Shown here: positions 1-64,000 of the stretch, piece by piece | Layout: each line of letters begins with the position of its first letter | How positions within the stretch are numbered: position 1 is the first letter of the stretch | From: Candidatus Poribacteria bacterium | GTDB lineage: Bacteria > Poribacteria > WGA-4E > JAJDTR01 | Direction of reading: 5' to 3' | Assembly: GCA_028820655.1 (NCBI GenBank) | Contig: JAPPIK010000021.1 | Coordinates: 30,113-94,112, forward strand | DNA length: 64,000 bases | The notes under the pieces: generated by a model | Told to the model about the DNA's origin: nothing | What the model saw: only the letters and a program-made list of their open reading frames with translations | The model's database searches: none | Translations under genes and position numbers: made by a program

Positions 1-1186
1 GCTGCGAAAAAGGGATGGAGGCACAATCAATGTGAGCTTGAATGCCACAACCGTCCGCGATGAAAATGGGAACCCAACCGAGGCACGATTTGATTGGCGT
101 GACACCACCCGTCATGCGGGGGAAATTGACGGCTTGCGCGCCGAGAATCGCCAACTGAAGCAGCGTCTGAGTTCTAACAGACCCCAAAACCCCGAAGTGT
201 TTTCCGAAATTATCACTCAAGATCCCGAAATGTATTCGATTTTTAGTCAAGTCGAGTCCATGGCGGGGAGCAGCAATCCTATGTTGATTACCGGAGAGAC
301 GGGGGTAGGCAAGGAGAAGATTGCGGCGATCGTCCACAAACTGAGCGGAAGACGCGGCGAATTTGTCCCGGTCAATATCGCCGGAGTTGATGACATGCTG
401 TTTTCGGACACCCTTTTCGGTCACGAAAAGGGGGCACACACTGGCGCCGATTCGGCGCGCCACGGGTTGGTTGAACAAGCGTCGGGCGGCACGCTATTCC
501 TTGATGAGATTGGCGACCTCGGTACCGAATCACAAACGAAACTCCTTCGCTTTTTGCAGGAGGGAGAATACCGTCATCTAGGTGAGGACACACCCATTAT
601 AGGCGACGTAAGGATCGTAACGGCAAGCAACCGGACGATTGAATCCCTCAGGGAAAGCGGGAACTTTCGCAGCGACCTCTTCTATCGCCTCGAAATCCAT
701 CATATTCACCTGCCATCGCTGCGTGAGCGGGTGGGGGATGTTCCTTTGCTCCTATCCCATTTTCTCAAGCGAACTGCTGCGGAGCTTAACAAAAAAACGC
801 CTACGCCTCCACCGGAACTTTTTACGTTGCTTGCGACCTACCACTTCCCGGGAAACATCAGGGAGCTTGAAGGGATGGTGATCGATGCCGTTAGCGGGCA
901 CAAAGGGGGTGTCCTCTCTACCGAACCTTTCCGCCTGAAAATTGACGAGCACACTTCCGTTTCTCCCGGAGACGGGGCGCCTGAAGTGGGCGGGATTTCG
1001 TTCTCGGATACCCTGTCACTGTTGCGGGAACTCCCGGCGCTGAAGGAAGTTCAAGACCGCGTGATTGCCGAAGCCCTCGAGCGCGCCGATGGCAATCAGA
1101 CGATTGCGGCTCGACTCTTGGGCATGTCAAAACAGGCGTTAAACAATCGTTTAAACCGCGCGCGAAATTCAAATAAAGTAGGGTGA
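1..1186 (+). CDS. sigma-54-dependent transcriptional activator (bacterial enhancer-binding protein), 5' end cut by the window edge
   Basis: Frame 2 is open from nt 2, so the start is probably upstream. The AAA+ sigma-54 interaction domain is present (GETGVGKE Walker [19 protein letters not shown] Walker B). A C-terminal Fis-type HTH is present ([22 protein letters not shown]). Confidence 0.85.
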
Positions 1187-1364
1187 AACGGAATTTCCTT
1201 TTTCAATCCACTCTTTCCTCTACGTATTCTTCCGTCTTTGCTCTGCAACTGTCGCGCTCAAAGGGAGTCAACATTTGTGGATTTGTCCACTTTTTTTTAC
1301 ATTTACGCAAGCGCGTATGTGGCAAGGGTTCAAGCCCTTTTTGAGCCGATTTTGCCGGGATGTC

Positions 1365-1380
1365 GTCAACAAACGTTGAC
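1365..1380. promoter_or_regulatory. perfect palindrome GTCAAC-N4-GTTGAC, candidate enhancer (UAS) for a sigma-54 activator
   Basis: The palindrome has 6 bp arms and lies about 125 bp upstream of the sigma-54 -24/-12 element at 1496. A second palindrome, GTGGA-N4-TCCAC, is at 1277-1290. Confidence 0.3.
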
Positions 1381-1495
1381 TGCCTTTGTAATTCGCCCGC
1401 CTTATTCTCCTCTCCAGCGCAAAAAGTCCCTGAACCCGCACTACGCCTAGCTTCTACGCCTTCACTAACGTCAAATTGATGTCCGTTTTCGGCTT

Positions 1496-1511
1496 TGGCA
1501 TGGGCTTTGCT
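1496..1511 (+). promoter_or_regulatory. putative sigma-54 (-24/-12) promoter TGGCAT-N5-TTGCT
   Basis: GG at 1497-98 and GC at 1509-10 are separated by exactly 10 nt. The match to the TGGCAC-N5-TTGCW consensus is good. It lies 310 nt downstream of the activator gene and upstream of co-directional genes. Confidence 0.45.
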
Positions 1512-1537
1512 CTGATTTGGGTGAAACTTGGGCTGCT

Positions 1538-1765
1538 ATGGACACTGAAACCAATATGATTAGCAATCTGTTTGAATTTTTCAAATGCGCCTTTCGAGAA
1601 AAGGACGTTGGGAGGTTAATGACTTGCAAATTCGACAATTGCAACCTTCAAATTGCCGGAACACAGTCTTGCCATCGATTTTTCAAGCAGGTTCTAAAGG
1701 ATAAAGATGCGATGTCAATCTATTCGATGTGTAAGCTCGGATTGACACGCTGTTTTCGTGCGTGA
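1538..1765 (+). CDS. hypothetical small Cys-rich protein
   Basis: ORF of 76 aa from ATG 1538, or 82 aa from TTG 1517. It starts about 16 nt after the predicted sigma-54 transcription start. It has several Cys and no recognisable domain. Confidence 0.25.
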   Translation: MDTETNMISNLFEFFKCAFREKDVGRLMTCKFDNCNLQIAGTQSCHRFFKQVLKDKDAMSIYSMCKLGLTRCFRA

Positions 1766-1839
1766 TAACATTGAAAGGAGAATTACCGATGACACCTCGT
1801 AGTTTCACACAATAATACGGCTGCATCGCTGTTCTACTC

Positions 1840-2277
1840 GTGTTGGCGTTGGTCAGCGCCATTCCACTTATTTACGCCCACTCCGTTCAGGTCCCCTGGA
1901 GCGACATACACGACACCTCCGGTTGGGCTTGGGTTGGCGCTGTGGATTACCAAGTTCAAAACGGAAACTTTAACACTAGGTCGGAACACCAGTGCGGCAT
2001 TCTGAACGAGACCGGTGGGGATATCGGTATTCGCGTCGGATATGACCACAAAATTCTTCGAAATGGGCAGGTCGTGGAAAATGACGACTACTCACAAGCC
2101 CTTACAGTGGAAAATAATGAGTATTTTACGACTAGCGACGTACCCGGTCATTACGTAAGAAGTGCGTCTACACCCGTAGGTCCCGGCAATTACACGTTTG
2201 ATGCTTACACCTTGATAGCCTACAGAGGGAACGCACAAGCAAAAGCGACGCATCCTACCGTCGATTTGGAGGATTAA
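1840..2277 (+). CDS. hypothetical protein, possibly exported
   Basis: 145 aa ORF with a GTG start and a weakly hydrophobic N-terminus. No start-codon context or homolog recognised. Confidence 0.3.
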   Translation: MLALVSAIPLIYAHSVQVPWSDIHDTSGWAWVGAVDYQVQNGNFNTRSEHQCGILNETGGDIGIRVGYDHKILRNGQVVENDDYSQALTVENNEYFTTSDVPGHYVRSASTPVGPGNYTFDAYTLIAYRGNAQAKATHPTVDLED

Positions 2278-2291
2278 ATAGGAACCGTTGC

Positions 2292-2322
2292 GAGGGGCAG
2301 CTTTCGTTTGAGGTTGCCCCTC
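2292..2322 (+). promoter_or_regulatory. conserved 5'-leader stem-loop upstream of LamG paralog 1
   Basis: Stem GAGGGGCA/TGCCCCTC around the loop gctttcgtttgaggt, followed by a CU-rich tract containing CCTCC, then GAGGG-N6-ATG. The same architecture is repeated upstream of paralog 2. Confidence 0.35.
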
Positions 2323-2353
2323 TACCTCCAAAACCTTCTCTCGAGGGTACGCC

Positions 2354-3271
2354 ATGACATACTACAAAACGCTTTGGATAATCGTGATCGTTGCCCTTTT
2401 AGTAGCCGCCCCAACCGCCTCGGCTCAGCCTGACGAAGTCCCTCCCGATGTGTTTGAAGCCGCGGTCGACGGATACCTCTACGCCGATTACCCCGGCGTG
2501 TTCGATGACGCCGAAGGAGATGAAGCCTTTGGCGAAGGCATCACAATAGAAATGTGGATCTATTTCACCGAGGTTCCGCCGGAACGGCAGTCACTCCATT
2601 GGGAACACTGGGCTATCGTCGCCAAGCCGGGCAGTTATTTTATTTCGGCGGCTGGAAGAGCTCTTGAAGATTCCGTCGATTCCAGTCTGCCAGAGGGGCA
2701 TACCAGGCTCATCTTTGCAGTGGAGTCAATTTCCGATGACCATGGCTGTTGCAATCGCGGCGTAGGCGGGATGCCGTTAGAGCCCGGAGAATTCCCCTTA
2801 AAGCGCTGGCTTCATATTGCCATGCAGATCGTGGTGAAAAAAGACGGGACACACCGTACAGAATTTATCGACCGCCACGGTGAAGTAAGAAGGCGATTCT
2901 CGGGGCAGATGGGACGCACGGAGGCGCCGCTATATGTTGGAGGCGCGCCAATGGTAACATTCGAGAACGGCGATACATGGAACAATGACTGGGGCAAACC
3001 GGTGTTCGAATCCATGAAAGGCTACATCGACGAGATTCGTATTTCCAAAGGGTGGCGGTATGTCGCCAAGGGGAATATCCACCCCAAGCGCAACTTCCGC
3101 GTTGATAAACGCACCATAGCGCTCTGGCGCTTTGAGGAAGGTCCCGGCGCACCCTTCTATCGCGATTCTTCGGGCAACGATTATACACTTTTTCCCGGCG
3201 GCTCCCTCGACGTTCAACCACTCAGCAAGATGAACATCACTTGGGGAAGCCTTAAACAGGGTAGGTTTTAG
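2354..3271 (+). CDS. secreted LamG/concanavalin-A-like jelly-roll protein with a shared C-terminal TWGxLK tail (paralog 1)
   Basis: N-terminal signal peptide (LWIIVIVALLVAAPTASAQP). LamG-type signature ALWRFEEGPGAPFYRDSSGNDYTLFPGG. About 80% identical to the adjacent paralog. Ends ...PLSKMNITWGSLKQGRF. Confidence 0.85.
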   Translation: MTYYKTLWIIVIVALLVAAPTASAQPDEVPPDVFEAAVDGYLYADYPGVFDDAEGDEAFGEGITIEMWIYFTEVPPERQSLHWEHWAIVAKPGSYFISAAGRALEDSVDSSLPEGHTRLIFAVESISDDHGCCNRGVGGMPLEPGEFPLKRWLHIAMQIVVKKDGTHRTEFIDRHGEVRRRFSGQMGRTEAPLYVGGAPMVTFENGDTWNNDWGKPVFESMKGYIDEIRISKGWRYVAKGNIHPKRNFRVDKRTIALWRFEEGPGAPFYRDSSGNDYTLFPGGSLDVQPLSKMNITWGSLKQGRF

Positions 3272-3330
3272 CGATGTCAAGATGAAAGGAATAAATCGTG
3301 TCCGCCCCCGCTGTTGCGTGCAGAGGAGGA

Positions 3331-3358
3331 GGGAGGCTTTAGTCTGAGGTTGCCTCCC
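3331..3358 (+). promoter_or_regulatory. conserved 5'-leader stem-loop upstream of LamG paralog 2
   Basis: Stem GGGAGGC/GCCTCCC around the loop tttagtctgaggtt (the loop shares TTTGAGGTTGCC with paralog 1), followed by a CU-rich tract and ATG. Confidence 0.35.
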
Positions 3359-3392
3359 CCTTTCTCCCCAAACCTACTCTCAAGGTAACGCC

Positions 3393-4301
3393 ATGACATA
3401 CTACAAGACGCTACTGTTAATCTTACTCGCTGTCCTTTTTGTTGCTGCAAACACCTTCGCCGAACCTGAAGAAGTCCCTCCCGATGTATTCGAAGCCGCT
3501 GCCGATGGCTACCTCTACGCCGATTACCCCGGCGTGTTCGATGACGCCGAAGGCGATGAAGCCTTCGGCGAAGGCGTCACAATCGAAATGTGGGTCTATT
3601 TCACCGAGATTCCGCCCGACCGGCAGTGGCTCCGCCCGTACAACTGGGTAATCGTCGCAAAGCCCGCCAGCTATTTTATTTCGGCGGCTGGAAGAGCTCT
3701 CGAGGACGGCTTTGATGCCAATATGCCGGAGGGGTTTACCAGGGTCACATTCGCAGTGGAGGAGAACACCGAAGGCTGTTGTGGTCGCGGCGAAGGCGGG
3801 ATGAATTATGATCCCGGCGAGTTCCCCTTAAACCGATGGCTTCATATTGCCTTCCAGCTCGTCGTGAAAAAAAGCGGCACACACGACACGACATTTATAG
3901 ACCGCTTCGGCGAGGGAAGCGGGCGTTTTAGCGCACCGATGGGGCGCACCGAGGCGCCGCTATACGTCGGTGGCGCGCCAAAGGTAACATTCGAAAACGG
4001 CGATAAATGGAACGACGACTGGGGGCGCTCGGAGTTCGTATCCATGAAAGGCTACATTGATGAGATTCGCATTTCGAAGGGATGGCGGTATGTCGCCAAG
4101 GGGAATATCCACCCCAAACGCAACTTTCGCGTCGATAAACGCACCATCGCGCTCTGGCGCTTTGAGGAAGGTCCCGGCGCACCCTTCTACCGCGATTCTT
4201 CGGGCAACGACTATACACTCTTCCCCGGTGGCTCCCTCGACGTTCAACCGCTCAGCAAGATGAACATCACCTGGGGAAGTCTAAAACAGGGTGGGTTTTA
4301 G
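3393..4301 (+). CDS. secreted LamG/concanavalin-A-like jelly-roll protein with a shared C-terminal TWGxLK tail (paralog 2)
   Basis: Tandem duplicate of 2354..3271, with a unit length of about 1039 bp. It has a signal peptide and ends ...PLSKMNITWGSLKQGGF. Confidence 0.85.
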   Translation: MTYYKTLLLILLAVLFVAANTFAEPEEVPPDVFEAAADGYLYADYPGVFDDAEGDEAFGEGVTIEMWVYFTEIPPDRQWLRPYNWVIVAKPASYFISAAGRALEDGFDANMPEGFTRVTFAVEENTEGCCGRGEGGMNYDPGEFPLNRWLHIAFQLVVKKSGTHDTTFIDRFGEGSGRFSAPMGRTEAPLYVGGAPKVTFENGDKWNDDWGRSEFVSMKGYIDEIRISKGWRYVAKGNIHPKRNFRVDKRTIALWRFEEGPGAPFYRDSSGNDYTLFPGGSLDVQPLSKMNITWGSLKQGGF

Positions 4302-4303
4302 CT

Positions 4304-4687
4304 ATGCCAAAATGGAAACTATATCTCGTCGAAGCCGCTCCCATCGCCATCGGCGTCGTTTTCCTCCTCGCGATAACTGCCGCTCCCAACATTTCCCTTC
4401 CTGATCGGAAAGACACATTGGAAGCCATCGTCAAAGTACATTTTTGGAGAGAAATCGCCTTTCAGCGGAATATCCCCAAACTGCTCCAACAGCTTTCACA
4501 CGCCAACCTGAAGAAATCAACACAAACAAGCTTTAATCCCGTCCGGTCCCCAGTTTCCACCGATGTATCACGAGCGCATATCATGACAGTCATCAACATT
4601 GACATCAAAAACTCCGATGAAAACCCCATTGAAAAAACCGATTGGCAGACGCAATCGACGCTTTGCGAGAAAACGGCGCACGGTTGA
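4304..4687 (+). CDS. hypothetical protein with an N-terminal membrane anchor
   Basis: 127 aa. The ATG is 2 nt after the LamG2 stop. One N-terminal hydrophobic helix (APIAIGVVFLLAITAAP). Confidence 0.4.
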   Translation: MPKWKLYLVEAAPIAIGVVFLLAITAAPNISLPDRKDTLEAIVKVHFWREIAFQRNIPKLLQQLSHANLKKSTQTSFNPVRSPVSTDVSRAHIMTVINIDIKNSDENPIEKTDWQTQSTLCEKTAHG

Positions 4688-4721
4688 CCCTCACCTACCA
4701 CATGATAAATGAGTAACCGAA

Positions 4722-5216
4722 ATGCTCAACATACCGTCTAGCCGCACTGTCGTCGCCATCATGGGCTTAATCGCAATCCTATACGCTTACGCGCAAAGCG
4801 CCGGGGAGTTACAACCGCTGTTTCTCATTCCTGCCACATTCCTTGCCGGTGCCGCGGCTTGTTACCTTTGGAAAACCGTTGTCCACACTTCACTGGTTTC
4901 CTACGCCGCTCATGCCGGCGCCCTCGGGTTCCTTTGGGCGCTTTATCTGATTTACCGCGAAGATTTTTTAGAAAGGCTGCCGCCCTTCAGCGCGAAAGTG
5001 GCTCCCATTACCCTCTTCTTCTTTCTGGCGTTTAGCGTATTGGTCCTAATTCGCCGTCTATGCCGGCAGGTACGCCCCATGCGTAAGTGGGCGGCCGTGC
5101 TGTTAGCGCTCTACCCCGTTTCTCTGGATTATCGTTACCCTAGCAGTAGAAGATACATCAGACCAAGAATTGCACGGTTTCCACTTCGGGGCGGTCATAG
5201 AAAAAATCAATGTTAA
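4722..5216 (+). CDS. hypothetical small 4-TM integral membrane protein
   Basis: 164 aa with four hydrophobic helices. No recognisable catalytic motif. Confidence 0.4.
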   Translation: MLNIPSSRTVVAIMGLIAILYAYAQSAGELQPLFLIPATFLAGAAACYLWKTVVHTSLVSYAAHAGALGFLWALYLIYREDFLERLPPFSAKVAPITLFFFLAFSVLVLIRRLCRQVRPMRKWAAVLLALYPVSLDYRYPSSRRYIRPRIARFPLRGGHRKNQC

Positions 5217-5667
5217 GGGGATTTCATTGCCTTACCAAATCTACCGCTACCATGCGTCAAAGCGCACCGTTGCGTTGCCAGAGTTGGAACTAAAAAGCAT
5301 CTGCCTCAGTGTAAATGACACTCAATCTTCCGAGATTGAACGAACGGATTTGGTGGAGATTCCTATGCCCGTGTCGGCAGTTCTAGAGGTTATTGATAAG
5401 AAAGGCAGAACACAACATGTCGTACCGCCCACCGTACGATTCGATGGAATACCGCTTGAACCGGAAAAATCGAACCACCGATCAACCGAGCAAATTGAGA
5501 ATTCCATAGGAGATGCGATGGAATCTGATAGAAAACTTGCAGACGGACAACTCATCATAATTTCCAACGACGGCCAGCCCTACGATTGGGACGTGTTCTA
5601 TCTCCTGCCCTCCGCGTCTCATACCCTAGACAATCGCCGTGTAGATAACGAGGGATCAACCAACTGA
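5170..5667 (+). CDS. hypothetical protein
   Basis: 165 aa ORF overlapping the previous ORF by 47 nt. No domain recognised. Confidence 0.25.
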   Translation: MHGFHFGAVIEKINVKGISLPYQIYRYHASKRTVALPELELKSICLSVNDTQSSEIERTDLVEIPMPVSAVLEVIDKKGRTQHVVPPTVRFDGIPLEPEKSNHRSTEQIENSIGDAMESDRKLADGQLIIISNDGQPYDWDVFYLLPSASHTLDNRRVDNEGSTN

Positions 5668-6363
5668 ATAGCGGGGACGATAGAAATCCTGCGGCGACCA
5701 GCAAGTAAATGCCCAAGAATCGCTTTGTCATGACCTTAAACATAGGCCAAGCTATAACAAGATCCCGTCTTTATTGATTTGTCACGACCTACCGCTTCAA
5801 TCCGTGCTCAACGCAACCCACCGCCTTGCCGGCATTCCACTGCACAATTAACCCCTTCAGAAAATCCTCACCCCGCAGCATTCCTAAAATACTCCGGCTC
5901 GATTTGGTGCATCTGTAGGGTGGAATCAGGCGAATAGATAGTGAGTGCGATAGAGATCCCCTTCCCATCAGTGGCTGATCCCCGCAAATAGGCAGGGATC
6001 AAGCGAGCGAACAGACCTAGCGCAGAATGGGGAGTAGGAAGTTCAATCGCGCACTTTATCCAGTCGGTTGATCGATAGAGAATCTGATTTGCGACCACCA
6101 TAAATAATCCCACGCGACAGAGTTTCCATAGCAATCCCACAATCAATGGCGCTAAATTGCGCCCAGCGGTTTTAGGTTGTTACTCTTAAAAATGGTTCAT
6201 AAAGCAGCACGGTTCAAAATCACTCGACCACTATTCCAGCAGCTCAATTCAAAAGGAACTAGCCGCGTTGTCCCTGTTGGAACGTGTAAGCCACTTGCGA
6301 ATCCACCCGCAAATGTGATAGAATATCAATTCAAAAACTCAGAAAAATCCAATTCGTTGAGAG

Positions 6364-7386
6364 GTGTATACTTACGTGAGGGAACATCATCGTATTGCAA
6401 TTGTCGGCGCAACGGGCGCTGTCGGCAATACACTCATGTCCATTTTGGAGGAGAGAGCGTTTCCATACGCTGCTCTCAAGTTGCTGGCTTCGCACAGATC
6501 CGCAGGCGAGATTCTCGCATTCAAAGACCAGCCGATCATGGTTGAAGAATTGACCCATGATTCGTTTGATGATGTCGATCTCGTGTTTTCGTCCGCCGGC
6601 TCAGCCATCAGCAAGGAGTTTATTCCAACCGCAGTCGACAAGGGGTGTCTCGTAATCGACAACACCAGCGCGTTTCGCATGGACGCGGATACACCTCTGG
6701 TAGTTCCGGAAGTTAACATGGGCGCGGCGATCAAACACAATGGCTTGATTGCCAATCCGAACTGTTCAACCATTCAGATGGTGGTCGCTCTCAAACCCAT
6801 CTACGACCGTGTCGGGATAAAGCGAATTGTCGTCTCGACGTATCAGAGTGTGTCGGGCAAAAGCGGTTCGGCGGTGATTGAGTTGGTAGAGCAGACAACG
6901 GCGGCGCTGGAAGGACGCCCGATCGAGCCGGATAAGTTTCCGCATCAGATGGCGTTTAACGTGGCATTCGACTGGCCGTTTACCGACAGCGGAGACAGTG
7001 AAGAGGAAATGAAGATGGTCAACGAGACGCGGAAGATTCTGGAAGATGACACGATTGCCGTGTCCGCGACGACGGTTCGCGTGCCGGTTTTCTTCGCTCA
7101 TTCCGAATCCATCAATGTGGAAACCGAGGACAAGCTTTCCCCGGAAGATGCGCGTCAACTACTGTCGGAATCTCCCGGCGTAGTGGTAACGGACGATCCG
7201 GCGAAGGGATCGTACCCGCTCGCGGTTGACGTTGCGGGAAAAGATGAAGTGTATGTCGGACGCATTCGAGAGGATCGCTCGATCGAAAATGGACTCAATC
7301 TCTGGGTCGTCGCCGACAATCTCCGAAAGGGCGCCGCCCTCAATGCTATCCAGATTGCCGAAACGCTTGATCGCATAAGTGTGTAA
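6364..7386 (+). CDS. asd: aspartate-semialdehyde dehydrogenase
   Basis: N-terminal NAD(P)-binding motif IAIVGATGAVG. Active-site region NPNCSTIQMV. Typical Asd length (340 aa). Confidence 0.9.
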   Translation: MYTYVREHHRIAIVGATGAVGNTLMSILEERAFPYAALKLLASHRSAGEILAFKDQPIMVEELTHDSFDDVDLVFSSAGSAISKEFIPTAVDKGCLVIDNTSAFRMDADTPLVVPEVNMGAAIKHNGLIANPNCSTIQMVVALKPIYDRVGIKRIVVSTYQSVSGKSGSAVIELVEQTTAALEGRPIEPDKFPHQMAFNVAFDWPFTDSGDSEEEMKMVNETRKILEDDTIAVSATTVRVPVFFAHSESINVETEDKLSPEDARQLLSESPGVVVTDDPAKGSYPLAVDVAGKDEVYVGRIREDRSIENGLNLWVVADNLRKGAALNAIQIAETLDRISV

Positions 7387-7635
7387 GAAGGCTTCGACAA
7401 TTTGATTCCTTGAAGTTGATGTCTCCCCGATTTCTCCACCGTTTACGCTTTAGAGGGCCCACACAATCCCTGTTAGCGGCGTAACAGAAGGAAACCGAAT
7501 GCGGCGGAACATTGACTGAGTAGAGGGAATGTTGGCGATTTGGGCGTCACGCTCGTAGAGTAATTCATTGAGCGCAGTTGATGTGGTTCGTAATATTCGG
7601 AACGAGTTTGGTGAATATGCAAGGAAAGGTACATA

Positions 7636-8502
7636 ATGGCACAACGGGACTACTATGAGGTGCTCGGCGTGAGTCGGGACGCATCTCCCGACGAAATAAA
7701 AAAAGCGTATCGCAAACTTGCCGTCAAATATCATCCTGACAAGAATCCGGGAAACGCCTCGGCGGAAGAAAAATTCAAAGAAGCCTCCAACGCTTACGAA
7801 GTGCTGTCTGATCCGAAGAAGCGCCAGATCTACAATCAGCGTGGACACGCGGGCGTTAACGATATGGGATTTCACGGATTTACGAACACAGAGGACATTT
7901 TCTCGAATTTTGGCGATATTTTCGGGCGCACGGTCTTCGGAAATTTTGGCGACGTCTTTGGGGATGTGTTCAACCGCCGAGGGCCCGGCACGCCTCAAGC
8001 ACAAGCGGTGGATACGCGCACCAAATTGACGATTTCGTTCATGGAGTCCGTGTATGGAACCGAAAAACGGGTGAACGTCGAGGGCAGAGATATCACAATC
8101 AAAATACCGGCGGGCATAAAAGACGGGCAGACTCTCCGGCTCCAGGGGCAGGGCGGGCGAGCATTTAGCGGCCGACAAACGGGTTCACTGTTGGTCACAA
8201 TCTCTGTTGAACCTCACCCGGATTTTCAACGCGAAGGGTTGGACCTCATCACGCAGGTTTCCATTCCTTTTACGCTCGCGGCGCTTGGCGGGAAGGTACC
8301 CGTACCGACCTTAACCGGAAAAATCAACTTAACAATACCCCAAGGAAGCCAACCGGGATCGCAATTGCGTCTGCGGGGCCAAGGCATAGTTGATTCCGCG
8401 GGGAGGAAGGGCGATTTGCGGGTATTGGTTCAGATAGAGATTCCGAAAGCGTTAACTCGGAAACAGAAAGAACTGCTCAACGAGTTCGACGAGACGCTGT
8501 AA
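7636..8502 (+). CDS. DnaJ-class J-domain chaperone without a zinc finger (CbpA-like)
   Basis: J domain (DYYEVLGV...KYHPDKNP) and a Gly/Phe-rich region (NFGDIFG). The CxxCxGxG zinc-finger repeats are absent. Two C-terminal beta domains. Confidence 0.8.
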
Positions 8503-8544
8503 CCCAAGCATCATCGCCCTACCAACCAGGAGGAATACATCTGC

Positions 8545-9732
8545 ATGCTTTCACTCTCGCAGCGGAGCGAGAACGTTGCTCCCTCGGAAACGTTAGCGAT
8601 TACCGCGAAGATAAACTCAATGCAGGCACAAGGCATTGATGTCATCAAATTTGCCGCAGGCGAGCCTGATTTCGACACACCCGAATACATTAAAGATGCC
8701 GCAATCGAATCGTTGCGAAACGGTTTTACCAAATATACTCCGGTTCCCGGCATCGCGGCGTTGAGAGAAGCGATTGTCGAGAAATTCAAGAGAGACAACA
8801 ATTTACACTATTCCCCGTCTCAGATTATTGTGTCGTGCGGCGCCAAGCACTCCATTTACAATATCTTACAGGCAATCTGTAATCCGGGAGACGAGGTTGT
8901 ATTTGCCGCACCCTATTGGGTCAGCTACCCGGAGATAGTGAAGCTATCGGATGCCAAACCGATCGTCGTGGAGACAACCGCCGGCCAGAACTTTTGCATG
9001 AAGCCGGAACAGATCGAAAGCGTATTATCGGATAGAACAAAGGCGATTATCATCAGCAGCCCAAGCAATCCGACCGGAACCGTCTATGACGCCGCAACCC
9101 TCTCGCAAATCGGGGAACTTGCACTTGAGCGCCAATGCTACGTCATTTCCGATGAAATCTACGAATCGCTCCTCTATGACGATTTAAGGCATCAAAGTAT
9201 TGCATCGCTCGATGAAGCCGTTCAGGGAATCACCTTCGTTGTCAACGGCGTGTCGAAAGCCTATTCCATGACCGGTTGGCGTATCGGATACACGGCAGGA
9301 CCGGAAAAAGCGGTTCAAGCCATGTCGCGAATTCAATCGCACAGCACTTCCAACCCAACATCGATCGCGCAGATTGGCGCACTGACCGCGCTGACCGCCT
9401 CCCAGGAAGCGGTCGAGGAAATGCGAAGGGCGTTTGAGGAGCGGCGAAATGTAATATGCCAGCGATTTGACGAAATTGATGGCATTACATACGCCAAACC
9501 CCAAGGCGCGTTTTACATTTTTCCGGATGTTTCCTCGCACTATGGACGCAACATCAACGGGAAAACCGTGAACGGGTCTGTGGAGATGACGGCTTTCTTG
9601 CTAGACAGCGCAAGGGTCGGCGTGATTCCGGGAAATGCGTCGGGCGCCGACAACCATCTGCGGCTGTCTTTTGCGACTTCGCTGGCAGAGATAAACAGCG
9701 GTATGGATAGGATTAAGGAAGCGCTTGCCTAA
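8545..9732 (+). CDS. class I/II pyridoxal-phosphate aminotransferase (aspartate aminotransferase-like)
   Basis: PLP-lysine region SKAYSMTGWRIGY. Overall AspAT-family layout (395 aa). Confidence 0.85.
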   Translation: MLSLSQRSENVAPSETLAITAKINSMQAQGIDVIKFAAGEPDFDTPEYIKDAAIESLRNGFTKYTPVPGIAALREAIVEKFKRDNNLHYSPSQIIVSCGAKHSIYNILQAICNPGDEVVFAAPYWVSYPEIVKLSDAKPIVVETTAGQNFCMKPEQIESVLSDRTKAIIISSPSNPTGTVYDAATLSQIGELALERQCYVISDEIYESLLYDDLRHQSIASLDEAVQGITFVVNGVSKAYSMTGWRIGYTAGPEKAVQAMSRIQSHSTSNPTSIAQIGALTALTASQEAVEEMRRAFEERRNVICQRFDEIDGITYAKPQGAFYIFPDVSSHYGRNINGKTVNGSVEMTAFLLDSARVGVIPGNASGADNHLRLSFATSLAEINSGMDRIKEALA

Positions 9733-9796
9733 TGGCGCATGCAGTGACCGAGAACACCGCGCCTTCGTCCTGTGCAACAACCAAGGAATCGCACAT

Positions 9797-10312
9797 ATGA
9801 CAGATTTTCTAAGTTATATTCGAGATGTGCCTGATTTTCCCAAACCGGGAATCGCATTTAAGGATATTACGCCGCTTCTTCAAAGTAAATCGGCATTTCG
9901 CGACGCCATTGAGGTTTTGAGAGCGAACTATCAACCCAAGGAGGTTGATGTCGTTGTGGGGATTGACGCGAGAGGGTTCATACTTGGCGGCGCTCTGGCG
10001 CATCAGTTGGGGGTTGGTTTTGTTCCCGTCCGCAAGAGTGGAAAATTGCCGTACCACACCTACGAAGCCGAATACGACCTTGAATACGGCACCGATACGC
10101 TTGCCATTCATCAAGACGCATTTGTTCCGGGGAGTCGTGTGTTGATCTGCGACGACGTGATTGCGACCGGCGGCACCATCGCCGCCACTATCGAACTCGT
10201 CGAAAAACTCCAAGCGGAAGTCATCGGGATAGGGGTGCTTATAGAGTTGACCTTTCTCAACGGGCGTGAAAAATTCGAGGGACACGACATCTTTTCTCTG
10301 ATTGAATTTTAG
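9797..10312 (+). CDS. apt: adenine phosphoribosyltransferase
   Basis: PRPP-binding motif VLICDDVIATGGT. APRT N-terminal region DFPKPGIAFKDITPLL. About 171 aa from ATG 9797; the listed ORF has an upstream extension overlapping the aminotransferase gene. Confidence 0.9.
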   Translation: MTDFLSYIRDVPDFPKPGIAFKDITPLLQSKSAFRDAIEVLRANYQPKEVDVVVGIDARGFILGGALAHQLGVGFVPVRKSGKLPYHTYEAEYDLEYGTDTLAIHQDAFVPGSRVLICDDVIATGGTIAATIELVEKLQAEVIGIGVLIELTFLNGREKFEGHDIFSLIEF

Positions 10313-10461
10313 CGGTCGGTGTGCTATACTAATCTAGATTGCGTCTCGGCTCGGAGAATAAAAGCAGTATATTTTTTGAAGTGGGAATTGCCGGGTTATG
10401 AACATAGCTTTTCAATGAAGATTCAGAAGGCTCGGTCATACGAAGGTAGAATCATCCAAAC

Positions 10462-10493
10462 CCCTCATCCGATGTTTTAGATGAGGGATTTTC
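10462..10493 (+). terminator. candidate intrinsic terminator downstream of apt
   Basis: 8 bp stem CCCTCATC/GATGAGGG around a 10 nt loop, followed by ATTTTCAC. Confidence 0.35.
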
Positions 10494-10545
10494 ACGTTCA
10501 GAATCGGTTTGGCGCTACTCGGCGCTAACGTTGACAAGACACGAT

Positions 10546-10618
10546 GCGCCTGTAGCTCAGGGGATAGAGCAGGGGCTTCCTAAGCCTCGTGCCGGGGGTT
10601 CGAATCCTCCCAGGCGCA
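10546..10618 (+). tRNA. tRNA-Arg (anticodon CCU)
   Basis: Cloverleaf identifiable: acceptor GCGCCTG/CAGGCGC, D-arm GCTC-AGGGGATA-GAGC, anticodon loop TTCCTAA, T-arm GGGGG-TTCGAAT-CCTCC. No encoded CCA. Confidence 0.85.
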
Positions 10619-10639
10619 TCATCCATTTTCTAGGAGAAA

Positions 10640-12607
10640 TTGATGTACCAATTCAGTGCATGGAAACTTACATTAATCATTGTCGTACTCGTTTTTGCGG
10701 CGCTGTACCTGATTCCCACCCCCGATTACTTTTTCAATCCGCTCTATGGGAATCTCCCGCCCTGGATGCAGGAAAGATTGTCCAAGTTTGAAGCGACTGA
10801 AGATAACAGCTTGAAGGTCAGCTTGAATGACGTGCAATTTCCGGAAGGGATCAACTTACATGATGCCAAGACGGATTTGAAAGACATTTTCCGTGTACAT
10901 CTGGGTAAACTTGGGTTTGTAGAGGAAACGAATTACGAGTTCGCCGGACCGGAGTCCTCCGATTTTATCGTTAAGTTCCTTCAAGAGAAAAGCACCGCCG
11001 ATCTCCAATCGGTTCTCGAAGATTTGCATCTTTACGGTAGCCTGCCGACGTTTGTGCGCAGGTTGGTTCCTAGCAACCGACTAAAGCTGGGACTAGATCT
11101 CAAAGGGGGAGTTCGCCTTGTGCTCGAGGTTGATCCGGAGCAATCCACGGCGGAGTTGCTAAAAGAACGCGCATCATCCATCCCGGAACGGCTAAGGGCT
11201 GATGACATTCTGTGTAAGAAAGTGGACGTTGTGGCCGACCAGGAATCGCTAAATGTATTCATTGTTGTTAAGAAGAAACACCGGGCCGATGTGGAACAGA
11301 AAGCCGAATACTTGAATAAAGCTCGAAAACTGCTCGATGAAATGGAATATTTTGACGACGCGACGGAGCTTTCTGCAACCGATACCCAGATCGTGTACGA
11401 AATGCGACTCAGCAAGGATGGAATTGAGAAATACAGCGAGGGTGCAATCGAGCAAGTCTTGGTCGTCCTAAGGAACCGTGTCGACGCATTCGGTGTCGCT
11501 GAACCTTCTATCAGGCGGGAAGCCAACAGACCGCGAATTATTGTTGAACTACCCGGTGCAAAGGACTCGTCCAAACCTCTTCAGATTGTCAAGACGATGG
11601 GTAGACTGGAGTTCAAACTTGTGGAGAAGAACCCGAATGGCGGCATCTACTGGTCGGGTTCCGCGGATACCCAACCCCCCGAAGATATCCCTGAGGGAAC
11701 AGAGATAAGTCTTCATCACGATGATGGAACTTCCCAAGCGAATAGTTGGTACGTGTTGAAGAGCCCTGTTCTACTCACAGGTGATCGGATAACTGGGGCG
11801 GGGCCAACTCAAGGGGCGACGGGTTTCGAAATTGCGGTGTCCATGAGCTTCGATTCGGCGGGACGACGTAAATTTGCCGAAGTCACGAGCAACCATGTCA
11901 ATGAAGCCTTGGCGATTCTGCTAGACGGGAGAGTGCAATCGGCGCCAAGGATCGAGGAACCAATCGTCGGCGGACAGGCGCGCATCACGGGGGACTTCAC
12001 ATTTGAGGAGGCAAACTATTTGTCGAATATTCTTAAATCCGGTGCTTTTCCGGTTGGCGTGAGGATTGCCGAGGAACGCACGGTAGGTCCGACGCTTGGA
12101 CAGGAATCAATCGACAACGGCATCAAGGCGGCACTCATCGGCATGGGATGTGTCATCATATTCATGCTAGTTTACTACAAGCTTTCAGGGATAGTCGCCA
12201 TCATTGCCTTGGTATTCAACATGTCGATCCTTCTCGGGGCGCTAGCGGGTTTTGGCGCGGCGTTGACTTTGCCGGGTATCGCAGGGCTCGTTTTGACTAT
12301 CGGAATGTCTGTTGATGCCAATGTTCTTATCTTTGAACGCATCCGTGAAGAGTTGCGTACGGGCAAGAATGTATGGTCGTCAATTGTAAGCGGTTACCAG
12401 AGGGCATTCTTGACAATCGTTGACGCGAATCTTACGACATTTTTCACGGCGCTGGTACTGTACCAGTTTGGGACGGGGCCTATAAAGGGATTCGCGATTA
12501 CGCTCGGAATTGGCATATTGGCAAGTATGTTCACGTCGATTGTTGTTACTCGCGAAATCTACGGATGGGTCATCGGCAAACGCAGCATAGAGAAACTCAG
12601 CATTTAG
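10640..12607 (+). CDS. secD: protein translocase subunit SecD
   Basis: N-terminal TM helix, large periplasmic domain containing LGLDLKGGV, and C-terminal multi-TM bundle. It is immediately followed by secF. Confidence 0.9.
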   Translation: MMYQFSAWKLTLIIVVLVFAALYLIPTPDYFFNPLYGNLPPWMQERLSKFEATEDNSLKVSLNDVQFPEGINLHDAKTDLKDIFRVHLGKLGFVEETNYEFAGPESSDFIVKFLQEKSTADLQSVLEDLHLYGSLPTFVRRLVPSNRLKLGLDLKGGVRLVLEVDPEQSTAELLKERASSIPERLRADDILCKKVDVVADQESLNVFIVVKKKHRADVEQKAEYLNKARKLLDEMEYFDDATELSATDTQIVYEMRLSKDGIEKYSEGAIEQVLVVLRNRVDAFGVAEPSIRREANRPRIIVELPGAKDSSKPLQIVKTMGRLEFKLVEKNPNGGIYWSGSADTQPPEDIPEGTEISLHHDDGTSQANSWYVLKSPVLLTGDRITGAGPTQGATGFEIAVSMSFDSAGRRKFAEVTSNHVNEALAILLDGRVQSAPRIEEPIVGGQARITGDFTFEEANYLSNILKSGAFPVGVRIAEERTVGPTLGQESIDNGIKAALIGMGCVIIFMLVYYKLSGIVAIIALVFNMSILLGALAGFGAALTLPGIAGLVLTIGMSVDANVLIFERIREELRTGKNVWSSIVSGYQRAFLTIVDANLTTFFTALVLYQFGTGPIKGFAITLGIGILASMFTSIVVTREIYGWVIGKRSIEKLSI

Positions 12608-12623
12608 AAAAGGAGACGTTGAG

Positions 12624-13538
12624 TTGGAATTACTTAGAAACGCAAATTTCGATTTTATCAGCAAATACCGAAAAGGATTCATGCTATCGAGTATCTTGAT
12701 TGTCATAGGTCTGATTTTCCTTGGCATGAACGCAGGTCCGAATTTTGGTATCGATTTTCGCGGCGGGGTCAAAATTCAAGCGAAATTCAACCGAGCGGTA
12801 ACAGAAAACGAGCTTAAAGAAAAGCTGGAATCGCTCGGGTTCGGGCGAGCCACAATTCAGGTCAATGCGATACAGCGGGAAGCCTCCATCTCACTTGGAT
12901 ACAGCGCCGATTTTGAGGCGCAAGCCGGCAGAGACATCTCCGAGGGGCTGATTGAAGGGAGTGCCGATTGGAACGCACTGCCTCAAGGGGTGAGCGTTTC
13001 AGCAGTTGGACCAAGCGTTGGGAAAGATCTTAAGTGGGCGGCTTTGTGGTCCGTGCTTTCGTCTATCGTGATCCTACTTGCCTACATTTCGTGGCGCTTC
13101 GAATTTCGCTTCGCAATCGGCGCTATCGCCGCGCTGATTCATGATGTTCTAATTACGTTAGGTGTATTTTCGGTTCTATCCAAAGAGATTAATCTGCCGA
13201 CAATTGCCGCATTCCTTACGATAATCGGATACTCCCTCAACGACACGATTGTCGTGTTCGACCGCATCCGCGAAAACACATTGACGCTAAAGGGCATTGA
13301 ATACAGCGAGACACTTAACCGAAGCATAAATCAATCCCTTAGCCGCACGGTGATTACTTCTCTGACAACTTTCTTTGTGGTGCTTGTGATTTTTTTCCTT
13401 TCAAGTTCGGGCGAGGAGATTAACACCTTTGCGTTGGCGCTCATTGTCGGCGTCATTATCGGCACCTATTCCTCGATTTTCGTGGCAAGCCCAATTTTGC
13501 ATTTGTGGAATCTCAAAACCAGACAGAGCGCAGCATAG
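12624..13538 (+). CDS. secF: protein translocase subunit SecF
   Basis: GIDFRGGVKIQ motif and a 6-TM C-terminal region. Adjacent to secD. Confidence 0.9.
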   Translation: MELLRNANFDFISKYRKGFMLSSILIVIGLIFLGMNAGPNFGIDFRGGVKIQAKFNRAVTENELKEKLESLGFGRATIQVNAIQREASISLGYSADFEAQAGRDISEGLIEGSADWNALPQGVSVSAVGPSVGKDLKWAALWSVLSSIVILLAYISWRFEFRFAIGAIAALIHDVLITLGVFSVLSKEINLPTIAAFLTIIGYSLNDTIVVFDRIRENTLTLKGIEYSETLNRSINQSLSRTVITSLTTFFVVLVIFFLSSSGEEINTFALALIVGVIIGTYSSIFVASPILHLWNLKTRQSAA

Positions 13539-13846
13539 ACATCATCGGTCCTGTGTAGTTCCGGCAACGGCGATCACAATAATACGTCCAAGTGGTTTTC
13601 CCAATTTCGGGGCGTGATGGATTGTACTTGACGGAGAAGGAATCTTAATATCAGAATGTGTTCACAAGTCTGTTTATAATTACAACCTGTCTCCGATGTC
13701 TGAGATTTTTTGCTGCATTTATCAAATCTTCAAATGTGATATGTTGGCACAAATTGAACGCCACCTCCAGCCCCTCGTAGATACAAAACACTGACCGCAT
13801 CAACACCAACGTTTGACAACCCATCCAACACTCTGATTGAATTATC

Positions 13847-14638
13847 ATGGACATCGCTTGGTGGCAATTTCCCTTGGCGGGTAGTCTAATCATCCTTGTT
13901 GTCCTTGCAATAACGTTTGGAGTGATTAGGGCACGGCAGTGCAGCCGACCAACGGCAACCGGCAATGATGCTTCCGAGCAGTCTAATGCGCTCGCCAGAG
14001 AATTGGTACATGAAATCCGGAATCCTCTCAATAGCGTCGGCTTAAATCTTCAACTCATAGAGGAGGATTTGGCGACTGTCGAATCCCGGAAAGCCAGCGA
14101 AGTGTTGAAGCGAACGCGCCGTATTCGCATTGAAATAGAGCGCTTGAATCAGATTCTGACCGACTTTCGCCGTTTCACCGGTTTGCCGCCCCTCTCTCTT
14201 CAGAAGTGCAACCTTGGCGCGTTAATTGTCGAAGTTCTCGAATTCACCGAACCTGAAGCGCAAAGCCGCAATATCACGGTCGTCCGCGAGCTTCAAGATC
14301 TTCCTTCAATCGAACTCGATCCGGATCAGTTTAAGCAGGCGCTATGGAACCTAATCATCAACGCAACTCAAGCGATGGAAACTGGCGGCACATTGACTAT
14401 ACACGCGTCTGCATTGAACGGCAATATCAAACTTGACGTACGAGACACGGGAGTGGGCATCTCTCCGGACATTGCCGATAGAATGTTCGATCTCTTTTTC
14501 CACACGAAGGAAAATGGCACCGGTGTCGGTCTAGCGATTGTAAAAAGAGTCATAGAAGGGCACGGTGGAAGCGTTAGTGTCGATAGTCTGCCAAATCAAG
14601 GTGCCACGGTGTCGATCGTGATTCCCATTAATAGATAA
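13847..14638 (+). CDS. sensor histidine kinase (single N-terminal TM, HisKA plus HATPase_c)
   Basis: H-box ELVHEIRNPLNSV. G-box GTGVGLAIVKRVIEGHGGSV. Confidence 0.8.
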   Translation: MDIAWWQFPLAGSLIILVVLAITFGVIRARQCSRPTATGNDASEQSNALARELVHEIRNPLNSVGLNLQLIEEDLATVESRKASEVLKRTRRIRIEIERLNQILTDFRRFTGLPPLSLQKCNLGALIVEVLEFTEPEAQSRNITVVRELQDLPSIELDPDQFKQALWNLIINATQAMETGGTLTIHASALNGNIKLDVRDTGVGISPDIADRMFDLFFHTKENGTGVGLAIVKRVIEGHGGSVSVDSLPNQGATVSIVIPINR

Positions 14639-14767
14639 TCAATTATATTCAGCACCGGTGGGAAAATCAGTATCCAATTGGAGGAAGTTCCCATTCTACA
14701 CTCATTGCATGAGTGATTTCCCAACGACTTTTTACGACCCATCGCCCCACTCTACGATACCTTATCG

Positions 14768-16237
14768 TTGTGGGACGCTAGTTATTCGGGCGATGAACAT
14801 TATGAACTCGAGCTGCTTGGGTTTGAATCAAAACATGGAGTGAGGACCAAATTGAATCCCCGAATTCTCATAGTGGACGACGATTCATCCGGTCTTGAAG
14901 CCACGGCTGAAGTGTTGAAGCGTGAAGGGTACGACCTCTTCACCGCGACCGGCGCGCGCGCCGCGATTCAGATTCTGGACGCGGAAAACGTCGATGTTGT
15001 GATTACCGACGAAAAGATGCCAGACATGAGTGGTATCGAGTTGTTGAAGTATATTCTCGCCAATCATCCTTATACACAGGTTATTCTCCTTACCGCTTAT
15101 GGCAGCATAGATAGCGCTGTCGAAGCCATCCAGACCGGCGCGGTCTCATACCGAGAGAAGCCAATCAGAATCGAATTACTTCGCCAAACGGTTAAGAGCG
15201 CACTGGAGAGGCGTACGCTTCATCTCCAAAACGTAAATCTACGCCAGCAACTTGATGGGAAGTTCGGTTTCGCGAACATTACCGGTACATCGAAGCCGAT
15301 GCAGGATCTTTTTGGGATGGTTCGGCGCATTGCCCCGACAAATGTAACCGTCTTGATCACGGGAGAAAACGGTGTTGGAAAGGAACTCATTGCCAAAGCC
15401 GTTCACAATCATAGTCGGCGCAAAGACAGATTGTTCAGAGACCTTAACTGCGGGGCGATTCCTCGGGAATTGGTGGAAGGCGAACTCTTTGGTCATGAAA
15501 AGGGAGCCTTTACAAGTGCGACCGCCCGCAGATTTGGCGTATTTGAACAAGCGGATGGTGGAACTCTGTTCCTTGACGAGATTGGGGAAATGACGCCCGA
15601 AACGCAGGTGAGGTTTCTCCGCGTGTTAGAGACCCAGGAATTTAGGCGGCTGGGCGGCGACAAGAACATCCGAGTTGATGTCCGCGTTATCGCTGCGTCG
15701 AATATGGATTTAAATGCCGCAGTCAGAAACGGTTCGTTTCGGGAAGATCTTTACCATCGAATTAACCGGTTCGCGCTGCACGTGCCCCCTCTCCGAGAGC
15801 GGCGAGAGGATATCCCGCTGCTTGCCAGTCAATTCCTACGAGAATTTAGCAAGGAACACGATCTGCCGGTGACGGACATCTCCCCCGATGCTATGAATCG
15901 TCTCAAATATGCGGATTGGCCCGGCAATGTACGTCAACTGCGGAATGCCATTGAAACCGGAGTGATCCTGTCGACAACCGGGGCAGTTCAGCTCTGGGAC
16001 CTTCCGCCGGAAATCCAGGCGGGACCTCCCGCTCTTCCTCCGGCGTCCAACGATTCTGAGGAAATTGTTGGGAGAGTGGGAATGACGATGGACGAGATTG
16101 AAAAGGAAGCCATTCGCAAAACCCTAGCGGACACGGGAGGGAATAAGACCCAAGCTGCAAAGATTCTCAAGATGGGGTTACGCACACTTCATCGTAAAGT
16201 GCAATCTTACGGTCTGGAAAATGAGGAGACTTGGTGA
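14768..16237 (+). CDS. sigma-54-dependent two-component response regulator (NtrC family)
   Basis: REC domain (ILIVDDD...D), AAA+ sigma-54 domain ([20 protein letters not shown]) and a C-terminal Fis HTH. The true start is probably GTG 14840 or TTG 14852, the latter with a GAGG-N7 RBS. Confidence 0.85.
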   Translation: MWDASYSGDEHYELELLGFESKHGVRTKLNPRILIVDDDSSGLEATAEVLKREGYDLFTATGARAAIQILDAENVDVVITDEKMPDMSGIELLKYILANHPYTQVILLTAYGSIDSAVEAIQTGAVSYREKPIRIELLRQTVKSALERRTLHLQNVNLRQQLDGKFGFANITGTSKPMQDLFGMVRRIAPTNVTVLITGENGVGKELIAKAVHNHSRRKDRLFRDLNCGAIPRELVEGELFGHEKGAFTSATARRFGVFEQADGGTLFLDEIGEMTPETQVRFLRVLETQEFRRLGGDKNIRVDVRVIAASNMDLNAAVRNGSFREDLYHRINRFALHVPPLRERREDIPLLASQFLREFSKEHDLPVTDISPDAMNRLKYADWPGNVRQLRNAIETGVILSTTGAVQLWDLPPEIQAGPPALPPASNDSEEIVGRVGMTMDEIEKEAIRKTLADTGGNKTQAAKILKMGLRTLHRKVQSYGLENEETW

Positions 16238-16252
16238 GAGTTGGAAAGACTT

Positions 16253-16268
16253 TGGCGGTGAATTCGCA
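16253..16268 (+). promoter_or_regulatory. weak candidate sigma-54 promoter TGGCGG-N5-TCGCA
   Basis: Has GG-N10-GC spacing and lies about 90 nt upstream of the phytanoyl-CoA dioxygenase gene, immediately downstream of the NtrC-like regulator. It departs from consensus at -24 (CGG) and -12 (TCGC). Confidence 0.2.
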
Positions 16269-16354
16269 GAGAAGCCATTAACTCGTTGAGCTAATCGGGC
16301 AAATTGTAATAACCATGCGATGCGAAAAGAATAACGTACAGGGAATGTACTATC

Positions 16355-17119
16355 ATGACCAACAGGATTCCGATAACAGACGCAACGGTGCGGAAGTACC
16401 ACGACGAAGGGTATTTCACGGTTGAAGGTTTATTCTCGAGTCACGAAGTGGAGGGAGTGAGACGAGAGATTACCAAGATTGTTGAAGATCACCCGCCCGT
16501 GGAGAGGGGGCTCGTGCAACTTGAACCCACCGTCACAGAGGGACAGGACGCGCCCGATTCCACGGAACTCGGCGTCCGCAAACTTGCAAAGATTGCCGTG
16601 CGCAATGACTACTTTCGCGATCTAGCTTTCCATCAGGGAATGGTGACAATTGCGACTACACTATTGGGCACGGATGTATACCTATTTCAAAGCATGTCGT
16701 TACTGAAACCGCCTCGAATCGGCGGTGCGAAGATGTGGCATCAGGACAACGCTTACTTTCGGCAAACCCCGTGCGATGTGTTTGGGTTCTGGGTCGCATG
16801 TGACGATACGACGGTCGAGAATGGTTGTATGCACGTCATACCCGGATCGCACAGGGGCGGAACCAAGGAACACGACATGATAAACAACGATTATATTCTA
16901 GTGAACCCGCCTTCGGCCGAGCACGCGGTGCCGATACCTCTGCGCGCGGGAGACGGGCTTGTTTTTCATGGCCAGATATACCATCACACTCCTCCGAACA
17001 GAACCGACAAACGCCGGCGCGCAATTCAATACCACTATTCCTCTGCCAAATGTCGAAGAACCAACGATAAAACCCCGTATTACATTGAACCTGAAATCTT
17101 GGTTTCCGGGAATCCTTAA
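16355..17119 (+). CDS. phytanoyl-CoA dioxygenase (PhyH) family Fe(II)/2-oxoglutarate oxygenase
   Basis: MWHQDNAYF and HVIPGSHRGG motifs (His-x-Asp...His facial triad). About 250 aa. Confidence 0.8.
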   Translation: MTNRIPITDATVRKYHDEGYFTVEGLFSSHEVEGVRREITKIVEDHPPVERGLVQLEPTVTEGQDAPDSTELGVRKLAKIAVRNDYFRDLAFHQGMVTIATTLLGTDVYLFQSMSLLKPPRIGGAKMWHQDNAYFRQTPCDVFGFWVACDDTTVENGCMHVIPGSHRGGTKEHDMINNDYILVNPPSAEHAVPIPLRAGDGLVFHGQIYHHTPPNRTDKRRRAIQYHYSSAKCRRTNDKTPYYIEPEILVSGNP

Positions 17120-17209
17120 CGTAATTCTATTAGCCAGTACCGGAGAATCCTTGCGATTTATGTCCGAGGGATTGAGAGCGGCGGGCGATTCAGCAAATTC
17201 GTCGGCATC

Positions 17210-19876
17210 TTACGAACGATCGATTACACTGTAGTATATTGCATTAAATAGGAGTTTGAACGTCCCGTGAGATTGCGCTCGATGCTGCGGTTTGAAACCA
17301 AAGAGTATCACGTTCCCTTTCCCGATTATGACATCCAATGCCGCTGCCTTTTGGCGGATGCGTTTTTCTCCCTCAATCCAACCGCTCATTAGCGGGTTAA
17401 AATTGGGATAAGACGCAATTACCCTCCCACCTCTTGCTTCAAAGGCAGGGCCTGACTTAAAGAACACTGCCGTTTCGCGATTTGACCCGTATCCGATTGG
17501 GTGTGTTGTCTCGACGAACACCCGCAACAGGGATCCCGGACAGAAAAACCCGCCTTTTGGAGATTCATGCGTGTTTGCTTGGTTTGATTGCTCCAGGACA
17601 TTTTGCACTTCCAATCCAAAGTATTCTATTGCTAGTTCGCACGCATCGTTCAGGCAAATGAGTGTTCCTCCGTTCTCGGCAAATGATCGTAGGTTGGCGG
17701 CACCCGAGTTTCCAATTCCCCCGGCATACTCCGGGGGGACAGATCCCGGGGAGTGTCCATGGATAATCTCAGCCACGGACATATCGGGCAGAATGATTAC
17801 ATCATATCGTTCCGCCAGTCCGCCGGCTCGTATCTCGGAATCCCTCAACGTGTTGTAAGGGAACTCGTGCTGTTCCAATACCCATCGCGTCCATCCTTCA
17901 TCAATGCTTGCCACCCATGGTTTGTACAACCCAATACGGGGAACCCTTAATGGAATCAAATCATCCTCGGCAGGAATCTCGTCAAGCGCATGAATTTCCA
18001 TTCCAAGCGATTCGGCAAACTCTTTTAGCTCTGACGACAAGTGGACAGGATTTCTCTTGGTTCTAATCAAGATTGAACCTCTCGGAAACACCTTGTCGCG
18101 ATGGGTAAATTCTCGCGTGCACCAAAAGAGTGTTTCGGTCCCCGCGTGCTCGCCACTGCGATTTGACCGGTTCATCAGTCGGTTCACCGCAACCGCTTCC
18201 CGGTTTGTCTGATTCTTTAAAAGAAAAGCTACCGGTTCCGGGATGCTATGCAAAATTCCCCGTTGCTTTGGAATTTCATCGAGTAGCATGGTGTGCACTT
18301 CAAATTGACTGACGACTTCAATGGCATTGACTCCCATCTGCAGAGGCAATGTCCATCCCGCTATGTCATAGGGGCGTTCAGGAGGTGCGTGGGCACTCGG
18401 TCGGCGTCGGGGATACCGTTGGATCTCAAGAAGATCCTTGGCGTGGGAGCGAAAGGGTTGCGCCATAGGGACAACAAACGTACCCGATGGATATTCGACG
18501 CCGTCAGCCGTAAATCGAGCGGTCGCGTGGTGTACCCGCACCCCGCCGTCGTGCAGGATTTCGAGCATTCTTCGCGCGGCGTAAGGATCTCGCTGTTTCT
18601 GAGGCACAAGGAAGGCGCGAGGAGGTTCACTATTGCCCATTTCCACGGCTTCTAGTCCCATTTTATAAAAGTTTGAGAGCAACAGGTCTCTATTTGTCGA
18701 GGCAAACTCAAGAATTGAGTAGACCGATGCCTTTTCATATTCTACGATATCGCGTAGGCGCCACCAACCTCCGGGCCACGGTTCGGGGAAGTTCGTCTGT
18801 TGCGCGTAATTGTCCAGACCTCGCCGATGGCCCTTCAGCCTTAGCCGTGGTTGAAATACCGGCGATGCGATGTTTGCGCTTGCGGCTTCCGTCAGTATGC
18901 CCACCATATTGTGGCGATACGGAACGGTTCGGAATCCGCCGTGCCACCACATATCGTAGACAGCGTTGGACAGTACTCCGGTGAATCCTTCGGAAGTGAG
19001 GTCAAAGGCGAGCTGTGCACCGATTAGGGAGAGTGTCCGTTGTAGAATCGCGGGTATGTTTGGATTGACGGGATCGAAATATGGCGGTATTACGAATCGT
19101 GCGCCCTTATTTTTCATCTGGTGAAGATCGAGGACCACCTGCGGGTACCAATCTTTGTAAAGAAGCTCAGTGACAATCCGCGTTTCCACTTGTGTCAGCA
19201 TAAACCAGTCGCGATTATTATCGTGCCCGGTGTATTTGTGGTATAGCCAAGGCATTGGTGAACTTTCGTAGGGTGTGCCGACCCATTCGTTGTACCAATC
19301 GATCACTTTATTCAGTCCATCGGGGTTCGTGGAAGGAATTAGCAGTATAATGACATTCTCCAGGATTTCTTTAATTCGTGAAGAGTTTTCGGACGCAAGT
19401 TCGTAAGCCAACTCAAGCGACATTTGTGAGGACGCAACCTCTGTCGAGTGCAGGTTGCAGTTGATCAACACGACGGTTTTACCGTGTCTAGCTAATGATT
19501 CTAATTCGGACCGGTCCAACCAATCCGGATTGGCGAGCTTGTATTGATAGTCTTTATGTTTTGCGAGCTGAGTCAAATTGTCCCGTGAGGATATAACGAC
19601 CAACGCAAAATCGAGCCCTTCCGTGGTGTGCCCGCGTATTTCCAAGTTTACCCGGTCGGAGTTTTCCGACAAGTGATGAAAATAATCCAATATCGTCTCC
19701 CATCTTGCGAGTTTGTAATCCGCACCAATGGGAAACCCGATTGAATCTTCGGGAGGGACAATCTGAGCGCGTACGATGACTGATGACAGCAAATAACCAA
19801 ATATAAATATAAACAGGTGAAAGTGTCGGGGTGTCAACTCTATCTCCCTCAATGCTGAGGTATACGGGCGGTGCAC
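17210..19876 (-). CDS. secreted M14-family zinc carboxypeptidase domain fused to a large C-terminal domain (class-I glutamine-amidotransferase-like)
   Basis: Signal peptide. M14 zinc ligands HSTE...NPDG...LDLHQ in the N-terminal ~350 aa. The C-terminal ~500 aa has a ThuA/DJ-1-like segment (VIILPDM...GGTLICLND). Confidence 0.7.
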   Translation of the reverse strand: MHRPYTSALREIELTPRHFHLFIFIFGYLLSSVIVRAQIVPPEDSIGFPIGADYKLARWETILDYFHHLSENSDRVNLEIRGHTTEGLDFALVVISSRDNLTQLAKHKDYQYKLANPDWLDRSELESLARHGKTVVLINCNLHSTEVASSQMSLELAYELASENSSRIKEILENVIILLIPSTNPDGLNKVIDWYNEWVGTPYESSPMPWLYHKYTGHDNNRDWFMLTQVETRIVTELLYKDWYPQVVLDLHQMKNKGARFVIPPYFDPVNPNIPAILQRTLSLIGAQLAFDLTSEGFTGVLSNAVYDMWWHGGFRTVPYRHNMVGILTEAASANIASPVFQPRLRLKGHRRGLDNYAQQTNFPEPWPGGWWRLRDIVEYEKASVYSILEFASTNRDLLLSNFYKMGLEAVEMGNSEPPRAFLVPQKQRDPYAARRMLEILHDGGVRVHHATARFTADGVEYPSGTFVVPMAQPFRSHAKDLLEIQRYPRRRPSAHAPPERPYDIAGWTLPLQMGVNAIEVVSQFEVHTMLLDEIPKQRGILHSIPEPVAFLLKNQTNREAVAVNRLMNRSNRSGEHAGTETLFWCTREFTHRDKVFPRGSILIRTKRNPVHLSSELKEFAESLGMEIHALDEIPAEDDLIPLRVPRIGLYKPWVASIDEGWTRWVLEQHEFPYNTLRDSEIRAGGLAERYDVIILPDMSVAEIIHGHSPGSVPPEYAGGIGNSGAANLRSFAENGGTLICLNDACELAIEYFGLEVQNVLEQSNQANTHESPKGGFFCPGSLLRVFVETTHPIGYGSNRETAVFFKSGPAFEARGGRVIASYPNFNPLMSGWIEGEKRIRQKAAALDVIIGKGNVILFGFKPQHRAQSHGTFKLLFNAIYYSVIDRS

Positions 19877-20253
19877 TGGAAAATCAATTGAAATTAATGG
19901 ACAATCTTCTCAGACTGGGACGACTTGATTCCTGAGAGAATTGAGATGTGCGACATGAGGATCAGGTCATTGAATTGCAGGTTTAATCCTTCCTGGAACA
20001 AAACCAGCGACACAACGTGGATGTTGAGTATAGCGCATGTGTTTCCCTCTGTCAATGTTTCCGACCAATGTTCCTTGACAGGCATTTTTACCTCTGTTAT
20101 GATGATTTTCGAAGAGTAGCGGGATTGTTGATTTGAATCGTTGAAGGAATGCCGCGATAGGTTAATGTAGAGAAGGGATCGGACAACCGGGCGCACAAAC
20201 CGCGTGGACTATCGCCCTATTAGGTCTACCGGGTTTCGCCTTGTGACAGAGAT

Positions 20254-22071
20254 ATGATGCGGTGGGACTTGGTTGTGGGGATGCTCGGACTGATTGCCGT
20301 TCCGTTACAAGTATATGCGCAGTCCGCGCTAAGCCACACATCGGGAAATGTGGCGGTTGCGGTCACGGATTTCGGATCGCTGGCAGCCGTTAGAGAAAGC
20401 ACCATCGCGCCCAACTTCAGATTCCCCAAATCTAAGGGCAGGTATTACTTGTACGAACGATCAGAGATTTGGGTTGGCGATCAAAAAGGAAATGTTGCAA
20501 ACACATGGACATGGGACTCTGTGGAGGAACAATGGTTATTGGACGAGTGGAGACCTACTACCGAAGGAAGGGTTGACGGACGGACAGACCGCGGCGGACG
20601 CCAGACTATCACCGCACAATATGCTCCTTCAGGAGTTGCGGATTTTCCATTGAATCTCTCGATCAATCAAACCAGTTTCTCGTGGCGAGGAAGCGATGCG
20701 CCGGGAACGGAAGAGTTCGTCATCATTAAGCTTACAGTAGTGAACGGGGGAAACACCAGTCACAACGGAATCTATATCGCCCTCATGGCAGATTGGGATG
20801 TCGATTCGCCAGCGGTTGAACAAGACGAACCAAGTCTTGATCGTGTCGAATGGGACGAAGAGCACAGAACGCTATTCGCTTACGATGCTGATGCGTCGGA
20901 TAGCATAAATCCGGTGCATGTTGGACTCGCGTTGCTTGACGGACAATTGAGCGCCCATCGAATAGTGCCATTCGATGTCGGCAATTTTACCGATTCCTTA
21001 AGATCCCGGTATATGAGCGACAAGTCTTTCCGCCAAGAAACCGGTGAAGCAATGCAGCCTCAAGACTATGTGTCTATTCTCGCCGCAGGTCCCTACAATC
21101 TGGAAGCCCAAGGTTCGTTTTCCGTGACTTTCGCGCTACTTGTTGGAGAGGAATTATCCGTTCTCCGGGAGAATATCGGGGTGGCGAAAAGAATGAGCTT
21201 TGCTCCCCGAAGGCTTGATGCAGATTCACAGGGCGCGTCGATTGAATTGATGTGGGAGCGTTCGATAAACTCAAGTGTTGCGGGCTACGTCGTGTTCAGG
21301 AGTCGTACGAATACAAACCAATTCGATCGCTTAAACGAGGCCCCTTTGAATGTTCCCAATTTTACCGACTCGCAAGTTGCGTTCGGATCGGAGTATACTT
21401 ACTTTGTCCGGCCGGTTGACGCAGAAGGACAGCCACTTCCGTTTGATTCAAGAGAGGTGACAATTACTCCGAGTCTGGCTCCGGCTCCTCCAGACGAAGT
21501 AACGGCGGTATTTGCGGAGAATAATGTGGTAGTCAGTTGGAAGAAATCCGCGGAACCAGGCGTTAGATACGCCATTCATCGTAACCATACGGGGCGGGAG
21601 CCGTGGACACGAATAAAGATTTTGCCTGCAGACAGCACCAGCTATGTCGACGCAGACGTGTATTCGGGGCTTCCCTATTTCTATTCTGTCACGGCGATAA
21701 ATTCGTCCGGAATACAAAGCAAGTTTTCGATGTCGGCAGGGGTAGAGGTGCCGGGTGACGAGTCTCAACAGTCTAATTCCGACCTTGCGAACGTCATAGT
21801 TGTTCCCAATCCGTACCGAATGGAGGCAAACGGCGGTCCGATCGAATTTCGAAACTTAACACGATACGCTACAATCCGCATTTTCAGTAGCGCCGGAGAC
21901 CTGATCAAGAAAATTGAACATCATGATAAAGCGTCGACCCAAAAATGGGATGGACGCACGATGGACGGCGAATTGCTCGCAGGGGGTGTATATATCTATC
22001 ACGTTGAATCACCAAGAGAATCTGGTCGGGGAAGCACAACAGTCACCGGCACGTTCGCAGTCATTCGGTAA
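20254..22071 (+). CDS. secreted protein with fibronectin-III-like domains and a T9SS-type C-terminal sorting domain
   Basis: Signal peptide. Fn3-like segments. C-terminal ~90 aa (VVPNPY...IRIFSSAGDLIKKI...WDGR...GGVYIYHV) matches the Por-secretion-tail/FlgD-Ig-like CTD pattern. Confidence 0.75.
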   Translation: MMRWDLVVGMLGLIAVPLQVYAQSALSHTSGNVAVAVTDFGSLAAVRESTIAPNFRFPKSKGRYYLYERSEIWVGDQKGNVANTWTWDSVEEQWLLDEWRPTTEGRVDGRTDRGGRQTITAQYAPSGVADFPLNLSINQTSFSWRGSDAPGTEEFVIIKLTVVNGGNTSHNGIYIALMADWDVDSPAVEQDEPSLDRVEWDEEHRTLFAYDADASDSINPVHVGLALLDGQLSAHRIVPFDVGNFTDSLRSRYMSDKSFRQETGEAMQPQDYVSILAAGPYNLEAQGSFSVTFALLVGEELSVLRENIGVAKRMSFAPRRLDADSQGASIELMWERSINSSVAGYVVFRSRTNTNQFDRLNEAPLNVPNFTDSQVAFGSEYTYFVRPVDAEGQPLPFDSREVTITPSLAPAPPDEVTAVFAENNVVVSWKKSAEPGVRYAIHRNHTGREPWTRIKILPADSTSYVDADVYSGLPYFYSVTAINSSGIQSKFSMSAGVEVPGDESQQSNSDLANVIVVPNPYRMEANGGPIEFRNLTRYATIRIFSSAGDLIKKIEHHDKASTQKWDGRTMDGELLAGGVYIYHVESPRESGRGSTTVTGTFAVIR

Positions 22072-22370
22072 GCCATAAAACACCCCAGAACTGGCAGGTC
22101 GCCTATGAATCTCGACCAATGCGGCAACCGGTGAGTTGCACGTAGCCAAGAATTGAACGCACGTCGGAGATTTTTCGTTATTATTTTCTTGACAGAGGTC
22201 CGATAATTTTGTAAACTGTTATTCCGGTCAAAAAACATCGTCCTACCCTGCTTACGAATGTCGGGAATTATATTTATGAAAGTCCCGCTGTAATCAAATC
22301 TATAGGTGGCCCAGGACCGGAAAAAATCACAGATCTTTACCAAGTCTTCGAAGAGGAGAACAGAAAGAGC

Positions 22371-23576
22371 ATGAAGAAGTTGTTGATGATACCGCTGCTT
22401 TTGATAATCACTGCAGGTTCCGGATGCGAACAGAAGCAGATAATCACCCAATTGGAGGTCGGCGAAAAGAAGCTCTTGGGTGCGGGTTTGGTCATAGAAG
22501 CCGTCGAAAACCTAAAACGAGCCGAGATTGAAGAGGGAAATAAGACTAAACCACGTGCTTTGTTGGCGATTGCTTACGCGCATGGGATTTCAACCGGGAT
22601 GGCGCGGGTCCAGTCACCGAAATTGGAGGAGGAGTATAAGAGGGAAAGAGATCGTAGGGTCCCGGCATTGAATGTAGCGGAAATGAAGGTCATCTTTCAA
22701 GTTTTGGATGAGCGACATCGAGTCCAGATGGATGCGCGGCAGATATTGATTGACAGAGGAGTTGACGTTGTCCCGCTTATTCTGGATAGTCTGAAAAAGG
22801 GGCGCTATTCAAATCTTCAGGCTGATTTCGCCGAGATGTTAAAGGAGATTGGCGTACAAGCGATGCCCCAAATCCTTTTAGCGATTGGAGACGCTGGTAC
22901 ACCGATAGATGTGAAAACCAAGCTTGTCAGGCTTGTCGGGGATATCGGTGACCCGAGTGCGAGCGGCGAGTTAGAAGCCATCGGGAACAGTAGTTCAAGT
23001 TCGGGGCTTAAAATGGAGATTGTCACTACTCTCTATAGACTTGGTAAGAAGGAGTACAGAGAAAAGATTATCGCAGGATTGCGCGCAAGCGATGTTCGGG
23101 AGTGCCGTGCCGCAGCATGGGCTATGAGGCATCTCAACGACTCGCCATCTGCCGAAATTGTGGACGCGCTCAAGGATGCTGACAATAGGGTGTGCCAACA
23201 TCTTGTCAAGGCACTTGAAATACATCCTTCAGAGGTTGCGGTTCGCTCCCTAGTCAATTTATTAAAGAGCGATTCCGATAATAAAGTCAAAAACGCTGCC
23301 GTCGTTGCTCTTACGGTTCATGCCGAAAACGATTTGGGTAGGGGCTTGGCGGTGTTACTGATCGACGCACTGACATCGGAAGAGGTTTCGGATCCGGAGG
23401 ATCGCCTGCGGCTTGTACAGTTGCTTAAGAAGAAGGCCGTGCAGAAGCAAATCAAGATGTCCCCGGAGGATATGAATCTCGAATGGAAGATTTGGGAGTA
23501 TCGTAGATCGGTTGAACAGAGCGATATGGTGAAGGATGAGCTTGATTACCTGCTGCAAGAGCTAGAATCCGACTAG
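22371..23576 (+). CDS. HEAT/PBS-lyase-repeat lipoprotein
   Basis: Lipoprotein-type signal (LLLIITAGSGC). Repeated HEAT-like helical pairs (e.g. DVRECRAAAWAMRHL, NRVCQHLVKALE). Confidence 0.6.
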   Translation: MKKLLMIPLLLIITAGSGCEQKQIITQLEVGEKKLLGAGLVIEAVENLKRAEIEEGNKTKPRALLAIAYAHGISTGMARVQSPKLEEEYKRERDRRVPALNVAEMKVIFQVLDERHRVQMDARQILIDRGVDVVPLILDSLKKGRYSNLQADFAEMLKEIGVQAMPQILLAIGDAGTPIDVKTKLVRLVGDIGDPSASGELEAIGNSSSSSGLKMEIVTTLYRLGKKEYREKIIAGLRASDVRECRAAAWAMRHLNDSPSAEIVDALKDADNRVCQHLVKALEIHPSEVAVRSLVNLLKSDSDNKVKNAAVVALTVHAENDLGRGLAVLLIDALTSEEVSDPEDRLRLVQLLKKKAVQKQIKMSPEDMNLEWKIWEYRRSVEQSDMVKDELDYLLQELESD

Positions 23577-23692
23577 AATGGAAGGGGAGCAAACTCTGCT
23601 TGTAGCTTGTTGAAGAGAGCCCACCGAGTTTAGTTGTATCGAAGCAAACTCCTTTAGAAATCACCGACGCTCATCTTTTCCTGCCTTGTAGC

Positions 23693-24453
23693 TTACGTAA
23701 CATACCAGTTGTGAATCACATACATCGGGTCGGAGTCCGGTGCCAAACGGACCGCAGCGGAATCTGCGTTTGGCAGAAATTCGTTCCGCAACGCATTCCC
23801 TAATTCAGGATCAACACGTAACCCCGCCAAACTCCAGCGTAAGTTGTCGCTGTCTTTCACACGGACGTTGGCTTGCTCCGCATGAAGCGACACCCGCTGC
23901 AAGCCGTCGTTTCTTCTTGTCAGATTCAATTCAGACACAACAAAATGAATTGTTTGGAACACATCTCGCATTTCGGCTCTCCATGCGTGTGCTTTTTTCT
24001 TGCTGTTTTCGCTGTCGCTCTGTTGCCGGATGCGCCTTCCGAAGCACATCAGCTTTAGATTTCCAAGAAAATGGTCCGTCTCGTACTCGCCGGGGCGAGG
24101 AAGCCCACCGTAGATGATAATGCCGGTGGCACCGCATTCGTTAATCGCATGAGTGACCGCTAACTGGCCATCCGTATAATCCTTGTCTGTCTTGCCCACC
24201 CACTCGCCCACGACTTGCATGGTCGATGCAGATAATCTGTCTGCAAGACTCCCGCAGGAATCAAGGTCGCCAATCAGCAAGTTGGGTGAGTACCGATCGC
24301 CGAGAGATTGATTCAGTTCGTGGAATAATCTAATCCCACCATCCGCACAAATCAAGGGATAGTCATGATCCAACCCCCATTCGATTTCCGTTTTGTAGAA
24401 TTCCGGTTGACGGAGGTCGTAATAACCGTTGAGAAAAATTAGGGCTAACTTCA
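23693..24453 (-). CDS. thiamine pyrophosphokinase
   Basis: TPK catalytic motifs ADGG and GDLDS in the N-terminal domain. Start taken at MKLALIFLNG. Confidence 0.7.
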
Positions 24454-24483
24454 TGGGAGCTGCGCAGCAAACCGAACCGCACC

Positions 24484-25404
24484 TCAAAGCGTTAATTTCG
24501 ATACATCGTCTGTTGGGAAAACCACGTTATAGGACCTAATCTGCTTTGACGGAAGATATGACAACTTGACACGTTTCAAATTGTCCAATCCTGAATCGTC
24601 CATTGCGTTTATGATTGGAAAAATCGCCTTTCTTCGACAGAATTCTCTGAACAGGAATTGCGCAATTCCTTTCAGGCGCGGGTCTGTTATTTCGAAAACA
24701 ATACAATACACCTCGTGATTGAGAGAATAACCGAAGCTGTATGCCCTCAGTTCCCCTTTTGTTCGAACGACAATACCCTCCAGACCGAGTTCCGCGGCAT
24801 TCAGAAGCCCGGCACGGTGGGCATGCTCGGAGTCTTCCAACATGCCTAGATAGAGAGGATCGGACGAAGTCTTCCGCCGCTCCCGACGCCACAGGTTGAA
24901 TAGCTCCATGCAATCAGAATAGTCTTCGGGTTGGTACGGTGCGAGAGTCATTTCCGATTGATTCCGCATGAAAGTGTTATAGGCTCCTCGCTTGCTTTTA
25001 TAACGAGTGCCACTTAGTTGAATCAGAGAATCAGTTGAATAGAGGTATTCAGTCTCCTTTCCGAAAACTTGAAATCCCAAGTCTTGGAAAAAAGCTACCG
25101 ATGTTTCCGGAATGTTCTCGATGCGGGCGATTGGCTTTGCTCGATTGGTCTCCAGCATAAACAGATACGATTTGCGGATTGCCTCCCTGCTCGGGCTCCT
25201 ACCTAACGGCATGATTGGCATGAAATAATCGCCATTCTGACAGGCAAAAACGCACAATTGGTCGTCGATAATAGTCCAGTAGAATTGAAACAACTCTCGC
25301 CAAACATAGATTGGAGCAAAAGCATAGGTCGAAAGTTTCCAAAATGACTTTCGTGCGTATCGATCAAAAAGTTTTTTATCGCGTAGTGTGAGTGGTTCCA
25401 GCAT
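24484..25404 (-). CDS. DUF2156-like protein (phosphatidylglycerol-lysyltransferase C-terminal-like fold)
   Basis: Weak resemblance to the aminoacyl-tRNA-dependent transferase C-terminal domain. Start taken at the internal Met (MLEPLTLR) to avoid overlap with the upstream gene. Confidence 0.3.
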   Translation of the reverse strand: MLEPLTLRDKKLFDRYARKSFWKLSTYAFAPIYVWRELFQFYWTIIDDQLCVFACQNGDYFMPIMPLGRSPSREAIRKSYLFMLETNRAKPIARIENIPETSVAFFQDLGFQVFGKETEYLYSTDSLIQLSGTRYKSKRGAYNTFMRNQSEMTLAPYQPEDYSDCMELFNLWRRERRKTSSDPLYLGMLEDSEHAHRAGLLNAAELGLEGIVVRTKGELRAYSFGYSLNHEVYCIVFEITDPRLKGIAQFLFREFCRRKAIFPIINAMDDSGLDNLKRVKLSYLPSKQIRSYNVVFPTDDVSKLTL

Positions 25405-25438
25405 TCTTTGCCAGTTCGGGAAGTAATCAGATCTTGCC

Positions 25439-25993
25439 CTATTGCCTTCTCTGTTCCAAAGCCCGGCCGAGTTTCCGAAGAACTGCCACGATTGTAACGG
25501 TTTCTTGAAAGGGCCCAACCAGCGCCCAGTTGTCAGCAAGTATGTTTGTGGTCAGTTCCGTCTCAATATAGGCGCGGAGGTAATCGACATATTGTTGAAA
25601 GGACTGTGTTTCAAATTCGGCCTCTGCGAAGGGACAGATTGTATCCACACCCAAGACAATTTCTGTTCCGTCCTCATTGTACATCAGCGCAAACGGATAA
25701 ATTCGGCAATCCAATGGTCGCTTCATATAGATTCGGCACTCGCTTGATTTTGGCTCAAAAAAGGGGCAGATGTAGATGTCCTCGTACGGTTGTAGTATTG
25801 CCCGCGCGCTGCGCCCGTCTGCAGTTGTTTGAAACAGACTTCCGTCCGCTTGATTGTCCATCGCACGTTGAACCTCCGAATCGGTGAAGATTGGTGCCAG
25901 GAAACTCTCGCGAGTAGGAAAACGACAGCAAACATCGCAAGAGAGACAGGTTGTGCTCGGTACAATTTGTTGGAGTTCCAATGATTTATGCAT
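25439..25993 (-). CDS. YkgJ-family Fe-S/zinc-chelating domain protein (UPF0153)
   Basis: Family Cys pattern CLSCDVCC ... YICPFF ... CRIYMKRPLDCRIYPF. Confidence 0.75.
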   Translation of the reverse strand: MHKSLELQQIVPSTTCLSCDVCCRFPTRESFLAPIFTDSEVQRAMDNQADGSLFQTTADGRSARAILQPYEDIYICPFFEPKSSECRIYMKRPLDCRIYPFALMYNEDGTEIVLGVDTICPFAEAEFETQSFQQYVDYLRAYIETELTTNILADNWALVGPFQETVTIVAVLRKLGRALEQRRQ

Positions 25994-25999
25994 CGTCTG

Positions 26000-27220
26000 T
26001 TACGGGGTAGAAAAATCCCTTTCTATCCACTCCTCCGGATCGACGGCGATGCCGTTCACGACCATTCCCCAATGCAGGTGCGAGCCCGTGACTTGACCGG
26101 TTGCCCCCATCCATCCTAACAGTTGCCCCTTCTCGACCTGTTCTTCCGCAGCCACGTGAATCTTGCTGAGATGGTTGTAACTTGACGACACTCCTTGACC
26201 GTGATTGATCACCACTGATTTGCCGTAGAGGTGCAGCCTAGCGGCAAGAGCGACGATTCCACTATTGCTCGCATATATTGGCGTACCCACCGTGTTGGCA
26301 ATGTCTATTCCAAGATGATGACGGCGAACGCCGGTATTGTATTTGCGATATTTTCCGAAACTTGATGTGAGCCGCCCATGGGCGGGCTGGATAAATTTTC
26401 CGTTCCACAGTTGGGATTCGAACTTGGTTGATTGTGTGTAAGCCTTGCCGCGTTTGAGATTATCCGCCCGGCTCTTCGCTGTATTCATCATGGTCCTTCG
26501 TTTCGCCGGAGAGAGGGCGACGTAACCGCCGCGCTGAAACTTAGTACGCTTGACTTCAAGCTGAAAAACTTCCTCCGCAGTATTGCCTACAAGGTCGACA
26601 ACCCTCAGGGCGAGGGGATAGGTTTTCGGCGGGTGGCTCACGCTTATACCGATTAAGCCGCGGTAATATGTATTTGAAGGAACTGGATAGCAGGCAAAAT
26701 CCCAACCAAAGAGTTTGCCTTCCACTTGCGCTGCGGGTTCATCTATCAGGATGAAAAGCGGTAGCGTCTTCCCTTGTCCGACGGACAGGGACTCAGGTGG
26801 AACATAAATCTGCGGTGACGTGTTGTCAATTAGAAATTCAAACCGTTGTTGGGCGATATTTCTGAAGATAGATTTGTCTACCGCGTCTATTGAAATGACA
26901 TGGCAGCCATCGGGCAGTGAAGTTGTGTCGAACAACCACGATACGTGTCCCGCTTCGATTTCGTTTTGCGCAAGCGGTTGAGGAACATCATCAAGCGTAA
27001 GGCGGAGCGAAGCCAAACCCGATTCCGAATCCGTTATGAATATATTCAGAGTAACATGCCCGCGGTAGGTTTTTCCCTTTTCAATCCCTTCTAATTCGAG
27101 AATTGGTGGTGTGAGGTCAATCCTTAAGGAAACGGCGTGCAATCCCAATGCGACGATTACCATTAATATGGGCACTATGTACCAACGCCGTTTTCCGGTG
27201 ATTGGCTGCAACATCGTCAT
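26000..27220 (-). CDS. M23-family metalloendopeptidase (LytM-type)
   Basis: N-terminal membrane anchor. C-terminal HLGIDIA...GxTGxxTGxHLHWG M23 zinc motif. Confidence 0.85.
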   Translation of the reverse strand: MTMLQPITGKRRWYIVPILMVIVALGLHAVSLRIDLTPPILELEGIEKGKTYRGHVTLNIFITDSESGLASLRLTLDDVPQPLAQNEIEAGHVSWLFDTTSLPDGCHVISIDAVDKSIFRNIAQQRFEFLIDNTSPQIYVPPESLSVGQGKTLPLFILIDEPAAQVEGKLFGWDFACYPVPSNTYYRGLIGISVSHPPKTYPLALRVVDLVGNTAEEVFQLEVKRTKFQRGGYVALSPAKRRTMMNTAKSRADNLKRGKAYTQSTKFESQLWNGKFIQPAHGRLTSSFGKYRKYNTGVRRHHLGIDIANTVGTPIYASNSGIVALAARLHLYGKSVVINHGQGVSSSYNHLSKIHVAAEEQVEKGQLLGWMGATGQVTGSHLHWGMVVNGIAVDPEEWIERDFSTP

Positions 27221-27590
27221 AAGCCTATTTTCTTGCTGTCTTGATGGTAATTCGCCTTAAATTATACCAGATGCCTGCACCCATTGTCAGGGTACGATCT
27301 TTATTTGCTGGATCTCAGAGTGTTCAACCCCACCTAATCTGCATTCCAGTTCCGATTGCACTTGCCTCCATGAAAAATCGATTGCAGCTATAGGACTATT
27401 CGAGAATGTTGGTTGCTTTGTGCGCAGCGATGCGTAAGACTTGATAGCATTGTTGGCGATTCGCATCGCGGAACAGTCATGAATTCTGCTTGACAGGGAC
27501 ACGACTGCGGATATAATTTCGGCTATGGAAATCATGCAGTGCGATGCATGTCTGTGAGGGGAACTTGCCGCGGCTCCCAAGTTTCTCACC

Positions 27591-28514
27591 TTGCGATTCG
27601 TTGATACAAGAGGCGATTCTGATTCTATGTCTATGGTACGACAGTCAATCAATGTTCTTGAAGGCACCACTGATGGAATCGTTGAGTCGAGGATGCTAAA
27701 TATGAATTCGGAATTAGTAGCATCCAAACTAACTGGCGCGGTCGGTTCAGGCCTTTACAAGATCATTGGAAAGCATTGGCCCGATTGTTACGATCCGAGG
27801 CAGGGCGACGGTACTGTCCTGCTAAATCACATTCTGAAATTTGAAACGTTTGGCGAGATTTGCCCGGAAGGAACTCAACTGCTTAAGGAATATCAGTTTC
27901 GCCTCGTGACTACCCGGCAAGATGACGGACGATTGAAGCGGGGTCATGTGGTCATGAACTGCAAACTATTAAACAAAGAGATTGAATCCCAACCTTTAGT
28001 TGCTCGCATCGAATACTGGATGGCTTTGAGCCGTTTGCTCGCCCCAAGGGGAGAACGAGTGCCGAAGGATGTACCGGCCCAAATCGCGTTCTTGCGCGAA
28101 AGTGCGCCTACCGAAGGTGATCTTGTCTTCCGAGATATCGCATCGTACCGATGCCCTGTGGCTGATGATGACAGAAATTTTCAAGATACTTCACCCCATG
28201 CATTCCACATTGACCGCTCAGATCAATTTCTCCATATTAACACGTTGGTTTATATGGAGCAATCCTTAGACTTCCTCGCTCTGCTTTATCAAAATTCGGG
28301 GGGCAACTCAGCACATCTCCGTTTCCGGGAACTCACTATCTATTTTCGAAAGCCTTTTGTGCCGGGACAGGCGGCAGTAGTTGAAGTAGAACTTGCCGAG
28401 AAAACAGACCGGTTCCAAGGTGCCGTGCGATTCTATCACGCGGATGGGAAGGGAGACCGCAGCGAGCGAATTTCCACTGCAATATTGGTCAGCGGTCCGG
28501 TTATCCGGTTTTGA
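27591..28514 (+). CDS. hypothetical protein, possibly an acyl-ACP thioesterase-like double hotdog
   Basis: 307 aa. The C-terminal segment DRSDQFLHINTLVYMEQ resembles the D-x-N-x-H-V-N-N-x-x-Y hotdog motif of acyl-ACP thioesterases. Weak. Confidence 0.3.
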   Translation: MRFVDTRGDSDSMSMVRQSINVLEGTTDGIVESRMLNMNSELVASKLTGAVGSGLYKIIGKHWPDCYDPRQGDGTVLLNHILKFETFGEICPEGTQLLKEYQFRLVTTRQDDGRLKRGHVVMNCKLLNKEIESQPLVARIEYWMALSRLLAPRGERVPKDVPAQIAFLRESAPTEGDLVFRDIASYRCPVADDDRNFQDTSPHAFHIDRSDQFLHINTLVYMEQSLDFLALLYQNSGGNSAHLRFRELTIYFRKPFVPGQAAVVEVELAEKTDRFQGAVRFYHADGKGDRSERISTAILVSGPVIRF

Positions 28515-28801
28515 AATCAGTAATTACCTGCAGGGGTTGAAAATAGGTCTACACAAAGCCGTTCGTGCGTGACACGCCCCAAAATGCTACCTGTTCCAGC
28601 AGGCCGCGATTTGGTGGCAGAATTCAGAGTAATGTAACGACCCGTCCCACTTATCAAGCAGCCCCACAAATTGGAACAAAGTAAGTCTCCCGGCGCCATT
28701 TACCGATTGATACGTCCTGCCATATCCGCTGAATTGTGCCAATGATTGCCTGGATGCGTCTATTCGTTCTGATAAGATTCAGCAGAATCGGTCCCTTACG
28801 G

Positions 28802-31800
28802 TTATCTGTCCGCATCATCATCGGAGATTGCACCAATGCGGCAAATCCTTTTGCTCTCGCAATAGCGGCAAACATCCTTCGGATCGTGAGGAGTTAAGGG
28901 AAATTGACCTTCGGAAATGGAAGACACGTATTCTGATACGAACAACACCGACTGATCGATAACTGATTGAAAAGTATCCTCCTCAACATCAAAATCTGTC
29001 GACATCGGGTTGGAATTCGAGCGTGTAGTCCCTGGTAACAGTTGGCGATTACGTGCAGATGCTTTGAAGGCAATTCCATTGTAATCCTTGTCGCCAAGGC
29101 CAAGTTCCGCCCTGCCTTTCTCATGCAAGATATAGTATATTCCGCCGACGGCATGAAAGCGTTCGAGCGTTCGTCTCTTCAGAAGTTGCTCAGCGACAAT
29201 TAAGTAGATCGGAAGTTGTAGGTTGCGGCCCTCAAGAATTGACCGGATTTTCGGCACGTTAACACCCGTTGTGTAGTCGCCTACGGCGAAAACACGGTCG
29301 CCAATTTCAACTCGGTCAATCGTCCCTGCCAAATTAACACCACCAACCTTGACGGGTTTACTCGAACTAAGAGTCGCGTCTCCTGCGGTTGAAGAGTGAC
29401 CGCGCCCAAATCCGACCTCAAAATAGCGAGGTTCGAGCTCTAGATCCCGTTCTCTCTCCTGAATTAGAAAGTGGGGCAAGATGCCGAGTTTACCTTTTCC
29501 GCCGATTATGGTTTCCATCTCGACTTCCCAAAATAGGTTTTCGGGGTCGCACACACTAAAGATATCCTCGGCCACTTGCTTTAGCTCCTTCAAGGCTTCA
29601 TCAAACTCCAGGTCCGTGCAATTGGCAATCGCCGGTTTGTCGCAGCGTTGAATGTAAAACTCAGACAAGATTTCGTGCAACCTCAGCCCTTTGCCAAGAC
29701 TCGTCGGACCGTCCTCATCCTCTACCTCTCCTTGCTCCGGTTCCGATAAGACATGCTCTGTAAAGTATTGAAAAGGACACTGTCCATACGACTCCAATTC
29801 TCTAACTGAATAAATGCGGTCGCGTAGATTTTCCAGCGCGTTCCGACTTGACTCAGTGAGGAGTTCCAGGATCAACCTTCCTTCATACTGAGGTAGGCGG
29901 CGTGTGATGCTCCGACTCTTCTCTACGCGCACGCTGTGCTCCACGACGGGAAGGACAGCGGGGATGGAAGAACTCGGATCAGTGATACGGAACGGTAAGG
30001 GTGTGCGGTGATTGAAACCATCCTCCGACTGTGCCCAAACAAACTTTCCATAGTGCGCAAGAAGACGTTCCGGGCTAAAAATCACGTCAGCATTTGCTCG
30101 ATCAGTTGAAATATCAGCATTGCGTTGTAATTCATTGATAAAGGGCGATTGAATCAGATCTATCCCGTTATCACTCGCCGGTGCCATCAAATAAAGATGG
30201 TCTTGGAACAAATTAAGAACTTGATAGAAAAGAAAGCGTTGCTCGCGAAGGCTGTCCGCTACAGTAAGATTTTGATTGGACGGCGGGACGGTATTTTGCC
30301 GGATGCGCGCCGGAAATTCGCCATCAACCAAGCCACCCAATATGACTGTATCGAAATCCAGCTCCTTCGTATGCACGAGGGGAAGCACGGAAACGCCCGG
30401 ACTATCTTTAGGTGTCAAGGCACCCGTCGTTTCGGATGCCATCATCTTGAGCTTGTCGATATACGAACGGAGTGAATAGGATTGTTCATCTCCGTAACGC
30501 GTGATGAGAAACTCCATCAACTCGGCAATCAGAAATTCGACATTTTGGAACGCGCAAATCGCTTTCTCCATCGTCGAGGAGCAGTCGTTACGGTCAACAG
30601 CACGTACCTGATTTAGTATCTGCTGTCGTACCCTTGTGATCTGTATAAGGCGGGCAACCGATGCACTGAACTCGCTAGGCAACATCACTTCTCCAAAATC
30701 ACAATCGGCAATGAGCGTCGCGAGGTCTTCAATAAAAAAATAGGTATTTAGTAATACAGGCTCCGAAGAAGAACTGACGCTCTCTTCGATTCTTTCGAGC
30801 AGGGCAAAAAAACCTGTGACACAGCGTGAAGTTGATAGGCGAATACCGTCGTCCATGACATAGGGTACGCCGTAATTTGGAAAAATTTCGCTAATGAGAC
30901 GAGCATACCGATCCAGATTGAAATAAGTAAGGCAAATTCGATGCGAATCGGAGAAGAGGCCATTTAGCATCCGTTTCTTAATTAACTCGGCGGCCGCTTC
31001 CACCTCTTTGACGCGGTCGTTTGTTCTTACGAGCGTAATTTTGTCGGTGACATTCAGTTTTTTGACAGATGAGTGAGTTCTTCCTCTACTCCCGAAGAGA
31101 TTTCGAGAAAAATATTGAGACCAGGTCGTAGTCCGTGAAGGGCGATTCCTTGACTCATTCACTTGTTGAAATCCTACCTCCAGGAACCGGTTATAGATCT
31201 GGTCCGTGTGTCCAAATAGGACTTGGTTCCCAGCGTCCCAGTCGAAAGTGACGTACATGACCAACCTCGGGCACCGGGAAATCCCTTCAAGAATTGACAG
31301 GTTTGCCCGAGAAGAGATATCAACACCTTCGGCGACTACGAGACGTACATCGGGAAATCCCGCCCGCATCAATTGATTGCCCCGGTTTTCATCTTCAACC
31401 AGGCGGTTAATAATTGCTCTATGAACATCTGCGCAATCAATCCATTGGTTGCCGAGTTCCGCATTGTAGTGTTCCCATAACGCGACGATGTCTGACAGCG
31501 TCTTCTTATCAGTATGCAGGTTATTGTGTGCCGAGTCGGCAGAATTCACCCGCATCTGAGAGGCATCGACGCCGTCTGTTTTGAGTTGTATTATTCTGTT
31601 CAGGAGTTCTGTTGCGGCACGCTGCGGGAGCGGAATGTTTGCCGCTGATTTCAAAGAAGGATATTGTCCGCCATCTACTATCTCACGCAGCAAAAGCATC
31701 TGAAGCCCGCGTGAAATTGGGCGTTGCGAGCAAGCATGCTCCGATAACCGCTTCGCGAAACTGTCAAATGTGCAGACGTTCAAACCGGCTACAGAACGGC

Positions 31801-31957
31801 GTGAAGCGTGTTCCAAGCATTCACGTTGTCGTTTGAGTCGCGCTTGTTCGGTTGGAACGATGAAAAGTACGGCATTTGCCTCGCCCATTTCAAATCGTTC
31901 ACGAATAGCATCGTCGATAGGGTGGGAAGTCTTCCCGTTGGTCAGAACCGTATGCAT
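28802..31957 (-). CDS. AddB/RexB-like PD-(D/E)xK nuclease-family protein with a C-terminal 4Fe-4S Cys cluster
   Basis: 1051 aa. RecB-family nuclease motifs GTIDRVE ... GDYTTG ... QLPIYLIV. Fe-S cysteines C...CRYCESKRIC (C-x2-C-x5-C). No adjacent UvrD/AddA-like helicase gene. Confidence 0.7.
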   Translation of the reverse strand: MHTVLTNGKTSHPIDDAIRERFEMGEANAVLFIVPTEQARLKRQRECLEHASRRSVAGLNVCTFDSFAKRLSEHACSQRPISRGLQMLLLREIVDGGQYPSLKSAANIPLPQRAATELLNRIIQLKTDGVDASQMRVNSADSAHNNLHTDKKTLSDIVALWEHYNAELGNQWIDCADVHRAIINRLVEDENRGNQLMRAGFPDVRLVVAEGVDISSRANLSILEGISRCPRLVMYVTFDWDAGNQVLFGHTDQIYNRFLEVGFQQVNESRNRPSRTTTWSQYFSRNLFGSRGRTHSSVKKLNVTDKITLVRTNDRVKEVEAAAELIKKRMLNGLFSDSHRICLTYFNLDRYARLISEIFPNYGVPYVMDDGIRLSTSRCVTGFFALLERIEESVSSSSEPVLLNTYFFIEDLATLIADCDFGEVMLPSEFSASVARLIQITRVRQQILNQVRAVDRNDCSSTMEKAICAFQNVEFLIAELMEFLITRYGDEQSYSLRSYIDKLKMMASETTGALTPKDSPGVSVLPLVHTKELDFDTVILGGLVDGEFPARIRQNTVPPSNQNLTVADSLREQRFLFYQVLNLFQDHLYLMAPASDNGIDLIQSPFINELQRNADISTDRANADVIFSPERLLAHYGKFVWAQSEDGFNHRTPLPFRITDPSSSIPAVLPVVEHSVRVEKSRSITRRLPQYEGRLILELLTESSRNALENLRDRIYSVRELESYGQCPFQYFTEHVLSEPEQGEVEDEDGPTSLGKGLRLHEILSEFYIQRCDKPAIANCTDLEFDEALKELKQVAEDIFSVCDPENLFWEVEMETIIGGKGKLGILPHFLIQERERDLELEPRYFEVGFGRGHSSTAGDATLSSSKPVKVGGVNLAGTIDRVEIGDRVFAVGDYTTGVNVPKIRSILEGRNLQLPIYLIVAEQLLKRRTLERFHAVGGIYYILHEKGRAELGLGDKDYNGIAFKASARNRQLLPGTTRSNSNPMSTDFDVEEDTFQSVIDQSVLFVSEYVSSISEGQFPLTPHDPKDVCRYCESKRICRIGAISDDDADR

Positions 31958-32485
31958 AAATCACACGCAAGAGCGGCAGGGGTATCAAGCAGGACACTGC
32001 GAGTTATTGACAGGGTTCGAATCGACTTTTCGGTACAACGGGCACCTTGAAAGGCTAATCACACATTACCCACAAGTTAAGACGTGGAGATTCACACGAG
32101 AGTGGTTGTTCAAAGCCCGTGCAACGCCGCTTCGTTTCAGCGGCAACCATGATTGGAAGTTTATCATCTCCCGCGAATCTCCGCAATAATTTTTGTGCGA
32201 GCGGGTTGCATGTTCCGCTTGTTTAACTGCATCGACCACTGTGAGACAGTGTCCTCGGGTTACTTGATCCAACTCCCCCTGCACATTCACTGGCTTGCGA
32301 TTGGCGTGTTCAACGTCGTTTCCGACTTGCCAGCGAAATCTGAACATCTATGGCGCAGACGAATCGTTGAGATTGACACTGGCCGACGACCGTTCTACAA
32401 TAGATAAAGCAGAATTGTGAGTTTAGGCTAGTAGGACACGGTTGTTGGGAACGTACAAAGTTGCTGAAATTGCCTCGGAGTCACC

Positions 32486-33277
32486 TTGATTTCAAAATGG
32501 ATTGAACCCCTCGTTACGTTCATTTTTCCGTCAGCGTGCCGTGAATGTGGAAACTTGATGGGGATCCCCCAAGTTCCATATATCTGCGGCGAATGTTGGG
32601 CGAAAATCGAATGGCTCGAACCGCCATGGTGCGAACATTGCGGAATTCCCGTACGTGATCAGAATAGCCTCGCATCTAACTCGACGATCACCTGTTCCGA
32701 GTGTCTGGCGAGTCCGCCATCGTACGGAAAGCTCCGGGCCACGGGTTTCTACGAACCAACTTTGCGTGAGGCTATACACCTCCTGAAATATGAAAGAAAA
32801 CAGGTTCTCGCGAAACAATTGATACGTCTAATGCAGTGTCATCTTCCCGGCGATTCATCGGGAGAGGACTACGATCTGCTGTTGCCCATACCATTGCACA
32901 GGAAACGACTCCGAAAACGAGGATTCAATCAGTCGGAGTTGATTGCAACGGGAGTGTCAAGAATTTGGAACGTACCGGTTCGAAAAGACATTCTGTTGCG
33001 AGTCAGAAATACGGTTGCACTCAGCACATTGGATTCTCAAGCGGAGCGAATCGACACTATAACGGGCGCTTTTGAGATACGCTATCCGGAATCGATTCAA
33101 GGTAAACGTCTACTATTGGTTGACGATATCTTTACGACCGGCACCACCATTTATGAAGCGGTCCGAGTTTTAAAACCGGCGAATCCGTCTATCATAGATG
33201 TATTGGTACTGTGCCGCACGAAGCCGCCAATTGGCAGACAAGCATCGCAGCACATATCAGCACCCTACAACACCTAA
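32486..33277 (+). CDS. comF: ComF-family protein (double zinc ribbon plus phosphoribosyltransferase domain)
   Basis: N-terminal CxxC...CxxC ribbons. C-terminal PRT motif LLLVDDIFTTGTT. Confidence 0.8.
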   Translation: MISKWIEPLVTFIFPSACRECGNLMGIPQVPYICGECWAKIEWLEPPWCEHCGIPVRDQNSLASNSTITCSECLASPPSYGKLRATGFYEPTLREAIHLLKYERKQVLAKQLIRLMQCHLPGDSSGEDYDLLLPIPLHRKRLRKRGFNQSELIATGVSRIWNVPVRKDILLRVRNTVALSTLDSQAERIDTITGAFEIRYPESIQGKRLLLVDDIFTTGTTIYEAVRVLKPANPSIIDVLVLCRTKPPIGRQASQHISAPYNT

Positions 33278-33591
33278 GAAAATTCAGTTGTTAAATTTCG
33301 TGCTCTCAACATTTGCGCAAGCACGGATATTCGTTGATGACGGAAAGTTTGTGATCGAAAGGGAATAGCCGAAATGAAAATATGTTTGACGAATGTATTG
33401 CTTTTGTGTGATAATTTCAACTAACTATTTCTAAATAACATCCCTGTTCATCACGTGATGATTTAGTAACAGAAGCTGTTGAGGATTGGGAGCTTTTTTT
33501 CAGGTCGAGGATCAGTCAGTTGTCTTCTGGTGGGCGAGTTGTTGCTCGCAACGCGGCAGGGGGAATGGAAACGAATTGGAGGATTCAGTGA

Positions 33592-34596
33592 ATGTCGGTA
33601 AGAGTTGGAATAAACGGTTTTGGTCGAATTGGACGCAATGTCCTCCGAGCCGCACTTCAAAATCCAGATTTGCCTGTAGATGTTGTTGCAATCAACGACC
33701 TGACTCAAGCGGATACACTTGCGCACTTGCTAAAATATGATTCGATACACGGAATATTGCCTGTTGAAGTTGATTCGTCTGACAAAGGACTTGTGATCAA
33801 TGGCAATTTGGTCCATGTGTTTGCGGAACGTACTCCGGGAAATCTTCCTTGGTCAACAGTCGGGGTTGATGTCGTAATTGAATCTACGGGATTCTTTACC
33901 GATCGAGAAGACGCCGAGGTCCACATCACCGAAGCAGGCGCACAAAAGGTGGTTATCTCCGCACCTGCCAAAGGGGCGGATCTCACGGTCGTGATTGGCG
34001 TCAACGATGACCAATATGAAAGGGAGAAGCATCACATCATTTCTAATGCCTCATGTACGACAAACTGCCTAGCGCCGCTCGCGAAGGTGCTGCATGAGAA
34101 TTTTGAGATTCTTAGCGGTTTGATGACAACGGTTCATGCGTACACCGGCGACCAGCGGGTACACGATTTTCCGCATGAGGATTTAAGGAGAGCCCGCGCT
34201 GCCACACTTTCAATGATTCCTACAACGACGGGGGCCGCTTCGGCCGTGGGTCAGGTGCTTCCCGAGTTGGACGGCAGGCTTGATGGCTTTGCCATTCGCG
34301 TCCCGACGGCGAATGTGTCTGTGGTTGACCTTACAGTCGATCTGGAGAAAAAACCGAGCGCCGATGTTGTCAACGCTGCTGTAAAACAGGCTTCAGAGCG
34401 AGAATTGAAGGGCATACTCGGGTATTCGGATCTTGATCTAGTGTCGAGTGACTTTAACGGCAATTTCCTCTCATCAATATTTGACGCTCCGTTTACAAAA
34501 GTCATAGACGATGGGTTGGTCAAAGTGTTGTCGTGGTATGACAACGAATGGGGTTACTCGAATCGTCTCCTCGAATTGGCAGCGCGGGTGCTTTAG
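33592..34596 (+). CDS. gap: glyceraldehyde-3-phosphate dehydrogenase
   Basis: INGFGRIGR NAD-binding motif and SNASCTTNCLAP active-site motif. Confidence 0.95.
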   Translation: MSVRVGINGFGRIGRNVLRAALQNPDLPVDVVAINDLTQADTLAHLLKYDSIHGILPVEVDSSDKGLVINGNLVHVFAERTPGNLPWSTVGVDVVIESTGFFTDREDAEVHITEAGAQKVVISAPAKGADLTVVIGVNDDQYEREKHHIISNASCTTNCLAPLAKVLHENFEILSGLMTTVHAYTGDQRVHDFPHEDLRRARAATLSMIPTTTGAASAVGQVLPELDGRLDGFAIRVPTANVSVVDLTVDLEKKPSADVVNAAVKQASERELKGILGYSDLDLVSSDFNGNFLSSIFDAPFTKVIDDGLVKVLSWYDNEWGYSNRLLELAARVL

Positions 34597-34614
34597 ATAG
34601 GAGACGATTGGTAC

Positions 34615-35370
34615 GTGAGAACTCCCATTGTAGTCGCCAATTGGAAGCTCAACAAGACCGTTGGTGAAGCCGTAGAATTTACATCCGCACTCAAGGGCAT
34701 GGTATCGGGGGTTGACGGCGTAGAGGTGGTCGTGACACCGGCATTCACGGCGCTGAACGCTGTGGCTTCGACATTGAGCGGGAGCAATATCCATCTCTCC
34801 GCCCAGGACGTTTTTTGGGCGGACAATGGCGCTTTCACGGGGGAGATTTCGCCCGCAATGCTCAAGGATGTCGGCTGCGAGTATGTAATAATCGGGCATT
34901 CGGAACGGCGTCAGTATTTCGGCGAGACAAACGAATCGGTCAATAAAAAGGTCAAAGCCGCGCTCTCTTACGACCTACGACCCATAGTCTGTGTTGGCGA
35001 AAGCCTTGAAGACCGGGAGGCGGGTCGCACGGAATCGGTAATCGATAACCACGTAAGAAACGGGATCGCGGGCATCTCACCGGAGGCGATGCAATCGGCA
35101 GTCATTGCTTATGAACCCGTCTGGGCAATTGGTACCGGTGTGACGGCAACGCCGGATCAAGCGCAAGATGCCCACCTAGTTATCAGGTCGTTGTTGTCGG
35201 AACTTTATTCCGTGGAATTGGCAGCCCAGGTACGCATCCAATATGGAGGCAGTGTCAAACCGGAAAACACCTCCGAATTGATGACGCAACCGGATGTGGA
35301 TGGCGCGTTGGTCGGGGGCGCCAGTCTTGAGGTCGAATCTTTTGCGGCGATCGCGAGATTGGCGGGCTAG
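34615..35370 (+). CDS. tpiA: triosephosphate isomerase
   Basis: ANWKLN and IIGHSERR motifs. GTG start with an AGGAGA RBS. Confidence 0.95.
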   Translation: MRTPIVVANWKLNKTVGEAVEFTSALKGMVSGVDGVEVVVTPAFTALNAVASTLSGSNIHLSAQDVFWADNGAFTGEISPAMLKDVGCEYVIIGHSERRQYFGETNESVNKKVKAALSYDLRPIVCVGESLEDREAGRTESVIDNHVRNGIAGISPEAMQSAVIAYEPVWAIGTGVTATPDQAQDAHLVIRSLLSELYSVELAAQVRIQYGGSVKPENTSELMTQPDVDGALVGGASLEVESFAAIARLAG

Positions 35371-35588
35371 CATTGAATAACTCAGCAGTTGACAACGCAA
35401 GTATATCGATAGACCGAGAGGAAATGCAATCCCGGATCGGGATGGTAGAAGTCTAGGCGTTTGGAACGGCATGAGGCTGCACACCCCAAGGGGATTGAAC
35501 GGGGATCAAGAACCAACACTAAAGATAGATTGGATAGACCGACCAGCTATAAATGTAGTGGTAGATTTGGTTCCTCTTAACAAATCTA

Positions 35589-36017
35589 TTGGTAGAAGGT
35601 TCCCCGATGTGTTTCGTTCGATTCCGCGATGTCAAAGAACGACTGAGAGAAAGATCGCTCCGTGACAACGAAGTGCTGCCTTATCTTCTTCTGGATTGCG
35701 TCGTGTATGCGTTACCCGGCGCCGCCGGTGAACATGGACTGATTCTGTTCCTCTGGAGGTTGATTATCGCCATTGGTGGCGTCATATATGTGTATAACTC
35801 CAACGGAGGCGCGTACGGGTTTGATTTGGTCCAAAAGTTCCTGATTTTGGGCTGGGTTGTCTTCTTTCGGTTTTTGCTGGTATTTCTACCAGTGTTCATC
35901 GTGTCGGTGCTACTCGGATTTTCGACGGCGACCCTCGGCGGTATGCTATTACTAATAACACTTGACATAATCGTGTATCAGCGTATTGGAAGACACATAC
36001 GCGATACGACACAGTAA
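35589..36017 (+). CDS. hypothetical integral membrane protein
   Basis: 142 aa with several hydrophobic helices. Lies between tpiA and secG. Confidence 0.4.
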   Translation: MVEGSPMCFVRFRDVKERLRERSLRDNEVLPYLLLDCVVYALPGAAGEHGLILFLWRLIIAIGGVIYVYNSNGGAYGFDLVQKFLILGWVVFFRFLLVFLPVFIVSVLLGFSTATLGGMLLLITLDIIVYQRIGRHIRDTTQ

Positions 36018-36141
36018 ATCTTGGTTGAAGAATGGTGTACCGAGAGTTATTGGTAACATAATTCGACCCAGATTCTCGACCGGATGGAACATTTTGTTCG
36101 AGATCACATAAGTAAAATCGTATTTTGGAAGAGAGAATCTA

Positions 36142-36564
36142 ATGGAAATCATTGTGGGGATCGTCGTAGTTCTTTTTGTTCCTGTGTGTGTATTGTTAAC
36201 GATAAGCATTCTTCTGCAAGATAGCAAGGGAGAGGGGCTTTCGGGGAGTGCGTTCGGCGCCTCCGAAATGCAATCCCTCCTCGGTGGGCAGGGCGCTGCT
36301 ACCTTCCTGTCCAAGTTGACTACGTACGTGGCGATTGCGTTCATGATCATCGCCCTATTTCTCATGCGCTTCTATGGCGGCGGAGACAGCGGCACACTTA
36401 CCCCCCTGGAAACGGAGACGGAACAGATTGAGGCATCCGCAGGCGGCGATGAAGCTAACATCGGTGAAAGCGACGAGGAGACGAGCCAAACGGGAGAGGG
36501 TGAAGAAACGAGTGAAGAGTCGGCGGGTTCTACTGAAGAAGAAACAGCGCCTTCCGATCAGTAA
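36142..36564 (+). CDS. secG: preprotein translocase subunit SecG with an acidic C-terminal extension
   Basis: Two TM helices flanking LLQDSKGEGLSG...FG. Canonical position downstream of tpiA. The acidic tail is rich in E, T and S. Confidence 0.8.
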   Translation: MEIIVGIVVVLFVPVCVLLTISILLQDSKGEGLSGSAFGASEMQSLLGGQGAATFLSKLTTYVAIAFMIIALFLMRFYGGGDSGTLTPLETETEQIEASAGGDEANIGESDEETSQTGEGEETSEESAGSTEEETAPSDQ

Positions 36565-36668
36565 GGTATCGGTTGAAGGCCGGCATGGGAGATTCATCCA
36601 ATCCGACCATGCTGGCATAGGAATTCTTTGAATGGAATTGTTCGCGTTACATCACTTTGTAAGCGTTC

Positions 36669-37106
36669 TTGCCGATGTCTGATGACCCCCTCCTTCAGCA
36701 TTCATGGACAGTTCATCCGCTGCGAGATAACTGGATTCGAACCTTACTTCTATTCGTTTTACTCGCACTCATATTCGCCGCGGTCCACCTGAGTTTTCAG
36801 TCTATAAGCGTCACCGTTCTTACAGCCCTCTGTATATCCTGTTCCTTGTACCGCTATTTCTTTCCCTCTCGATATGATTTTTACGAAGATCGGATCGAGG
36901 TTGTGTCCTTCTCACGCCGTTCCATGAAACCATGGTCCGATTTCCGTAGTTTCTATGCGGATCGAAACGGGGTATTGCTAAGTCCATTTTCACGACCGTC
37001 TCGATTGGAAAATTTTCGCGGCGTTTATGTGCGTTTTGGAAACAGCGGGCGCCTCGAGTTACTTGATTTCATTCGGCGAAAAGTCCAACCCGACAGAACC
37101 TCGTGA
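36669..37106 (+). CDS. hypothetical membrane-associated protein
   Basis: 145 aa with an N-terminal hydrophobic segment. No domain recognised. Confidence 0.35.
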   Translation: MPMSDDPLLQHSWTVHPLRDNWIRTLLLFVLLALIFAAVHLSFQSISVTVLTALCISCSLYRYFFPSRYDFYEDRIEVVSFSRRSMKPWSDFRSFYADRNGVLLSPFSRPSRLENFRGVYVRFGNSGRLELLDFIRRKVQPDRTS

Positions 37107-37163
37107 AGCGTCTACTCTTCTCCCCCATGATCCGAAAGCGTTCGTTTCGTTGCCGCCGTCACT

Positions 37164-37451
37164 CTACCGGCAAGCACAAGGCGTAGAATGGCATTTCGGA
37201 CATCCCCTCGCATAAATCTCTGCCGCTTCTTGAAGGTCTATGTCAAGTAAGTTGGCGAGCGTCGTGAGCCAAGCAAAGACATCGGCAAATTCCTCCCGAA
37301 TCCGTTCGGTCTGAAGTTCGTCGCGGCGGATTTCCTTTGCAAGTTCTCCCACCTCTTCCACAAACCAGACGAACGTATCTTCCACACCACGGGCGGCGTC
37401 TTGATCAAAGTAAATCTGCTCAATCAGTTTCTGAAATTCTCTAACGGTCAT
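37164..37451 (-). CDS. MazG-like nucleotide pyrophosphohydrolase domain protein
   Basis: EEVGELAKEI ... EEFADVFAWL motifs typical of the MazG/NTP-PPase all-alpha fold. Start taken at MTVREF. Confidence 0.7.
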   Translation of the reverse strand: MTVREFQKLIEQIYFDQDAARGVEDTFVWFVEEVGELAKEIRRDELQTERIREEFADVFAWLTTLANLLDIDLQEAAEIYARGCPKCHSTPCACR

Positions 37452-37494
37452 TGATTGGAAAAGGGCATGACATAGGCAGTCCGCCGGTAATCCA

Positions 37495-38367
37495 TCACCG
37501 AATCTTCTCAATTATTGCCAACAGATTCTTCATGCAAACTTGGGACGCAACTTCTCCAGTTTCAGAAAAGGTGCTGCCTCCAGGCCGATTGAGCAAACTT
37601 TCATCGAGTTTTCGTGCGGGACGCCAGTGGGTCTCCAGAGAGATGTAACCATCGTATCCATCGTCCAGTAACGCTCGAAGTTGGTTTTGCCAGTCAATCA
37701 CCCCTTCGCCGATCGCCACACACTCTATTTTACCTGTAGCGCTGTTTTTGGCTGAATCCTTTACATGGACATGAACCATCATGCGCTTCAATCGTTCATA
37801 GCCATCGGGATAAGGAGTTTCACCTAATCCTTCGGCGTGGAATTCGTTTGCCGGGTCCCAGACTACGCGGACATTAGGTGAATCGATCTCACTGACAAAT
37901 CGTTCCGTCATTTTGGCGGTTGCGAGAGAAGTGGAAGCCTCGTTTTCCAGCCCCAGGACGATCCCCTCGCTTTCGGCAATCTTCACCGGTTCATCATACG
38001 CAGCAACAATCTCGCTCCATCGCTCCTCAACGTCGTCCATGTACCAAAATGCAAACGTGCGAATCAGGTTCGCGTCAAACTCCTTGGCTAGGTCAATGCA
38101 CGCGTGCAGAATTCCGTGATGCTCATTGCGAGCATTCGTATCATCGATATCGCATTTGAGGAAAGGCGAAGCGATCCCGACGATCGAGATACCGGTGCCA
38201 TCCAAAACACGTTTCATTTGGTCAATATCGCGGGGTGTCAATGCTTGCGGCGGCTTGTTCCAGACGGACCGAATTTCAATCGCGCCCAGATTGAATTCTG
38301 CGGCAAAGTTCACAACGCTTTGGAAATCCTGAGAAACTTCGTCGCCTACAACACTGATTTTGAACAT
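37495..38367 (-). CDS. sugar phosphate isomerase/epimerase (xylose-isomerase-like TIM barrel)
   Basis: Family-typical length and the N-terminal pattern VGDEVSQDFQSVVNFAAEFNLGAIEI. Confidence 0.7.
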   Translation of the reverse strand: MFKISVVGDEVSQDFQSVVNFAAEFNLGAIEIRSVWNKPPQALTPRDIDQMKRVLDGTGISIVGIASPFLKCDIDDTNARNEHHGILHACIDLAKEFDANLIRTFAFWYMDDVEERWSEIVAAYDEPVKIAESEGIVLGLENEASTSLATAKMTERFVSEIDSPNVRVVWDPANEFHAEGLGETPYPDGYERLKRMMVHVHVKDSAKNSATGKIECVAIGEGVIDWQNQLRALLDDGYDGYISLETHWRPARKLDESLLNRPGGSTFSETGEVASQVCMKNLLAIIEKIR

Positions 38368-38381
38368 GGTTATCCCTTTTT

Positions 38382-39251
38382 CTAATTGTACGTATGTTCT
38401 TTGTCCGGAAACAATCCTCGCTTAACCTCTGACCTATAATGCGATACGGCACGCTTGAGATCCCTCCCCAAGTCGGCATACTTCTTGGCGAAGGTGGGAT
38501 TAAACTGATCAAAAAATCCAATCAGATCATGAAGGACTAACACTTGACCGTCACAAGCTGCCCCAGCGCCGATTCCAATTGTGGGAATGCGTAAGACACC
38601 GGTAATTTCTTTGGCAAGACGAGCCGGGATTCCCTCAAGCACGACGGCAAAGCAGCCGGCAGCTTGAAGCGCCTTCGCATCGTCCACAATCTGAACTGCT
38701 TCCGATGGTTTTCGACCATGTACCCGGAACGTCTCGCTTGTCTGCGGCAGCAAGCCCACGTGTCCGACCACGGGAATACCGTCGGCAACGATGGCTTTGA
38801 TGCTTTCCAGTTTCTTGCCCTCCGGTTTCACTGCGTCGGCCCCCGCATCACGAAGCATTCGGGCATTTTTTACCGCATCGGAAGGCGTTTCGTACGTGCG
38901 ATAGGGAAGATCGGCAATAAGAAGACATTCCGTGTTGCCGCGTGCAACGGCGCGCGTGTGATGAAGCATATCCGCCATCGTCACAGACCGGGTGTCTTCA
39001 AAACCCAGCACTACCATGCCAAGGGAGTCTCCAACAAGAATGACATCAAGTTCCGCCTCGTTGAGAACGCGGGCGGTTGGACAATCATAAGCCGTCAGCA
39101 TGGCGATTTTCTGATTTGCCTGTTTCATCGATTGAATAAATTCGACGGATTTCTTCATTTCGACAGTGCTGTCTATAGACTCCGATTCTACGAGAGTCGG
39201 AGGTCTGAATCGTGCACAACTCCCTTTTTTGATTGTGAGACCGGCTGCCAT
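38382..39251 (-). CDS. panB: 3-methyl-2-oxobutanoate hydroxymethyltransferase
   Basis: KIAMLTAYDCPTARVLNEAELDVILVGDSLGMV signature region. Confidence 0.9.
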   Translation of the reverse strand: MAAGLTIKKGSCARFRPPTLVESESIDSTVEMKKSVEFIQSMKQANQKIAMLTAYDCPTARVLNEAELDVILVGDSLGMVVLGFEDTRSVTMADMLHHTRAVARGNTECLLIADLPYRTYETPSDAVKNARMLRDAGADAVKPEGKKLESIKAIVADGIPVVGHVGLLPQTSETFRVHGRKPSEAVQIVDDAKALQAAGCFAVVLEGIPARLAKEITGVLRIPTIGIGAGAACDGQVLVLHDLIGFFDQFNPTFAKKYADLGRDLKRAVSHYRSEVKRGLFPDKEHTYN

Positions 39252-39270
39252 TTCCTATCGGGGCTGACTC

Positions 39271-41751
39271 TCATTTGAGAATCGCGATACGGCCAACGGT
39301 TTGCGCCTCATCGCCGTTAGAGATTGCATGAATCTTGGAAATATAAGTGCCGTTTGCAAGTGGTTCTCCTTCTTCATCCCTGGCATCCCACATTACTTCA
39401 TTATATCCCTTCTTGGCCGGCACGTTTTCAAGTCTGCGAATTCGACGTCCGGAGGAGGTATAGACTGAGATGGAGACCTCGTCGGCATCACGACTCAACT
39501 CGTAGGTTAAGGTTGCGTGATCTCGCGAGGGATTGGGGTGACTGTAGAAGGAACGAATTTCAATGGGAAGAATTTTCAGATCCGATTCAGTATCTTCAGG
39601 TCGAATGAGAACACTCGCGTCAAGATTCGAAAGCCACGCAATTTCGTCTTCAATCCGCTCAATCACGATCGCTTCAAGCGTGGTGTGGGAATAGCCAAAA
39701 ACCGGGACAAATGCCTCAATGGATTGAACAGCATGAAGCATGGACCTAGAGAATTCAATTCCGTTGTCAAGCTTGGTGCGTATCTGATTTTCCGTTCCAC
39801 CCTCATAACCGATCGTTACGGCTTCAATCAGATGTGTTCGGCTTTTGAAAAACAACAACCAGAGTTGCATGATGTGAGTTGTGTCGCTAAGATTGTCAGA
39901 CTCCATCTGAGAAGCGGGGATGGCGATCTTCCACGCTTTTCCCAGTTCATCCACTGCGCTCCGCTGCTGATCCAGTAATTTCACATGCCGCCCAGCGGCA
40001 TAGCGCGCCGCAGCAAGATTGGGAATTGAGAGAATATCTTCAACGGCACCTTTTCCGATTAAGTCCCAGAAGCGCGTAGCATATCCCCTAGATCCGTCGC
40101 CATATTTTCCCGTTACCGACCTTGAACCCGCGTAATCGCCAAAATAACTCGACAGAGTCCATGAGTTGATTCGTAATGCTTTCAGAACCAGCCGTGCGGC
40201 ATCTGATCCTACACGCGTCGTCAAATCGTTTTCAAGAAGCGACACATAGTCCAGATCAACATCCCAGTTCAATTTTGCGCTCAGAATTCGATCCAAACGG
40301 CCAAATCCTTGATGTGCTCCTTGAATGGTGAATCCACCCAAACCTATGGCTTCCGGGTTATTTGCGAGTTGGCGCACACCTTCCACGAACAAATCTCCTT
40401 CAAGCATCCATAAAGGCATGACTTCCTCGACATCATGCGAAAGTACGATGAAATGATGGCCCAGTTCGCCATATACGTCCAGTTGGGAAGTCGGAACCTC
40501 GGCATGAGGGACGGGTTCTCCATCAATACCCCACTTCTGTGAGAAAATCGTTCCTGCCGGCAACTGACGGATATAATCACGTTCAGGGTCCCTAAGCCAA
40601 CTGCTGTCGTATCCGGAGATGTAAAACTTGAAATCCGGGCGAACTTCACGTGCGGCGTCGATGAGAGAGAAATAAATTTGCCACAGGAGATGCTGCCCGC
40701 TTTCCGAGCGGTCACCGCACTCGGGACACTTGCAGGCTCGCGTCTCGTTTCCCCACGAACGAAGGTGGAATCCGGAAAGCGTCGGATAGGTGAATACAAT
40801 CTCCTTTACCAGTTTGCGGACAAGGTCGTGAATCTCGGGTCGAGACCAGCAAAAGGGTAGGTAAGACTCGCCGTTTCGCGAAGTTCCGTACGCCACCGTT
40901 GGTCCAAACAGATGTGGACGTTCCCGAATGAGTGCTTCCGTGGCTTCGCCGGTGACATACATAAAGAGGTAGGAATCGATACCTCTTCGATGAAGTGCGT
41001 CAAACCGCTCTCTCAGGGCGTGGATGCGATCCTGACGTTGCGCACGCGGCTCATCCTGCCAAACCTCAAATTCGTCGGCGGCGACATATTTGAATGCCGT
41101 GCCCAGCCCATCGTCAATTCCTGTGCCGGTCCAGACACCCTCCCCGCCGCTCATATTTATTCGATTCCTGGAGAGTAGAACTGGGTCATCAGTTTCCAAT
41201 ACTGCTCTTACCGGATAAAAAGGACGCGATTTCTCGTCAAGATAGGGTAGATTGAGATTTCGCGAGGGGATTACAAGGAAGTCGGGATGTACCGGGGAAA
41301 GGCCCGTTAAGGCTGTAATGCATGCCTCGACAAACGCATAGGCTCCATGGATAACCCCTCGCTCGGTGTTTGCACCGATGACAACGACAATTTCCCCGTT
41401 TGTCTCGACGGTTTTTATACCATATCCTTCCTTTCCAAGATCAGCGTCTATTTCTATCGATAGAGCTTCAATGGTAGGGTTCGATGCAAGCGTTCCGAGT
41501 ATGATGACAGTTTGTGTTGAAGTTGGCTCACGGTTTGTAACAATTGGTAGCTCGGCCTGAGTGAAATTGCGGACAAAGGTCTGAATCTCTTGGGCGGCAA
41601 ATCGTTCTTGGTCAGACGCGGCGGCTCCAATCTGGATAGATGCCATTGCTTGCCCAGAGCGAACAATTGGAATGCTCGCCGCTATCGTGAATCTTGAGGA
41701 GATGCACAATATAGTAAGCCCAAATATGAGATGGCAAATGGCACTTCTCAT
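39271..41751 (-). CDS. secreted putative glycoside hydrolase (GH20/GH67/GH115-like N-terminal domain) with a T9SS-type C-terminal sorting domain
   Basis: Signal peptide from Met-47 of the listed ORF. N-terminal ERGVIHGAYAFVE-type domain. C-terminal ~90 aa (FYSHPNPS...VSISVYTSSGRRIRRL...WDARDEEGEPLANGTYISKI) matches the T9SS CTD pattern. Confidence 0.65.
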   Translation of the reverse strand: MRSAICHLIFGLTILCISSRFTIAASIPIVRSGQAMASIQIGAAASDQERFAAQEIQTFVRNFTQAELPIVTNREPTSTQTVIILGTLASNPTIEALSIEIDADLGKEGYGIKTVETNGEIVVVIGANTERGVIHGAYAFVEACITALTGLSPVHPDFLVIPSRNLNLPYLDEKSRPFYPVRAVLETDDPVLLSRNRINMSGGEGVWTGTGIDDGLGTAFKYVAADEFEVWQDEPRAQRQDRIHALRERFDALHRRGIDSYLFMYVTGEATEALIRERPHLFGPTVAYGTSRNGESYLPFCWSRPEIHDLVRKLVKEIVFTYPTLSGFHLRSWGNETRACKCPECGDRSESGQHLLWQIYFSLIDAAREVRPDFKFYISGYDSSWLRDPERDYIRQLPAGTIFSQKWGIDGEPVPHAEVPTSQLDVYGELGHHFIVLSHDVEEVMPLWMLEGDLFVEGVRQLANNPEAIGLGGFTIQGAHQGFGRLDRILSAKLNWDVDLDYVSLLENDLTTRVGSDAARLVLKALRINSWTLSSYFGDYAGSRSVTGKYGDGSRGYATRFWDLIGKGAVEDILSIPNLAAARYAAGRHVKLLDQQRSAVDELGKAWKIAIPASQMESDNLSDTTHIMQLWLLFFKSRTHLIEAVTIGYEGGTENQIRTKLDNGIEFSRSMLHAVQSIEAFVPVFGYSHTTLEAIVIERIEDEIAWLSNLDASVLIRPEDTESDLKILPIEIRSFYSHPNPSRDHATLTYELSRDADEVSISVYTSSGRRIRRLENVPAKKGYNEVMWDARDEEGEPLANGTYISKIHAISNGDEAQTVGRIAILK

Positions 41752-42382
41752 GAAGTGAATCAGACCAATCGTTGTTCTAGGGGCTGAAATGAGATTCCTT
41801 TGATATTGAGTCACAGTGGGCAAAAGCATAGCACGTTCGGATTGGGTAAGGCAATGCAAAAACCGGGCATAGTACCTAATTATATTCATTAGAATTGACC
41901 ATACTTTGGGATTGACATTGTAAGTTGAGACGCTATAATTGAGGGCGGTCCATCATCCTCAAACGAACGCCATCGATCACTTGATGGCATGGGATAAACA
42001 CTCGGAAAACTAGAGGGCTATAGGTCCGATCGCCAGCTACATCCGAGGTTATTGCTCATGTCCCTTCGATTGATGCGATTCGTTGGGAGGTCGAATGGAA
42101 AATTGCCGCGAAGCAGTGGCGAAAAACGACATCTTGTGCGCTGATTCGCGATTCTAACGGAGTTTAGATTACAATTAGAATAATCTGTTCCACTCGTGAC
42201 GGTTGATGCCGGTTAAAGACGAAGACTGTTGCGGAAATATGTCTTACGGGCGTTTTATGCTCCGGTTTCCATCCGTGACCGGAAACTCTCCCACCGAATC
42301 CCGCGAGGCTTTCCAGTAAAGCACATACCAAGTTTCATGTTTGCCGCATGAGCCTAAATTCCCATCTTCAAGGAGATAGTAC

Positions 42383-43387
42383 ATGTCCAAAGTTCAACTG
42401 GGTATAATCGGTTGTGGCGGAATGTCCGGTAGCCATGCCGGCCGATTGAAAGTCAATTCAGATGTCCAAATTGTCAGTGTATGTGATGTGAACACCAACA
42501 TCACCGGGAGATATATCGAAAACAACCTCAAAGAAATTGAGCCGCGTCCCAAAGAATATGATGACCTGGGACGAATGCTAGACGAAAGCAAACCGGATGC
42601 TGTGGTCATTGTCACGCCACACGCACTTCACTTCCAACAGGGAATGCAAGCACTCGGTGCGGGCTGCCACGTGCTGATGGAAAAACCGATGGTTACGGCT
42701 GCCGATGACGCCTACGTGCTAGCTCAGAAGGTGGAGGAGACTGGAAAGGTGTTCGTTGTTGGTTACAACACGCCTTGCGCGGCGAACTTCTATTACATAC
42801 GTGAGTGCATCCGCAACCGCGATTTCGGAAAGTTGGAACTCGTATCCGGCTATCTCACGCAGGATTGGAAAGGAATAACCAAAGGCACATGGCGGCAAGA
42901 CGCGAAACTCGCGGGAGGAGGTCAAGCGTACGACAGCGGCGCGCATATACTCAATAGCCTATGCTGGTCGGTTGAATCGGACGTTGAAGAGGTTCATGCA
43001 TTCCTAGACAATCAAGACACCCCCGTGGACGTCAATTCGTCCATCAATATCCGTTTCGAAAACGGCGTTCTTGCCGGCATTTTGATTAGTGGCAACTGCC
43101 CAAGCGGCGGGTCCCATATGACATTTGTCTTCGAGAATGGACGAATAGAGGTCGATGGATGGGGCAGTTCATGGATTCGGGTGTGGGAAGGAGCCGAACG
43201 TTTGGATCCACCGCCGGTCAAAGAGGAGATGAACGCGGGTTCGCCTGATGACAACTTGATCGATGCGATTTTGGGGCGCGCCGAGCCGCGTACAAGTGCC
43301 CTGAACGGCATCATTCAGTGCGAGTTGATGGATGCCATCTATGAATCCGGGCGGACTGGAGGAATTGCGCGGCCGAAACGTCGATAA
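42383..43387 (+). CDS. Gfo/Idh/MocA-family NAD(P)-dependent oxidoreductase
   Basis: N-terminal Rossmann motif LGIIGCGGMSGSHA. Confidence 0.85.
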   Translation: MSKVQLGIIGCGGMSGSHAGRLKVNSDVQIVSVCDVNTNITGRYIENNLKEIEPRPKEYDDLGRMLDESKPDAVVIVTPHALHFQQGMQALGAGCHVLMEKPMVTAADDAYVLAQKVEETGKVFVVGYNTPCAANFYYIRECIRNRDFGKLELVSGYLTQDWKGITKGTWRQDAKLAGGGQAYDSGAHILNSLCWSVESDVEEVHAFLDNQDTPVDVNSSINIRFENGVLAGILISGNCPSGGSHMTFVFENGRIEVDGWGSSWIRVWEGAERLDPPPVKEEMNAGSPDDNLIDAILGRAEPRTSALNGIIQCELMDAIYESGRTGGIARPKRR

Positions 43388-43722
43388 GTACCACGACAAT
43401 AAGCACTCGCATCTTCAGACGATGGGTTTAGCCAGCGGTAACCGCTCGAACAGATTACTGAACCGGAGACTCGAATCGCGAGCGTTTTTTGGTTCTCCTC
43501 CGCGCGGCGCAAGACCGGACAGTGTGCATCCTTGAAATTCCATCAGAGGTCGCGTAAAGTGATACTGTGTGTGATTTGATTGTTAAGCCCTTCGTTCTCG
43601 TGGTAAAATACAAGAGTTGGAGTGTGAGATGAAGGCTTCTTGACCATTAGAGCGTGAGGACGCCTTCGGTGTATGTTCCAAAAAGAGTTGTCATGAACAA
43701 TTTCGAAAAAGGAGACACAAAA

Positions 43723-44505
43723 ATGAAACATCTTGTTTTTACAATGGCTGCCTTAATGATTTTTGCGGTTGCATCTTTAACTGTGGTCGCACAGCAAATC
43801 GTATTGGACGAGAACTTCGATAACGTCCCGAATGGTGAACTACCGGATGGCTGGACAGTTCTCTACAACGACACTTATAATGGATTCGATGATGCGGCTC
43901 AAAAACAGGTGCCGTGTGACCCGCCGTGTCCCGGTTGGCAAGTATTGGACGGGGTATTGGATTCCGGTAATGGCGACCATGACAGAGAAGCCCTGTTTAT
44001 CATGGTTGGGAGTGGCTGGGAACAGATCACTGTCCAAGTCGATATGGTGCGGGCGCAGGGCACAGGGTATATGGGAACTGCGACCAACGTCCAGCCAAAC
44101 GGCGACCGATACGACTGCAGATTCATGACCGGCAACCCGGGCAATCTCCTGAATGCCGAAGGAACGAATGACTTTGACCGACGCGGCGCCAATCCCGTGC
44201 TATGGTTAGTTCAACGCGTGAATGGAAAGTTTACGGTTCTCGCTCAAGCAGACAACGTCGCCGACTTGGAGCGCGGACCGTTTCATCCGATGGAGATGAC
44301 GGCCAACGGCGCCAACTTGAGTTGTACCGCCGCAGGTGCTACTGTGGAGGCTACGGCGTTGGATGCGCTTCCCGCTGGCGGTGTCGGTTTCCATAACGGC
44401 GAATACGGTGCGTTCTATGACAGCGTGTTGGTGACGGCCGTTGCGACATCGGTAGATCCGAAAAGTAAATTGGCGGCAACCTGGGGACAGATTAAGCAGC
44501 AATAG
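43723..44505 (+). CDS. secreted jelly-roll (LamG/glucanase-like) protein with the shared C-terminal TWGxIK tail
   Basis: ATG at 43723 with an AAAGGAG RBS. Signal peptide MKHLVFTMAALMIFAVASLTVVAQQ. Ends ...SVDPKSKLAATWGQIKQQ. Confidence 0.75.
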   Translation: MKHLVFTMAALMIFAVASLTVVAQQIVLDENFDNVPNGELPDGWTVLYNDTYNGFDDAAQKQVPCDPPCPGWQVLDGVLDSGNGDHDREALFIMVGSGWEQITVQVDMVRAQGTGYMGTATNVQPNGDRYDCRFMTGNPGNLLNAEGTNDFDRRGANPVLWLVQRVNGKFTVLAQADNVADLERGPFHPMEMTANGANLSCTAAGATVEATALDALPAGGVGFHNGEYGAFYDSVLVTAVATSVDPKSKLAATWGQIKQQ

Positions 44506-44890
44506 CGCTGTTTATATCTTGTTGAGCCGACCACAGTTGCAGCCTTCAAAGAGGAAACCGGGTCTCTCTTCTGCGATCCATGCACGGTAAAACTACGGTT
44601 TTACCAGTGTTGAATCGTTGGGGCGACTCGGTTTCTATTCGTTTTCTTATCAAATAGGGGATGCGAACGCTGTGTTAATGTACTCAACGCCCTAACCTCT
44701 TGCGGCAATCGAGATGATTATAGTCCTCAACGAATTGCCACGTGTGGATGTCATATCGTGAGCCGCATTCGTTGATTGTTAAGGGGATTTCCTCGCGGTC
44801 TGATTCGATTATTTTCTGTTTTCCGTTACACCATTCCATTACGGGTAATGGTGCGAGGAAGTCTATTCGAAAGACTGGCTTTCCTGTTAC

Positions 44891-45736
44891 TTGATGGCGA
44901 CGAATCAACTGTCAGGAGGTTTTATTCAGATGATAGTGTCAATCGCGAAACAGGTACTTCTGAGCGCAATTTGCTTGATGTTTCTCTTTTTTCCTTATGC
45001 GGAGTGTATCGCAAAGGTTTTAGAAATTGCCGACAGCAGGGAAAGTATCAACGACCTGCGCAGCAAAGCCGTAATCAACTTTGCACATCAAGGCGAAGGT
45101 AATCCCAATGTGCCACTCAAACTGGAAAACGAGGACGGATTTGGGGATAGGTGGTCTATCTTTTTGGGAACGGCTGAATATCACACACATCCCGCGACCA
45201 ATTGGGGCATTGAGATTAAGCCGAATCCGCAAGGGGAAAATGAATACCGATACATGACTATCGCTTGGAAGGCCGACCGAAGAAATAGAGGTTTGATGAT
45301 TCAACTTCACGGGAAATGGGGATTTGGCTGCGTCCACGAAGATTCGTGTTGGGACCATCGATGGTATGCCGGCGATTTAGATTCGATGGCTCCCGTATTA
45401 AAGAATCCCAAAGATGGTGGAAACGTACAAAAGTTCGAATTGCCCGAAGGAAGTTTTTCGCACGAGTGGAAGTTCCTTATTCTAGATCTTTCTCAGTATG
45501 CGATGAATGTGATTCACGCAAAACCCTTCAAAGTATTAAAAGGAGAATGGACAGTTAACGCAATAGCGCTTGATACGGATAATCCTTTCCCCAACGGCGG
45601 CGGAGCGCACTTTGACGTTATATACTTTACGCAGACGTTCGAAGAAGCCGAAGAGATAGAACGGTTGGCATTGGCGGTTTCCCCGGAGGATAAGGTGACC
45701 ACATCATGGGGAACAATCAAGGCTTCTCAACATTGA
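44891..45736 (+). CDS. secreted protein of unknown fold with the shared C-terminal TWGxIK tail
   Basis: N-terminal hydrophobic signal. Ends ...VSPEDKVTTSWGTIKASQH. Confidence 0.7.
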   Translation: MMATNQLSGGFIQMIVSIAKQVLLSAICLMFLFFPYAECIAKVLEIADSRESINDLRSKAVINFAHQGEGNPNVPLKLENEDGFGDRWSIFLGTAEYHTHPATNWGIEIKPNPQGENEYRYMTIAWKADRRNRGLMIQLHGKWGFGCVHEDSCWDHRWYAGDLDSMAPVLKNPKDGGNVQKFELPEGSFSHEWKFLILDLSQYAMNVIHAKPFKVLKGEWTVNAIALDTDNPFPNGGGAHFDVIYFTQTFEEAEEIERLALAVSPEDKVTTSWGTIKASQH

Positions 45737-45919
45737 ATCTGCTGACGTTGATTTGTTTCGAGTTGAGCGTTGGATTGGCGTTGTTTACCGGCATTGGGTC
45801 GCAGCAATGTTCATGGGCTATGAATCGGCGGTCTGTGCGAATTTGGTGATCGGATACAATTGAACGGATAAGTGCGAGATCATGACGACACAGGCAACTT
45901 TGACGGACGCGAATTATTG

Positions 45920-46501
45920 ATGAGAATCGCCATCATGGGTGGGACATTCAACCCCATTCATTATGCACATCTCTTGAGCGCCGAACAGGTATATGACCGG
46001 TTGGACTTTGATAAGGTTCTTTTTGTCCCGTCCGCACGCCCTCCGCACAAAGATAACGGAGACATCATTGACTCAGAGCATCGCTACCAAATGGCACTGC
46101 TTGCAACATCGGGTAACTCCCATTTCGAGGTGTCGCGAATTGAACTGGAGAGGACAGGTACCTCATACGCGATTCAAACCGTGAAAGAACTACAGAAGCA
46201 ATATGGAAGCGACTGCACACTTGCGTGGATTATCGGCGCGGACTCCTTAATTGAATTTAAGATCTGGAAGGATTTTGACGAACTGCTCGATATCTGCCAA
46301 TTTATCGCCACGACGCGACCAAGTTACAATCTTGACAACGTGCCCCCTACGCTGCGGGACCGCGTTCAGATATTTCCGGTTACCGGAGTCGATATTTCCG
46401 CGACCGAGATTCGCCGGCACGTTAGACAAGGGTTATCAATTCGGTATCTAGTGCCGGAGGCGGTCAGGCGGTATATCGACCAGCACAAATTGTATAAGTG
46501 A
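45920..46501 (+). CDS. nadD: nicotinate-nucleotide adenylyltransferase
   Basis: MGGTFNPIHYAHL (H/T-x-G-H motif). Followed by yqeK and rsfS as in the conserved operon. Confidence 0.9.
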   Translation: MRIAIMGGTFNPIHYAHLLSAEQVYDRLDFDKVLFVPSARPPHKDNGDIIDSEHRYQMALLATSGNSHFEVSRIELERTGTSYAIQTVKELQKQYGSDCTLAWIIGADSLIEFKIWKDFDELLDICQFIATTRPSYNLDNVPPTLRDRVQIFPVTGVDISATEIRRHVRQGLSIRYLVPEAVRRYIDQHKLYK

Positions 46502-46733
46502 CTTGGGCAGATTAGCATACAATTCATGAGAGCAAAAACCAGAGGACTGAATCGTACCTAGCACTGCAGGAGGTGTAGACGATCAAGGTTTGTTTTGAAA
46601 TCGATATTCGGGCTTTTGGATTCGGATGAGATTGGGACGCCCGCACCGCTCGTTTGTGAATGAAACGGGGTTATCACGGAAACGCGGTTTTCGGGCAAAT
46701 TGGCTGGTGTGGCAAGCGGAGAGGGATTCCAAA

Positions 46734-46991
46734 TTGAAACACAAATGTAGTATCTGCGGACAATCTTTCGAGTTCAGCTATAGGAAGGGCAAAGACCTCC
46801 CGCCAAATTTTCCGTTCTGCAGTCGCCGTTGTAAAGCGATTGACTTGAAAAAATGGCTCAACCATGAATACCGAATAAGCACTGAATTGGCTAACTCCAA
46901 ATTTATGACCGAACAGGAACGAGAGGTGTTCGCGCGGTTTCTAATCGAATCAGGCGAGGTTGACGAATTGAGTGATGAAGACCAGAAATGA
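46734..46991 (+). CDS. YacG-like zinc-ribbon protein (DNA gyrase inhibitor family)
   Basis: CSICG...FCSRRCKAIDLKKW matches the YacG CPxC...FCSxRCKxIDLGxW signature. TTG start at 46734 with a GAGGGA-N7 RBS. The listed ORF begins earlier, at 46626. Confidence 0.5.
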   Translation: MKHKCSICGQSFEFSYRKGKDLPPNFPFCSRRCKAIDLKKWLNHEYRISTELANSKFMTEQEREVFARFLIESGEVDELSDEDQK

Positions 46992-47595
46992 CCGCGCCGG
47001 CAGGCACGAATTGATCGCGGATCCGAAGAGTGAGGAGATTAACGCATATCTTGGGGCTAAGCTTGAGGAAAAGCGTTACCAGCATGTCCTATCGGTGCGC
47101 GACATGGCCGTGGATTTGGCGGGCAAATTCGATGCGGATTTGCAGAAAACAAACCTTGCCGCTATGCTGCATGATTGCGCGAGGTGGATGAACACGCGCC
47201 AGCTATTCGATGCCGTCGCCGACTACGAGATTGGACTTGATGAATTTGAAAGAATTAGCGCGTCACTCTTGCATGCACTCGTGGGCGCTGAACTCGCGGT
47301 TGATGTTTTTTCAGTTGATGATGAGGAGATACTCAGCGCTGTCCGAAGTCATACTAAAGGAAACAGGGCAATGACGTTGGTTGACAAGATCTTGTTCGTG
47401 GCAGATTTTGCTGAACCGAATCGAACTTATCCGGAAGCAGAGTCGGTACGCCAGATCGCCAACGAAGATATCAATCAAGCGGTGTTTGAGGTAGCCAGAC
47501 ACAAAATCACCACTCTCCTTGAGAAGGGGTTAGTCATACATCCTGATACCATCGCCGTCTACAATGGGGCGCTGTGCGAAAATACAGATTTGTAA
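46972..47595 (+). CDS. yqeK: HD-domain bis(5'-nucleosyl)-tetraphosphatase YqeK
   Basis: HD motif H...HD (YQHVLSV...MLHDCAR). Conserved position after nadD. Confidence 0.85.
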   Translation: MMKTRNDRAGRHELIADPKSEEINAYLGAKLEEKRYQHVLSVRDMAVDLAGKFDADLQKTNLAAMLHDCARWMNTRQLFDAVADYEIGLDEFERISASLLHALVGAELAVDVFSVDDEEILSAVRSHTKGNRAMTLVDKILFVADFAEPNRTYPEAESVRQIANEDINQAVFEVARHKITTLLEKGLVIHPDTIAVYNGALCENTDL

Positions 47596-47625
47596 TTTGC
47601 CAGCGAAGCCCGAGGAGGAAAAAAC

Positions 47626-48039
47626 TTGGCAGGACATGCTACAGTGGATATCGTACAAGCGGCGGTAAGTGCGGCGTTGAGCCGACGCGCGCGCGACCCG
47701 ATTATCCTAGATCTCCGGGAGTTGGGGTCTTTTACGGATTACTTTGCAATTTGCAGTGGGACATCCGACATTCAGGTCGAAGCCATATCCGCTGCCGTCT
47801 TGGACGAGTTGGAAGAGAAATGGAACGTTCGGCCTTGGCATCGCGAAGGCTTGCATCAGTCGGATTGGGTCTTGTTGGACTACGTTGACTTTGTTGTGCA
47901 CATTTTTCTTGATGAAAAACGGAACCATTTCAATCTTGAGCGGCTCTGGATAGAAGCTCCAACGATTGAAGTGCCGGATGTTGAAGTAGAAGGCGATACC
48001 GGATTTGACTCGTTCGAGAAAGAAGAGTCAATCCTGTGA
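47626..48039 (+). CDS. rsfS: ribosome silencing factor RsfS (Iojap)
   Basis: Iojap signature DYFAICSGTSDIQVEAI...DYVDFVVHIF. Confidence 0.9.
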   Translation: MAGHATVDIVQAAVSAALSRRARDPIILDLRELGSFTDYFAICSGTSDIQVEAISAAVLDELEEKWNVRPWHREGLHQSDWVLLDYVDFVVHIFLDEKRNHFNLERLWIEAPTIEVPDVEVEGDTGFDSFEKEESIL

Positions 48040-48547
48040 ATTTTTTTGGCTACCTAGAATGTAGCCAACGAATACCGAATTATTAATTCCTACCATTCTC
48101 CCATTAACATCGCAGCTTGTGGACTTGCCATCTTTAATTCTGAGGTATTTGTTAGGAATTCTTTGCACTAGTTCGTGGTTGCCCTAGATGATTGCAACGC
48201 CACGTAGAACCTCGCTGATCAGGAGTCATTACGAAAACCGAGCGTCGTCCAAGCCATACCCGATTGAACTCGCAGAGGTAATCGTTCTTGATGTATGTCC
48301 GCCCTTTGAGTCGTTGAGTGACCGCGAAATCTCTATCGCCTTGAGATCTCTATCTCGGCCGTTATGGGATTCACTATGGGATCACTATCGCACTTCTTGT
48401 TCAGCCGCTTGATCCTTCCTTGTCCAGTCAGTTGAACTCCCTTGATTTATCCGCGAAGCTGATAAATCTCTTGATTGTCGTTCGCTCATTCACTTGATAT
48501 TCGACAATTTCTCGACTTTACCGACACAAAATCCATGAGGTGACAAA

Positions 48548-49534
48548 ATGCTACTCAAGCTGATTCCCCGGAGTCTTTTGTTTGCGGCACTGTGCCTCTG
48601 TCTGACGCGTGTGGAAATGGTGTTGAGTCAGGGACCCGTGGCCCAAGAGTCACAGATCGTCTTTACCTCCGAAAGGGATGGGAATTATGAAATTTACGTG
48701 ATGGATGCCAACGGCAAGTCTATAAAAAGACTCACACATCACCCGATGGCCGACGGCCAAGCTGTATGGTCTCCTGATGGAACGAGAATAGCATTTGCGT
48801 CCGATAGAAATGAGGGCAATATCCAGATTTTCATCATGGACAGCAATGGAGGAAATCCGACAAGACTAACGGACGGCGTCTGGGACTGATATCCAGCGTG
48901 GTCGCCTGACGGCCGCAAGATAGCATTCTCGGGCTATCCCGAGGAACTTAACCCTGAGATTTTCGTGATAGACACCGACGGAAAGAACCTGACGAGACTA
49001 ACGAACCAAATCGGGCTTGACACTGCACCGTCATGGTCACCCGACGGTCAAAGGATTGCCTTCATGTCCCGCAGGGGCGGGGACGATGACATCTTCGTGA
49101 TGGACGCTGACGGCGGTAATCAGACGAGGATAACACGCAATCTGGATCTCTCGGGTAACCCGTCTTGGTCGCCGGATGGACAGAGGATTGCATTCGATGC
49201 CTTTGAAGACAAAAACTTTGAAATCTATGTGGTGGATCCTGATGGAAAAAACCTGGACAGATTGACTAACAATCTAGTGCATGACCAAGCTCCCGCTTGG
49301 TCACCTGATGGGCGTAAGATTGCATTTAATAAATGGGAAGTAGTGCCTTTCCCCCACATCGAAATACATCTAATGACATCCGACGGAAAATATCTGAAAC
49401 GTCTTACCAATCTGCCAAATCATGATGATTACCATCCTGATTGGACTGATTCTTCAGGACGTGCTGTTTCTCCGACAGGCAACCAAATTACAATTTGGGG
49501 CAGGGTTAAGAAATTTTCGTCTCTATTTCGGTAA
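48548..49534 (+). pseudogene. PD40 (TolB-like) beta-propeller gene, first unit of the array, interrupted by an in-frame TGA at 48887-48889
   Basis: The 113 aa and 189 aa ORFs are in the same frame and separated by one TGA (...LTDGVWD*YPAWSPDGRKIAF...). Signal peptide at the N-terminus. The shared tail ...QITIWGRVKKFSSLFR is at the C-terminus. Confidence 0.6.
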
Positions 49535-49753
49535 TTTGTATCTAGCTGGCTGACATCCGACAACTGGGCAAGACCATTTGTATTAGGCTAAAAGGCGGTT
49601 GAAGGACGCCCTGAGCAACAAACTGCAAGGGGAGTTGACCGATGAATGGGCGTAAATCCTTAAAGCCCCTCCGAGGTCAAAGGCAAAAGGGATAGTTTCC
49701 GACTTTCTCGACAGAGAAGAGGGGAAGTTAGCCAGCCGCAGCGCCTTTGCAAC

Positions 49754-49921
49754 GGTGGCATTGGTTTGCACAACCGCTCTGGTAATGACGTTTCTTGTTG
49801 CCTCGGACGCCGAGGCAGGACCGCCTTGCGGCAAAGCAAATAGTGCAGATGGCTGGGTCGGTTGCAGTAAGTTTGTGAATCAGGTCTGGCATCGCAGGTG
49901 CATTCCGGAGGGGTGGAATTA
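49754..49921 (+). CDS. degenerate copy of a small Cys-containing secreted peptide gene (no good start codon)
   Basis: The DNA is ~80% identical over about 80 nt (49739-49819) to the leader region of the 53.8 kb peptide gene, which encodes SAFATVALV.TTAL.MT.LVA.DA.A. Only a GTG without an RBS is available as a start. Mature part GPPCGKANSADGWVGCSKFVNQVWHRRCIPEGWN. Confidence 0.2.
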
Positions 49922-50402
49922 ACCGTGACATTTAGCGTATAGACCATCCTGAATTGTTCATTATCCTGTTGTTGACTCATGACGCGTTTTTTCCATTGTC
50001 CTCCATCAATTGGCAAGCCGGCAAACAAGCGCTCAAACCATAGGCACCTGAATATGCTCGGTTGACCGGTTTGTGCCTTGTTTACCAATGCGCTGGCGTG
50101 TTGAGAGAGGGGTGGCATTTATCAATGTGCACGGAGATTGAAAATTCGGGATGAGCTATGCATTTAGCTCTTTTCATTGAGACATAAAGGAAAAACCTTG
50201 CAAGCTTGATGCTTGTCGGTTGCTTAATTTTATGGAAATCAAACCGGGGAATTAATTTCTCTGGTTCGTGCCGCATTCGGTTGGCTATTTTGTCACAAGA
50301 ACTAGGAGGTGTAATCATCAATCTTGATGATTTTCTCAAGCGATTCATGTGCTTTTCAATAATATTGCGACGCAACCGACATGAAACCTATGAGGGAGAG
50401 AG

Positions 50403-51362
50403 ATGCGATTCAAGCTGATACTCGGACATCTACTGTTTGCGGGACTGTGCGTCTGTCTGACGAGTGGAGAGTTGTGGTTGGGAAGCGCGCTCGCCTTTAA
50501 CACAAATCGAATTGTTTTTACATTCTGGAAACATGGCGACGGTGAAGTCTATGTAATGGATGCCGATGGCAGAAACCGAGAAAACCTTACAAACCATCCA
50601 GGGTATGACTTCGATCCGGATTGGTCTCCCGACGGGACGAAGATTGCATTCGGTTCCGGCCGAAACGACGTTTTTCAAATCTACGTAATGGACGCCGATG
50701 GTGAAAACCAAATGAGACTGACAGATGGACCGCGGCAAAAGCGGGAGCCAGACTGGTCTCCCGATGGGAGTAAGATTGCGTTCACCGTCGACGATGGGGT
50801 ATCTCATATCGGCGTGATGGACGCGGATGGAAAGAATCGTGTAAGGCTTGAAAACCGGGCGAGTGAGCCATCATGGTCTCCGGATGGGAGACAGATTGCA
50901 TTCGCGACCTCGAGAAACGGGGACCATGAAATCTTCGTGATAGGCGCTGACGGACAGGGACTTGAAAGGGTGAAGCACGGTTTGCGTGGACACAGCCCGT
51001 CGTTTTCTCCCGACGGACGACGGATTGCATACTATGAGTCGCACGAAGGATTCAGACACATCCATTCGGTCGACACTGATGGGAAAAATCGGGTGAGGCT
51101 CACGCACAATCAAGGGCATCATTCGCACCCCACGTGGTCTCCCGATGGGCAGATGATTGCATATGTGGCCTATAAAGATCTATTTTTCGGCGACGCAACG
51201 ATTCACTTGATGACCGCGGACGGAAAATATCTTAAGCAACTTAGCAGAATTCGCGATGGGATCGATTTCCAGCCCGACTTTAGTCCGGTGGGACTAGCTG
51301 TCTCTCACTCTTCCAAGACAGCTACAATTTGGGGTAAGATCAAAATACCGTTTGGGCAATAG
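50403..51362 (+). CDS. secreted PD40/TolB-like beta-propeller protein with the shared C-terminal tail
   Basis: Signal peptide. Repeated (D)WSPDG.(K/R)IAF blades. Ends ...SKTATIWGKIKIPFGQ. RBS GAGGGAGAGAG. Confidence 0.85.
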   Translation: MRFKLILGHLLFAGLCVCLTSGELWLGSALAFNTNRIVFTFWKHGDGEVYVMDADGRNRENLTNHPGYDFDPDWSPDGTKIAFGSGRNDVFQIYVMDADGENQMRLTDGPRQKREPDWSPDGSKIAFTVDDGVSHIGVMDADGKNRVRLENRASEPSWSPDGRQIAFATSRNGDHEIFVIGADGQGLERVKHGLRGHSPSFSPDGRRIAYYESHEGFRHIHSVDTDGKNRVRLTHNQGHHSHPTWSPDGQMIAYVAYKDLFFGDATIHLMTADGKYLKQLSRIRDGIDFQPDFSPVGLAVSHSSKTATIWGKIKIPFGQ

Positions 51363-51473
51363 AAGAAATAGACGTTATTTGGCAATTGGAGTCTTGTTTC
51401 CCGTGGGGGCGGGGAGTCGCGACCTGCAAATCGCTCCTACAGGTATAGAGCTCGAAAAAGGAGTAAATGACCT

Positions 51474-52472
51474 ATGAAAAACGTCAGCCATTATATCAGC
51501 AGATACCTGCTTCTATTGTTGTTGGGGTTACTGTTTGCGTCGTACAGCGCGGCGCAGGGATTTGTGCCGAGAATCGTCTTTGCATCGAACCGTGACGGGG
51601 ACTGGGACATTTACTCCATGGATGAGAACGGGGATAACGTGGTCCAGCTCACCAACAACCCGGCATCCGATCGCTTTCCCGGTTGCTCGCCGAACGGGAG
51701 AAGGATAGCGTTCGAATCAGAGCGCGGCGTTACGCCTGACCTGTATGTGATGGACAGCGATGGCAGTAACGTGGTAAGACTCACCCAAGACAATTTTTTA
51801 GAAGGCCGCCCCAGTTGGACGCCGGAGGGAACGAAGATTGCCTTTTCATCTTTCCGTTTTGCCGTTGGCAACTCGGAAATCTACGTGATGGACGGCGACG
51901 GAAATAACCTGATAAATTTGACAAACCACAAGTGGCAGGACGTTAGGCCGAGTTGGTCGCCAGATGGCAGCAAGATGGCGTTTACCTCCATGCGTGATGG
52001 CCGCTTCAATACTCCCAGGCATATTTTCGTGATGAATGCGGATGGAACGGAAAGGCGCAATCTCACTGCCGATACCCAACTAACGAACAGTCGGAATCCT
52101 AGTTGGTCACCGGATGGACGCAAGATTGCTTTTGACTCGCGGCGCCTCTTCCGAGATGGCCAGCGTGATGACATTTTCGTGATCACCGCTAAAGGAGAAG
52201 AGTTAGAAAGGCTTACGAACAAGGAGGGTGCCAATATTCAACCCGTCTATTCGCCGGATGGTACCAATATCGCCTTTGTGTCAACGCGTGATGGAGGTTA
52301 TAACATATATTTGATGGACACCAACGGGAAGAACGTTGTCAGACTCACGAAAACTCCGCATGGTATTGAAAACCTAAATCCCGCATGGCCTCACGGCGCA
52401 TTAGCAGTCAATCCCAGCGGAAAGTTACCGATATCTTGGGGAGAACTCAAGCGCACCCACAACCCGCGATGA
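51474..52472 (+). CDS. secreted PD40/TolB-like beta-propeller protein with the shared C-terminal tail
   Basis: Signal peptide and PD40 blades. Ends ...SGKLPISWGELKRTHNPR. Confidence 0.85.
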   Translation: MKNVSHYISRYLLLLLLGLLFASYSAAQGFVPRIVFASNRDGDWDIYSMDENGDNVVQLTNNPASDRFPGCSPNGRRIAFESERGVTPDLYVMDSDGSNVVRLTQDNFLEGRPSWTPEGTKIAFSSFRFAVGNSEIYVMDGDGNNLINLTNHKWQDVRPSWSPDGSKMAFTSMRDGRFNTPRHIFVMNADGTERRNLTADTQLTNSRNPSWSPDGRKIAFDSRRLFRDGQRDDIFVITAKGEELERLTNKEGANIQPVYSPDGTNIAFVSTRDGGYNIYLMDTNGKNVVRLTKTPHGIENLNPAWPHGALAVNPSGKLPISWGELKRTHNPR

Positions 52473-52628
52473 TGTCAATCGGGCTAGAGGACTGGGCGGG
52501 TCATTGAAAAAAATCTCCAGCGCCGATAGCGTTGCAAAATGGTTTGGAGCGCGTCCATACTGTACCTGCGCAGCCACTCAAAACAGGTTTCTTTACCGTT
52601 CTTTTTACGCACAACCAAGGAGAAAAAA

Positions 52629-53594
52629 ATGCGATTCGGGAGCATGCTTGGGACGTTTATTGGGTTCACCGTGATTCTGTTAAGCGGTGAACTGTGGTTA
52701 ATAGAAGGAATCGCCGCGCAGAAGTCACGGATTGTCTTTAGTCACCTCGGATTTGACAACTTTGAAATCTATGTAATGGACGCCGATGGAGGAAACCGGG
52801 AAAATCTTTCAAACCACCCAGTGCACGACGTGGATCCGGATTGGTCTCCCGACGGGACGAAGATTGCATTCGTTTCCAACAGAAACGATGCCAAATATCA
52901 GATCTACGTCATGGATGCCGATGGAACGAACCAGATTAGACTGACTGATGGACCGCGGGACAAGTGGCAACCTGACTGGTCTCCGGATGGGGGTAAGATT
53001 GCGTTCTCCGTCGACGATGGGGTTTATCGTATCGACGTGATGGATGTGAATGGAGATAATCGTGTGGTGCTTGAACACGAAGCTTCAGCGCCGTCATGGT
53101 CTCCGGACGGGGGTAAGATTGCATTCATATCGAGGAGAGACAAGGGCCGTGAGATCTACGTGATTGGCACTAATGGACAGGGGCTTGAGCGGCTGACGCG
53201 CAATTTCTTGGGCGGGCACAGCCTGTCGTTTTCTCCCGACGGTCGACGGATTGCATCCGACCCCTGGCATGGGGAATTCAATCACATCTATGTGATGGGG
53301 GCGGATGGAAAAAATCCCATGAGACTTTCGCACAATCAAGAGCATCATACGGCCCCGACGTGGTCTCCCGATGGGCAGATGATCGCATATGTGGTCTCTG
53401 ACGATGGCAATCCTTTCGACCGAAGAATTCACTTGATGACCGCGAACGGAAAATATATTAAGCAACTCAGCAAAGTTCGTGAGGGGATCGATGACCAACC
53501 GGACTTTAGCCCGGTGGGACTAGCTGTGTCCCCCGTTTCCAAAACAAGCACAACTTGGGGCACGCTGAAGAAAATGTCGTCCAGTTTCCGGTAG
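52629..53594 (+). CDS. secreted PD40/TolB-like beta-propeller protein with the shared C-terminal tail (close paralog of 50403..51362)
   Basis: ATG at 52629 with an AAGGAGA RBS. Signal peptide and PD40 blades. Ends ...VSKTSTTWGTLKKMSSSFR. Confidence 0.85.
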   Translation: MRFGSMLGTFIGFTVILLSGELWLIEGIAAQKSRIVFSHLGFDNFEIYVMDADGGNRENLSNHPVHDVDPDWSPDGTKIAFVSNRNDAKYQIYVMDADGTNQIRLTDGPRDKWQPDWSPDGGKIAFSVDDGVYRIDVMDVNGDNRVVLEHEASAPSWSPDGGKIAFISRRDKGREIYVIGTNGQGLERLTRNFLGGHSLSFSPDGRRIASDPWHGEFNHIYVMGADGKNPMRLSHNQEHHTAPTWSPDGQMIAYVVSDDGNPFDRRIHLMTANGKYIKQLSKVREGIDDQPDFSPVGLAVSPVSKTSTTWGTLKKMSSSFR

Positions 53595-53828
53595 TTTGCG
53601 CCTTCCCTGTCGAAATCCGGCGCCCAGGCAAGGACAAGTGCATCAAACTATGAGAGCCAAATGGTTTCATGTGATGGCGTAACGCGCCAATGCACAGAAG
53701 CAAGACTTGATAAAGATAATTGAAGATTTAAATTATCAAGGGTTCAGTGAGGCGTCGATTTAAGAGTTTAAGATTTGGAGTTGGCGGAGCGGAAAGTGTC
53801 GCTCATCCTTCTCCATGTAGAGGGAATC

Positions 53829-54032
53829 GTGGGTACTCGCAGCGCATTTGCAACAGTGGCATTGGTTAGTACGACCGCTCTGGCAATGACGTTGCTTGTC
53901 GCTCCAGATGCCAAAGCCGTTTGGTGTCCAGCGGGTTGCGGCCAAGGACAATTTTGTTGTTGGTATGGCGGAGGACACTATTTCTGCCGGGGGCTGGCGC
54001 CAGAGCCTGGCTATAAGTGCTGGAGGGTGTAA
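53829..54032 (+). CDS. small secreted Cys/Trp/Gly-rich peptide (bacteriocin- or defensin-like precursor)
   Basis: GTG at 53829 (or TTG at 53775). Predicted signal peptide MGTRSAFATVALVSTTALAMTLLVAPDAKA with an AxA cleavage site. Mature peptide VWCPAGCGQGQFCCWYGGGHYFCRGLAPEPGYKCWRV (37 aa, 6 Cys). A perfect hairpin follows. Confidence 0.4.
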   Translation: MGTRSAFATVALVSTTALAMTLLVAPDAKAVWCPAGCGQGQFCCWYGGGHYFCRGLAPEPGYKCWRV

Positions 54033-54045
54033 CCTTGAACCAGTA

Positions 54046-54075
54046 GACAAATCAGGGGATTACCCCTGATTTGTC
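54046..54075 (+). terminator. perfect 13 bp-stem hairpin downstream of the small peptide gene
   Basis: GACAAATCAGGGG atta CCCCTGATTTGTC, 14 nt after the stop codon and followed by a weak U-tract (tgcctt). Confidence 0.45.
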
Positions 54076-54109
54076 TGCCTTAAAGAGATGGAGGCATTCT
54101 TAGCGAAAA

Positions 54110-55117
54110 ATGAAATTCGAATTCATTAAGACGACTCTTCCCATCCTTAAGAACAGTTTGTATCTTTTGCTGACCGGTTTGTTGCTCGCGTCGTTAAACT
54201 CGGTGCGGGCGGTTGCGGACACGATTGCTTTCAGTTCAAATAAAAGTATCTACACTATGAATACTGATGGGACAAATCTCATCAAACTTGCTCCGGGCGG
54301 TACCCCCTCTTGGTCGCCGGATGGGACAAGGATTGTGTATTCCTTCGGACTCGGCAGGTTTCGCGGTGATGTCTCCGACATTTACATCATGGATGCCAAC
54401 GGTGCGAACGGCGTGAATCTCACCAAAGGACGGCACAAGGTTAACTCACTGCCTGCTTGGTCGCCCGACGGTACGAAGATAGCTTTTAGGTCCAATCGTG
54501 ATGGGAATTTCGAAATATATGTGATGAACGCCGACGGGAAGAATCCAATCAACCTCACACTGCACCCAGATAGCGACAGTTGGCCGACGTGGTCACCGGA
54601 CGGGAGGCAAATCGCCTTCGAGTCGTTGCAAGTTGCCGCCGGAGTGCTCAATCATTGCGATATATTTGTCATGGATGCCGACGGCGCCAATCGGACCAAT
54701 GTTACCCAAAACCCCCGCGCATACAATCGGACACCTGATTGGTCGCCGGACGGAAGCAAAATAGCGTTCGCGGCGGTGCGAAATGTCAATCGTGTAGACC
54801 TCTGGAATTCAGATGTTGACATCTTTGTGATGGATGCCGACGGAACTCATCCCGTAAGACTCACTGAAGATGCGCGGTTCAATTGGTTCCCAAGTTGGTC
54901 ACCGGATGGCAAAAGGATGGTCTTTGTTCGAGGAACGCAAGACGATGTCACCGACTGCGACATCTGTATCATGAACGCGGATGGAACCGGTCTTGAAAAC
55001 CTCACCCAAACCCCCGGTGTGGGCGAGTTCCACCCTTCTTGGAAACCAACTCCGTTTTCGGTATCATCACGAGGAAAGTTGACCGTTGTATGGGGAACGG
55101 TGAAACAGAATCACTAG
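54110..55117 (+). CDS. secreted PD40/TolB-like beta-propeller protein with the shared C-terminal tail (tandem unit 1 of 3)
   Basis: 335 aa. Signal peptide and PD40 blades. Ends ...SVSSRGKLTVVWGTVKQNH. Confidence 0.85.
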   Translation: MKFEFIKTTLPILKNSLYLLLTGLLLASLNSVRAVADTIAFSSNKSIYTMNTDGTNLIKLAPGGTPSWSPDGTRIVYSFGLGRFRGDVSDIYIMDANGANGVNLTKGRHKVNSLPAWSPDGTKIAFRSNRDGNFEIYVMNADGKNPINLTLHPDSDSWPTWSPDGRQIAFESLQVAAGVLNHCDIFVMDADGANRTNVTQNPRAYNRTPDWSPDGSKIAFAAVRNVNRVDLWNSDVDIFVMDADGTHPVRLTEDARFNWFPSWSPDGKRMVFVRGTQDDVTDCDICIMNADGTGLENLTQTPGVGEFHPSWKPTPFSVSSRGKLTVVWGTVKQNH

Positions 55118-55141
55118 CTATGGAGGCGTGACGAACGAGAA

Positions 55142-56149
55142 ATGAAATCCGATCCATTAGGAAGACTCTCCCCATCATTAAAATGCATCGTATTCCAATT
55201 GATGGCCGGTGTATTATTCACGTCCCTAAATTCGGCATGGGCTGTTGGGGGCACGATTGCTTTCACTTCACAGGGGAATATCTACACCATGGCAACCGAT
55301 GGGACAAATCTCATCGAACTGACTCAGGGTAGCAGCCCCTCCTGGTCGCCGGATGGGACAAAGATCGCGTATTCCTTCGGACTCGGCAGGTTTCGCGGTG
55401 ATGTCACCGACATTTACATCATGGATGCAAACGGCGCGAACCTTGTGAACCTTACCCAAGGACGGAAGAAAGTCAACATGTCGCCCGTTGTGTCGCCGGA
55501 TGGGAAAAGAATTGCGTTTGCCTCATACCGCGATGCCAATTACGAAATTTACGTGATGGATGCTGATGGGAAGAATCCGAAAAACCTTACTCTGCATCTG
55601 GATGACGATACCTCCCCGGCTTGGTCACCGGACGGGACAAAGATTGCCTTCGGGTCAAGGCAGGTTAGAGAAGACATATTGACTCACTCTGACATATTCG
55701 TGATGAATGCCGATGGCGCCAATCGAACCAATATAACCCAAAATCCCCGTGCATACAATATCACGCCCAGTTGGTCGCCGGTCGGAGACAAAATTGCCTA
55801 CGCAGCATTTTCAAATGTCGATCATGTAGGCCCGTTAAACGCTAACTTGGACATCTCTGTGATGAATGCCGATGGAACTGATGCCGTCAGACTCACTGAA
55901 GATGCACGTATGAATTTGTCCCCAAGTTGGTCGCCGGATGGTAAAAGGATTGTCTTCGTGCGAGCACACGAAGACGATCCCATATACTGCGACATCTACG
56001 CAATGAACGCGGATGGAACCGGTCTCGTAAACCTCACCCAAACCCCTATTGTGGGCGAGTTCGACCCTTCTTGGAAACCTACTCCGTTTTCGGTATCATC
56101 ACGAGGCAGGTTGCCCGTCGTGTGGGGAACGGTGAAACAGAAACGATAG
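55142..56149 (+). CDS. secreted PD40/TolB-like beta-propeller protein with the shared C-terminal tail (tandem unit 2 of 3)
   Basis: 335 aa. Ends ...SVSSRGRLPVVWGTVKQKR. Its start is exactly 1032 bp after the previous start, with a conserved spacer gctatggaggcgtgacgaacgagaaATGAAAT. Confidence 0.85.
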   Translation: MKSDPLGRLSPSLKCIVFQLMAGVLFTSLNSAWAVGGTIAFTSQGNIYTMATDGTNLIELTQGSSPSWSPDGTKIAYSFGLGRFRGDVTDIYIMDANGANLVNLTQGRKKVNMSPVVSPDGKRIAFASYRDANYEIYVMDADGKNPKNLTLHLDDDTSPAWSPDGTKIAFGSRQVREDILTHSDIFVMNADGANRTNITQNPRAYNITPSWSPVGDKIAYAAFSNVDHVGPLNANLDISVMNADGTDAVRLTEDARMNLSPSWSPDGKRIVFVRAHEDDPIYCDIYAMNADGTGLVNLTQTPIVGEFDPSWKPTPFSVSSRGRLPVVWGTVKQKR

Positions 56150-56173
56150 CTATGGAGGCGTGACGAACGAGAA

Positions 56174-57181
56174 ATGAAATACCGTCGATTAGGAAGACTC
56201 GCCTTATCTTTAAAAGGCATCCTTTTCGTTTTGATAATCGGTGTATTATTCACGTCCTTAGATTTGGTACGGGCGGTTGGGGACACGATTGCTTTCACTT
56301 CACAGGGGAATATCTACACTATAGACACTGATGGGACAAATCTGAAAAAACTTACTCGAGGCTATAATCCCTCTTGGTCGCCTGACGGGGCAAAGCTCGT
56401 GTTTTCCTTCGGTCTCGGCAGGTTTCGCGGTGACGTCACCGACATTTACATCATGGATGCGAACGGTGGGAACCGCTTGAATCTTACCAAAGGACGCCAC
56501 AAACAGAATGCCCTGCCTGCTTGGTCGCCCGATGGGACAAAGATAGCTTTTGAGTCCAACCGTGATGGGAATTCCGAAATCTATGTGATGAATGCCGAGG
56601 GGAAGAATCCCAAAAACCTCACGCTGCACCTCGATGACGATACGTGCCCGACGTGGTCACCGGATGGGACAAAGATTGCCTTTTGGTCAAGGCAAGTCGC
56701 TGCCGGGGTGCTGAGTCTTTCGGATATATTTGTAATGGATGCCGACGGCTCCGATCGGATCAATATCACCCAAAATCCCCGTGCCTCCAATAGGACGCCA
56801 AGTTGGTCGCCGGACGGAAGCAAAATCGCTTACACGGCAGTGCGAAATGTCAATCGTGTAGACCCTTGGAATGCAAACTTGGACATCGTTGTGATGAATG
56901 CCGACGGAACTCATCCCGTCAGACTCACTGAAGATGGACGTGCAAATTGGCTCCCGAGTTGGTCACCGGATGGCAAAAGGATCGTATTCGAACGAACGAT
57001 GCTCAACGATCCCATTTACGCCGACATCTATGTGATGAACGCGGATGGAACCGGTCTTGTAAACCTCACCCCAACCCCTCTTGTGCCCGAGTGGGACCCT
57101 TCTTGGAGACCGACTCCGTTTTCCGTATCATCACGAGGCAAAATGCCAACCCGATGGGCGGAGATAAAAGAAAGGCGCTAA
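56174..57181 (+). CDS. secreted PD40/TolB-like beta-propeller protein with a degenerate shared tail (tandem unit 3 of 3)
   Basis: 335 aa. Ends ...SVSSRGKMPTRWAEIKERR (WG changed to WA). Its start is again exactly 1032 bp after the previous start. Confidence 0.85.
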   Translation: MKYRRLGRLALSLKGILFVLIIGVLFTSLDLVRAVGDTIAFTSQGNIYTIDTDGTNLKKLTRGYNPSWSPDGAKLVFSFGLGRFRGDVTDIYIMDANGGNRLNLTKGRHKQNALPAWSPDGTKIAFESNRDGNSEIYVMNAEGKNPKNLTLHLDDDTCPTWSPDGTKIAFWSRQVAAGVLSLSDIFVMDADGSDRINITQNPRASNRTPSWSPDGSKIAYTAVRNVNRVDPWNANLDIVVMNADGTHPVRLTEDGRANWLPSWSPDGKRIVFERTMLNDPIYADIYVMNADGTGLVNLTPTPLVPEWDPSWRPTPFSVSSRGKMPTRWAEIKERR

Positions 57182-57374
57182 ATCAGGTTAGGGCGAATAA
57201 AGTTGCGATTCGGTGCAAATCGACAGAGGTAAAAGTCAACTTTCCTCAACTTCTCGGATGGTGGCAGGATATTGCGACAATGTGTTAGTTGAAAAGATGG
57301 TTGACGGTCGTTGATTTGAGAACCGCCAATCGGTCGGTAGGCGCGACGATTGAAAACAAGAGGCTATTAGCACA

Positions 57375-58298
57375 TTACGGCCGGATTATCTCCAATGTCT
57401 CCTCAAGGTTCTTGATTCCGGCGGTTGTTCCGATTGCCGTGACGCACGCCGCACCCGCCGCCGAGGCTAGTTCGCTCGTGCGTTTCAAATCCCACCCCAT
57501 CACGATTCCTGCGAGAAATCCCGCGACATATGCATCCCCAGCCCCCGTAGCATCAACGACGTCGACCTCGTAGGCTGGCACATAAATTTCGTCAGTGCCG
57601 GTACGGACGTAACTTCCGCGTTCTCCCATTTTCAATCCGACAGTCCGGATTCCATAATCCATAAGGAATCTTGCAATCTCGGGAGGCGAATCAAGCCCGG
57701 TGAGTTGCTCGGCCTCTTCAATGCTAGGCAAAAATACGTCAATGTACGGCAAGCAAGGCTCTAGTGTTTTCAACCAGTTTCCCGATGTGTCCCAGACGGT
57801 ATCCAGAGATGTTGTCACGCCCGCGTCTTTGGCATGGCGTAGGATGCGCGCCGTAGGTTCACCATCTAACTTCGGCATAACAAATGTACCGGCGACATGC
57901 AATATTTTGCTCGACCGAATCAAATCCAAATTCATGTCGTCCTCGGACAGGACACTATTTGTTCCCATGTAGTGGAGGAAACTCCGCTCACCGTCGGACG
58001 CGACAGCGACAAATGTAACGGGCGAGTTGATGTCGGCATCGCGAATCATCGCACGCGTATCCACTCGATTGTTATCCAAGACCTGCAACACCATGTCGCC
58101 AAACGTGTCGGTGCCGATCCTTCCCATGGCTCCGACATTGATTCCCAACTTGGAGAGGGTGATCGCCGTATTGTTGGCGCAGCCGCCGGAGTGCATTTCA
58201 AACTCATCAAACACCATCAATCTGCCCTTTTCCGGAAACGTATCAATAGGGCGCCCTATCACATCTACCACGAAAATACCGAGAGACAATACATCCAT
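57375..58298 (-). CDS. PfkB-family carbohydrate kinase (ribokinase/2-keto-3-deoxygluconate kinase-like)
   Basis: C-terminal DATGAGDAYVAGFL anion-hole motif. N-terminal GG-containing sugar-binding region. Start taken at MDVLSLGIFVVD. Confidence 0.8.
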   Translation of the reverse strand: MDVLSLGIFVVDVIGRPIDTFPEKGRLMVFDEFEMHSGGCANNTAITLSKLGINVGAMGRIGTDTFGDMVLQVLDNNRVDTRAMIRDADINSPVTFVAVASDGERSFLHYMGTNSVLSEDDMNLDLIRSSKILHVAGTFVMPKLDGEPTARILRHAKDAGVTTSLDTVWDTSGNWLKTLEPCLPYIDVFLPSIEEAEQLTGLDSPPEIARFLMDYGIRTVGLKMGERGSYVRTGTDEIYVPAYEVDVVDATGAGDAYVAGFLAGIVMGWDLKRTSELASAAGAACVTAIGTTAGIKNLEETLEIIRP

Positions 58299-58587
58299 GC
58301 AACCACCTCGTAATGGGTACATCGCGAGAACACGTGTTCTATTGTGTCACGCGATGTGTTCTGATTCCGAGTGTAATATCGTCATTTCTATATAGTCCGG
58401 CCATGTCTAAATAGGTGAAGATGTGGTTTGACACTACCACATTTTAGTCCAATGGTGGACCGGTAAGCGTCTGCAAATTTGCTAACCGTAGTGGCGCGGC
58501 TCAAATCATGAGAATGTGGGGATAGGTATCTGGAATTGAATAAACGGGTACAATTCTGTCTCACCGTCCGGATGATGAAGATTAGCC

Positions 58588-60564
58588 TCAATGCAGATAC
58601 ATGATTACGAATGTTTCATCGGCGGTTTCTACGGGCTGGTTGATTTTCATTGGCAAAAACGAATGGTCGATCCAACCTACCAGTTTCGGCGCCGCATCTT
58701 CGAGGATATATTGCAGGATACCCTCACTTGCAAGTATTTGGGCAAACTGTTTTCGTTTACCGGTTAATCCTCGGAGGGATGGCGTACGATTCACGGGCAC
58801 AAAGTCGTCCTTTAGCTCAACGGCCGTGTTCGGGGATACCGATCCAAGTTGCATATACCTTCCATTGTACACCACTCCCGCACTTTCAAGCGTGCCTGGC
58901 AAATGATGTTTCACCGTGGCGAGTCTTTTTTCGTGAAGATCCGGCAATGTCCATTCAGTTGAGTTTGGTGGAGCCGGGATTTCAAAGAATGACTCAATAC
59001 GAAATGTTCGTGATTGCCAAGCGCTCAAGTCCACGTCACAGATCCGATCGGATCGCGCCTCCGTTACATGTATCGGAGGCGAAGGAGTTTGCTTAAGTGG
59101 TCTGATATAGGTTTCGCCCTCCAATAGGACCGACGACGTTGAGTGGGCAGACGCTATTGCCCCGATGTAAGTTCGCAAATGCGCGCGAGAACCTTCCGAA
59201 TAAACAGAAAGTATGGATAAGCGGCTAACCGAGACCGGTATTGAGAGGATATGCTTCGGGAATACGGCGGCACTGCCGAGAAATACCGTTATCAAAATAC
59301 TACCAATCCAATAATATTTAACTTCCTTCACGCGAGTTCCCAACCACCACGTGAATCCCCCGAAACCGAGTAGACAAGCTAACAGGAACAGTGGCAGTAT
59401 GCGGAATAAAGGTACGCGCCCCGACGGAAGAGATTTTAGCACTTTATGGATCTTCTCTGCGTCCCTCTGATGCTGTTCATAGCGATCATCAAGGTGCCGC
59501 GGCGATTTTCCGACTGTTTTGATAAACTCCGACCAAAGCTGTACCCTCTCCGGAGATTGGGAGATAGGAAGCACCTCATAATCGAAAGCCAAACTAACAA
59601 TCTGCCCACTCCCAAATGACCGTCGTGATGCCAGTATGCTATCGCTTCCGTCTCTGAGAACTACATCGCTCCCGATTCCAAGTTTCTCAGCGTTGTCTTT
59701 CAGTTTGAAGCCAATTAAGTCAATCGAGATGTCTGCGCGTCCTGCCAACCGAGTTAGCGGTTCCGGCAGATGGGACGCAGGCCGCAATTCACCAAGGTGT
59801 ACGGGGAGCAAGGGTTCGAGAAAGCTGCCGTGTAGATGCCGAAGATTACTCCCGCCCGAGAGGAGTAAACTACCACCGTTGCGAACCCAATCTAACAAAG
59901 CGGACTGTTGAGCTGACGAGATACGATTCGGCGCCAGCGAAATGCCGCGAATCACCACAAGATCGATAGAATCAAAATGTTTCCAACTGTGGGGCAAATG
60001 CCTTTGAGACGCAGGATGAACGACGAAAACGCGTGAATCTGCATTGGCACCGACCGGGAGTCCGTGCCAATCATCAAAAACATCACGACCCGGCGGAGTC
60101 AGAGCAAGAACAAACAGGTCTTTTGTTTCTTTCGGTAAGTCCGGAATAATCTCGCGTTCAACCCTAACCTGTCCCTCGCGATTCACAATTCGCAATGTCA
60201 GTTTCGTCGAAGTGCCGGGTTGAAAAACGTGGAGAGTATAACGTCGACGATCGGTTCTCGTTAGGGAGACAGGTGTCGAGTAGGTTTGGATGACGGCTTC
60301 CGAGAACAGATTGGTGACCTCTAATTCAAGATCGCCCGCAAACGATTCATGCTCATTCTCGCTCACCACCAGGAGTTGCAATGGCGCCCATCTGCCCCGC
60401 TTATAGTAACCGTCGAACCCGAATTCAACAGATTCGATCTCGATTGCTCCGAAGACAGAGGGGATTGTCAAGAGAAATAGACAAAATGTCACAGTGAGAT
60501 GGTGAATCGTTGGGAGGCGACCCGCGTTTTCCCGCATATGCCGAATTCCTGTCCACTCATCCAT
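58588..60564 (-). CDS. hypothetical exported or membrane protein (658 aa) with a ThuA/GATase1-like segment and central TM helices
   Basis: Signal peptide (LTVTFCLFLLTIPSVFGA). Segment VVIRGISL...WVRNGGSLLLSGGS. Two adjacent TM helices near residue 400. Confidence 0.5.
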   Translation of the reverse strand: MDEWTGIRHMRENAGRLPTIHHLTVTFCLFLLTIPSVFGAIEIESVEFGFDGYYKRGRWAPLQLLVVSENEHESFAGDLELEVTNLFSEAVIQTYSTPVSLTRTDRRRYTLHVFQPGTSTKLTLRIVNREGQVRVEREIIPDLPKETKDLFVLALTPPGRDVFDDWHGLPVGANADSRVFVVHPASQRHLPHSWKHFDSIDLVVIRGISLAPNRISSAQQSALLDWVRNGGSLLLSGGSNLRHLHGSFLEPLLPVHLGELRPASHLPEPLTRLAGRADISIDLIGFKLKDNAEKLGIGSDVVLRDGSDSILASRRSFGSGQIVSLAFDYEVLPISQSPERVQLWSEFIKTVGKSPRHLDDRYEQHQRDAEKIHKVLKSLPSGRVPLFRILPLFLLACLLGFGGFTWWLGTRVKEVKYYWIGSILITVFLGSAAVFPKHILSIPVSVSRLSILSVYSEGSRAHLRTYIGAIASAHSTSSVLLEGETYIRPLKQTPSPPIHVTEARSDRICDVDLSAWQSRTFRIESFFEIPAPPNSTEWTLPDLHEKRLATVKHHLPGTLESAGVVYNGRYMQLGSVSPNTAVELKDDFVPVNRTPSLRGLTGKRKQFAQILASEGILQYILEDAAPKLVGWIDHSFLPMKINQPVETADETFVIMYLH

Positions 60565-61232
60565 GTGCGCGTTCTCATTTCGTCAATTCCTACTCGTCAA
60601 TCGGGGGTGCCTTCAGTGGAAAACTGCACGTCAATGCCAATCTTGGCTATTATAAGAATCCTACTTGGGACTATTCGACAGCAAAGAATCGTATGATTCG
60701 TAAAGATCGGCAGATGTTGTGTCGCCGATGGTGGGTATTCTGTTCGTCGGCCGAGTCAATTAGGCTCATGGCAAGAGAGTCAATCATCTTAACCGCTATG
60801 TGATTAACTATCTCGTTCCCCATTTGGTCTGTTGAAGGGAGGCTAAATTGTCCTCGTCAGGATTGTCCTATTGATCAGAGACGTCGGAATCAAGAACCAC
60901 TTCCTTTCAAATGCGTACATGATAAATGTAGAACATTTGTTGCAGTCTAGATGAAATGCCTCAAAATGTCAAGCCGTTTTTAATGGACTCGCTTGGATCC
61001 TCCCTTCAGTCCTCACTCAACGATCTGCTCTGCAAACGTGACAGGATTGCGGCAAATATCCAACGATTTCTGTTTACTAGAAGCTCGGAAAGAGGTAGAA
61101 TCCTCACCAAGTTTAATCCGGATCGTCAAACAATTCGCTCTCGAATTCAACCATAATCACATGCCCCGATAGAGATTTAAGGTTGCCACGACGAATAACG
61201 CAAAAGAACACTGTGAAGAAAGAGTAAATTCT

Positions 61233-62111
61233 ATGGATATCGACTGCTTGCAACATTTGTTGACGGTTGAGGAACGTACGGCGTTTGACCGGGACGGGTT
61301 CATAGTGGTTGAAAACGCACTTCCTGACTCTCTTGTGAAAGATCTAAACAGGGCGATGGACCGTATTGAAGGGGCGGTCGATTTTATCGGGAAAGACGAT
61401 CTGTTTCTGGAATTGATCGATTGGCCAACGGTGTTTCCAAAGGTATTTGGAATCCTCGGCTGGAATATCCATATTTACCACACGGTTGCACTCGCGAGAC
61501 CACCGGACACGGGGGAACAACGCCACCGGAGTGCGCGTCTTGCGTGGCATCAGGACAGCGATCGGGTAAACGCCGATATTGCACCGGGACCGACAATGCG
61601 AATCTCGCTGAAGGTGGGTTATCTGCTGACAGACCTAACCAAGAAAAATCACGGGAATCAGCTATTTATTCCCGGTAGCCATCTCAAGCGAGAGTTGGAA
61701 TGGCCGGCTGACGGTGTTTCGAATCCCCCTGGAGTTTACACGCTTCAGGCGCCGGCAGGTTCAGCCGTTCTCTTCGAGCAGCGAGTCTGGCACACGGGAA
61801 GCCCAAATTTATCCGATGTAACTCGAAAAACTCTGTATTACGGCTACAGTTACCGCTGGTTCCATCCCCGCGATGATAGAACAGTATCGCACTACATGGA
61901 ACGTTGCGATCCGATTCGCAGGCAGTTGCTGGGCGCAAAAACAAAAGCTCTGGGGCTCACGTCGCCAAAGCCGGAGGATGTGCCGTTGCGAACTTGGATG
62001 AAGGAACATATGGGGGAAGAAGCGGTTGCCGACAAATACACGCGCTTGGTCGGCGGAACTTCGGTGTCGTTTGCACGAAATCCGGATGACCATTATGCCG
62101 TGCTCAAATGA
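61233..62111 (+). CDS. phytanoyl-CoA dioxygenase (PhyH) family oxygenase
   Basis: WHQDSD ... HTGSPN motifs. Second PhyH-family member in the window. Confidence 0.75.
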   Translation: MDIDCLQHLLTVEERTAFDRDGFIVVENALPDSLVKDLNRAMDRIEGAVDFIGKDDLFLELIDWPTVFPKVFGILGWNIHIYHTVALARPPDTGEQRHRSARLAWHQDSDRVNADIAPGPTMRISLKVGYLLTDLTKKNHGNQLFIPGSHLKRELEWPADGVSNPPGVYTLQAPAGSAVLFEQRVWHTGSPNLSDVTRKTLYYGYSYRWFHPRDDRTVSHYMERCDPIRRQLLGAKTKALGLTSPKPEDVPLRTWMKEHMGEEAVADKYTRLVGGTSVSFARNPDDHYAVLK

Positions 62112-62551
62112 TCAGATTCTGACGCAGTTTTCCCGGTGACAAGCGTGTAGGGGAACCAGTGGGTGGAGTATCCGAGAATCGATGTTCGCGGTGTGAGAAG
62201 ACTGTAGCAACAGCAGATTGGAAGTTTGGAAAAGTTAAATGCGATCCAAGAATCATCTGCTTCTCGCTGAGGGTGTGTTTATCCTGGCACCTTGACACAA
62301 ATTTTTGTGATTGAGGAGATGAAAGATAGGCTCGCTCCCGAGACACGATAATTGGTAGAAACCACATGGCGGACACACGAGAAGGAAACCACGAAGCGTG
62401 ATACCATTCGTTTGATTTAGTTGATTTGCCATAGCATGTGTTGGGCGCTGGCCGACAAGAACGTGATTATTCAAACTGCGCATCTATTTGCGCGCTTGGA
62501 TTCAAATGAAGTTAAAGTGTTTTAGTAAATCGTCAAATTCCGGAGGTATTC

Positions 62552-63397
62552 ATGGCAGGTAGAATGGATGGCAAGGTCGCCATTGTCACCGGCGGCAACA
62601 GCGGCATGGGTTTGGCAACAGTCGAGATGTTCGTGAAGGAAGGCGCCCGTGTCATGATTGCCGCCCGCGGTGAGGAGCGTGGACGAGAGTCGGCTGAACG
62701 TCTCGGCAAAAATGCCTCCTTCGTACGAACCGACGTGACCTCCGAAGACGACATAAAGGACATGATTGATGCCACGGTGGATCGATGGGGGCGCGTAGAT
62801 TGTCTTTTCAATAACGCAGCGGCCGGGTGCCCAGCCGCCAAAGTCGAGGACTTTGATACAGTGGACTTTCAGTCGCGGATCATGAATATTCTCGGATCGG
62901 TATTTCTTGGCATGAAGCACGTGGTTCCCGTAATGAAAAAGCGGGGCGGCGGAAGCATCATCAACAACGGCAGTACCGCCGGAGTCATCGTTGACGGTTG
63001 CGGCTCTGCGATTTATAGCGCCGCCAAAGCGGGCGTCATTCATGCGACCAAACTCTGGGCGCTTGAGTTGGCGGAGTTTGGCATTCGGGTTAACTGCATT
63101 TCTCCCGGCGCTATCGTGACCCCGATTATGGTCGGCGGATATCACCGTTACGAACCGGAGGAACTTGACCGCCTTTTAGGTCGCGTGGATTCGCACTTTG
63201 CTGAAGTGTTGCCCTTGAGACGAGGCGGAAAGCCGGAGGATATCGCGTATGCCGCGGTATACCTAGCCAGCGATGAAAGCCTGCACACGACGGGGCATAA
63301 TCTGGTGATTGAATCGGGCAATACGCTCGGCAGAAGCCAAGCCGAGCAGGACCTGCGCAGCGCTAGAAGGAAGAAGGCGGTCTTTGGCTCGGACTAA
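62552..63397 (+). CDS. short-chain dehydrogenase/reductase (SDR)
   Basis: TGGNSGMG cofactor motif and YSAAK catalytic motif. Confidence 0.9.
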   Translation: MAGRMDGKVAIVTGGNSGMGLATVEMFVKEGARVMIAARGEERGRESAERLGKNASFVRTDVTSEDDIKDMIDATVDRWGRVDCLFNNAAAGCPAAKVEDFDTVDFQSRIMNILGSVFLGMKHVVPVMKKRGGGSIINNGSTAGVIVDGCGSAIYSAAKAGVIHATKLWALELAEFGIRVNCISPGAIVTPIMVGGYHRYEPEELDRLLGRVDSHFAEVLPLRRGGKPEDIAYAAVYLASDESLHTTGHNLVIESGNTLGRSQAEQDLRSARRKKAVFGSD

Positions 63398-63511
63398 CGG
63401 ACACATCAAGGCTAGGTCTGCCGGCATTTCTTGTCGTTCAATTGCCAGTTTGTGAGTGTTGACAGCAGACATCGCAAGGCAGTTACTTTGCTACCTGCAT
63501 TGGAGAATTCA

Positions 63512-64000
63512 ATGAATTCATCGAATCCGAACATCATCTTGGTAAATTGTGACGACCTTGGATACGGCGATTTAGGTTGTTACGGATCCACTGTGAACCG
63601 TACACCGACGCTTGATCGCATGGCACGAGAAGGAGCAAGATTTACCGACTTTTACATGGCGTCGCCGGTGTGTTCGCCTTCCCGCGGCGCCATGATGACA
63701 GGGTGCTACCCCAAACGTATCGGTTTCGGGGACTTCGACGGGCTAGTCGTGCTGTTTCCCGGTCAGGGAATGGGGTTAAATGCGGATGAAATTACCATTG
63801 CGGAGATCCTCAAAGAGCAAGGGTACGCGACGATGCTGGTCGGAAAATGGCACTGCGGCGATCAGTCCGAATTCATGCCGACACGCCACGGATTTGATCA
63901 CTACTACGGTATACCGTATAGTAATGACATGGGGCGGCAATCGGGCCGCGAGAACCGATTTCCGCCATTACCGTTGCTATGCGGCGAAGAGGTAATCCAA
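63512..64000 (+). CDS. sulfatase (formylglycine-dependent arylsulfatase family), 3' end cut by the window edge
   Basis: ILVNCDDLGYGDLGCYGS and the C-x-P-S-R formylglycine motif (CSPSRGAMMTG). The ORF runs off the window end. Confidence 0.85.
   Translation, partial: MNSSNPNIILVNCDDLGYGDLGCYGSTVNRTPTLDRMAREGARFTDFYMASPVCSPSRGAMMTGCYPKRIGFGDFDGLVVLFPGQGMGLNADEITIAEILKEQGYATMLVGKWHCGDQSEFMPTRHGFDHYYGIPYSNDMGRQSGRENRFPPLPLLCGEEVIQ

Follow-up and report, generated by a model that had tools for sequence, protein, structure and literature searches.

Classical sigma-54 promoters with a neighboring gene for a bacterial enhancer-binding protein (bEBP) have been described in Enterobacteria, for example, NorR-norVW, PspF-pspA, ZraR-zraP, and PrpR-prpBCDE. 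The RocR/AcoR-type regulators of Bacillus are bEBPs with a PAS sensor and the domain order PAS-AAA+-HTH_8. Variants with a GAYTGA motif are active, and Rhodobacter NtrC, which is devoid of the GAFTGA motif, works with sigma-70.

We analyzed a stretch of 64,000 nucleotides (the window) from a Candidatus Poribacteria bacterium. As in the enterobacterial systems, there is a GG-N10-GC element near the consensus TGGCAC-N5-TTGCW, an AAA+ activator with a Fis-type HTH that is encoded beside the predicted target, and dyad-symmetric candidate sites 100 to 250 bp upstream of the promoter. Unlike in those systems, the activator gene is located upstream of its target on the same strand and is not divergent, and the cis-region acts like a cassette that has passed between loci by copying and recombination; furthermore, the system comes from a sponge symbiont that has not been cultured, has tandem arrays of secreted-protein genes as its predicted targets, and is predicted from sequence. 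The activator shares with the RocR/AcoR type the order PAS, sigma-54 interaction domain, AAA lid, and HTH_8, but there is no close sequence relationship, and the window copy has GAHTGA. Like other bEBPs with an altered GAFTGA motif, it deviates at the aromatic position; unlike those, it carries a His that was observed in 0 of 119 homologs, the loop is otherwise intact, and a canonical sigma-54 promoter adjoins the gene. The features of the locus are as follows (positions in the window).

1-1186, + strand: 3' part (394 codons) of the gene for a 515-aa PAS-AAA+-HTH_8 bEBP, from Pfam matches
431-448, + strand: L1-loop motif GAHTGA with the His codon CAC at 437-439; bEBPs normally have GAFTGA
1267-1282, no strand assigned: distal candidate enhancer GTCAACATTTGTGGAT; the run 1267-1279 is invariant in type-A regions
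1277-1298, + strand: palindrome 1, GTGGA-TTTG-TCCAC (1277-1290), followed by T8; flagged in a terminator scan
1365-1380, no strand assigned: palindrome 2, GTCAAC-AAAC-GTTGAC, proximal candidate enhancer and longest invariant block
1427-1511, + strand: promoter core common to all cassette copies, containing CTGAACCC (1430-1437) and AAATTGATG (1474-1482)
1496-1511, + strand: sigma-54 -24/-12 element TGGCATGGGCTTTGCT, from matrix scores and conservation with a variable spacer
1522-1788, + strand: predicted 5' leader of ~267 nt, holding an open 75-codon frame (1538-1765)
1789-2277, + strand: gene for a secreted protein of ~160 aa (169 aa in the related locus L014), with an in-frame TAA at 1813-1815
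2292-2323, + strand: strong stem-loop with a 13-bp stem and without a T run, before the first LamG-like gene
2354-3271, + strand: LamG-like secreted protein 1 of 305 aa; a signal peptide is present, and the C terminus carries the tag ...ITWGSLKQGRF
3393-4301, + strand: LamG-like secreted protein 2, 302 aa, with the same tag and 79% identical to copy 1
4304-4687, + strand: membrane-anchored protein of 127 aa, which follows the LamG array in most related loci (tblastn synteny)
4722-5667, + strand: two ORFs (164 and 165 aa) that represent one frameshifted gene for a 279-aa membrane protein

A sigma-54-type promoter facing the LamG-like genes

The preliminary description of this DNA had proposed a canonical TGGCAT-N5-TTGCT motif with GG-N10-GC spacing at 1496-1511. 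The motif is present there, with the letters TGGCAT-GGGCT-TTGCT, in which GG occupies 1497-1498 and GC 1509-1510 at N10 spacing. An empirical matrix was built from the 178 published sigma-54 promoters in the S2 table of PMC12316311 (S3 of that article contains EBP protein motifs). On this matrix, the element scored 19.4 bits, as compared to a training median of 16.4, which places it at the 89th percentile of real sites and makes it the best-scoring site of the 64-kb window; its score was reached in 1.7% of 300 shuffled windows (1.7 to 3.7% over both scans). On a rough consensus matrix of our own, the element scored 17.6 of a maximum of 18.9 bits and the runner-up in the window 14.0 bits. At 17.6 bits, 0.03 sites are expected by chance per window, or ~3 per 6 Mb. 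A matrix scan of the kind proposed in the preliminary description, covering the 64-kb window, thus put 1496-1511 first and above background. There were two matches to TGGCA-N6-TTGCW in the window (0.33 expected). The second exact match, at 53881, was rejected as a promoter and treated as chance because it falls within a small ORF, in the part that codes for the signal peptide, and its score is only 12.7 bits. From the position of the element, transcription is predicted to start near 1522, some 12 nt beyond the GC. The + strand of the gap at 1187-1537 contained no sigma-70-like promoter.

Comparison with related Poribacteria loci (designated L006, L008, and so forth) revealed that TGGCAY is invariant in 13 other loci on at least nine source contigs and that the same 13 loci preserve the TGC core and the GG-N10-GC spacing. 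Eleven of the 13 have TTGCT as the -12 pentamer, L042 has ATGCT, and L008 has ATGCG, whereas the 5-nt spacer between the contact elements occurs in ten versions (GGGCT, GGGGT, GGACT, GAATT, AGGGC, AGGCT, AGAGT, AGGAT, AGGTT, and GGTTA). The invariant -24/-12 element with its free spacer is also found in loci without an upstream activator gene. The core at 1427-1511, in which CTGAACCC and AAATTGATG are both located upstream of the -24 element, shows 71 to 84% identity across all promoter copies, either bEBP-linked or LamG-linked.

The succession of a PAS-bEBP homolog, a homologous intergenic region, and the promoter was observed in L008, L014, L018, L019, L020, L041, L042, and L043, with ~300 to 320 nt between the stop codon and the promoter; in the distant relatives L021 and L022, a sigma-54-type site is located 330 to 400 nt downstream of the bEBP gene. 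As judged from these alignments, nine loci share a conserved module that consists of activator gene, intergenic region, and promoter. Intergenic regions of orthologs are 79 to 93% identical, and the third codon positions of the adjacent gene 60 to 80%. Evolution of the noncoding region is slower than that of synonymous sites. The gap at 1187-1511 was judged not to contain a hidden ORF, since there is neither a 3-nt periodicity nor a shared ORF.

The presence of rpoN is supported indirectly by the three bEBP genes on the source scaffold, since sigma-54 always co-occurs with EBPs in PMC12316311. A second conserved sigma-54-type site (18.4 to 19.6 bits) was detected after a response-regulator bEBP. 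In ~315 kb of Poribacteria DNA, corresponding to only a few percent of a genome and hence too little to be informative, no match for rpoN was obtained with an RpoN-box regular expression or with tblastn, for which an approximate sequence of E. coli RpoN served as the query. A literature search for sigma-54 or rpoN in Poribacteria retrieved nothing relevant.

Taken together, these sequence data indicate that the element at 1496-1511 is a genuine, evolutionarily conserved sigma-54-type promoter facing the LamG-like genes. We consider it likely that this promoter is sigma-54 (RpoN) dependent, that the ~310 nt upstream are its regulatory region, and that it feeds the LamG operon. In the proposed mechanism, sigma-54 RNA polymerase would bind the -24 GG and the -12 GC to form a closed complex, and a PAS bEBP of the upstream-encoded family would bind the dyad at 1365-1380 via its Fis-type HTH; the related distal site at 1267-1282 would probably be bound by the same protein. 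Upon a PAS trigger, the bEBP would oligomerize, contact the polymerase by DNA looping, and open the promoter with ATP. The resulting transcript would start at ~1522 and comprise the ~267-nt leader, the gene at 1789-2277, the two LamG-like genes, and the membrane-protein genes to ~5667.

The activator and the genes of the operon

The ORF at 2-1186 matched the Pfam families Sigma54_activat (PF00158; E = 1.4e-54), AAA_lid_14, and HTH_8 (E = 6.5e-9), which bears out the earlier claim that a truncated sigma-54 activator is encoded upstream of the promoter. The full gene begins 362 nt before the window, and its length and PAS domains were read from the source scaffold. Both Walker motifs are present (GETGVGKE and LFLDEIG), and the recognition helix is located in the C-terminal HTH_8 and belongs to the KQALNNRL(N/S)RA class. 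The proteins closest to the activator all come from Poribacteria, and response-regulator bEBPs come next. Poribacteria genomes contain several paralogs of the PAS-bEBP, and a metagenome scan with the C-terminal part of the activator returned only distant relatives (≤54% identity), which were of little help for the co-variation comparison below.

Where bEBPs carry an aromatic Phe or Tyr in the GAFTGA loop, the residue in contact with sigma-54, the window activator has a His. The 119 other homologs contain Phe or Tyr at this position, and His was observed only in this species, where two ENA assemblies as well as the NCBI MAG protein P0184 have it; the change from Phe to His involves two nucleotides. 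The assignment to the bEBP family is based on the domain match, and the competence of the window copy is doubtful because of GAHTGA. According to the part of PMC2941729 that cites Zhang et al. 2009, only Tyr replaces the GAFTGA Phe of PspF with activation retained. Since this mutagenesis predicts a loss of activation with His, the substitution probably disables the activator, and control of the operon by the adjacent activator is doubtful in this organism. Of the earlier proposal that the activator controls the downstream operon, the conserved module with a promoter facing the LamG-like genes was confirmed, whereas control itself is made doubtful by GAHTGA.

The operon had been described to start with a small Cys-rich ORF and a 145-aa ORF. 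The former, the 75-codon frame, was rejected as a confident gene, since it lacks a selection signature (differences by codon position, 11/14/9; synonymous to nonsynonymous, ~6:21) and has one match among 1.8 billion representative proteins. There is no conservation of its cysteines, and L014 has an internal deletion in this stretch. The frame lies in a region with 85% nucleotide identity to L006 and L015, which is probably a transcribed leader, as suggested by these comparisons. With respect to a structured RNA, no Rfam family was found in the leader and no covariation was seen among five close sequences. The 145-aa ORF is the remainder, from GTG 1840, of the secreted-protein gene at 1789-2277 (p145). 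This gene is thus present in the operon as proposed, but its signal peptide is interrupted by the TAA at 1813-1815 (MTPRSFTQ-stop-YGC... in the window, as compared to MTTRRFTQQYGY... in L014), which was observed in four independent assemblies.

Folding of the segment at 2278-2353 yielded -31.6 kcal/mol (z = -3.15). LamG-like copy 1 matched Laminin_G_3 at residues 60 to 230 with E = 0.022 and 15.4 bits (cut-off, 27.6), and the Pfam search with copy 2 gave no Laminin_G_3 match; homologs at 45 to 53% identity carry PF13385. Because the direct matches are below the Pfam threshold, the name LamG-like rests on transitive homology. By the weak match of copy 1 and by the PF13385-bearing homologs, the window proteins resemble Laminin_G_3/concanavalin A-like lectin domain proteins, from which they differ in the subthreshold scores and in a C-terminal (S/T)WGx(L/I)K tag. 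The frameshift in the 279-aa gene is due to an extra G at ~5126-5127 (a 1-nt insertion by alignment, checked on one scaffold), and the gene is intact in L014, L008, and L009. The gene order leader/p145, two to six LamG genes, the gene for the 127-aa protein, and the 279-aa gene is found repeatedly, with all genes on one strand and short gaps between them. The nonsense codon in p145 and the frameshift in the 279-aa gene would fit a locus that is no longer in full use.

Because of GAHTGA and the two damaged operon genes, the switch may be weakened or decaying in this organism, or it may be served by a paralogous activator. In its strongest form, this view holds that promoter and enhancer are real for the lineage, that the GAHTGA activator is inactive, and that the operon is either silent and decaying or driven in trans by a paralog; we regard this as quite possible, although it falls somewhat short of probable. 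It is favored by the restriction of His to this species in several assemblies against Phe or Tyr in 119 homologs, by the exclusive tolerance of Tyr in the cited PspF data, by the p145 nonsense codon in four assemblies together with the frameshift, and by the several PAS-bEBP paralogs. Unlinked LamG operons elsewhere also appear, from sequence comparison, to be served in trans: in the complete Poribacteria chromosome OZ244829.1, the unlinked LamG operon L006 is preceded by a region that shares 86% identity over 270 nt with that of L043, which is located downstream of the paralog P0163, 620 kb from L006. However, the promoter, both candidate sites, Walker A and B, the HTH, and both LamG genes are intact in the window, the effect of His is predicted from PspF, which is outside the activator's own family, and the frameshift was seen on a single scaffold.

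Candidate enhancer sites

Two palindromes had been proposed as enhancers, GTCAAC-N4-GTTGAC ~125 bp and GTGGA-N4-TCCAC ~210 bp upstream of the promoter. Both positions were verified: the center of palindrome 2 (1365-1380) is 125 bp upstream of the -24 GG, at ~-149 from the predicted start, and that of palindrome 1 (1277-1290) is ~214 bp upstream. The 309-nt region contains one palindrome with 6-bp arms (spacer, 0 to 12), as compared to 1.05 expected, hence no excess, and 58% of the real 309-nt tiles of the window hold at least one; palindromes with 5-bp arms numbered 6 versus 4.3 expected (P = 0.29). No further copy of GTCAAC-N4-GTTGAC was found in the 64-kb window. The dyads at -149 and ~-247 fall within the range expected for enhancers (~80 to 250 bp upstream), at chance level in one sequence. 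Since the palindromes are at chance in one sequence, it is only the comparison with other genomes that supports them.

The longest invariant block among the orthologous regions is 1364-1380, corresponding to palindrome 2 (17 nt), and the three longest invariant runs are palindrome 2 and both halves of the distal site; the run-length statistics are suggestive only (the longest run has P ~0.09, and the occurrence of three runs of ≥12 nt has P ~0.07). Palindrome 2 is invariant in all five orthologous regions and perfect in L018, L019, L020, and L041. Within the distal site GTCAACATTTGTGGAT, which matches the proximal site at 11 of 16 positions, there is an imperfect dyad, TCAAC-N4-GTGGA, at 1268-1281, with its center at ~-247 from the predicted start. 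This dyad shows symmetric changes in other lineages; aligned to it are a perfect GCGAC-N4-GTCGC in L014 and CGAC-N4-GTCG in L042. Both sites are kept in the five loci with the helix KQALNNRL(N/S)RA, two loci with the helix RQALHKRLRRA carry (G/C)CGAC-N4-GTCGC instead, and one locus with a third recognition helix has a third site version. There are thus three helix classes and three site versions in 8 linked loci. As each activator gene is passed on jointly with its neighboring region, physical linkage confounds this co-variation; in the unlinked operon L006, the region is shared with that of the paralog P0163, as described above.

On this comparative evidence, palindrome 2 is a credible candidate enhancer for the adjacent bEBP. 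The earlier proposal of enhancer palindromes is credible for palindrome 2, which is invariant in the orthologous regions and changes with the helix, but is not supported for palindrome 1, which is not retained outside the closest group: one arm is mutated in L019, and the palindrome is absent from the L014, L008, and L006 types and from L042. As defined, palindrome 1 is therefore a doubtful enhancer, and the overlapping candidate dyad at 1268-1281 fits better. Palindrome 1 might act as a weak, terminator-like hairpin behind the bEBP gene, or it might belong to the distal enhancer.

A rather unlikely, although possible, alternative is that palindrome 1 and its T8 are the intrinsic terminator of the activator gene, so that only the proximal dyad binds the activator. 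Palindrome 1 was flagged as terminator-like ~90 nt past the stop codon, and the hairpin with a T-rich tail is retained in L018, L020, and L041. However, the hairpin is weak (-5.7 kcal/mol, z = -0.2, no better than shuffles) and, apart from being broken in L019 and absent in L014 and L042, it is replaced in the latter two loci by a different dyad, centered 8 bp upstream and without a T run.

Cassette evolution, remaining alternatives, and significance

The cassette of activator gene, intergenic region, and promoter is also present in a second complete Poribacteria chromosome, OZ246960.1, in addition to OZ244829.1. In the genome studied here, the upstream half of the cassette has probably been fused to the LamG operon leader, with the shared promoter core as the junction. 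In a bolder reading, a portable sigma-54 promoter cassette, made up of an enhancer region and the shared core from -95 to -12, was repeatedly copied and recombined onto expanding tandem arrays of secreted proteins with C-terminal tags (LamG-like and others) under different PAS activators, the window representing one such swap with its junction at the core, and the GAHTGA activator is a functional natural His variant. We consider this combination unlikely; if true, a functional GAHTGA would contradict the PspF rule that only Tyr replaces Phe.

Returning to a sigma-54 promoter that feeds the LamG operon, we judge it still less likely that transcription of the LamG genes results mainly from read-through of the activator gene or from a sigma-70 promoter in the leader, with little contribution of the sigma-54 element. 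No strong terminator separates the activator gene from the operon, and the sigma-70-like TTGACA-N18-TAACAT (10 of 12 matches) occurs at 1742-1771, just before the p145 start codon. However, sigma-70-like matches are not significantly enriched (8 versus 4.6 ± 2.0), the -10 hexamer of the 1742 site is lost in L006 and L015, and the invariance of the -24/-12 element with a free spacer in activator-less loci would remain unexplained. A chance resemblance, or a block conserved not for sigma-54 but for something else, for instance a small RNA or a small protein hidden in the gap, is very improbable: the ~3 sites of such a score expected per 6-Mb genome and a constraint that covers the whole gap and not the promoter alone are outweighed by contact elements kept while the spacer drifts, by the fixed position behind a sigma-54 activator gene (chance, ~1e-4 per 350-nt gap, from the per-position probability), and by the lack of an Rfam match, codon periodicity, or a shared ORF in the gap.

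The mechanism is textbook, and apart from the probably disabling change in the activator, the predicted system is an ordinary bacterial switch. For specialists, its interest lies in the mosaic, cassette-like evolution of a regulatory region, in noncoding DNA that changes less rapidly than synonymous sites, and in a natural His in the GAFTGA loop that is accompanied by two damaged operon genes. As the literature search on sigma-54 yielded nothing for this phylum, the present assignment appears to be the first concrete cis-regulatory assignment in Poribacteria, and the predicted promoter coordinates and candidate binding sites can be used in metatranscriptome work. Poribacteria are uncultured sponge symbionts with genomes rich in expanded families of secreted proteins. 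Several tandem arrays are located behind sigma-54 promoters and PAS activators, which suggests that such arrays are subject to signal-specific switching and not to constitutive expression.

The promoter element and its conservation

A sigma-54 motif had been placed at 1496-1511 in the preliminary description, and it was confirmed there as TGGCAT-GGGCT-TTGCT, with the GG at 1497-1498 and the GC at 1509-1510. On our own rough consensus matrix, the site scored 17.6 bits (maximum, 18.9; window runner-up, 14.0), and sites of such a score are expected at a frequency of 0.03 per window, or about 3 per 6 Mb. An empirical matrix was derived from 178 published sigma-54 promoters (S2 table of PMC12316311) of E. 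coli (EcoCyc) and of Desulfovibrio and Desulfomicrobium (RegPrecise). On this matrix the site reached 19.4 bits, against a training-site median of 16.4, and ranked at the 89th percentile of that set. The position-specific scoring matrix (PSSM) scan that had been proposed as a genome-wide check was run over the window and ranked 1496-1511 top, and 19.4 bits was reached by 1.7% of shuffled windows. The second-best PSSM match, ATTGGCACCCTCCTTGTTC (52215-52233, minus strand, 16.3 bits), is antisense within a PD40 gene and was taken as a chance match. A window search with the pattern TGGCA-N6-TTGCW returned 2 matches versus 0.33 expected; the second exact match, at 53881, was discarded, scoring 12.7 bits only and falling where a small ORF encodes its signal peptide. 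This 67-codon ORF (53829-54032) encodes a signal peptide and a Cys/Gly/Trp-rich peptide containing VWCPAGCGQGQFCCWYGGGHYFCRG, and immediately precedes three PD40 genes in tandem (335 aa each; 54110-57181). On the plus strand of the gap, namely, the DNA between the activator gene and the promoter, no sigma-70-like promoter was found. The predicted transcription start is near 1522. The promoter shows every defining feature that is testable in silico.

Comparison loci were obtained by two routes, using either homologs of the LamG-like proteins, which are encoded by tandem secreted-protein genes downstream of the promoter, or homologs of the activator; these homologs carry the organism name Candidatus Poribacteria bacterium. 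The promoter element was present in 13 further loci (L006, L007, L008, L013, L014, L015, L016, L018, L019, L020, L041, L042, and L043), with two copies in L014. All 13 retain TGGCAY and, at GG-N10-GC spacing, the TGC core, and 11 have the -12 pentamer TTGCT, the exceptions being ATGCT (L042) and ATGCG (L008). The 5-nt spacer occurred in the variants GGGCT, GGGGT, GGACT, GAATT, AGGGC, AGGCT, AGAGT, AGGAT, AGGTT, and GGTTA. Fixed contact elements combined with a variable spacer are the pattern expected if selection acts on the sigma-54 contacts and not on the whole sequence.

The activator and its sigma-54 context

The ORF ending at 1186, described as an upstream sigma-54 activator, indeed matched Sigma54_activat (E = 1.4e-54), AAA_lid_14, and HTH_8. 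The window belongs to a metagenome scaffold of 310 kb (ENA ERZ23495530, ROBB21-1 scaffold_28), and the same DNA is present in a second ENA sample, a Logan assembly, and the NCBI MAG GCA_028823835.1. The full activator (515 aa) carries PAS, AAA+, and HTH_8 domains in this order, and its Walker A, Walker B, and HTH appear intact. The L1 loop reads GAHTGA (431-448), and the window copy thus lacks the GAFTGA aromatic residue used as a criterion for bacterial enhancer-binding proteins (bEBPs). Among the matches listed, 119 of 120 homologs have F or Y in this loop position, and the one H belongs to the NCBI MAG copy of this very protein. The change requires two nucleotide substitutions and was found in independent assemblies. 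In PspF, Tyr alone can replace the GAFTGA Phe with activation kept, according to the part of PMC2941729 that cites Zhang et al. 2009.

The gene rpoN was not found in the Poribacteria DNA searched, which amounts to about 315 kb, a few percent of a genome, and a literature search returned nothing on Poribacteria rpoN. There is good indirect support for sigma-54 in this organism, provided by three scaffold bEBPs and a second conserved site class. Apart from the PAS-containing activator, the bEBPs comprise a 626-aa response-regulator type encoded just upstream and an NtrC type. The latter, a 489-aa response regulator with a GAFTSA loop, is encoded after a histidine kinase (HisKA, HATPase_c); near this pair (13847-16237), no strong sigma-54 site was seen. 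The gene for the 626-aa protein is followed by a conserved sigma-54-type site, TGGCACACTTTGTGCT (L001:456-471, in the DNA upstream of the window; 18.4 bits). It belongs to the second class, TGGCACA-N4-TRTGCT (18.4-19.6 bits; also L018:1222, L018:6628, and L014:4759), of which a further copy in L018 and the only copy in L014 are located 370-610 nt upstream of the PAS-type bEBP gene. These positions hint that the bEBPs form a cascade, one controlling the next.

Candidate enhancer sites in the gap

The 325-nt gap shares 79-93% identity between orthologs, as compared to 75-87% for the activator gene overall and 60-80% at its third codon positions; for the window versus L041, gap identity is 85% and identity at third codon positions 60%. 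Variable gap columns lacked 3-nt periodicity (33/33/29), and no reading frame was open in all gap sequences compared. Taken together, these data indicate that the gap is functional non-coding DNA.

Both palindromes that had been proposed as enhancer sites were located as claimed, namely, GTGGA-TTTG-TCCAC at 1277-1290 (palindrome 1) and GTCAAC-AAAC-GTTGAC at 1365-1380 (palindrome 2). In a single sequence they are unremarkable (6-bp arms, 1 versus 1.05 expected; 5-bp arms, 6 versus 4.3 expected), and they are not conserved in the LamG-type regions, nor in L014 and L008. The three longest invariant runs in the orthologous group are 1364-1380, comprising the whole of palindrome 2, and 1267-1279 and 1283-1294 in the palindrome 1 region; their statistics are suggestive only (P = 0.09 for the longest run reaching 18 or more; three runs of 12 or more versus 1.08 expected, P = 0.07). 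The distal block also opens with GTCAAC, and the 16-mers GTCAACATTTGTGGAT (1267-1282) and GTCAACAAACGTTGAC (1365-1380), 98 bp apart, match at 11 of 16 positions.

Activator homologs were sorted by recognition helix, and L041, L042, and L043 then served as a test. L041, with a protein identity of only 71% overall, has the window-type helix and both sites perfect. L042 has the helix RQALHKRLRRA, of the L014 type, and CCGAC-ATTT-GTCGC in place of the L014 sequence GCGAC-AAAT-GTCGC; with respect to TCAAC-ATTT-GTGGA in the window, outer positions are altered on both arms and dyad symmetry is retained. L043 combines a different helix with a third version of the sites. Such co-variation alone is weak evidence, since a gene and its adjacent DNA are inherited together. 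Over 270 nt, the region of L043 shares 86% identity with the DNA upstream of L006, an unlinked LamG operon of the same genome at a distance of 620 kb, and the region of that genome linked to a window-type activator (L018) matches L006 over the core only. This suggests that LamG operons elsewhere borrow the region of a paralog.

From these comparisons, two putative binding sites of the neighboring activator gain support, palindrome 2 and the dyad at 1268-1281. Palindrome 2 was retained as a candidate enhancer site, based on the longest invariant run and the helix comparison, whereas for palindrome 1 the overlapping distal dyad was favored. Palindrome 1 is followed by a T8 run and was flagged as terminator-like, but the hairpin it would form has little stability (-5.7 kcal/mol, z = -0.2).

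Mosaic architecture and the predicted transcription unit

In L018, L019, L020, and L041, an orthologous activator gene precedes an intergenic region that shares 79-85% identity with window 1187-1511, with the promoter ~310 nt past the activator stop, the same distance as in the window. Their downstream genes differ from those of the window and encode a 232-258-aa and a 113-129-aa protein; L019, L020, and L041 additionally encode 328-368-aa lipoprotein-like proteins, in tandem arrays in L020 and L041. L006, L007, L013, L015, and L016 are without an upstream activator gene and contain the promoter and leader followed by 2-6 tandem LamG-like genes. By segment comparison, window 1187-1426 matches activator-linked regions only (80-85%), 1427-1511 is common to all copies (71-84%), and 1512-1790 matches the LamG leader only (85% to L006 and L015). 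Because the three segments have different partners, the window is a mosaic with its junction at the shared promoter core. The activator-LamG arrangement recurs in L014. Fragments of the activator C terminus downstream of LamG operons (L014:13357-13615 and L009:2821-3177), the former followed by the second L014 promoter cassette after the operon, appear to be scars of a recombination that would have put the operon behind the activator. A degenerate second core copy, TATGGCCCGGAAAATGCTA (L018:9249-9342, 15.4 bits), 55 nt before a 247-aa gene, indicates tandem duplication of the cassette in the L018 genome.

Of the operon proposed downstream, the LamG pair stood, both genes being intact. The 75-codon Cys-rich ORF (1538-1765) has no coding signature. 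It is open in five loci, and its stretch is 85% conserved at the DNA level. However, no codon position stands out in the count of differences (11/14/9), codons with a single change comprise about 6 synonymous and 21 nonsynonymous cases, and several cysteines are substituted. L014 has lost most of the stretch by deletion, and 1.8 billion representative proteins yielded one match. We read this stretch as a probable leader, for which there was no Rfam match and covariation was not usable. The 145-aa ORF is part of a stop-interrupted secreted-protein gene starting at ATG 1789, the signal peptide of which is cut by an in-frame TAA (1813-1815; CAA, Gln, in L014). Given its presence in four independent assemblies, this TAA is either a genuine nonsense mutation or a stop codon that is recoded. 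The LamG-like label rests on PF13385-bearing homologs, since the direct match is weak (E = 0.022). ORFs 4722-5216 and 5170-5667 (164 and 165 aa) are the two parts of one frameshifted gene for a 279-aa membrane protein, in which an extra G is present at ~5126-5127 relative to L014, L008, and L009, an insertion verified on the window scaffold only.

A stem-loop at 2292-2323 (13-bp stem, without a T run) precedes the first LamG-like gene; 2278-2353 folds at -31.6 kcal/mol (z = -3.15), and a related structure is located within 3320-3370. Related loci contain a hairpin and, after it, a CCUCC...GGAGG pairing, which would mask the ribosome-binding site. Six secreted-protein ORFs, encoding two LamG-like, two PD40 beta-propeller, and two other proteins, share (S/T)WGx(L/I)K near the C terminus, 3-9 residues before the stop, which looks like a C-terminal sorting tag:
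3240-3271, (S/T)WGx(L/I)K motif
4270-4301, (S/T)WGx(L/I)K motif
44505, 45736, 52472, and 53594, ends of the other ORFs with this motif

The system resembles the textbook bEBP/sigma-54 switch in that the activator gene adjoins its target. Only three points are unusual, namely, its cassette-like mosaic, a gap that evolves very slowly, and the His variant of the loop. It is a known type of switch, here within a poorly studied phylum.

Follow-up and report, generated by a model that had tools for sequence, protein, structure and literature searches.

A short C-terminal tag on exported proteins of Candidatus Poribacteria, probably an undescribed signal for sorting or anchoring with a link to type IX secretion signals

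The window, a 64-kb stretch of a Candidatus Poribacteria contig, contains near its start two tandem genes for LamG-like proteins (Table 1), which the sequence-only reading had described as secreted LamG/ConA-like paralogs with about 80% identity. Our analysis bears out this description. The two proteins are 79% identical, and both carry a canonical Sec signal peptide (MTYYKTLWIIVIVALLVAAPTASA|QPDE). Their last 78 residues contain a single differing position, and the 3' ends of the two genes have been homogenised. The AF2 model of paralog 1 (pLDDT 86, pTM 0.83) is a two-sheet jelly roll, and its best Foldseek matches in the PDB are neurexin LNS2, pentraxins and agrin G2 (E-values 1e-5 to 1e-4, probability 1.0), a fold like that of the Laminin_G_3 (PF13385) and ConA-like lectin families. 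More distant homologs with ~50% identity have a precomputed PF13385 match. Paralog 1 itself scores 15.4 bits against a Pfam gathering threshold of 27.6, and paralog 2 has no match in Pfam. The segment that forms the opening strand of Laminin_G_3 (xxALWxFDEGxGxxxxDSSGN) is found at the C-terminal end in the window proteins, and by eye this placement may reflect a circular permutation. The pair encodes Sec-exported, non-lipoprotein LamG-type binding modules. Judging from the known properties of the fold family, these domains probably bind glycans or matrix.

Table 1. Positions of genes and sequence elements in the 64-kb window
Feature	Position	Strand	Details
Sigma-54-dependent activator (bEBP), C-terminal part	32..1186	+	Cut by the window edge; Pfam Sigma54_activat 1.3e-54, AAA_lid_14, HTH_8
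Sigma-54 -24/-12 promoter-like element	1496..1511	+	TGGCATGGGCTTTGCT; one mismatch to TGGCAC-N5-TTGCW
First operon ORF, small exported protein	1789..2277	+	In-frame TAA at 1813..1815; callable from GTG at 1840
LamG-like paralog 1	2354..3271	+	305 aa; signal peptide, jelly roll, C-terminal tag
Tag of paralog 1	3206..3268	+	L285-F305, LDVQPLSKMNITWGSLKQGRF
LamG-like paralog 2	3393..4301	+	302 aa; 79% identity to paralog 1
Tag of paralog 2	4236..4298	+	LDVQPLSKMNITWGSLKQGGF
Small ORF with N-terminal membrane anchor	4304..4687	+	Starts 3 nt past the stop codon of paralog 2; conserved operon partner
Polytopic membrane protein	4722..5667	+	Frameshift-split into 4722..5216 and 5170..5667; conserved operon partner
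GH67N-like protein with T9SS-type (FlgD_ig) CTD, without motif	39271..41889	-	Pfam FlgD_ig 7e-12, residues 791-855
Tag-bearing exported protein, family not assigned	43654..44505	+	Ends ...VDPKSKLAATWGQIKQQ
Tag-bearing exported protein, family not assigned	44891..45736	+	Ends ...AVSPEDKVTTSWGTIKASQH
Tag-bearing PD40 propeller gene	48548..49534	+	Broken by in-frame TGA at 48887..48889
Three tag-bearing PD40 (TolB-like) propeller genes in 50403..53594	50403..51362, 51474..52472, 52539..53594	+	
Second sigma-54-like element	53881..53896	+	TGGCAATGACGTTGCT; 213 nt before the PD40 genes at 54110..57181
Three tandem tag-bearing PD40 paralogs in 54110..57181	54110..55117, 55142..56149, 56174..57181	+	

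The LamG genes belong to a predicted operon in which a small exported ORF is followed by the two LamG genes and two membrane protein genes, and which is predicted to be controlled by sigma-54 and the bEBP. In the source contig (L078, 286..1833), the full-length bEBP has 515 residues with an N-terminal PAS domain and a PAS-AAA-HTH architecture; its ortholog in L003, which also adjoins LamG, has PAS, AAA and HTH domains as well. It had been proposed that the pair is under a putative sigma-54 promoter next to the activator gene. The activator and the element are both in place, and the element recurs as TGGCA[CT]GGAC[TC]TTGCT upstream of LamG operons at ~19 Poribacteria loci, with position and sequence kept even for LamG relatives with ~27% identity. 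The pair does not come first, however. The element is located 858 nt upstream of paralog 1 and directly precedes the ORF at 1789/1840..2277, so that the LamG genes take second and third place in the operon. Sigma-54-type elements are enriched upstream of genes with the tail (OR 8.8, p=4e-7), and this tie suggests a regulated programme that deploys these surface modules.

The other operon members are conserved. The family of the first ORF, whose product has no match in Pfam or NCBIfam, provides the first gene before LamG at four loci (cluster 48; L005, L013, L015 and L021). The families of the membrane-anchored protein (cluster 20) and the polytopic protein (cluster 13; intact, 259-315 aa) are both found with LamG in L003, L005, L006 and L007, the former downstream of it. 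The membrane-anchored protein has no Pfam match, and the polytopic protein has none in Pfam or the PDB. Both are restricted to this LamG subfamily and resemble nothing known.

The C-terminal end of paralog 1 is LDVQPLSKMNITWGSLKQGRF and that of paralog 2 is ...GGF, giving the common form ...LDVQPLSKMNITWGSLKQG(R/G)F. A six-frame regular-expression search for W[GA]x[ILVM]K near the C-terminus found exactly 11 ORFs in the window, all on the + strand: the LamG pair and nine at 43.6-57.2 kb. The LamG tail had been taken to be the same as that of the proteins at 43-57 kb; alignment of the C-termini upholds a shared motif, with the core V-x-P-x-x-K-x4-W-G-x-[ILV]-K, but the sequences are not identical. 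The consensus of the tag is [LA]-[AS]-V-x-P-x-G-K-L-x-T-T-W-G-x-[ILV]-K, ~17 residues in length, followed by polar or basic residues. The motif is undescribed in Pfam, NCBIfam, the PDB and the literature that we searched. Searches of the literature for the tag motif and for NYPNPFNP as strings found no match, and the tail profile has no match among PDB sequences at E<=10.

In the AF2 model of paralog 1, residues 290-305 have pLDDT <50 and no secondary structure. The tail is therefore predicted to be an unstructured extension, as anticipated, and not an integral, buried strand of the LamG fold. The models place the motif outside the folded domain also when another domain follows it: in a protein with both the motif and a T9SS-type C-terminal domain (CTD), the motif is again modelled with pLDDT <50, and the CTD with pLDDT >90. 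Despite its predicted disorder the tail is strongly conserved. In 91 LamG homologs, Val287, Thr296, Trp297, Gly298 and Lys301 (paralog 1 numbering) are invariant or nearly so, to the same degree as the core of the fold. The codons of the tail differ synonymously between genes, indicating that selection acts on the protein and not on a DNA repeat; a DNA-level repeat or gene-conversion artefact is ruled out by these differences.

Lys is strongly preferred to Arg at two positions, outnumbering it 203 to 3 at the last Lys position and 172 to 3 at the first. The last Lys is followed by 1-10 residues in the 206 tag proteins and never by zero. This extension is partly conserved within subfamilies (K-x-x-x-F, KK-x-x-S-N-V-R). 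The terminal residue is variable (R, Q, K, F, N, E and others), Phe being present in 29 of the 206, and in 26 of these 29 the extension has 4-5 residues. Hydrophobic runs within the last 30 residues do not exceed 8 residues, and the longest usually measures 3-4. We also considered a stop-codon artefact that masks a downstream CTD. No CTD-like sequence was found in any frame within 330 nt past the 206 tail genes and the stop-codon usage is unbiased, which excludes it.

The tag family had been proposed to be dispersed and not confined to a single locus, and its distribution goes far beyond this proposal. Our comparison sample comprises 77 loci (1.43 Mb) and is biased towards LamG neighbourhoods. 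In this sample, 195 ORFs have the pattern in their last 16 residues and 4 have it in an upstream control segment of the same length, and the internal occurrences of the motif (4 among 2371 ORFs) all precede a CTD. A 32-column profile built from the tails in the window was searched against 1.84 billion representative proteins. It matched 124 proteins at E<=1e-3, 107 of which have the motif no more than 10 residues away from the C-terminus. The named entries among the matches carry only Poribacteria or TolB labels, the majority of entries carrying no name. Candidatus Poribacteria is the source of every named homolog and of 76 of the 77 genome loci. The tag is found on at least 16 unrelated sequence clusters, and its carriers include LamG_3, Kelch, PD40, BNR-like, GH43_C2, 3keto-disac_hyd, Ldl_recept_b (YWTD) and LRR+fn3+LTD proteins. 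A hydrophobic N-terminus resembling a signal peptide is present in 168 of 190 tag proteins (~88%) and in 194 of 604 others; only 5 tag proteins have lipobox-like sites. The tag is thus a modular C-terminal element used across Candidatus Poribacteria on many unrelated exported, beta-rich ‘eukaryote-like’ domains.

The motif is also located directly N-terminal to T9SS type-A CTDs in other Poribacteria proteins, in a fixed register, the sequences reading ...AVEPTGKQGTIWGKVKAAEVFQNYPNPFNPETWIPY... This junction role was absent from the sequence-only reading. In one such protein the TIGR04183 match (27.4 bits, cut-off 23) starts 2 residues past the motif, and the modelled CTD matches FlgD, the PorZ and PorU CTDs, and substrate CTDs in complex with SprA. 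The strict motif is present in 31 of 120 CTD matches. In our sample, 15 CTDs lack the motif and 4 have it, so the motif is not required for a CTD, which weakens the idea of a common cleavage site. The GH67N-like protein in the window has such a CTD and lacks the motif, and shows that the folded CTD signal is also used by this genome. In contrast, the LamG pair has only 21 residues past the fold, modelled as disordered, and thus no CTD beta-sandwich of 70-100 residues; neither the pair nor a PD40 tag protein has a TIGR04183 or PF18962 match at E<=0.1. Components of the T9SS core machinery (SprA/Sov, PorV, PorU, GldKLMN) were not seen within the 64-kb window. Kamke et al. (2014, PMC3909097) noted T9SS-like sorting domains in Poribacteria without any T9SS and detected no structural genes for a Por/T9SS system in single-cell genomes of the phylum; our literature search for Poribacteria together with T9SS or gliding returned nothing relevant past that study.

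The tag most likely serves as a phylum-specific signal for envelope sorting or attachment, and its mechanism we can only infer. After Sec export, a dedicated factor in the cell envelope would read the tag, and this reading would decide the final location of the protein through retention or attachment at the envelope or the cell surface. Of the possible sub-mechanisms we favour processing or transpeptidation immediately after the invariant Lys, with a short basic peptide as the leaving group in the tail-only proteins and the entire CTD in the proteins with motif and CTD. Both classes would mature to the same end, ...T-T-W-G-x-I-K. The preference for Lys over Arg and the extension that never falls to zero point to Lys-specific chemistry that needs a following residue. 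Some observations count against this explanation. A pure leaving group would not need the conservation seen in the extension within subfamilies; removal of the CTD in Porphyromonas is reported to be sequence-independent (PMC4804311); and the reported lack of T9SS structural genes in the single-cell genomes (PMC3909097) is also unfavourable. Weighing these points, we give slightly better than an even chance to the explanation as a whole, that is, a modular tag read after export by an envelope factor, with processing on the Lys side preferred. A more far-reaching version is tentative, and we lean against it: the tag may belong to a previously unrecognised, Poribacteria-specific envelope pathway, with a short linear signal and a dedicated enzyme for Lys-directed cleavage or transpeptidation, which would have evolved from the T9SS CTD system or would replace it in a phylum with a reported lack of T9SS machinery, and which would display the large set of ‘eukaryote-like’ binding domains to the sponge host.

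Alternatively, the tag could be a docking peptide that stays uncleaved and binds an envelope receptor, such as an outer membrane protein, a CTD-like Ig domain or a shuttle, non-covalently by beta-strand augmentation or in a pocket, forming a reversible tether like a TonB box or TolA box. A disordered yet strongly conserved motif is typical of folding induced by binding, the succession of V-x-P-x-G-K and L-x-T-T-W would fit a hairpin-like periodicity, the subfamily-specific residues past the Lys fit an intact C-terminus, and the occurrence of the motif with or without a CTD suggests an independent module. Chemistry at the Lys is a simpler account of the near-absolute choice of Lys over Arg at two positions and of the lack of any protein ending at the Lys. 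Moreover, no PDB sequence resembles the motif, and the neighbours of the tag genes at the 77 loci include no receptor candidate. We therefore regard docking as unlikely, but as a serious alternative. The neighbourhood is equally silent on an enzyme: when the 2371 ORFs of the 77 loci and the window were clustered, no protease-, sortase- or receptor-like gene was found to recur beside tag genes, which also counts against our preferred explanation, and those untagged neighbours that do recur belong to metabolic or unrelated families (GFO/IDH/MocA, amidohydrolase, ABC-2, Lnt, TPR, NHL and DUF5916).

Two further readings are improbable. The tail could be a C-terminal degron or quality-control signal for a periplasmic PDZ protease (Tsp/Prc/CtpA or DegS-like), or an OMP-like beta-signal with a terminal Phe that is read by BAM. 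Phe ends the LamG pair and 29 of the 206 tag proteins, as in OMP C-termini, and two peptidase-type genes occur in the window, one M14 carboxypeptidase-like and one M23; these are 13-22 kb away and hence not linked. PDZ and BAM signals are the very last residues, whereas in the tag proteins these are variable and the conserved part is set back from the end by 2-11 residues, on soluble jelly rolls and propellers rather than beta-barrels. Still less probable is an evolutionary stump, a remnant of lost T9SS-type CTDs without a function of its own. The fixed register of motif and CTD would fit such an origin, as would the many tail-only proteins that end in Phe 4-5 residues past the Lys (26 of the 29 with a terminal Phe), mimicking the K-x-x-E-V-F of the first CTD strand. 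But tail-only proteins outnumber those with motif and CTD by 206 to 4 in the sample, Trp, Gly and Lys are kept invariant across families and down to ~27% LamG-domain identity, the tail codons have turned over synonymously, and no CTD remnants are found past any stop codon. The stump reading may describe the origin of the tag and not its present state.

Poribacteria encode microcompartments, and the W-G-S-L-K of the tag is, we presume, loosely similar to the G-S-L-K/R motifs of encapsulin cargo, so that a short, disordered C-terminal peptide with a G-x-L-K core could load cargo into either compartment; this is the least credible reading and is effectively refuted by the Sec-type signal peptides on 88% of the carriers, which have extracytoplasmic domain types (TolB-like PD40, LamG, LRR/fn3), are too many and too diverse per genome, share the motif with proteins in which it precedes T9SS-type CTDs, and have no shell gene nearby in the window or the loci. 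Encapsulin or microcompartment targeting and the OMP beta-signal were both rejected on the basis of signal peptides, cargo folds and variable last residues.

Poribacteria, which are uncultured, rank among the most abundant symbionts of sponges. The main candidates for interaction with the host are their expanded ‘eukaryote-like’ proteins (LamG, PD40/WD40, Kelch, LRR, fn3 and LDL-receptor repeats). With the tag, the exported and sorted proteins of the phylum can be listed by a simple sequence rule; it also offers a way to the machinery through phylogenetic profiling, and a concrete peptide for biochemistry. Should processing take place at the conserved Lys, the tag would represent a new architecture among prokaryotic C-terminal sorting signals, with neither a membrane helix nor a folded domain.

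The tag can be compared with several known C-terminal signals. The OMP beta-signal has an aromatic last residue and closes a beta-barrel, unlike the tag, which ends in Phe in only 29 of 206 proteins and is carried by jelly rolls and propellers. The signals of sortases and exosortases (LPXTG, PEP-CTERM, GlyGly-CTERM, MYXO-CTERM) are, like the tag, short motifs close to the C-terminal end of many exported proteins, paralogous and unrelated ones alike; they are also lineage-specific, have basic residues past the motif and are expected to be linked many-to-one to their machinery. They include a transmembrane segment, which the tag lacks, and the tag further differs in an extension that can be as short as one residue and in having no match to an NCBIfam sorting domain. 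In Braun lipoprotein (Lpp), the C-terminal Lys is joined to peptidoglycan by L,D-transpeptidases. By analogy, the tag has an invariant Lys near the C-terminus that is not replaceable by Arg, and envelope tethering is the outcome that we propose for it; the Lys of Lpp is the last residue, whereas that of the tag never is, and the tag cargo are not lipoproteins. The T9SS type-A CTD (TIGR04183 / PF18962 Por_Secre_tail, PF13860 FlgD_ig) is a beta-sandwich of 70-90 residues, whereas the tag is short and disordered. The CTD is wholly absent from the tail-only proteins, T9SS structural genes are reported absent from poribacterial single-cell genomes (PMC3909097), and the CTD junction in Porphyromonas is reported to be sequence-independent (PMC4804311), in contrast to the strongly conserved motif in Poribacteria. 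Both systems pair a Sec signal with a C-terminal one on a wide range of unrelated exported proteins, both are carried by adhesin-like or enzyme-like beta-rich domains, and in some proteins the CTD is joined to the Poribacteria motif exactly where Bacteroidota remove it.

Structure prediction supports the view that the C-terminal tail is appended to the LamG fold. The AlphaFold2 model of LamG1, the first of two tandem LamG-like paralogs, was built from alignment A1 (91 sequences) and is a confident jelly roll (pLDDT 86, pTM 0.83), with neurexin LNS, agrin G and pentraxin domains as its closest PDB structures. Residues 290-305 (LSKMNITWGSLKQGRF) have a pLDDT below 50 and no secondary structure, and the tail is therefore not an integral, buried strand. 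V287, T296, W297, G298 and K301 are invariant or nearly so in the 91 homologs. A database search returned 155 LamG homologs, many with PF13385 and the named ones all Candidatus Poribacteria MAGs; the motif is kept in 110 of the 120 listed. The Laminin_G_3 match to LamG1 is sub-threshold, and a Pfam search of LamG2 gave no match. Judged by fold family alone, the domain probably binds glycans or matrix. Residues ~253-283 of LamG1 (3110..3205; TIALWRFEEGPGAPFYRDSSGNDYTLFPGG), modelled as sandwich strands, resemble the usual opening stretch of a Laminin_G_3 domain and are C-terminal here; LamG1 may be a circularly permuted LamG.

LamG1 and LamG2 start with a canonical Sec signal peptide and are 79% identical over their full length. 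Their final 78 residues show a single difference, and they end in LDVQPLSKMNITWGSLKQGRF and ...QGGF, respectively. Nucleotide identity is 90-93% in the 3' third and 62-87% across most of the remainder, indicating that the 3' ends were homogenised. The likeness between 3023..3271 and 4053..4301 points to gene conversion, or to a constraint that acts on the tag and the C-terminal strands in both genes.

A six-frame scan of the 64-kb window found W[GA]x[ILVM]K close to the end of exactly 11 ORFs, all on the plus strand: LamG1, LamG2 and nine at 43.6-57.2 kb. The sequence-only reading had assigned the same tail to both groups. The motif is indeed shared (V-x-P-x-x-K-x4-W-G-x-[ILV]-K, then 2-7 residues; alignment A3), but the peptide is not identical. 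Tail codons vary synonymously between these genes, which rules out a DNA repeat as the source of the motif. In the PD40 triplet, both spacers have the same sequence; at their ends, only the stop and start contexts vary.

Features in the window and in related loci (L numbers) sampled around LamG relatives
Feature	Sequence	Position	Strand	Details
Sigma-54 activator, cut by window start	window	32..1186		Sigma54_activat, AAA lid, HTH_8
-24/-12 element	window	1496..1511		TGGCATGGGCTTTGCT
Small exported ORF, before LamG1	window	1789/1840..2277		in-frame TAA (1813..1815) within signal peptide
LamG1	window	2354..3271	+	305 aa
LamG2	window	3393..4301	+	302 aa
Small membrane-anchored ORF	window	4304..4687		starts 3 nt past LamG2 stop
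Polytopic membrane protein, final gene of operon	window	4722..5667		frameshift (5110..5220); split into 4722..5216 and 5170..5667
SecD	window	10640..12607		
Second sigma-54 activator	window	14768..16237		REC-AAA-HTH
M14 carboxypeptidase-like protein	window	17210..19876	-	888 aa; not linked to tag genes
M23 peptidase	window	26000..27220	-	
GH67N-like protein	window	39271..41889	-	872 aa; T9SS-type FlgD_ig C-terminal domain, junction without motif
PD40 gene	window	48548..49534		in-frame TGA (48887..48889)
Sigma-54-like site	window	53881..53896		upstream of first PD40 paralog of triplet
Three tandem PD40 paralogs	window	54110..57181		335 aa each; 24 nt between neighbours
Six tandem LamG paralogs	L001	6100..11980		tagged
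BNR-like propeller array	L011	5149..17780		
LamG	L036	256..1147		tagged; 30% identity; sigma-54-like site 40 nt upstream
LRR + fn3 + lamin-tail-domain (LTD) protein	L050	11464..14985	-	1173 aa; tagged

As had been proposed, the tag family is dispersed and not confined to one locus. One genome per species was scanned for LamG relatives, giving a sample biased towards LamG neighbourhoods: 77 loci (1.43 Mb), pelagic PCPOR lineages among them, 76 labelled Poribacteria and one (L036, a 6-kb contig) ‘uncultured bacterium’. The tag may thus reach beyond named Poribacteria. Among ORFs of at least 80 aa, the tail pattern occurs 195 times at the ORF end and four times in an equally large control window lying further upstream. 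The logo of 206 proteins reads L-A-V(170)-x-P(118)-x-G(113)-K(172)-L(122)-[AT]-T(143)-T(149)-W-G(178)/A-x-[LVI]-K(203). After the motif come 1-10 residues, among which R, Q and K are frequent; this extension is never absent, and Arg replaces either motif Lys only three times. When 1.84 billion representative proteins were searched with a profile built only from the 11 tails of the window, 124 matched (E<=1e-3), 107 of them with the motif at most 10 residues from the C-terminus; cluster members that carry a name are labelled Poribacteria or ‘TolB’. Carrier density in the outer 5 kb of the locus flanks is ~70 per Mb, a biased upper estimate because tag genes cluster.

Sequence clustering divides the carriers into at least 16 clusters, with Pfam matches to LamG_3, Kelch, PD40, BNR, GH43_C2 (ConA-like), 3-keto-disaccharide hydrolase and LDL-receptor class B; several clusters have no Pfam assignment. 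A simple hydrophobicity rule assigns a signal-peptide-like N-terminus to 168 of 190 carriers and to 194 of the 604 remaining clustered ORFs (p=7e-45); a lipobox-like site is seen in only five of the 190. The L050 protein ends in an Ig-like segment and the tag (…GARGKFTTRWGELKAR), so the tag also serves very large multi-domain ‘eukaryote-like’ proteins. Tag genes also form long tandem arrays: L011, L022 and L027 (the last two with minus-strand arrays) have seven or eight BNR-like propeller paralogs apiece, and in each of these loci at least one array gene has a sigma-54-like site no more than 130 nt upstream.

The order of sigma-54 activator (515 aa at full length on the source contig, with an N-terminal PAS domain), -24/-12 element, exported ORF, LamG1, LamG2 and two membrane ORFs is repeated in related loci. 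In about 19 of 78 loci, including those of LamG relatives of only about 27% identity, LamG operons have TGGCA[CT]GGAC[TC]TTGCT upstream of them. Arrays of a BNR-like tag family have a similar element, TGGCACACAACTTGCT, ahead of them. Over all clustered ORFs of at least 200 aa, a sigma-54-like site lies within 400 nt upstream of 18 of 188 tag genes and 7 of 586 others (odds ratio 8.8, p=4e-7). This conservation and enrichment support the earlier proposal of a putative sigma-54 promoter, which would drive an operon with LamG1 and LamG2 as its second and third genes. Three window genes are disrupted (first operon ORF, polytopic membrane ORF and PD40 gene at 48548), and are either pseudogenes or metagenome assembly errors; the first two have intact orthologs in other loci.

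Four ORFs carry the motif internally, and in all four a C-terminal domain follows directly (...AVEPTGKQGTIWGKVKAAEVFQNYPNPFNPETWIPY...). This domain matches FlgD_ig and Por_Secre_tail in Pfam and, above cut-off and beginning two residues past the motif, the T9SS type-A C-terminal domain (CTD) model TIGR04183. In an AlphaFold2 model the CTD is well defined (pLDDT >90) and the motif disordered (pLDDT <50); the modelled CTD resembles FlgD, the CTDs of PorZ and PorU, and those of substrates in complex with the SprA translocon. A motif+CTD query matched 1960 proteins, the named ones again Poribacteria. Among the best 120, the strict motif is present in 31 and W-to-L/F variants in about 15 more; the remainder have a different junction, ...LEQLLAALTPKETALLPNYPNPF. 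The sample comprises 206 tail-only proteins, four with motif and CTD and 15 with a CTD without the motif, and no CTD remnants were found downstream of any tail-only gene. The GH67N-like protein indicates that the same genome employs both C-terminal signals. TIGR04183 domains on poribacterial eukaryote-like proteins were noted previously; no Por structural genes were found in that study, which left the secretion pathway open (Kamke et al., 2014; PMC3909097).

As a linear motif, the tag is modular, under strong selection and specific in position; it is borne by Sec-exported soluble proteins outside their folds, at the extreme C-terminus or the cargo/CTD junction. We infer that a dedicated envelope factor reads it and that it sets the protein's final location. 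Processing or transpeptidation beside the invariant Lys is favoured, because Arg does not replace this Lys, at least one residue always follows it, and loss of either the short extension or the CTD would yield an identical mature end. However, CTDs exist without the motif, the residues after the Lys are conserved in a subfamily-specific manner, and CTD removal in Porphyromonas is described as sequence-independent (PMC4804311). The main rival is that the tag is a non-covalent docking peptide. Specific data contradict each of three further readings: that the tag is a stump without function, that it is a degron or beta-signal, and that it targets a compartment. Speculatively, the M14 carboxypeptidase-like protein is a candidate trimmer of basic C-terminal extensions.

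The tag matches no Pfam or NCBIfam model and nothing in a PDB sequence search, and its motif is not mentioned in the literature searched. The membrane helix that defines sortase/exosortase-type signals is absent, no hydrophobic segment having been found after the motif in tag proteins. The tag behaves like a C-terminal sorting signal and is physically joined to T9SS type-A CTDs. The defining feature of the T9SS type-A family is a folded CTD, which the tag lacks. The possibility that the tag marks a pathway of its own is a real one.

Follow-up and report, generated by a model that had tools for sequence, protein, structure and literature searches.

The DNA analysed here, a stretch of 64,000 nucleotides from a Candidatus Poribacteria genome (hereafter the window), carries seven propeller genes in tandem, three of which recur with an exact period. 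This raises the question of whether the array is a young and variable repertoire of surface receptors, as the original prediction had it, or an old and stable set of exported binding proteins.

Organization and fold of the propeller array

As predicted, seven co-directional PD40 propeller units occupy positions 48548-57181, all on the forward strand. Each unit contains PD40 repeats (PF07676, E-values of 2e-53 to 4e-33, with 4-5 scored repeats in each protein) at 113-178 bits against a gathering threshold of 20.9, which places all of them in the PD40 family; the Pfam scan of the seven members gave no further domain. Tree analysis sorted them into four subfamilies: A (members 5-7), B (member 3), C (members 2 and 4) and D (member 1). 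Member 1 (48548-49534) has an in-frame TGA at 48887-48889, in the place of an Arg that is kept in 7/7 orthologues or paralogues compared. As TGA serves as a normal stop codon in 12 of the 40 window genes, and the conserved Arg is lost, the array consists of six intact genes and one nonsense-interrupted copy, and member 1 is now a nonsense pseudogene. Members 2 (50403-51362) and 3 (51474-52472) encode proteins of 319 and 332 residues, respectively. Member 4 (52629-53594; 321 residues, 64% identical to member 2) probably starts at the ATG at 52629 rather than at 52539, judging from its homology with member 2. Members 5 (54110-55117), 6 (55142-56149) and 7 (56174-57181) are of 335 residues each. 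The signal peptides expected on all members are seen as N-terminal hydrophobic segments of the signal-peptide type, read by eye from the sequence, and the AF2 model of member 5 has a helix at the matching residues 6-28.

In this model (mean pLDDT 82.6), member 5 consists of a signal peptide (residues ~1-35), a six-bladed propeller (residues 38-311) closed by three N-terminal strands and one C-terminal strand, and a flexible tail (residues 312-335) that is disordered, with a pLDDT below 65. Structural similarity search revealed the TolB propeller (4r40_C) as the top PDB match, with an E-value of 1.4e-21 and an rmsd of ~2.5 Å over ~290 columns, followed by the propellers of S9 peptidases. Moreover, the TolB equivalog TIGR02800 is the best NCBIfam match, so that the propellers might be taken for extra copies of the Tol-Pal protein TolB. 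However, all seven score 168-302 bits, below the cut-off of 343.15. The N-terminal α/β domain of TolB is absent from the Pfam matches, and the propeller of member 5 begins at residue 38, right after the signal peptide. The tolQ-tolR-tolA-tolB-pal context is also missing, the neighbours being the ORFs 45872-46501 and 46972-47595 (both unscanned), an RsfS counterpart and a pfkB kinase. Compared to the C-terminal propeller of TolB (PF07676; PDB 4r40, 2hqs, 1c5k), with which they share the six-bladed PD40 fold and presumably the export to the envelope, the array proteins have ~22% identity, come in seven copies that all bear a foreign tail at the C-terminus, and lack the TolA-binding domain. An identity with TolB is thus very improbable, and the original view, of a dense paralog expansion more than a housekeeping locus, stands.

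Assignment to the S9, DPP-IV or lasso-peptide isopeptidase families was rejected as well, for the proteins stop 24 residues past the last blade, without a fused α/β-hydrolase domain. The propellers might still act in trans, like those of S9 and Tricorn peptidases, as capture or gating modules of the periplasm that serve nutrient uptake or proteolysis in a heterotrophic symbiont. Such a role would agree with the rank of the S9 propellers among the structural matches, with sequence matches to the DPPIV_N, Dpp5 and lasso-peptide isopeptidase profiles, and with the glycosidase, sugar kinase and oxidoreductase genes around the locus. Yet a catalytic domain is neither fused nor adjacent, and the profiles match the propeller part only, far below their cut-offs, because PD40 repeats are shared. 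In addition, the tail is common to lectin-like LamG, discoidin and Kelch proteins, which argues for a common targeting logic rather than proteolysis. We therefore regard the capture role as unlikely.

Age and evolution of the paralogs

The array is a native island of this sponge-symbiont genome, and its position downstream of rsfS is conserved among relatives. The window ORF 47626-48039 corresponds to the RsfS gene found ahead of the array at locus L085; at L001 the array is followed by a 643-residue gene and a PhyH gene, as in the window; and L008 has close homologues of two non-PD40 window proteins, described below, upstream of its array. The GC content at the locus shows no anomaly, and the best homologue, 99% identical, comes from a Poribacteria MAG. 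Arrays of related Poribacteria genomes hold 2 to 15 copies, along with broken members and pseudogenes, a pattern that in syntenic arrays fits birth-and-death evolution.

The starts of members 5-7, at 54110, 55142 and 56174, recur at an exact interval of 1032 bp, with a 1008-bp gene and a 24-nt spacer in each unit. The two spacers (55118-55141 and 56150-56173, forward strand), predicted to be near-identical, are in fact identical at 24/24 positions, both reading CTATGGAGGCGTGACGAACGAGAA. The exact spacing itself, and nothing else, could speak for an assembly artefact. Against this, the units differ at 22-25% of their bases, and the same 1008+24 structure was assembled independently elsewhere in Poribacteria, once at L004 and four times at L006, with some of the independent assemblies reported as single chromosomes; the periodicity is almost certainly real.

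The regular spacing had also been read as a sign of very recent duplication, and this reading fails. Members 5-7 share 75-78% of their DNA and 68-71% of their protein sequence pairwise, with a longest identical run of 37 nt. Their dS values are 0.54-0.77 and their dN/dS values 0.27-0.39, the other member pairs being saturated. A neighbour-joining tree joins members 5, 6 and 7 individually to genes found in other Poribacteria genomes, and the three had therefore separated before those species arose. The 24-nt spacer is likewise kept across species, with 1-3 changes at L004 and L006, which indicates that constraint, not youth, lies behind the identical spacers. Altogether, the array consists of conserved paralogs of long standing, not of fresh copies.

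Residue variability among the paralogs peaks in the B-C loops (entropy of 1.11, versus 0.35 at the turns SPDG and DxDG), which lie on the propeller face opposite these turns and hold the largest sequence differences, whereas the columns invariant over all seven paralogs are PD40 structural motifs only. The variation is therefore loop-focused, as had been proposed, but the excess is only modest, and since both turns have a structural role, this pattern is expected of any PD40 protein. Pairwise Nei-Gojobori counts, which would miss positive selection at a small number of sites, gave dN/dS values of 0.28-0.35 for the loops on the variable face, 0.12-0.22 for the opposite loops and 0.23-0.43 for the strands. 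Every structural class is thus under purifying selection, at 0.12-0.43, and with no class above 0.43 there is no sign of the ongoing diversification that had been suggested.

These results bear on the idea of a recently duplicated, rapidly diversifying repertoire of surface proteins or receptors, of the contingency or antigenic-variation type. The strong copy-number differences among related genomes together with the pseudogenes, the variability peak in one set of loops, and relatives with a T9SS-like C-terminal domain, suggestive of a cell-surface location, would all fit such a repertoire. The divergence of members 5-7, by dS and by identical runs, their closer relation to genes of other genomes than to one another, and a dN/dS below 0.45 in each structural class all contradict it. 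Neither a recombinase nor a reverse transcriptase was identified among the ORFs of at least 80 residues in or beside the array, where the non-PD40, non-peptide ORFs, which mostly overlap in other frames or run on the opposite strand, were not individually scanned. A variable repertoire is hence improbable, and the original prediction gives way to a stable, subfunctionalised family of putative binding proteins.

A C-terminal tail restricted to the sampled Poribacterial loci

The shared tail was correctly foreseen: all seven members end with V-S-P-x-x-K-x-x-x-W-G-x-[ILV]-K (at 49460-49531, 51294-51359, 52401-52469, 53520-53591, 55043-55114, 56075-56146 and 57107-57178 in members 1 to 7, respectively). 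Among 148 distinct ORFs of Poribacterial loci, the consensus is [FL][SA]V-S-P-x-G-K-L-x-T-x-W-G-x-[ILV]-K-x3-4, forming a flexible tail of ~22-24 residues, in which WGxIK is followed by 3-4 residues (range 0-11), mostly polar and often ending with Arg. We counted as tail-bearing any exported protein with [FL][SA]V-x-P-x-x-K-x-x-T-x-W-G-x-[ILVM]-K within its last 20 residues, whatever the preceding fold. By this rule, the tail is present on 11 window ORFs, which belong to at least four unrelated families. One of these ORFs (43723-44505, forward strand) encodes a protein of 260 residues and predicted export that has no PD40 repeat and no Pfam match and ends with SVDPKSKLAATWGQIKQQ, its tail being disordered in a low-confidence AF2 model. 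A second non-PD40 protein (44891-45736, forward strand; 281 residues) ends with AVSPEDKVTTSWGTIKASQH. A tandem pair of weakly LamG-like proteins of predicted export (2354-3271 and 3393-4301, spanning 2354-4301, forward strand) both end with DVQPLSKMNITWGSLKQG(R/G)F, and the tail is the sole significant similarity between this pair and the 43723 protein.

Beyond the window, the tail ends 158 of the 770 ORFs of Poribacterial loci versus 0 of 1645 in non-Poribacterial PD40 loci, a comparison based on 78 loci picked via PD40 homology rather than on a whole-genome census; the internal background of the motif is about 1e-4 per 20 residues. All 18 Poribacteria assemblies sampled have the tail, one with the variant WGxFK. 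Searching 1.84e9 proteins with a profile built from the 11 window tails retrieved 124 representatives at E <= 1e-3, of which 108 have the motif at the extreme C-terminus. Kelch, LamG and discoidin proteins, and proteins of uncharacterised or unknown fold, likewise end with the tail. Its distribution is therefore confined to the Poribacterial loci sampled, and its presence does not depend on the fold that comes before it. We found it in no family model and in no paper, and the tails alone gave no NCBIfam match even at E <= 10.

In some proteins the tail adjoins a FlgD_ig domain. In an NHL-repeat protein it lies just before a C-terminal FlgD-Ig/T9SS-like domain, and it directly precedes FlgD_ig in three paralogs at L086 and in P0156 and P0239, with a neighbouring paralog that terminates exactly at the junction. 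Several other proteins have a C-terminal FlgD_ig domain without the tail, indicating that the two are separable modules. The membrane-tethered ECF-sigma fusions P0076 and P0087 also carry a tail-bearing PD40 domain. As this domain must stay periplasmic, the tail is not simply a signal for outer-membrane secretion, and on these fusions it could be an inherited passenger.

Among known C-terminal elements, the T9SS type-A domain (TIGR04183 / PF18962 / PF13860) was rejected, as the tail does not form its β-sandwich of 70-100 residues. A weak TIGR04183 match in member 3 (18.7 bits, cut-off 23) falls within the propeller (residues 261-303), and genuine FlgD_ig domains were recognised elsewhere, at 39271-41889 of the window and in P0156. 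Similar to T9SS/FlgD-Ig domains, the tail is found on many unrelated exported proteins, but it differs from them in its length of 22-24 residues, its predicted disorder, the lack of any model match and its occurrence on inner-membrane-tethered sigma fusions. With the PEP-CTERM/exosortase, LPXTG/sortase and GlyGly-CTERM systems it shares the concept of a short, clade-restricted C-terminal motif on secreted proteins of varied folds. It differs in having no hydrophobic transmembrane helix and no identified cognate sorting enzyme; a PEP-CTERM or sortase-type signal was rejected, since the few, mostly polar residues noted above are all that follows the motif, in place of such a helix and a basic cluster. 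From its sequence features, the tail may be a new Poribacterial C-terminal module, acting as a previously undescribed targeting or docking tag.

Embedded peptide genes and a proposed role for the array

The array also contains small genes for Cys-rich peptides. One (53775-54032, forward strand; 85 residues, predicted to be exported) is located 78 bp ahead of member 5 and has a conserved leader followed by a C-x3-C-x5-CC-x8-C-x10-C core, and a degenerate copy (49695-49922, forward strand) lacks a good start codon for the full leader. Members of this family combine a near-invariant leader, strongly constrained at the protein level (pS 0.41, pN 0.07), with a hypervariable, unalignable core of C-C-CC-C-C cysteines, a pattern that we take to resemble cysteine framework VI/VII. 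They share this organization of a conserved N-terminal signal or leader and a hypervariable mature region with conotoxin and knottin precursors, but are bacterial, with a leader of ~50 residues containing a hydrophobic segment, and the likeness is one of cysteine spacing only. Their sequences do not resemble those of sponge knottins, the asteropsins among them; characterised asteropsin relatives are host-encoded (PMC12426817, PMC13418204).

Wherever examined, the peptide genes are embedded in PD40 arrays and precede a PD40 gene, namely in the window, at L003 (three copies), L004 and L008, and in all five loci reached via divergent peptides. For at least 12 of 43 peptide clusters, the longest contig matches that of a member-5-type homologue in length, suggesting a common contig. 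The propellers might thus serve as carriers, receptors, immunity or maturation factors of the peptides in a two-component island, an idea to which the contrast between constrained leader and unalignable core also lends itself. TolB propellers bind disordered peptides, and solved complexes of TolB with colicin peptides are among the structural matches to the member 5 model. However, peptides and propellers show no 1:1 stoichiometry, many arrays and tail-bearing propellers have no nearby peptide gene (e.g. L005-L007), and the co-location may merely reflect a shared duplication-prone region. We consider this partnership rather doubtful.

We favour, as the probable reading, that the array is a stable family of exported binding modules with a phylum-specific C-terminal module. 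The locus would encode Sec-exported, single-domain, six-bladed propellers of the PD40 (TolB-C) type in four old subfamilies, evolving via tandem duplication and loss, with long-lived paralogs under purifying selection. The differences in the B-C loops fit ligand-binding modules of divergent specificities, rather than enzymes or TolB. We propose that the tail functions as a docking or retention element, tying these modules to a partner or pathway that they have in common in the envelope, and that proteins ending with the tail may be versions without the C-terminal domain.

PD40 and TolB-like propellers are enriched in sponge microbiomes (PMC5735121, PMC9531527). Kamke et al. 2014 described abundant exported repeat proteins in Poribacteria, with T9SS-like C-terminal domains on WD40-type proteins, and did not find Por genes (PMC3909097). 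The present proteins belong to the same organism group and domain classes as these eukaryote-like repeat proteins of sponge symbionts (WD40, PD40/TolB-like, Kelch, LamG and others). The published reports give domain counts, and in the literature we found no description of the tandem arrays, the four subfamilies, the tail or the embedded peptides. More tentatively, and with a rather low likelihood, the tail might mark an unrecognised Poribacterial pathway of envelope targeting or docking, related to FlgD-Ig/T9SS and workable without that domain, with the PD40 arrays and the peptides forming a two-component secreted system. If so, many of the binding proteins that the symbiont presents to its host (PD40, Kelch, NHL, LamG and discoidin) would be organized by this pathway, to a large part of the whole set, and the arrays, together with the peptides of invariant leader, hypervariable core and knottin-like cysteine pattern, would serve to interact with the sponge host or with competitors.

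Organization and age of the PD40 array

The region 48548-57181 harbors seven co-directional ORF units, as revealed by ORF listing and repeat finding, and all seven encoded proteins strongly match PF07676 (PD40), with no other real domain. Their top NCBIfam match is TIGR02800 (TolB), with scores of 168-302 bits that fall below the 343-bit cut-off. Members 1, 2 and 3 occupy 48548-49534, 50403-51362 and 51474-52472, respectively, followed by member 4 (52629-53594), the start of which is most likely 52629 judging from homology with member 2. Members 5-7 start at 54110, 55142 and 56174, each comprising 1008 bp, and are separated by 24-nt spacers of the same sequence (CTATGGAGGCGTGACGAACGAGAA), giving an exact period of 1032 bp. 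The seven-unit array and its 1032-bp spacing, as described in the original prediction, are therefore borne out by the ORF, repeat and PF07676 evidence. The GC content of the region shows no anomaly, no Rfam family was found over 47000-58500, and the PADLOC defence models gave no meaningful match. A gene of the PhyH (phytanoyl-CoA dioxygenase) family, which is expanded in Poribacteria (Kamke et al. 2014, PMC3909097), adjoins the island at 61233-62111 (+) and is syntenic in the homologous locus L001.

The regular period had been taken as a sign of recent duplication, a reading that the divergence of the units contradicts. Members 5-7 share pairwise identities of 68-71% in protein and 75-78% in DNA, with a dS of 0.54-0.77 and a dN/dS of 0.27-0.39, and the longest identical stretch between any two 1032-bp units is 37 nt. 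Given this divergence and such short identical runs, the duplication is not recent, and an assembly artefact behind the period is ruled out. Identity is 64% between members 2 and 4 and 35-47% in the remaining pairs, for which dS is saturated.

A homologue scan with one genome per species collected 25 Poribacterial loci in 18 assemblies and 53 loci of other phyla; the best database relative (99%) belongs to a MAG of Candidatus Poribacteria. Downstream of the L001 array lie the 643-aa and PhyH genes that also follow the window array, and in L085 an array lies downstream of rsfS, indicating that the arrays recur at one genomic position. The number of PD40 copies per array varies from two (L004 and L008) through 8-12 (L003 and L005-L007) to 15 within 18 kb (L010), and several genomes contain broken copies. 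In a neighbour-joining tree the genes fall into four subfamilies, with members 5-7 in A, member 3 in B, members 2 and 4 in C, and member 1 in D. Members 5, 6 and 7 each have genes of other genomes as tree neighbours, and a few duplications are lineage-specific. Altogether, the array is the product of birth-and-death evolution of an old family. We found no literature description of a conserved four-subfamily tandem organization. As PD40/TolB-like and other eukaryote-like repeat domains are known to be enriched in sponge symbionts (PMC5735121, PMC9531527, PMC3909097), the array itself adds a new case to a known phenomenon.

The 1008+24 unit recurs with nearly the same spacer in L004 and L006, which points to constraint on the identical spacers. 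Recent gene conversion, which would also make the spacers identical, is disfavoured by the cross-species conservation of the spacer and the ordinary flanking identity. Other A-type genes are preceded by a related leader, GATGGAGGCRT...GAAAAATG. Leaders of the form GATGGAGGCRT…GA(A/G)AA-ATG are found at 54070-54109, 55118-55141 and 56150-56173 of the window and before A-type genes in L003-L007, and are thus kept across paralogs and species; their GGAGG lies ~15 nt ahead of the start codon, unusually distant for a Shine-Dalgarno sequence.

Member 1 is split in frame by a TGA at 48887-48889, with the remainder of its ORF intact. Recoding of this codon is ruled out, because TGA is the stop codon of 12 of the 40 window genes and the residue replaced is an Arg present in all seven relatives compared, as expected for a CGA to TGA change. 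Since the ORF is otherwise intact, the TGA reflects a nonsense mutation of very recent date, a polymorphism or a sequencing error.

Propeller structure and sequence variability

The AlphaFold2 model of member 5, built on a 77-sequence alignment, is a confident six-bladed propeller with a mean pLDDT of 82.6. It begins with a hydrophobic helix (residues 6-28), and the ring is closed by three N-terminal strands together with the strand 305-311, leaving a low-confidence tail of residues 312-335. Structural similarity search using Foldseek retrieved TolB propellers first (4r40_C, E 1.4e-21), followed by S9 peptidase propellers.

Within subfamily A (45 sequences), the entropy peaks at 1.11 in the B-C loops, compared to 0.47-0.87 in strands, 0.51 in the D-A loops, and 0.35 in both the SPDG (A-B) and the DxDG (C-D) turns. 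Between members 5-7, dN/dS is 0.28-0.35 on the face formed by the B-C and D-A loops, 0.12-0.22 on the opposite face and 0.23-0.43 in strands. With class-wise values of 0.12-0.43, selection is purifying throughout the propeller, and the loops of one face are moderately relaxed or divergent. The proposal of a recently duplicated, variable surface repertoire therefore stands only in part: the duplication is old and these values show no sign of diversifying selection, but variability does concentrate in the B-C loops. Moreover, the only columns unchanged across the seven paralogs are structural PD40 motifs, which favours a role as binding modules over one as enzymes.

Small-peptide genes embedded in the arrays

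Following a repeat designated D19, a small ORF was located at 53775-54032 (+), with a degenerate copy of it at 49695-49922 (+). Homologues were found in L003 (5463-5570, 6891-7130 and 8450-8740), L008 (9719-9994) and L081-L085, and all copies examined precede a propeller gene within a PD40 array. The homologues, ~85-92 aa long and devoid of Pfam domains, group into 43 clusters. Each peptide consists of a near-invariant leader of ~50 aa (…AKRKVSDFLLREEGMVGNRSAFATAALVSTTALAMTLLVAPDAKA) and a hypervariable, unalignable core of 30-40 aa with the cysteine pattern C-C-CC-C-C; at leader codons, pS is 0.41 versus a pN of 0.07. The leader resembles Flp/Tad pilins or Tat signals in sequence, but either identity was rejected, given the absence of a Pfam match and of the key EY and RR motifs. 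No description of such an embedded leader-plus-core family was found in the literature.

A C-terminal tail shared by diverse proteins

Scanning the whole window for W[GA]x[IVLM]K in the last 22 residues identified 11 ORFs, namely the seven propeller ORFs and four non-PD40 ORFs at 2354-3271, 3393-4301, 43723-44505 and 44891-45736 (all +). Two of these four proteins have no Pfam match and one has a weak LamG match; the tail is the sole significant similarity between the proteins starting at 43723 and 2354. The LamG-like tandem pair 2354-3271 and 3393-4301 (+), predicted to be exported, is 79% identical overall and 100% identical over the last ~60 residues including the tail, which points to gene conversion at the 3' ends or strong constraint there.

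In the loci fetched, 158 of 770 Poribacterial ORFs terminate in the motif versus none of 1645 in other phyla, the latter including Latescibacterota and Caldilineaceae genomes, against an internal background of ~1e-4 per 20 residues. The tail is present in all 18 Poribacteria assemblies, one of them with a WGxFK variant. Its consensus over 148 distinct ORFs is P-[FL]-[SA]-V-S-P-x-G-K-L-x-T-x-W-G-x-[LVI]-K, usually followed by 3-4 residues of which Arg is often the last. A profile built from the 11 window tails yielded 124 matches among 1.84 billion representatives (E <= 1e-3), 108 of which carry the motif at the extreme C-terminus; Kelch, LamG, discoidin and unknown folds are represented among the full-length non-PD40 carriers scanned. 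Isolated tails matched no NCBIfam model even at E <= 10, and literature searches with WGxIK and its variants returned irrelevant papers, with no description of the tail. The possibility that the tail acts as a velcro strand of the propeller is ruled out: strand 305-311 closes the ring, the model shows the tail as disordered, and proteins of non-propeller folds carry it too. A low-confidence AlphaFold2 model (pLDDT 58, shallow alignment) of a 260-aa non-PD40 tail protein likewise has a disordered tail.

The tail also occurs next to FlgD_ig/T9SS-type C-terminal domains. Contig L086 carries a separate array (2140-7876) of three PD40 paralogs with such a domain (468-475 aa), then a tail-only PD40 gene and a Kelch gene with a tail. 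In the three paralogs the tail motif, with L for W, directly precedes the domain (...SVEPQSKHFTTLGEIKRTSLMQ joined to NFPNPFNPETWIPY...), and the next PD40 protein ends with ...SVEPQQKRFTTFGEVKRSALSKN at a stop codon exactly where the domain would begin. Two further proteins, P0156 (NHL repeats) and P0239, have the same order. Other proteins possess the FlgD_ig-type domain without a tail. One is the 871-aa product of 39271-41889 (-), which combines glycoside-hydrolase-like N-terminal domains with a genuine FlgD_ig/Por_Secre_tail domain not preceded by WGxIK, so both types of C-terminal element are in use in this genome. FlgD_ig/T9SS-type domains were noted on Poribacterial WD40-type proteins by Kamke et al. 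(2014, PMC3909097), who found no Por machinery. Literature searches on Poribacterial TolB, PD40, C-terminal elements and type IX secretion returned that remark and domain-enrichment statements only; neither a Poribacteria-restricted C-terminal module nor its relation to FlgD-Ig domains was described.

Two member 5 homologues from Candidatus Poribacteria annotated as sigma-70 family sigma factors (P0076 and P0087) combine an ECF sigma domain, a single transmembrane helix and a PD40 propeller in the periplasm with the tail at the C-terminus. The tail can therefore sit in the periplasm, and Poribacteria also employ PD40 as an extracytoplasmic sensor domain. We propose that the tail may function in docking or retention, or as a linker, rather than as a stand-alone outer-membrane secretion signal. 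It is fairly probable that the propellers are exported ligand-binding modules docked via this tail.

Overall, the evolutionary picture is corrected from fast-evolving contingency loci to ancient, conserved multi-subfamily islands with gene turnover, and the embedded leader-plus-core family may be a source of disulfide-rich peptides of bacterial origin in sponges. For the many eukaryote-like binding proteins of Poribacteria, which are dominant, uncultivated symbionts of sponges, the secretion route was explicitly left open by Kamke et al. (2014, PMC3909097). A short, phylum-restricted tail on PD40, Kelch, NHL, LamG and discoidin proteins offers a concrete means of delimiting these binding proteins, and a search tag for the machinery that recognizes tail-bearing proteins.
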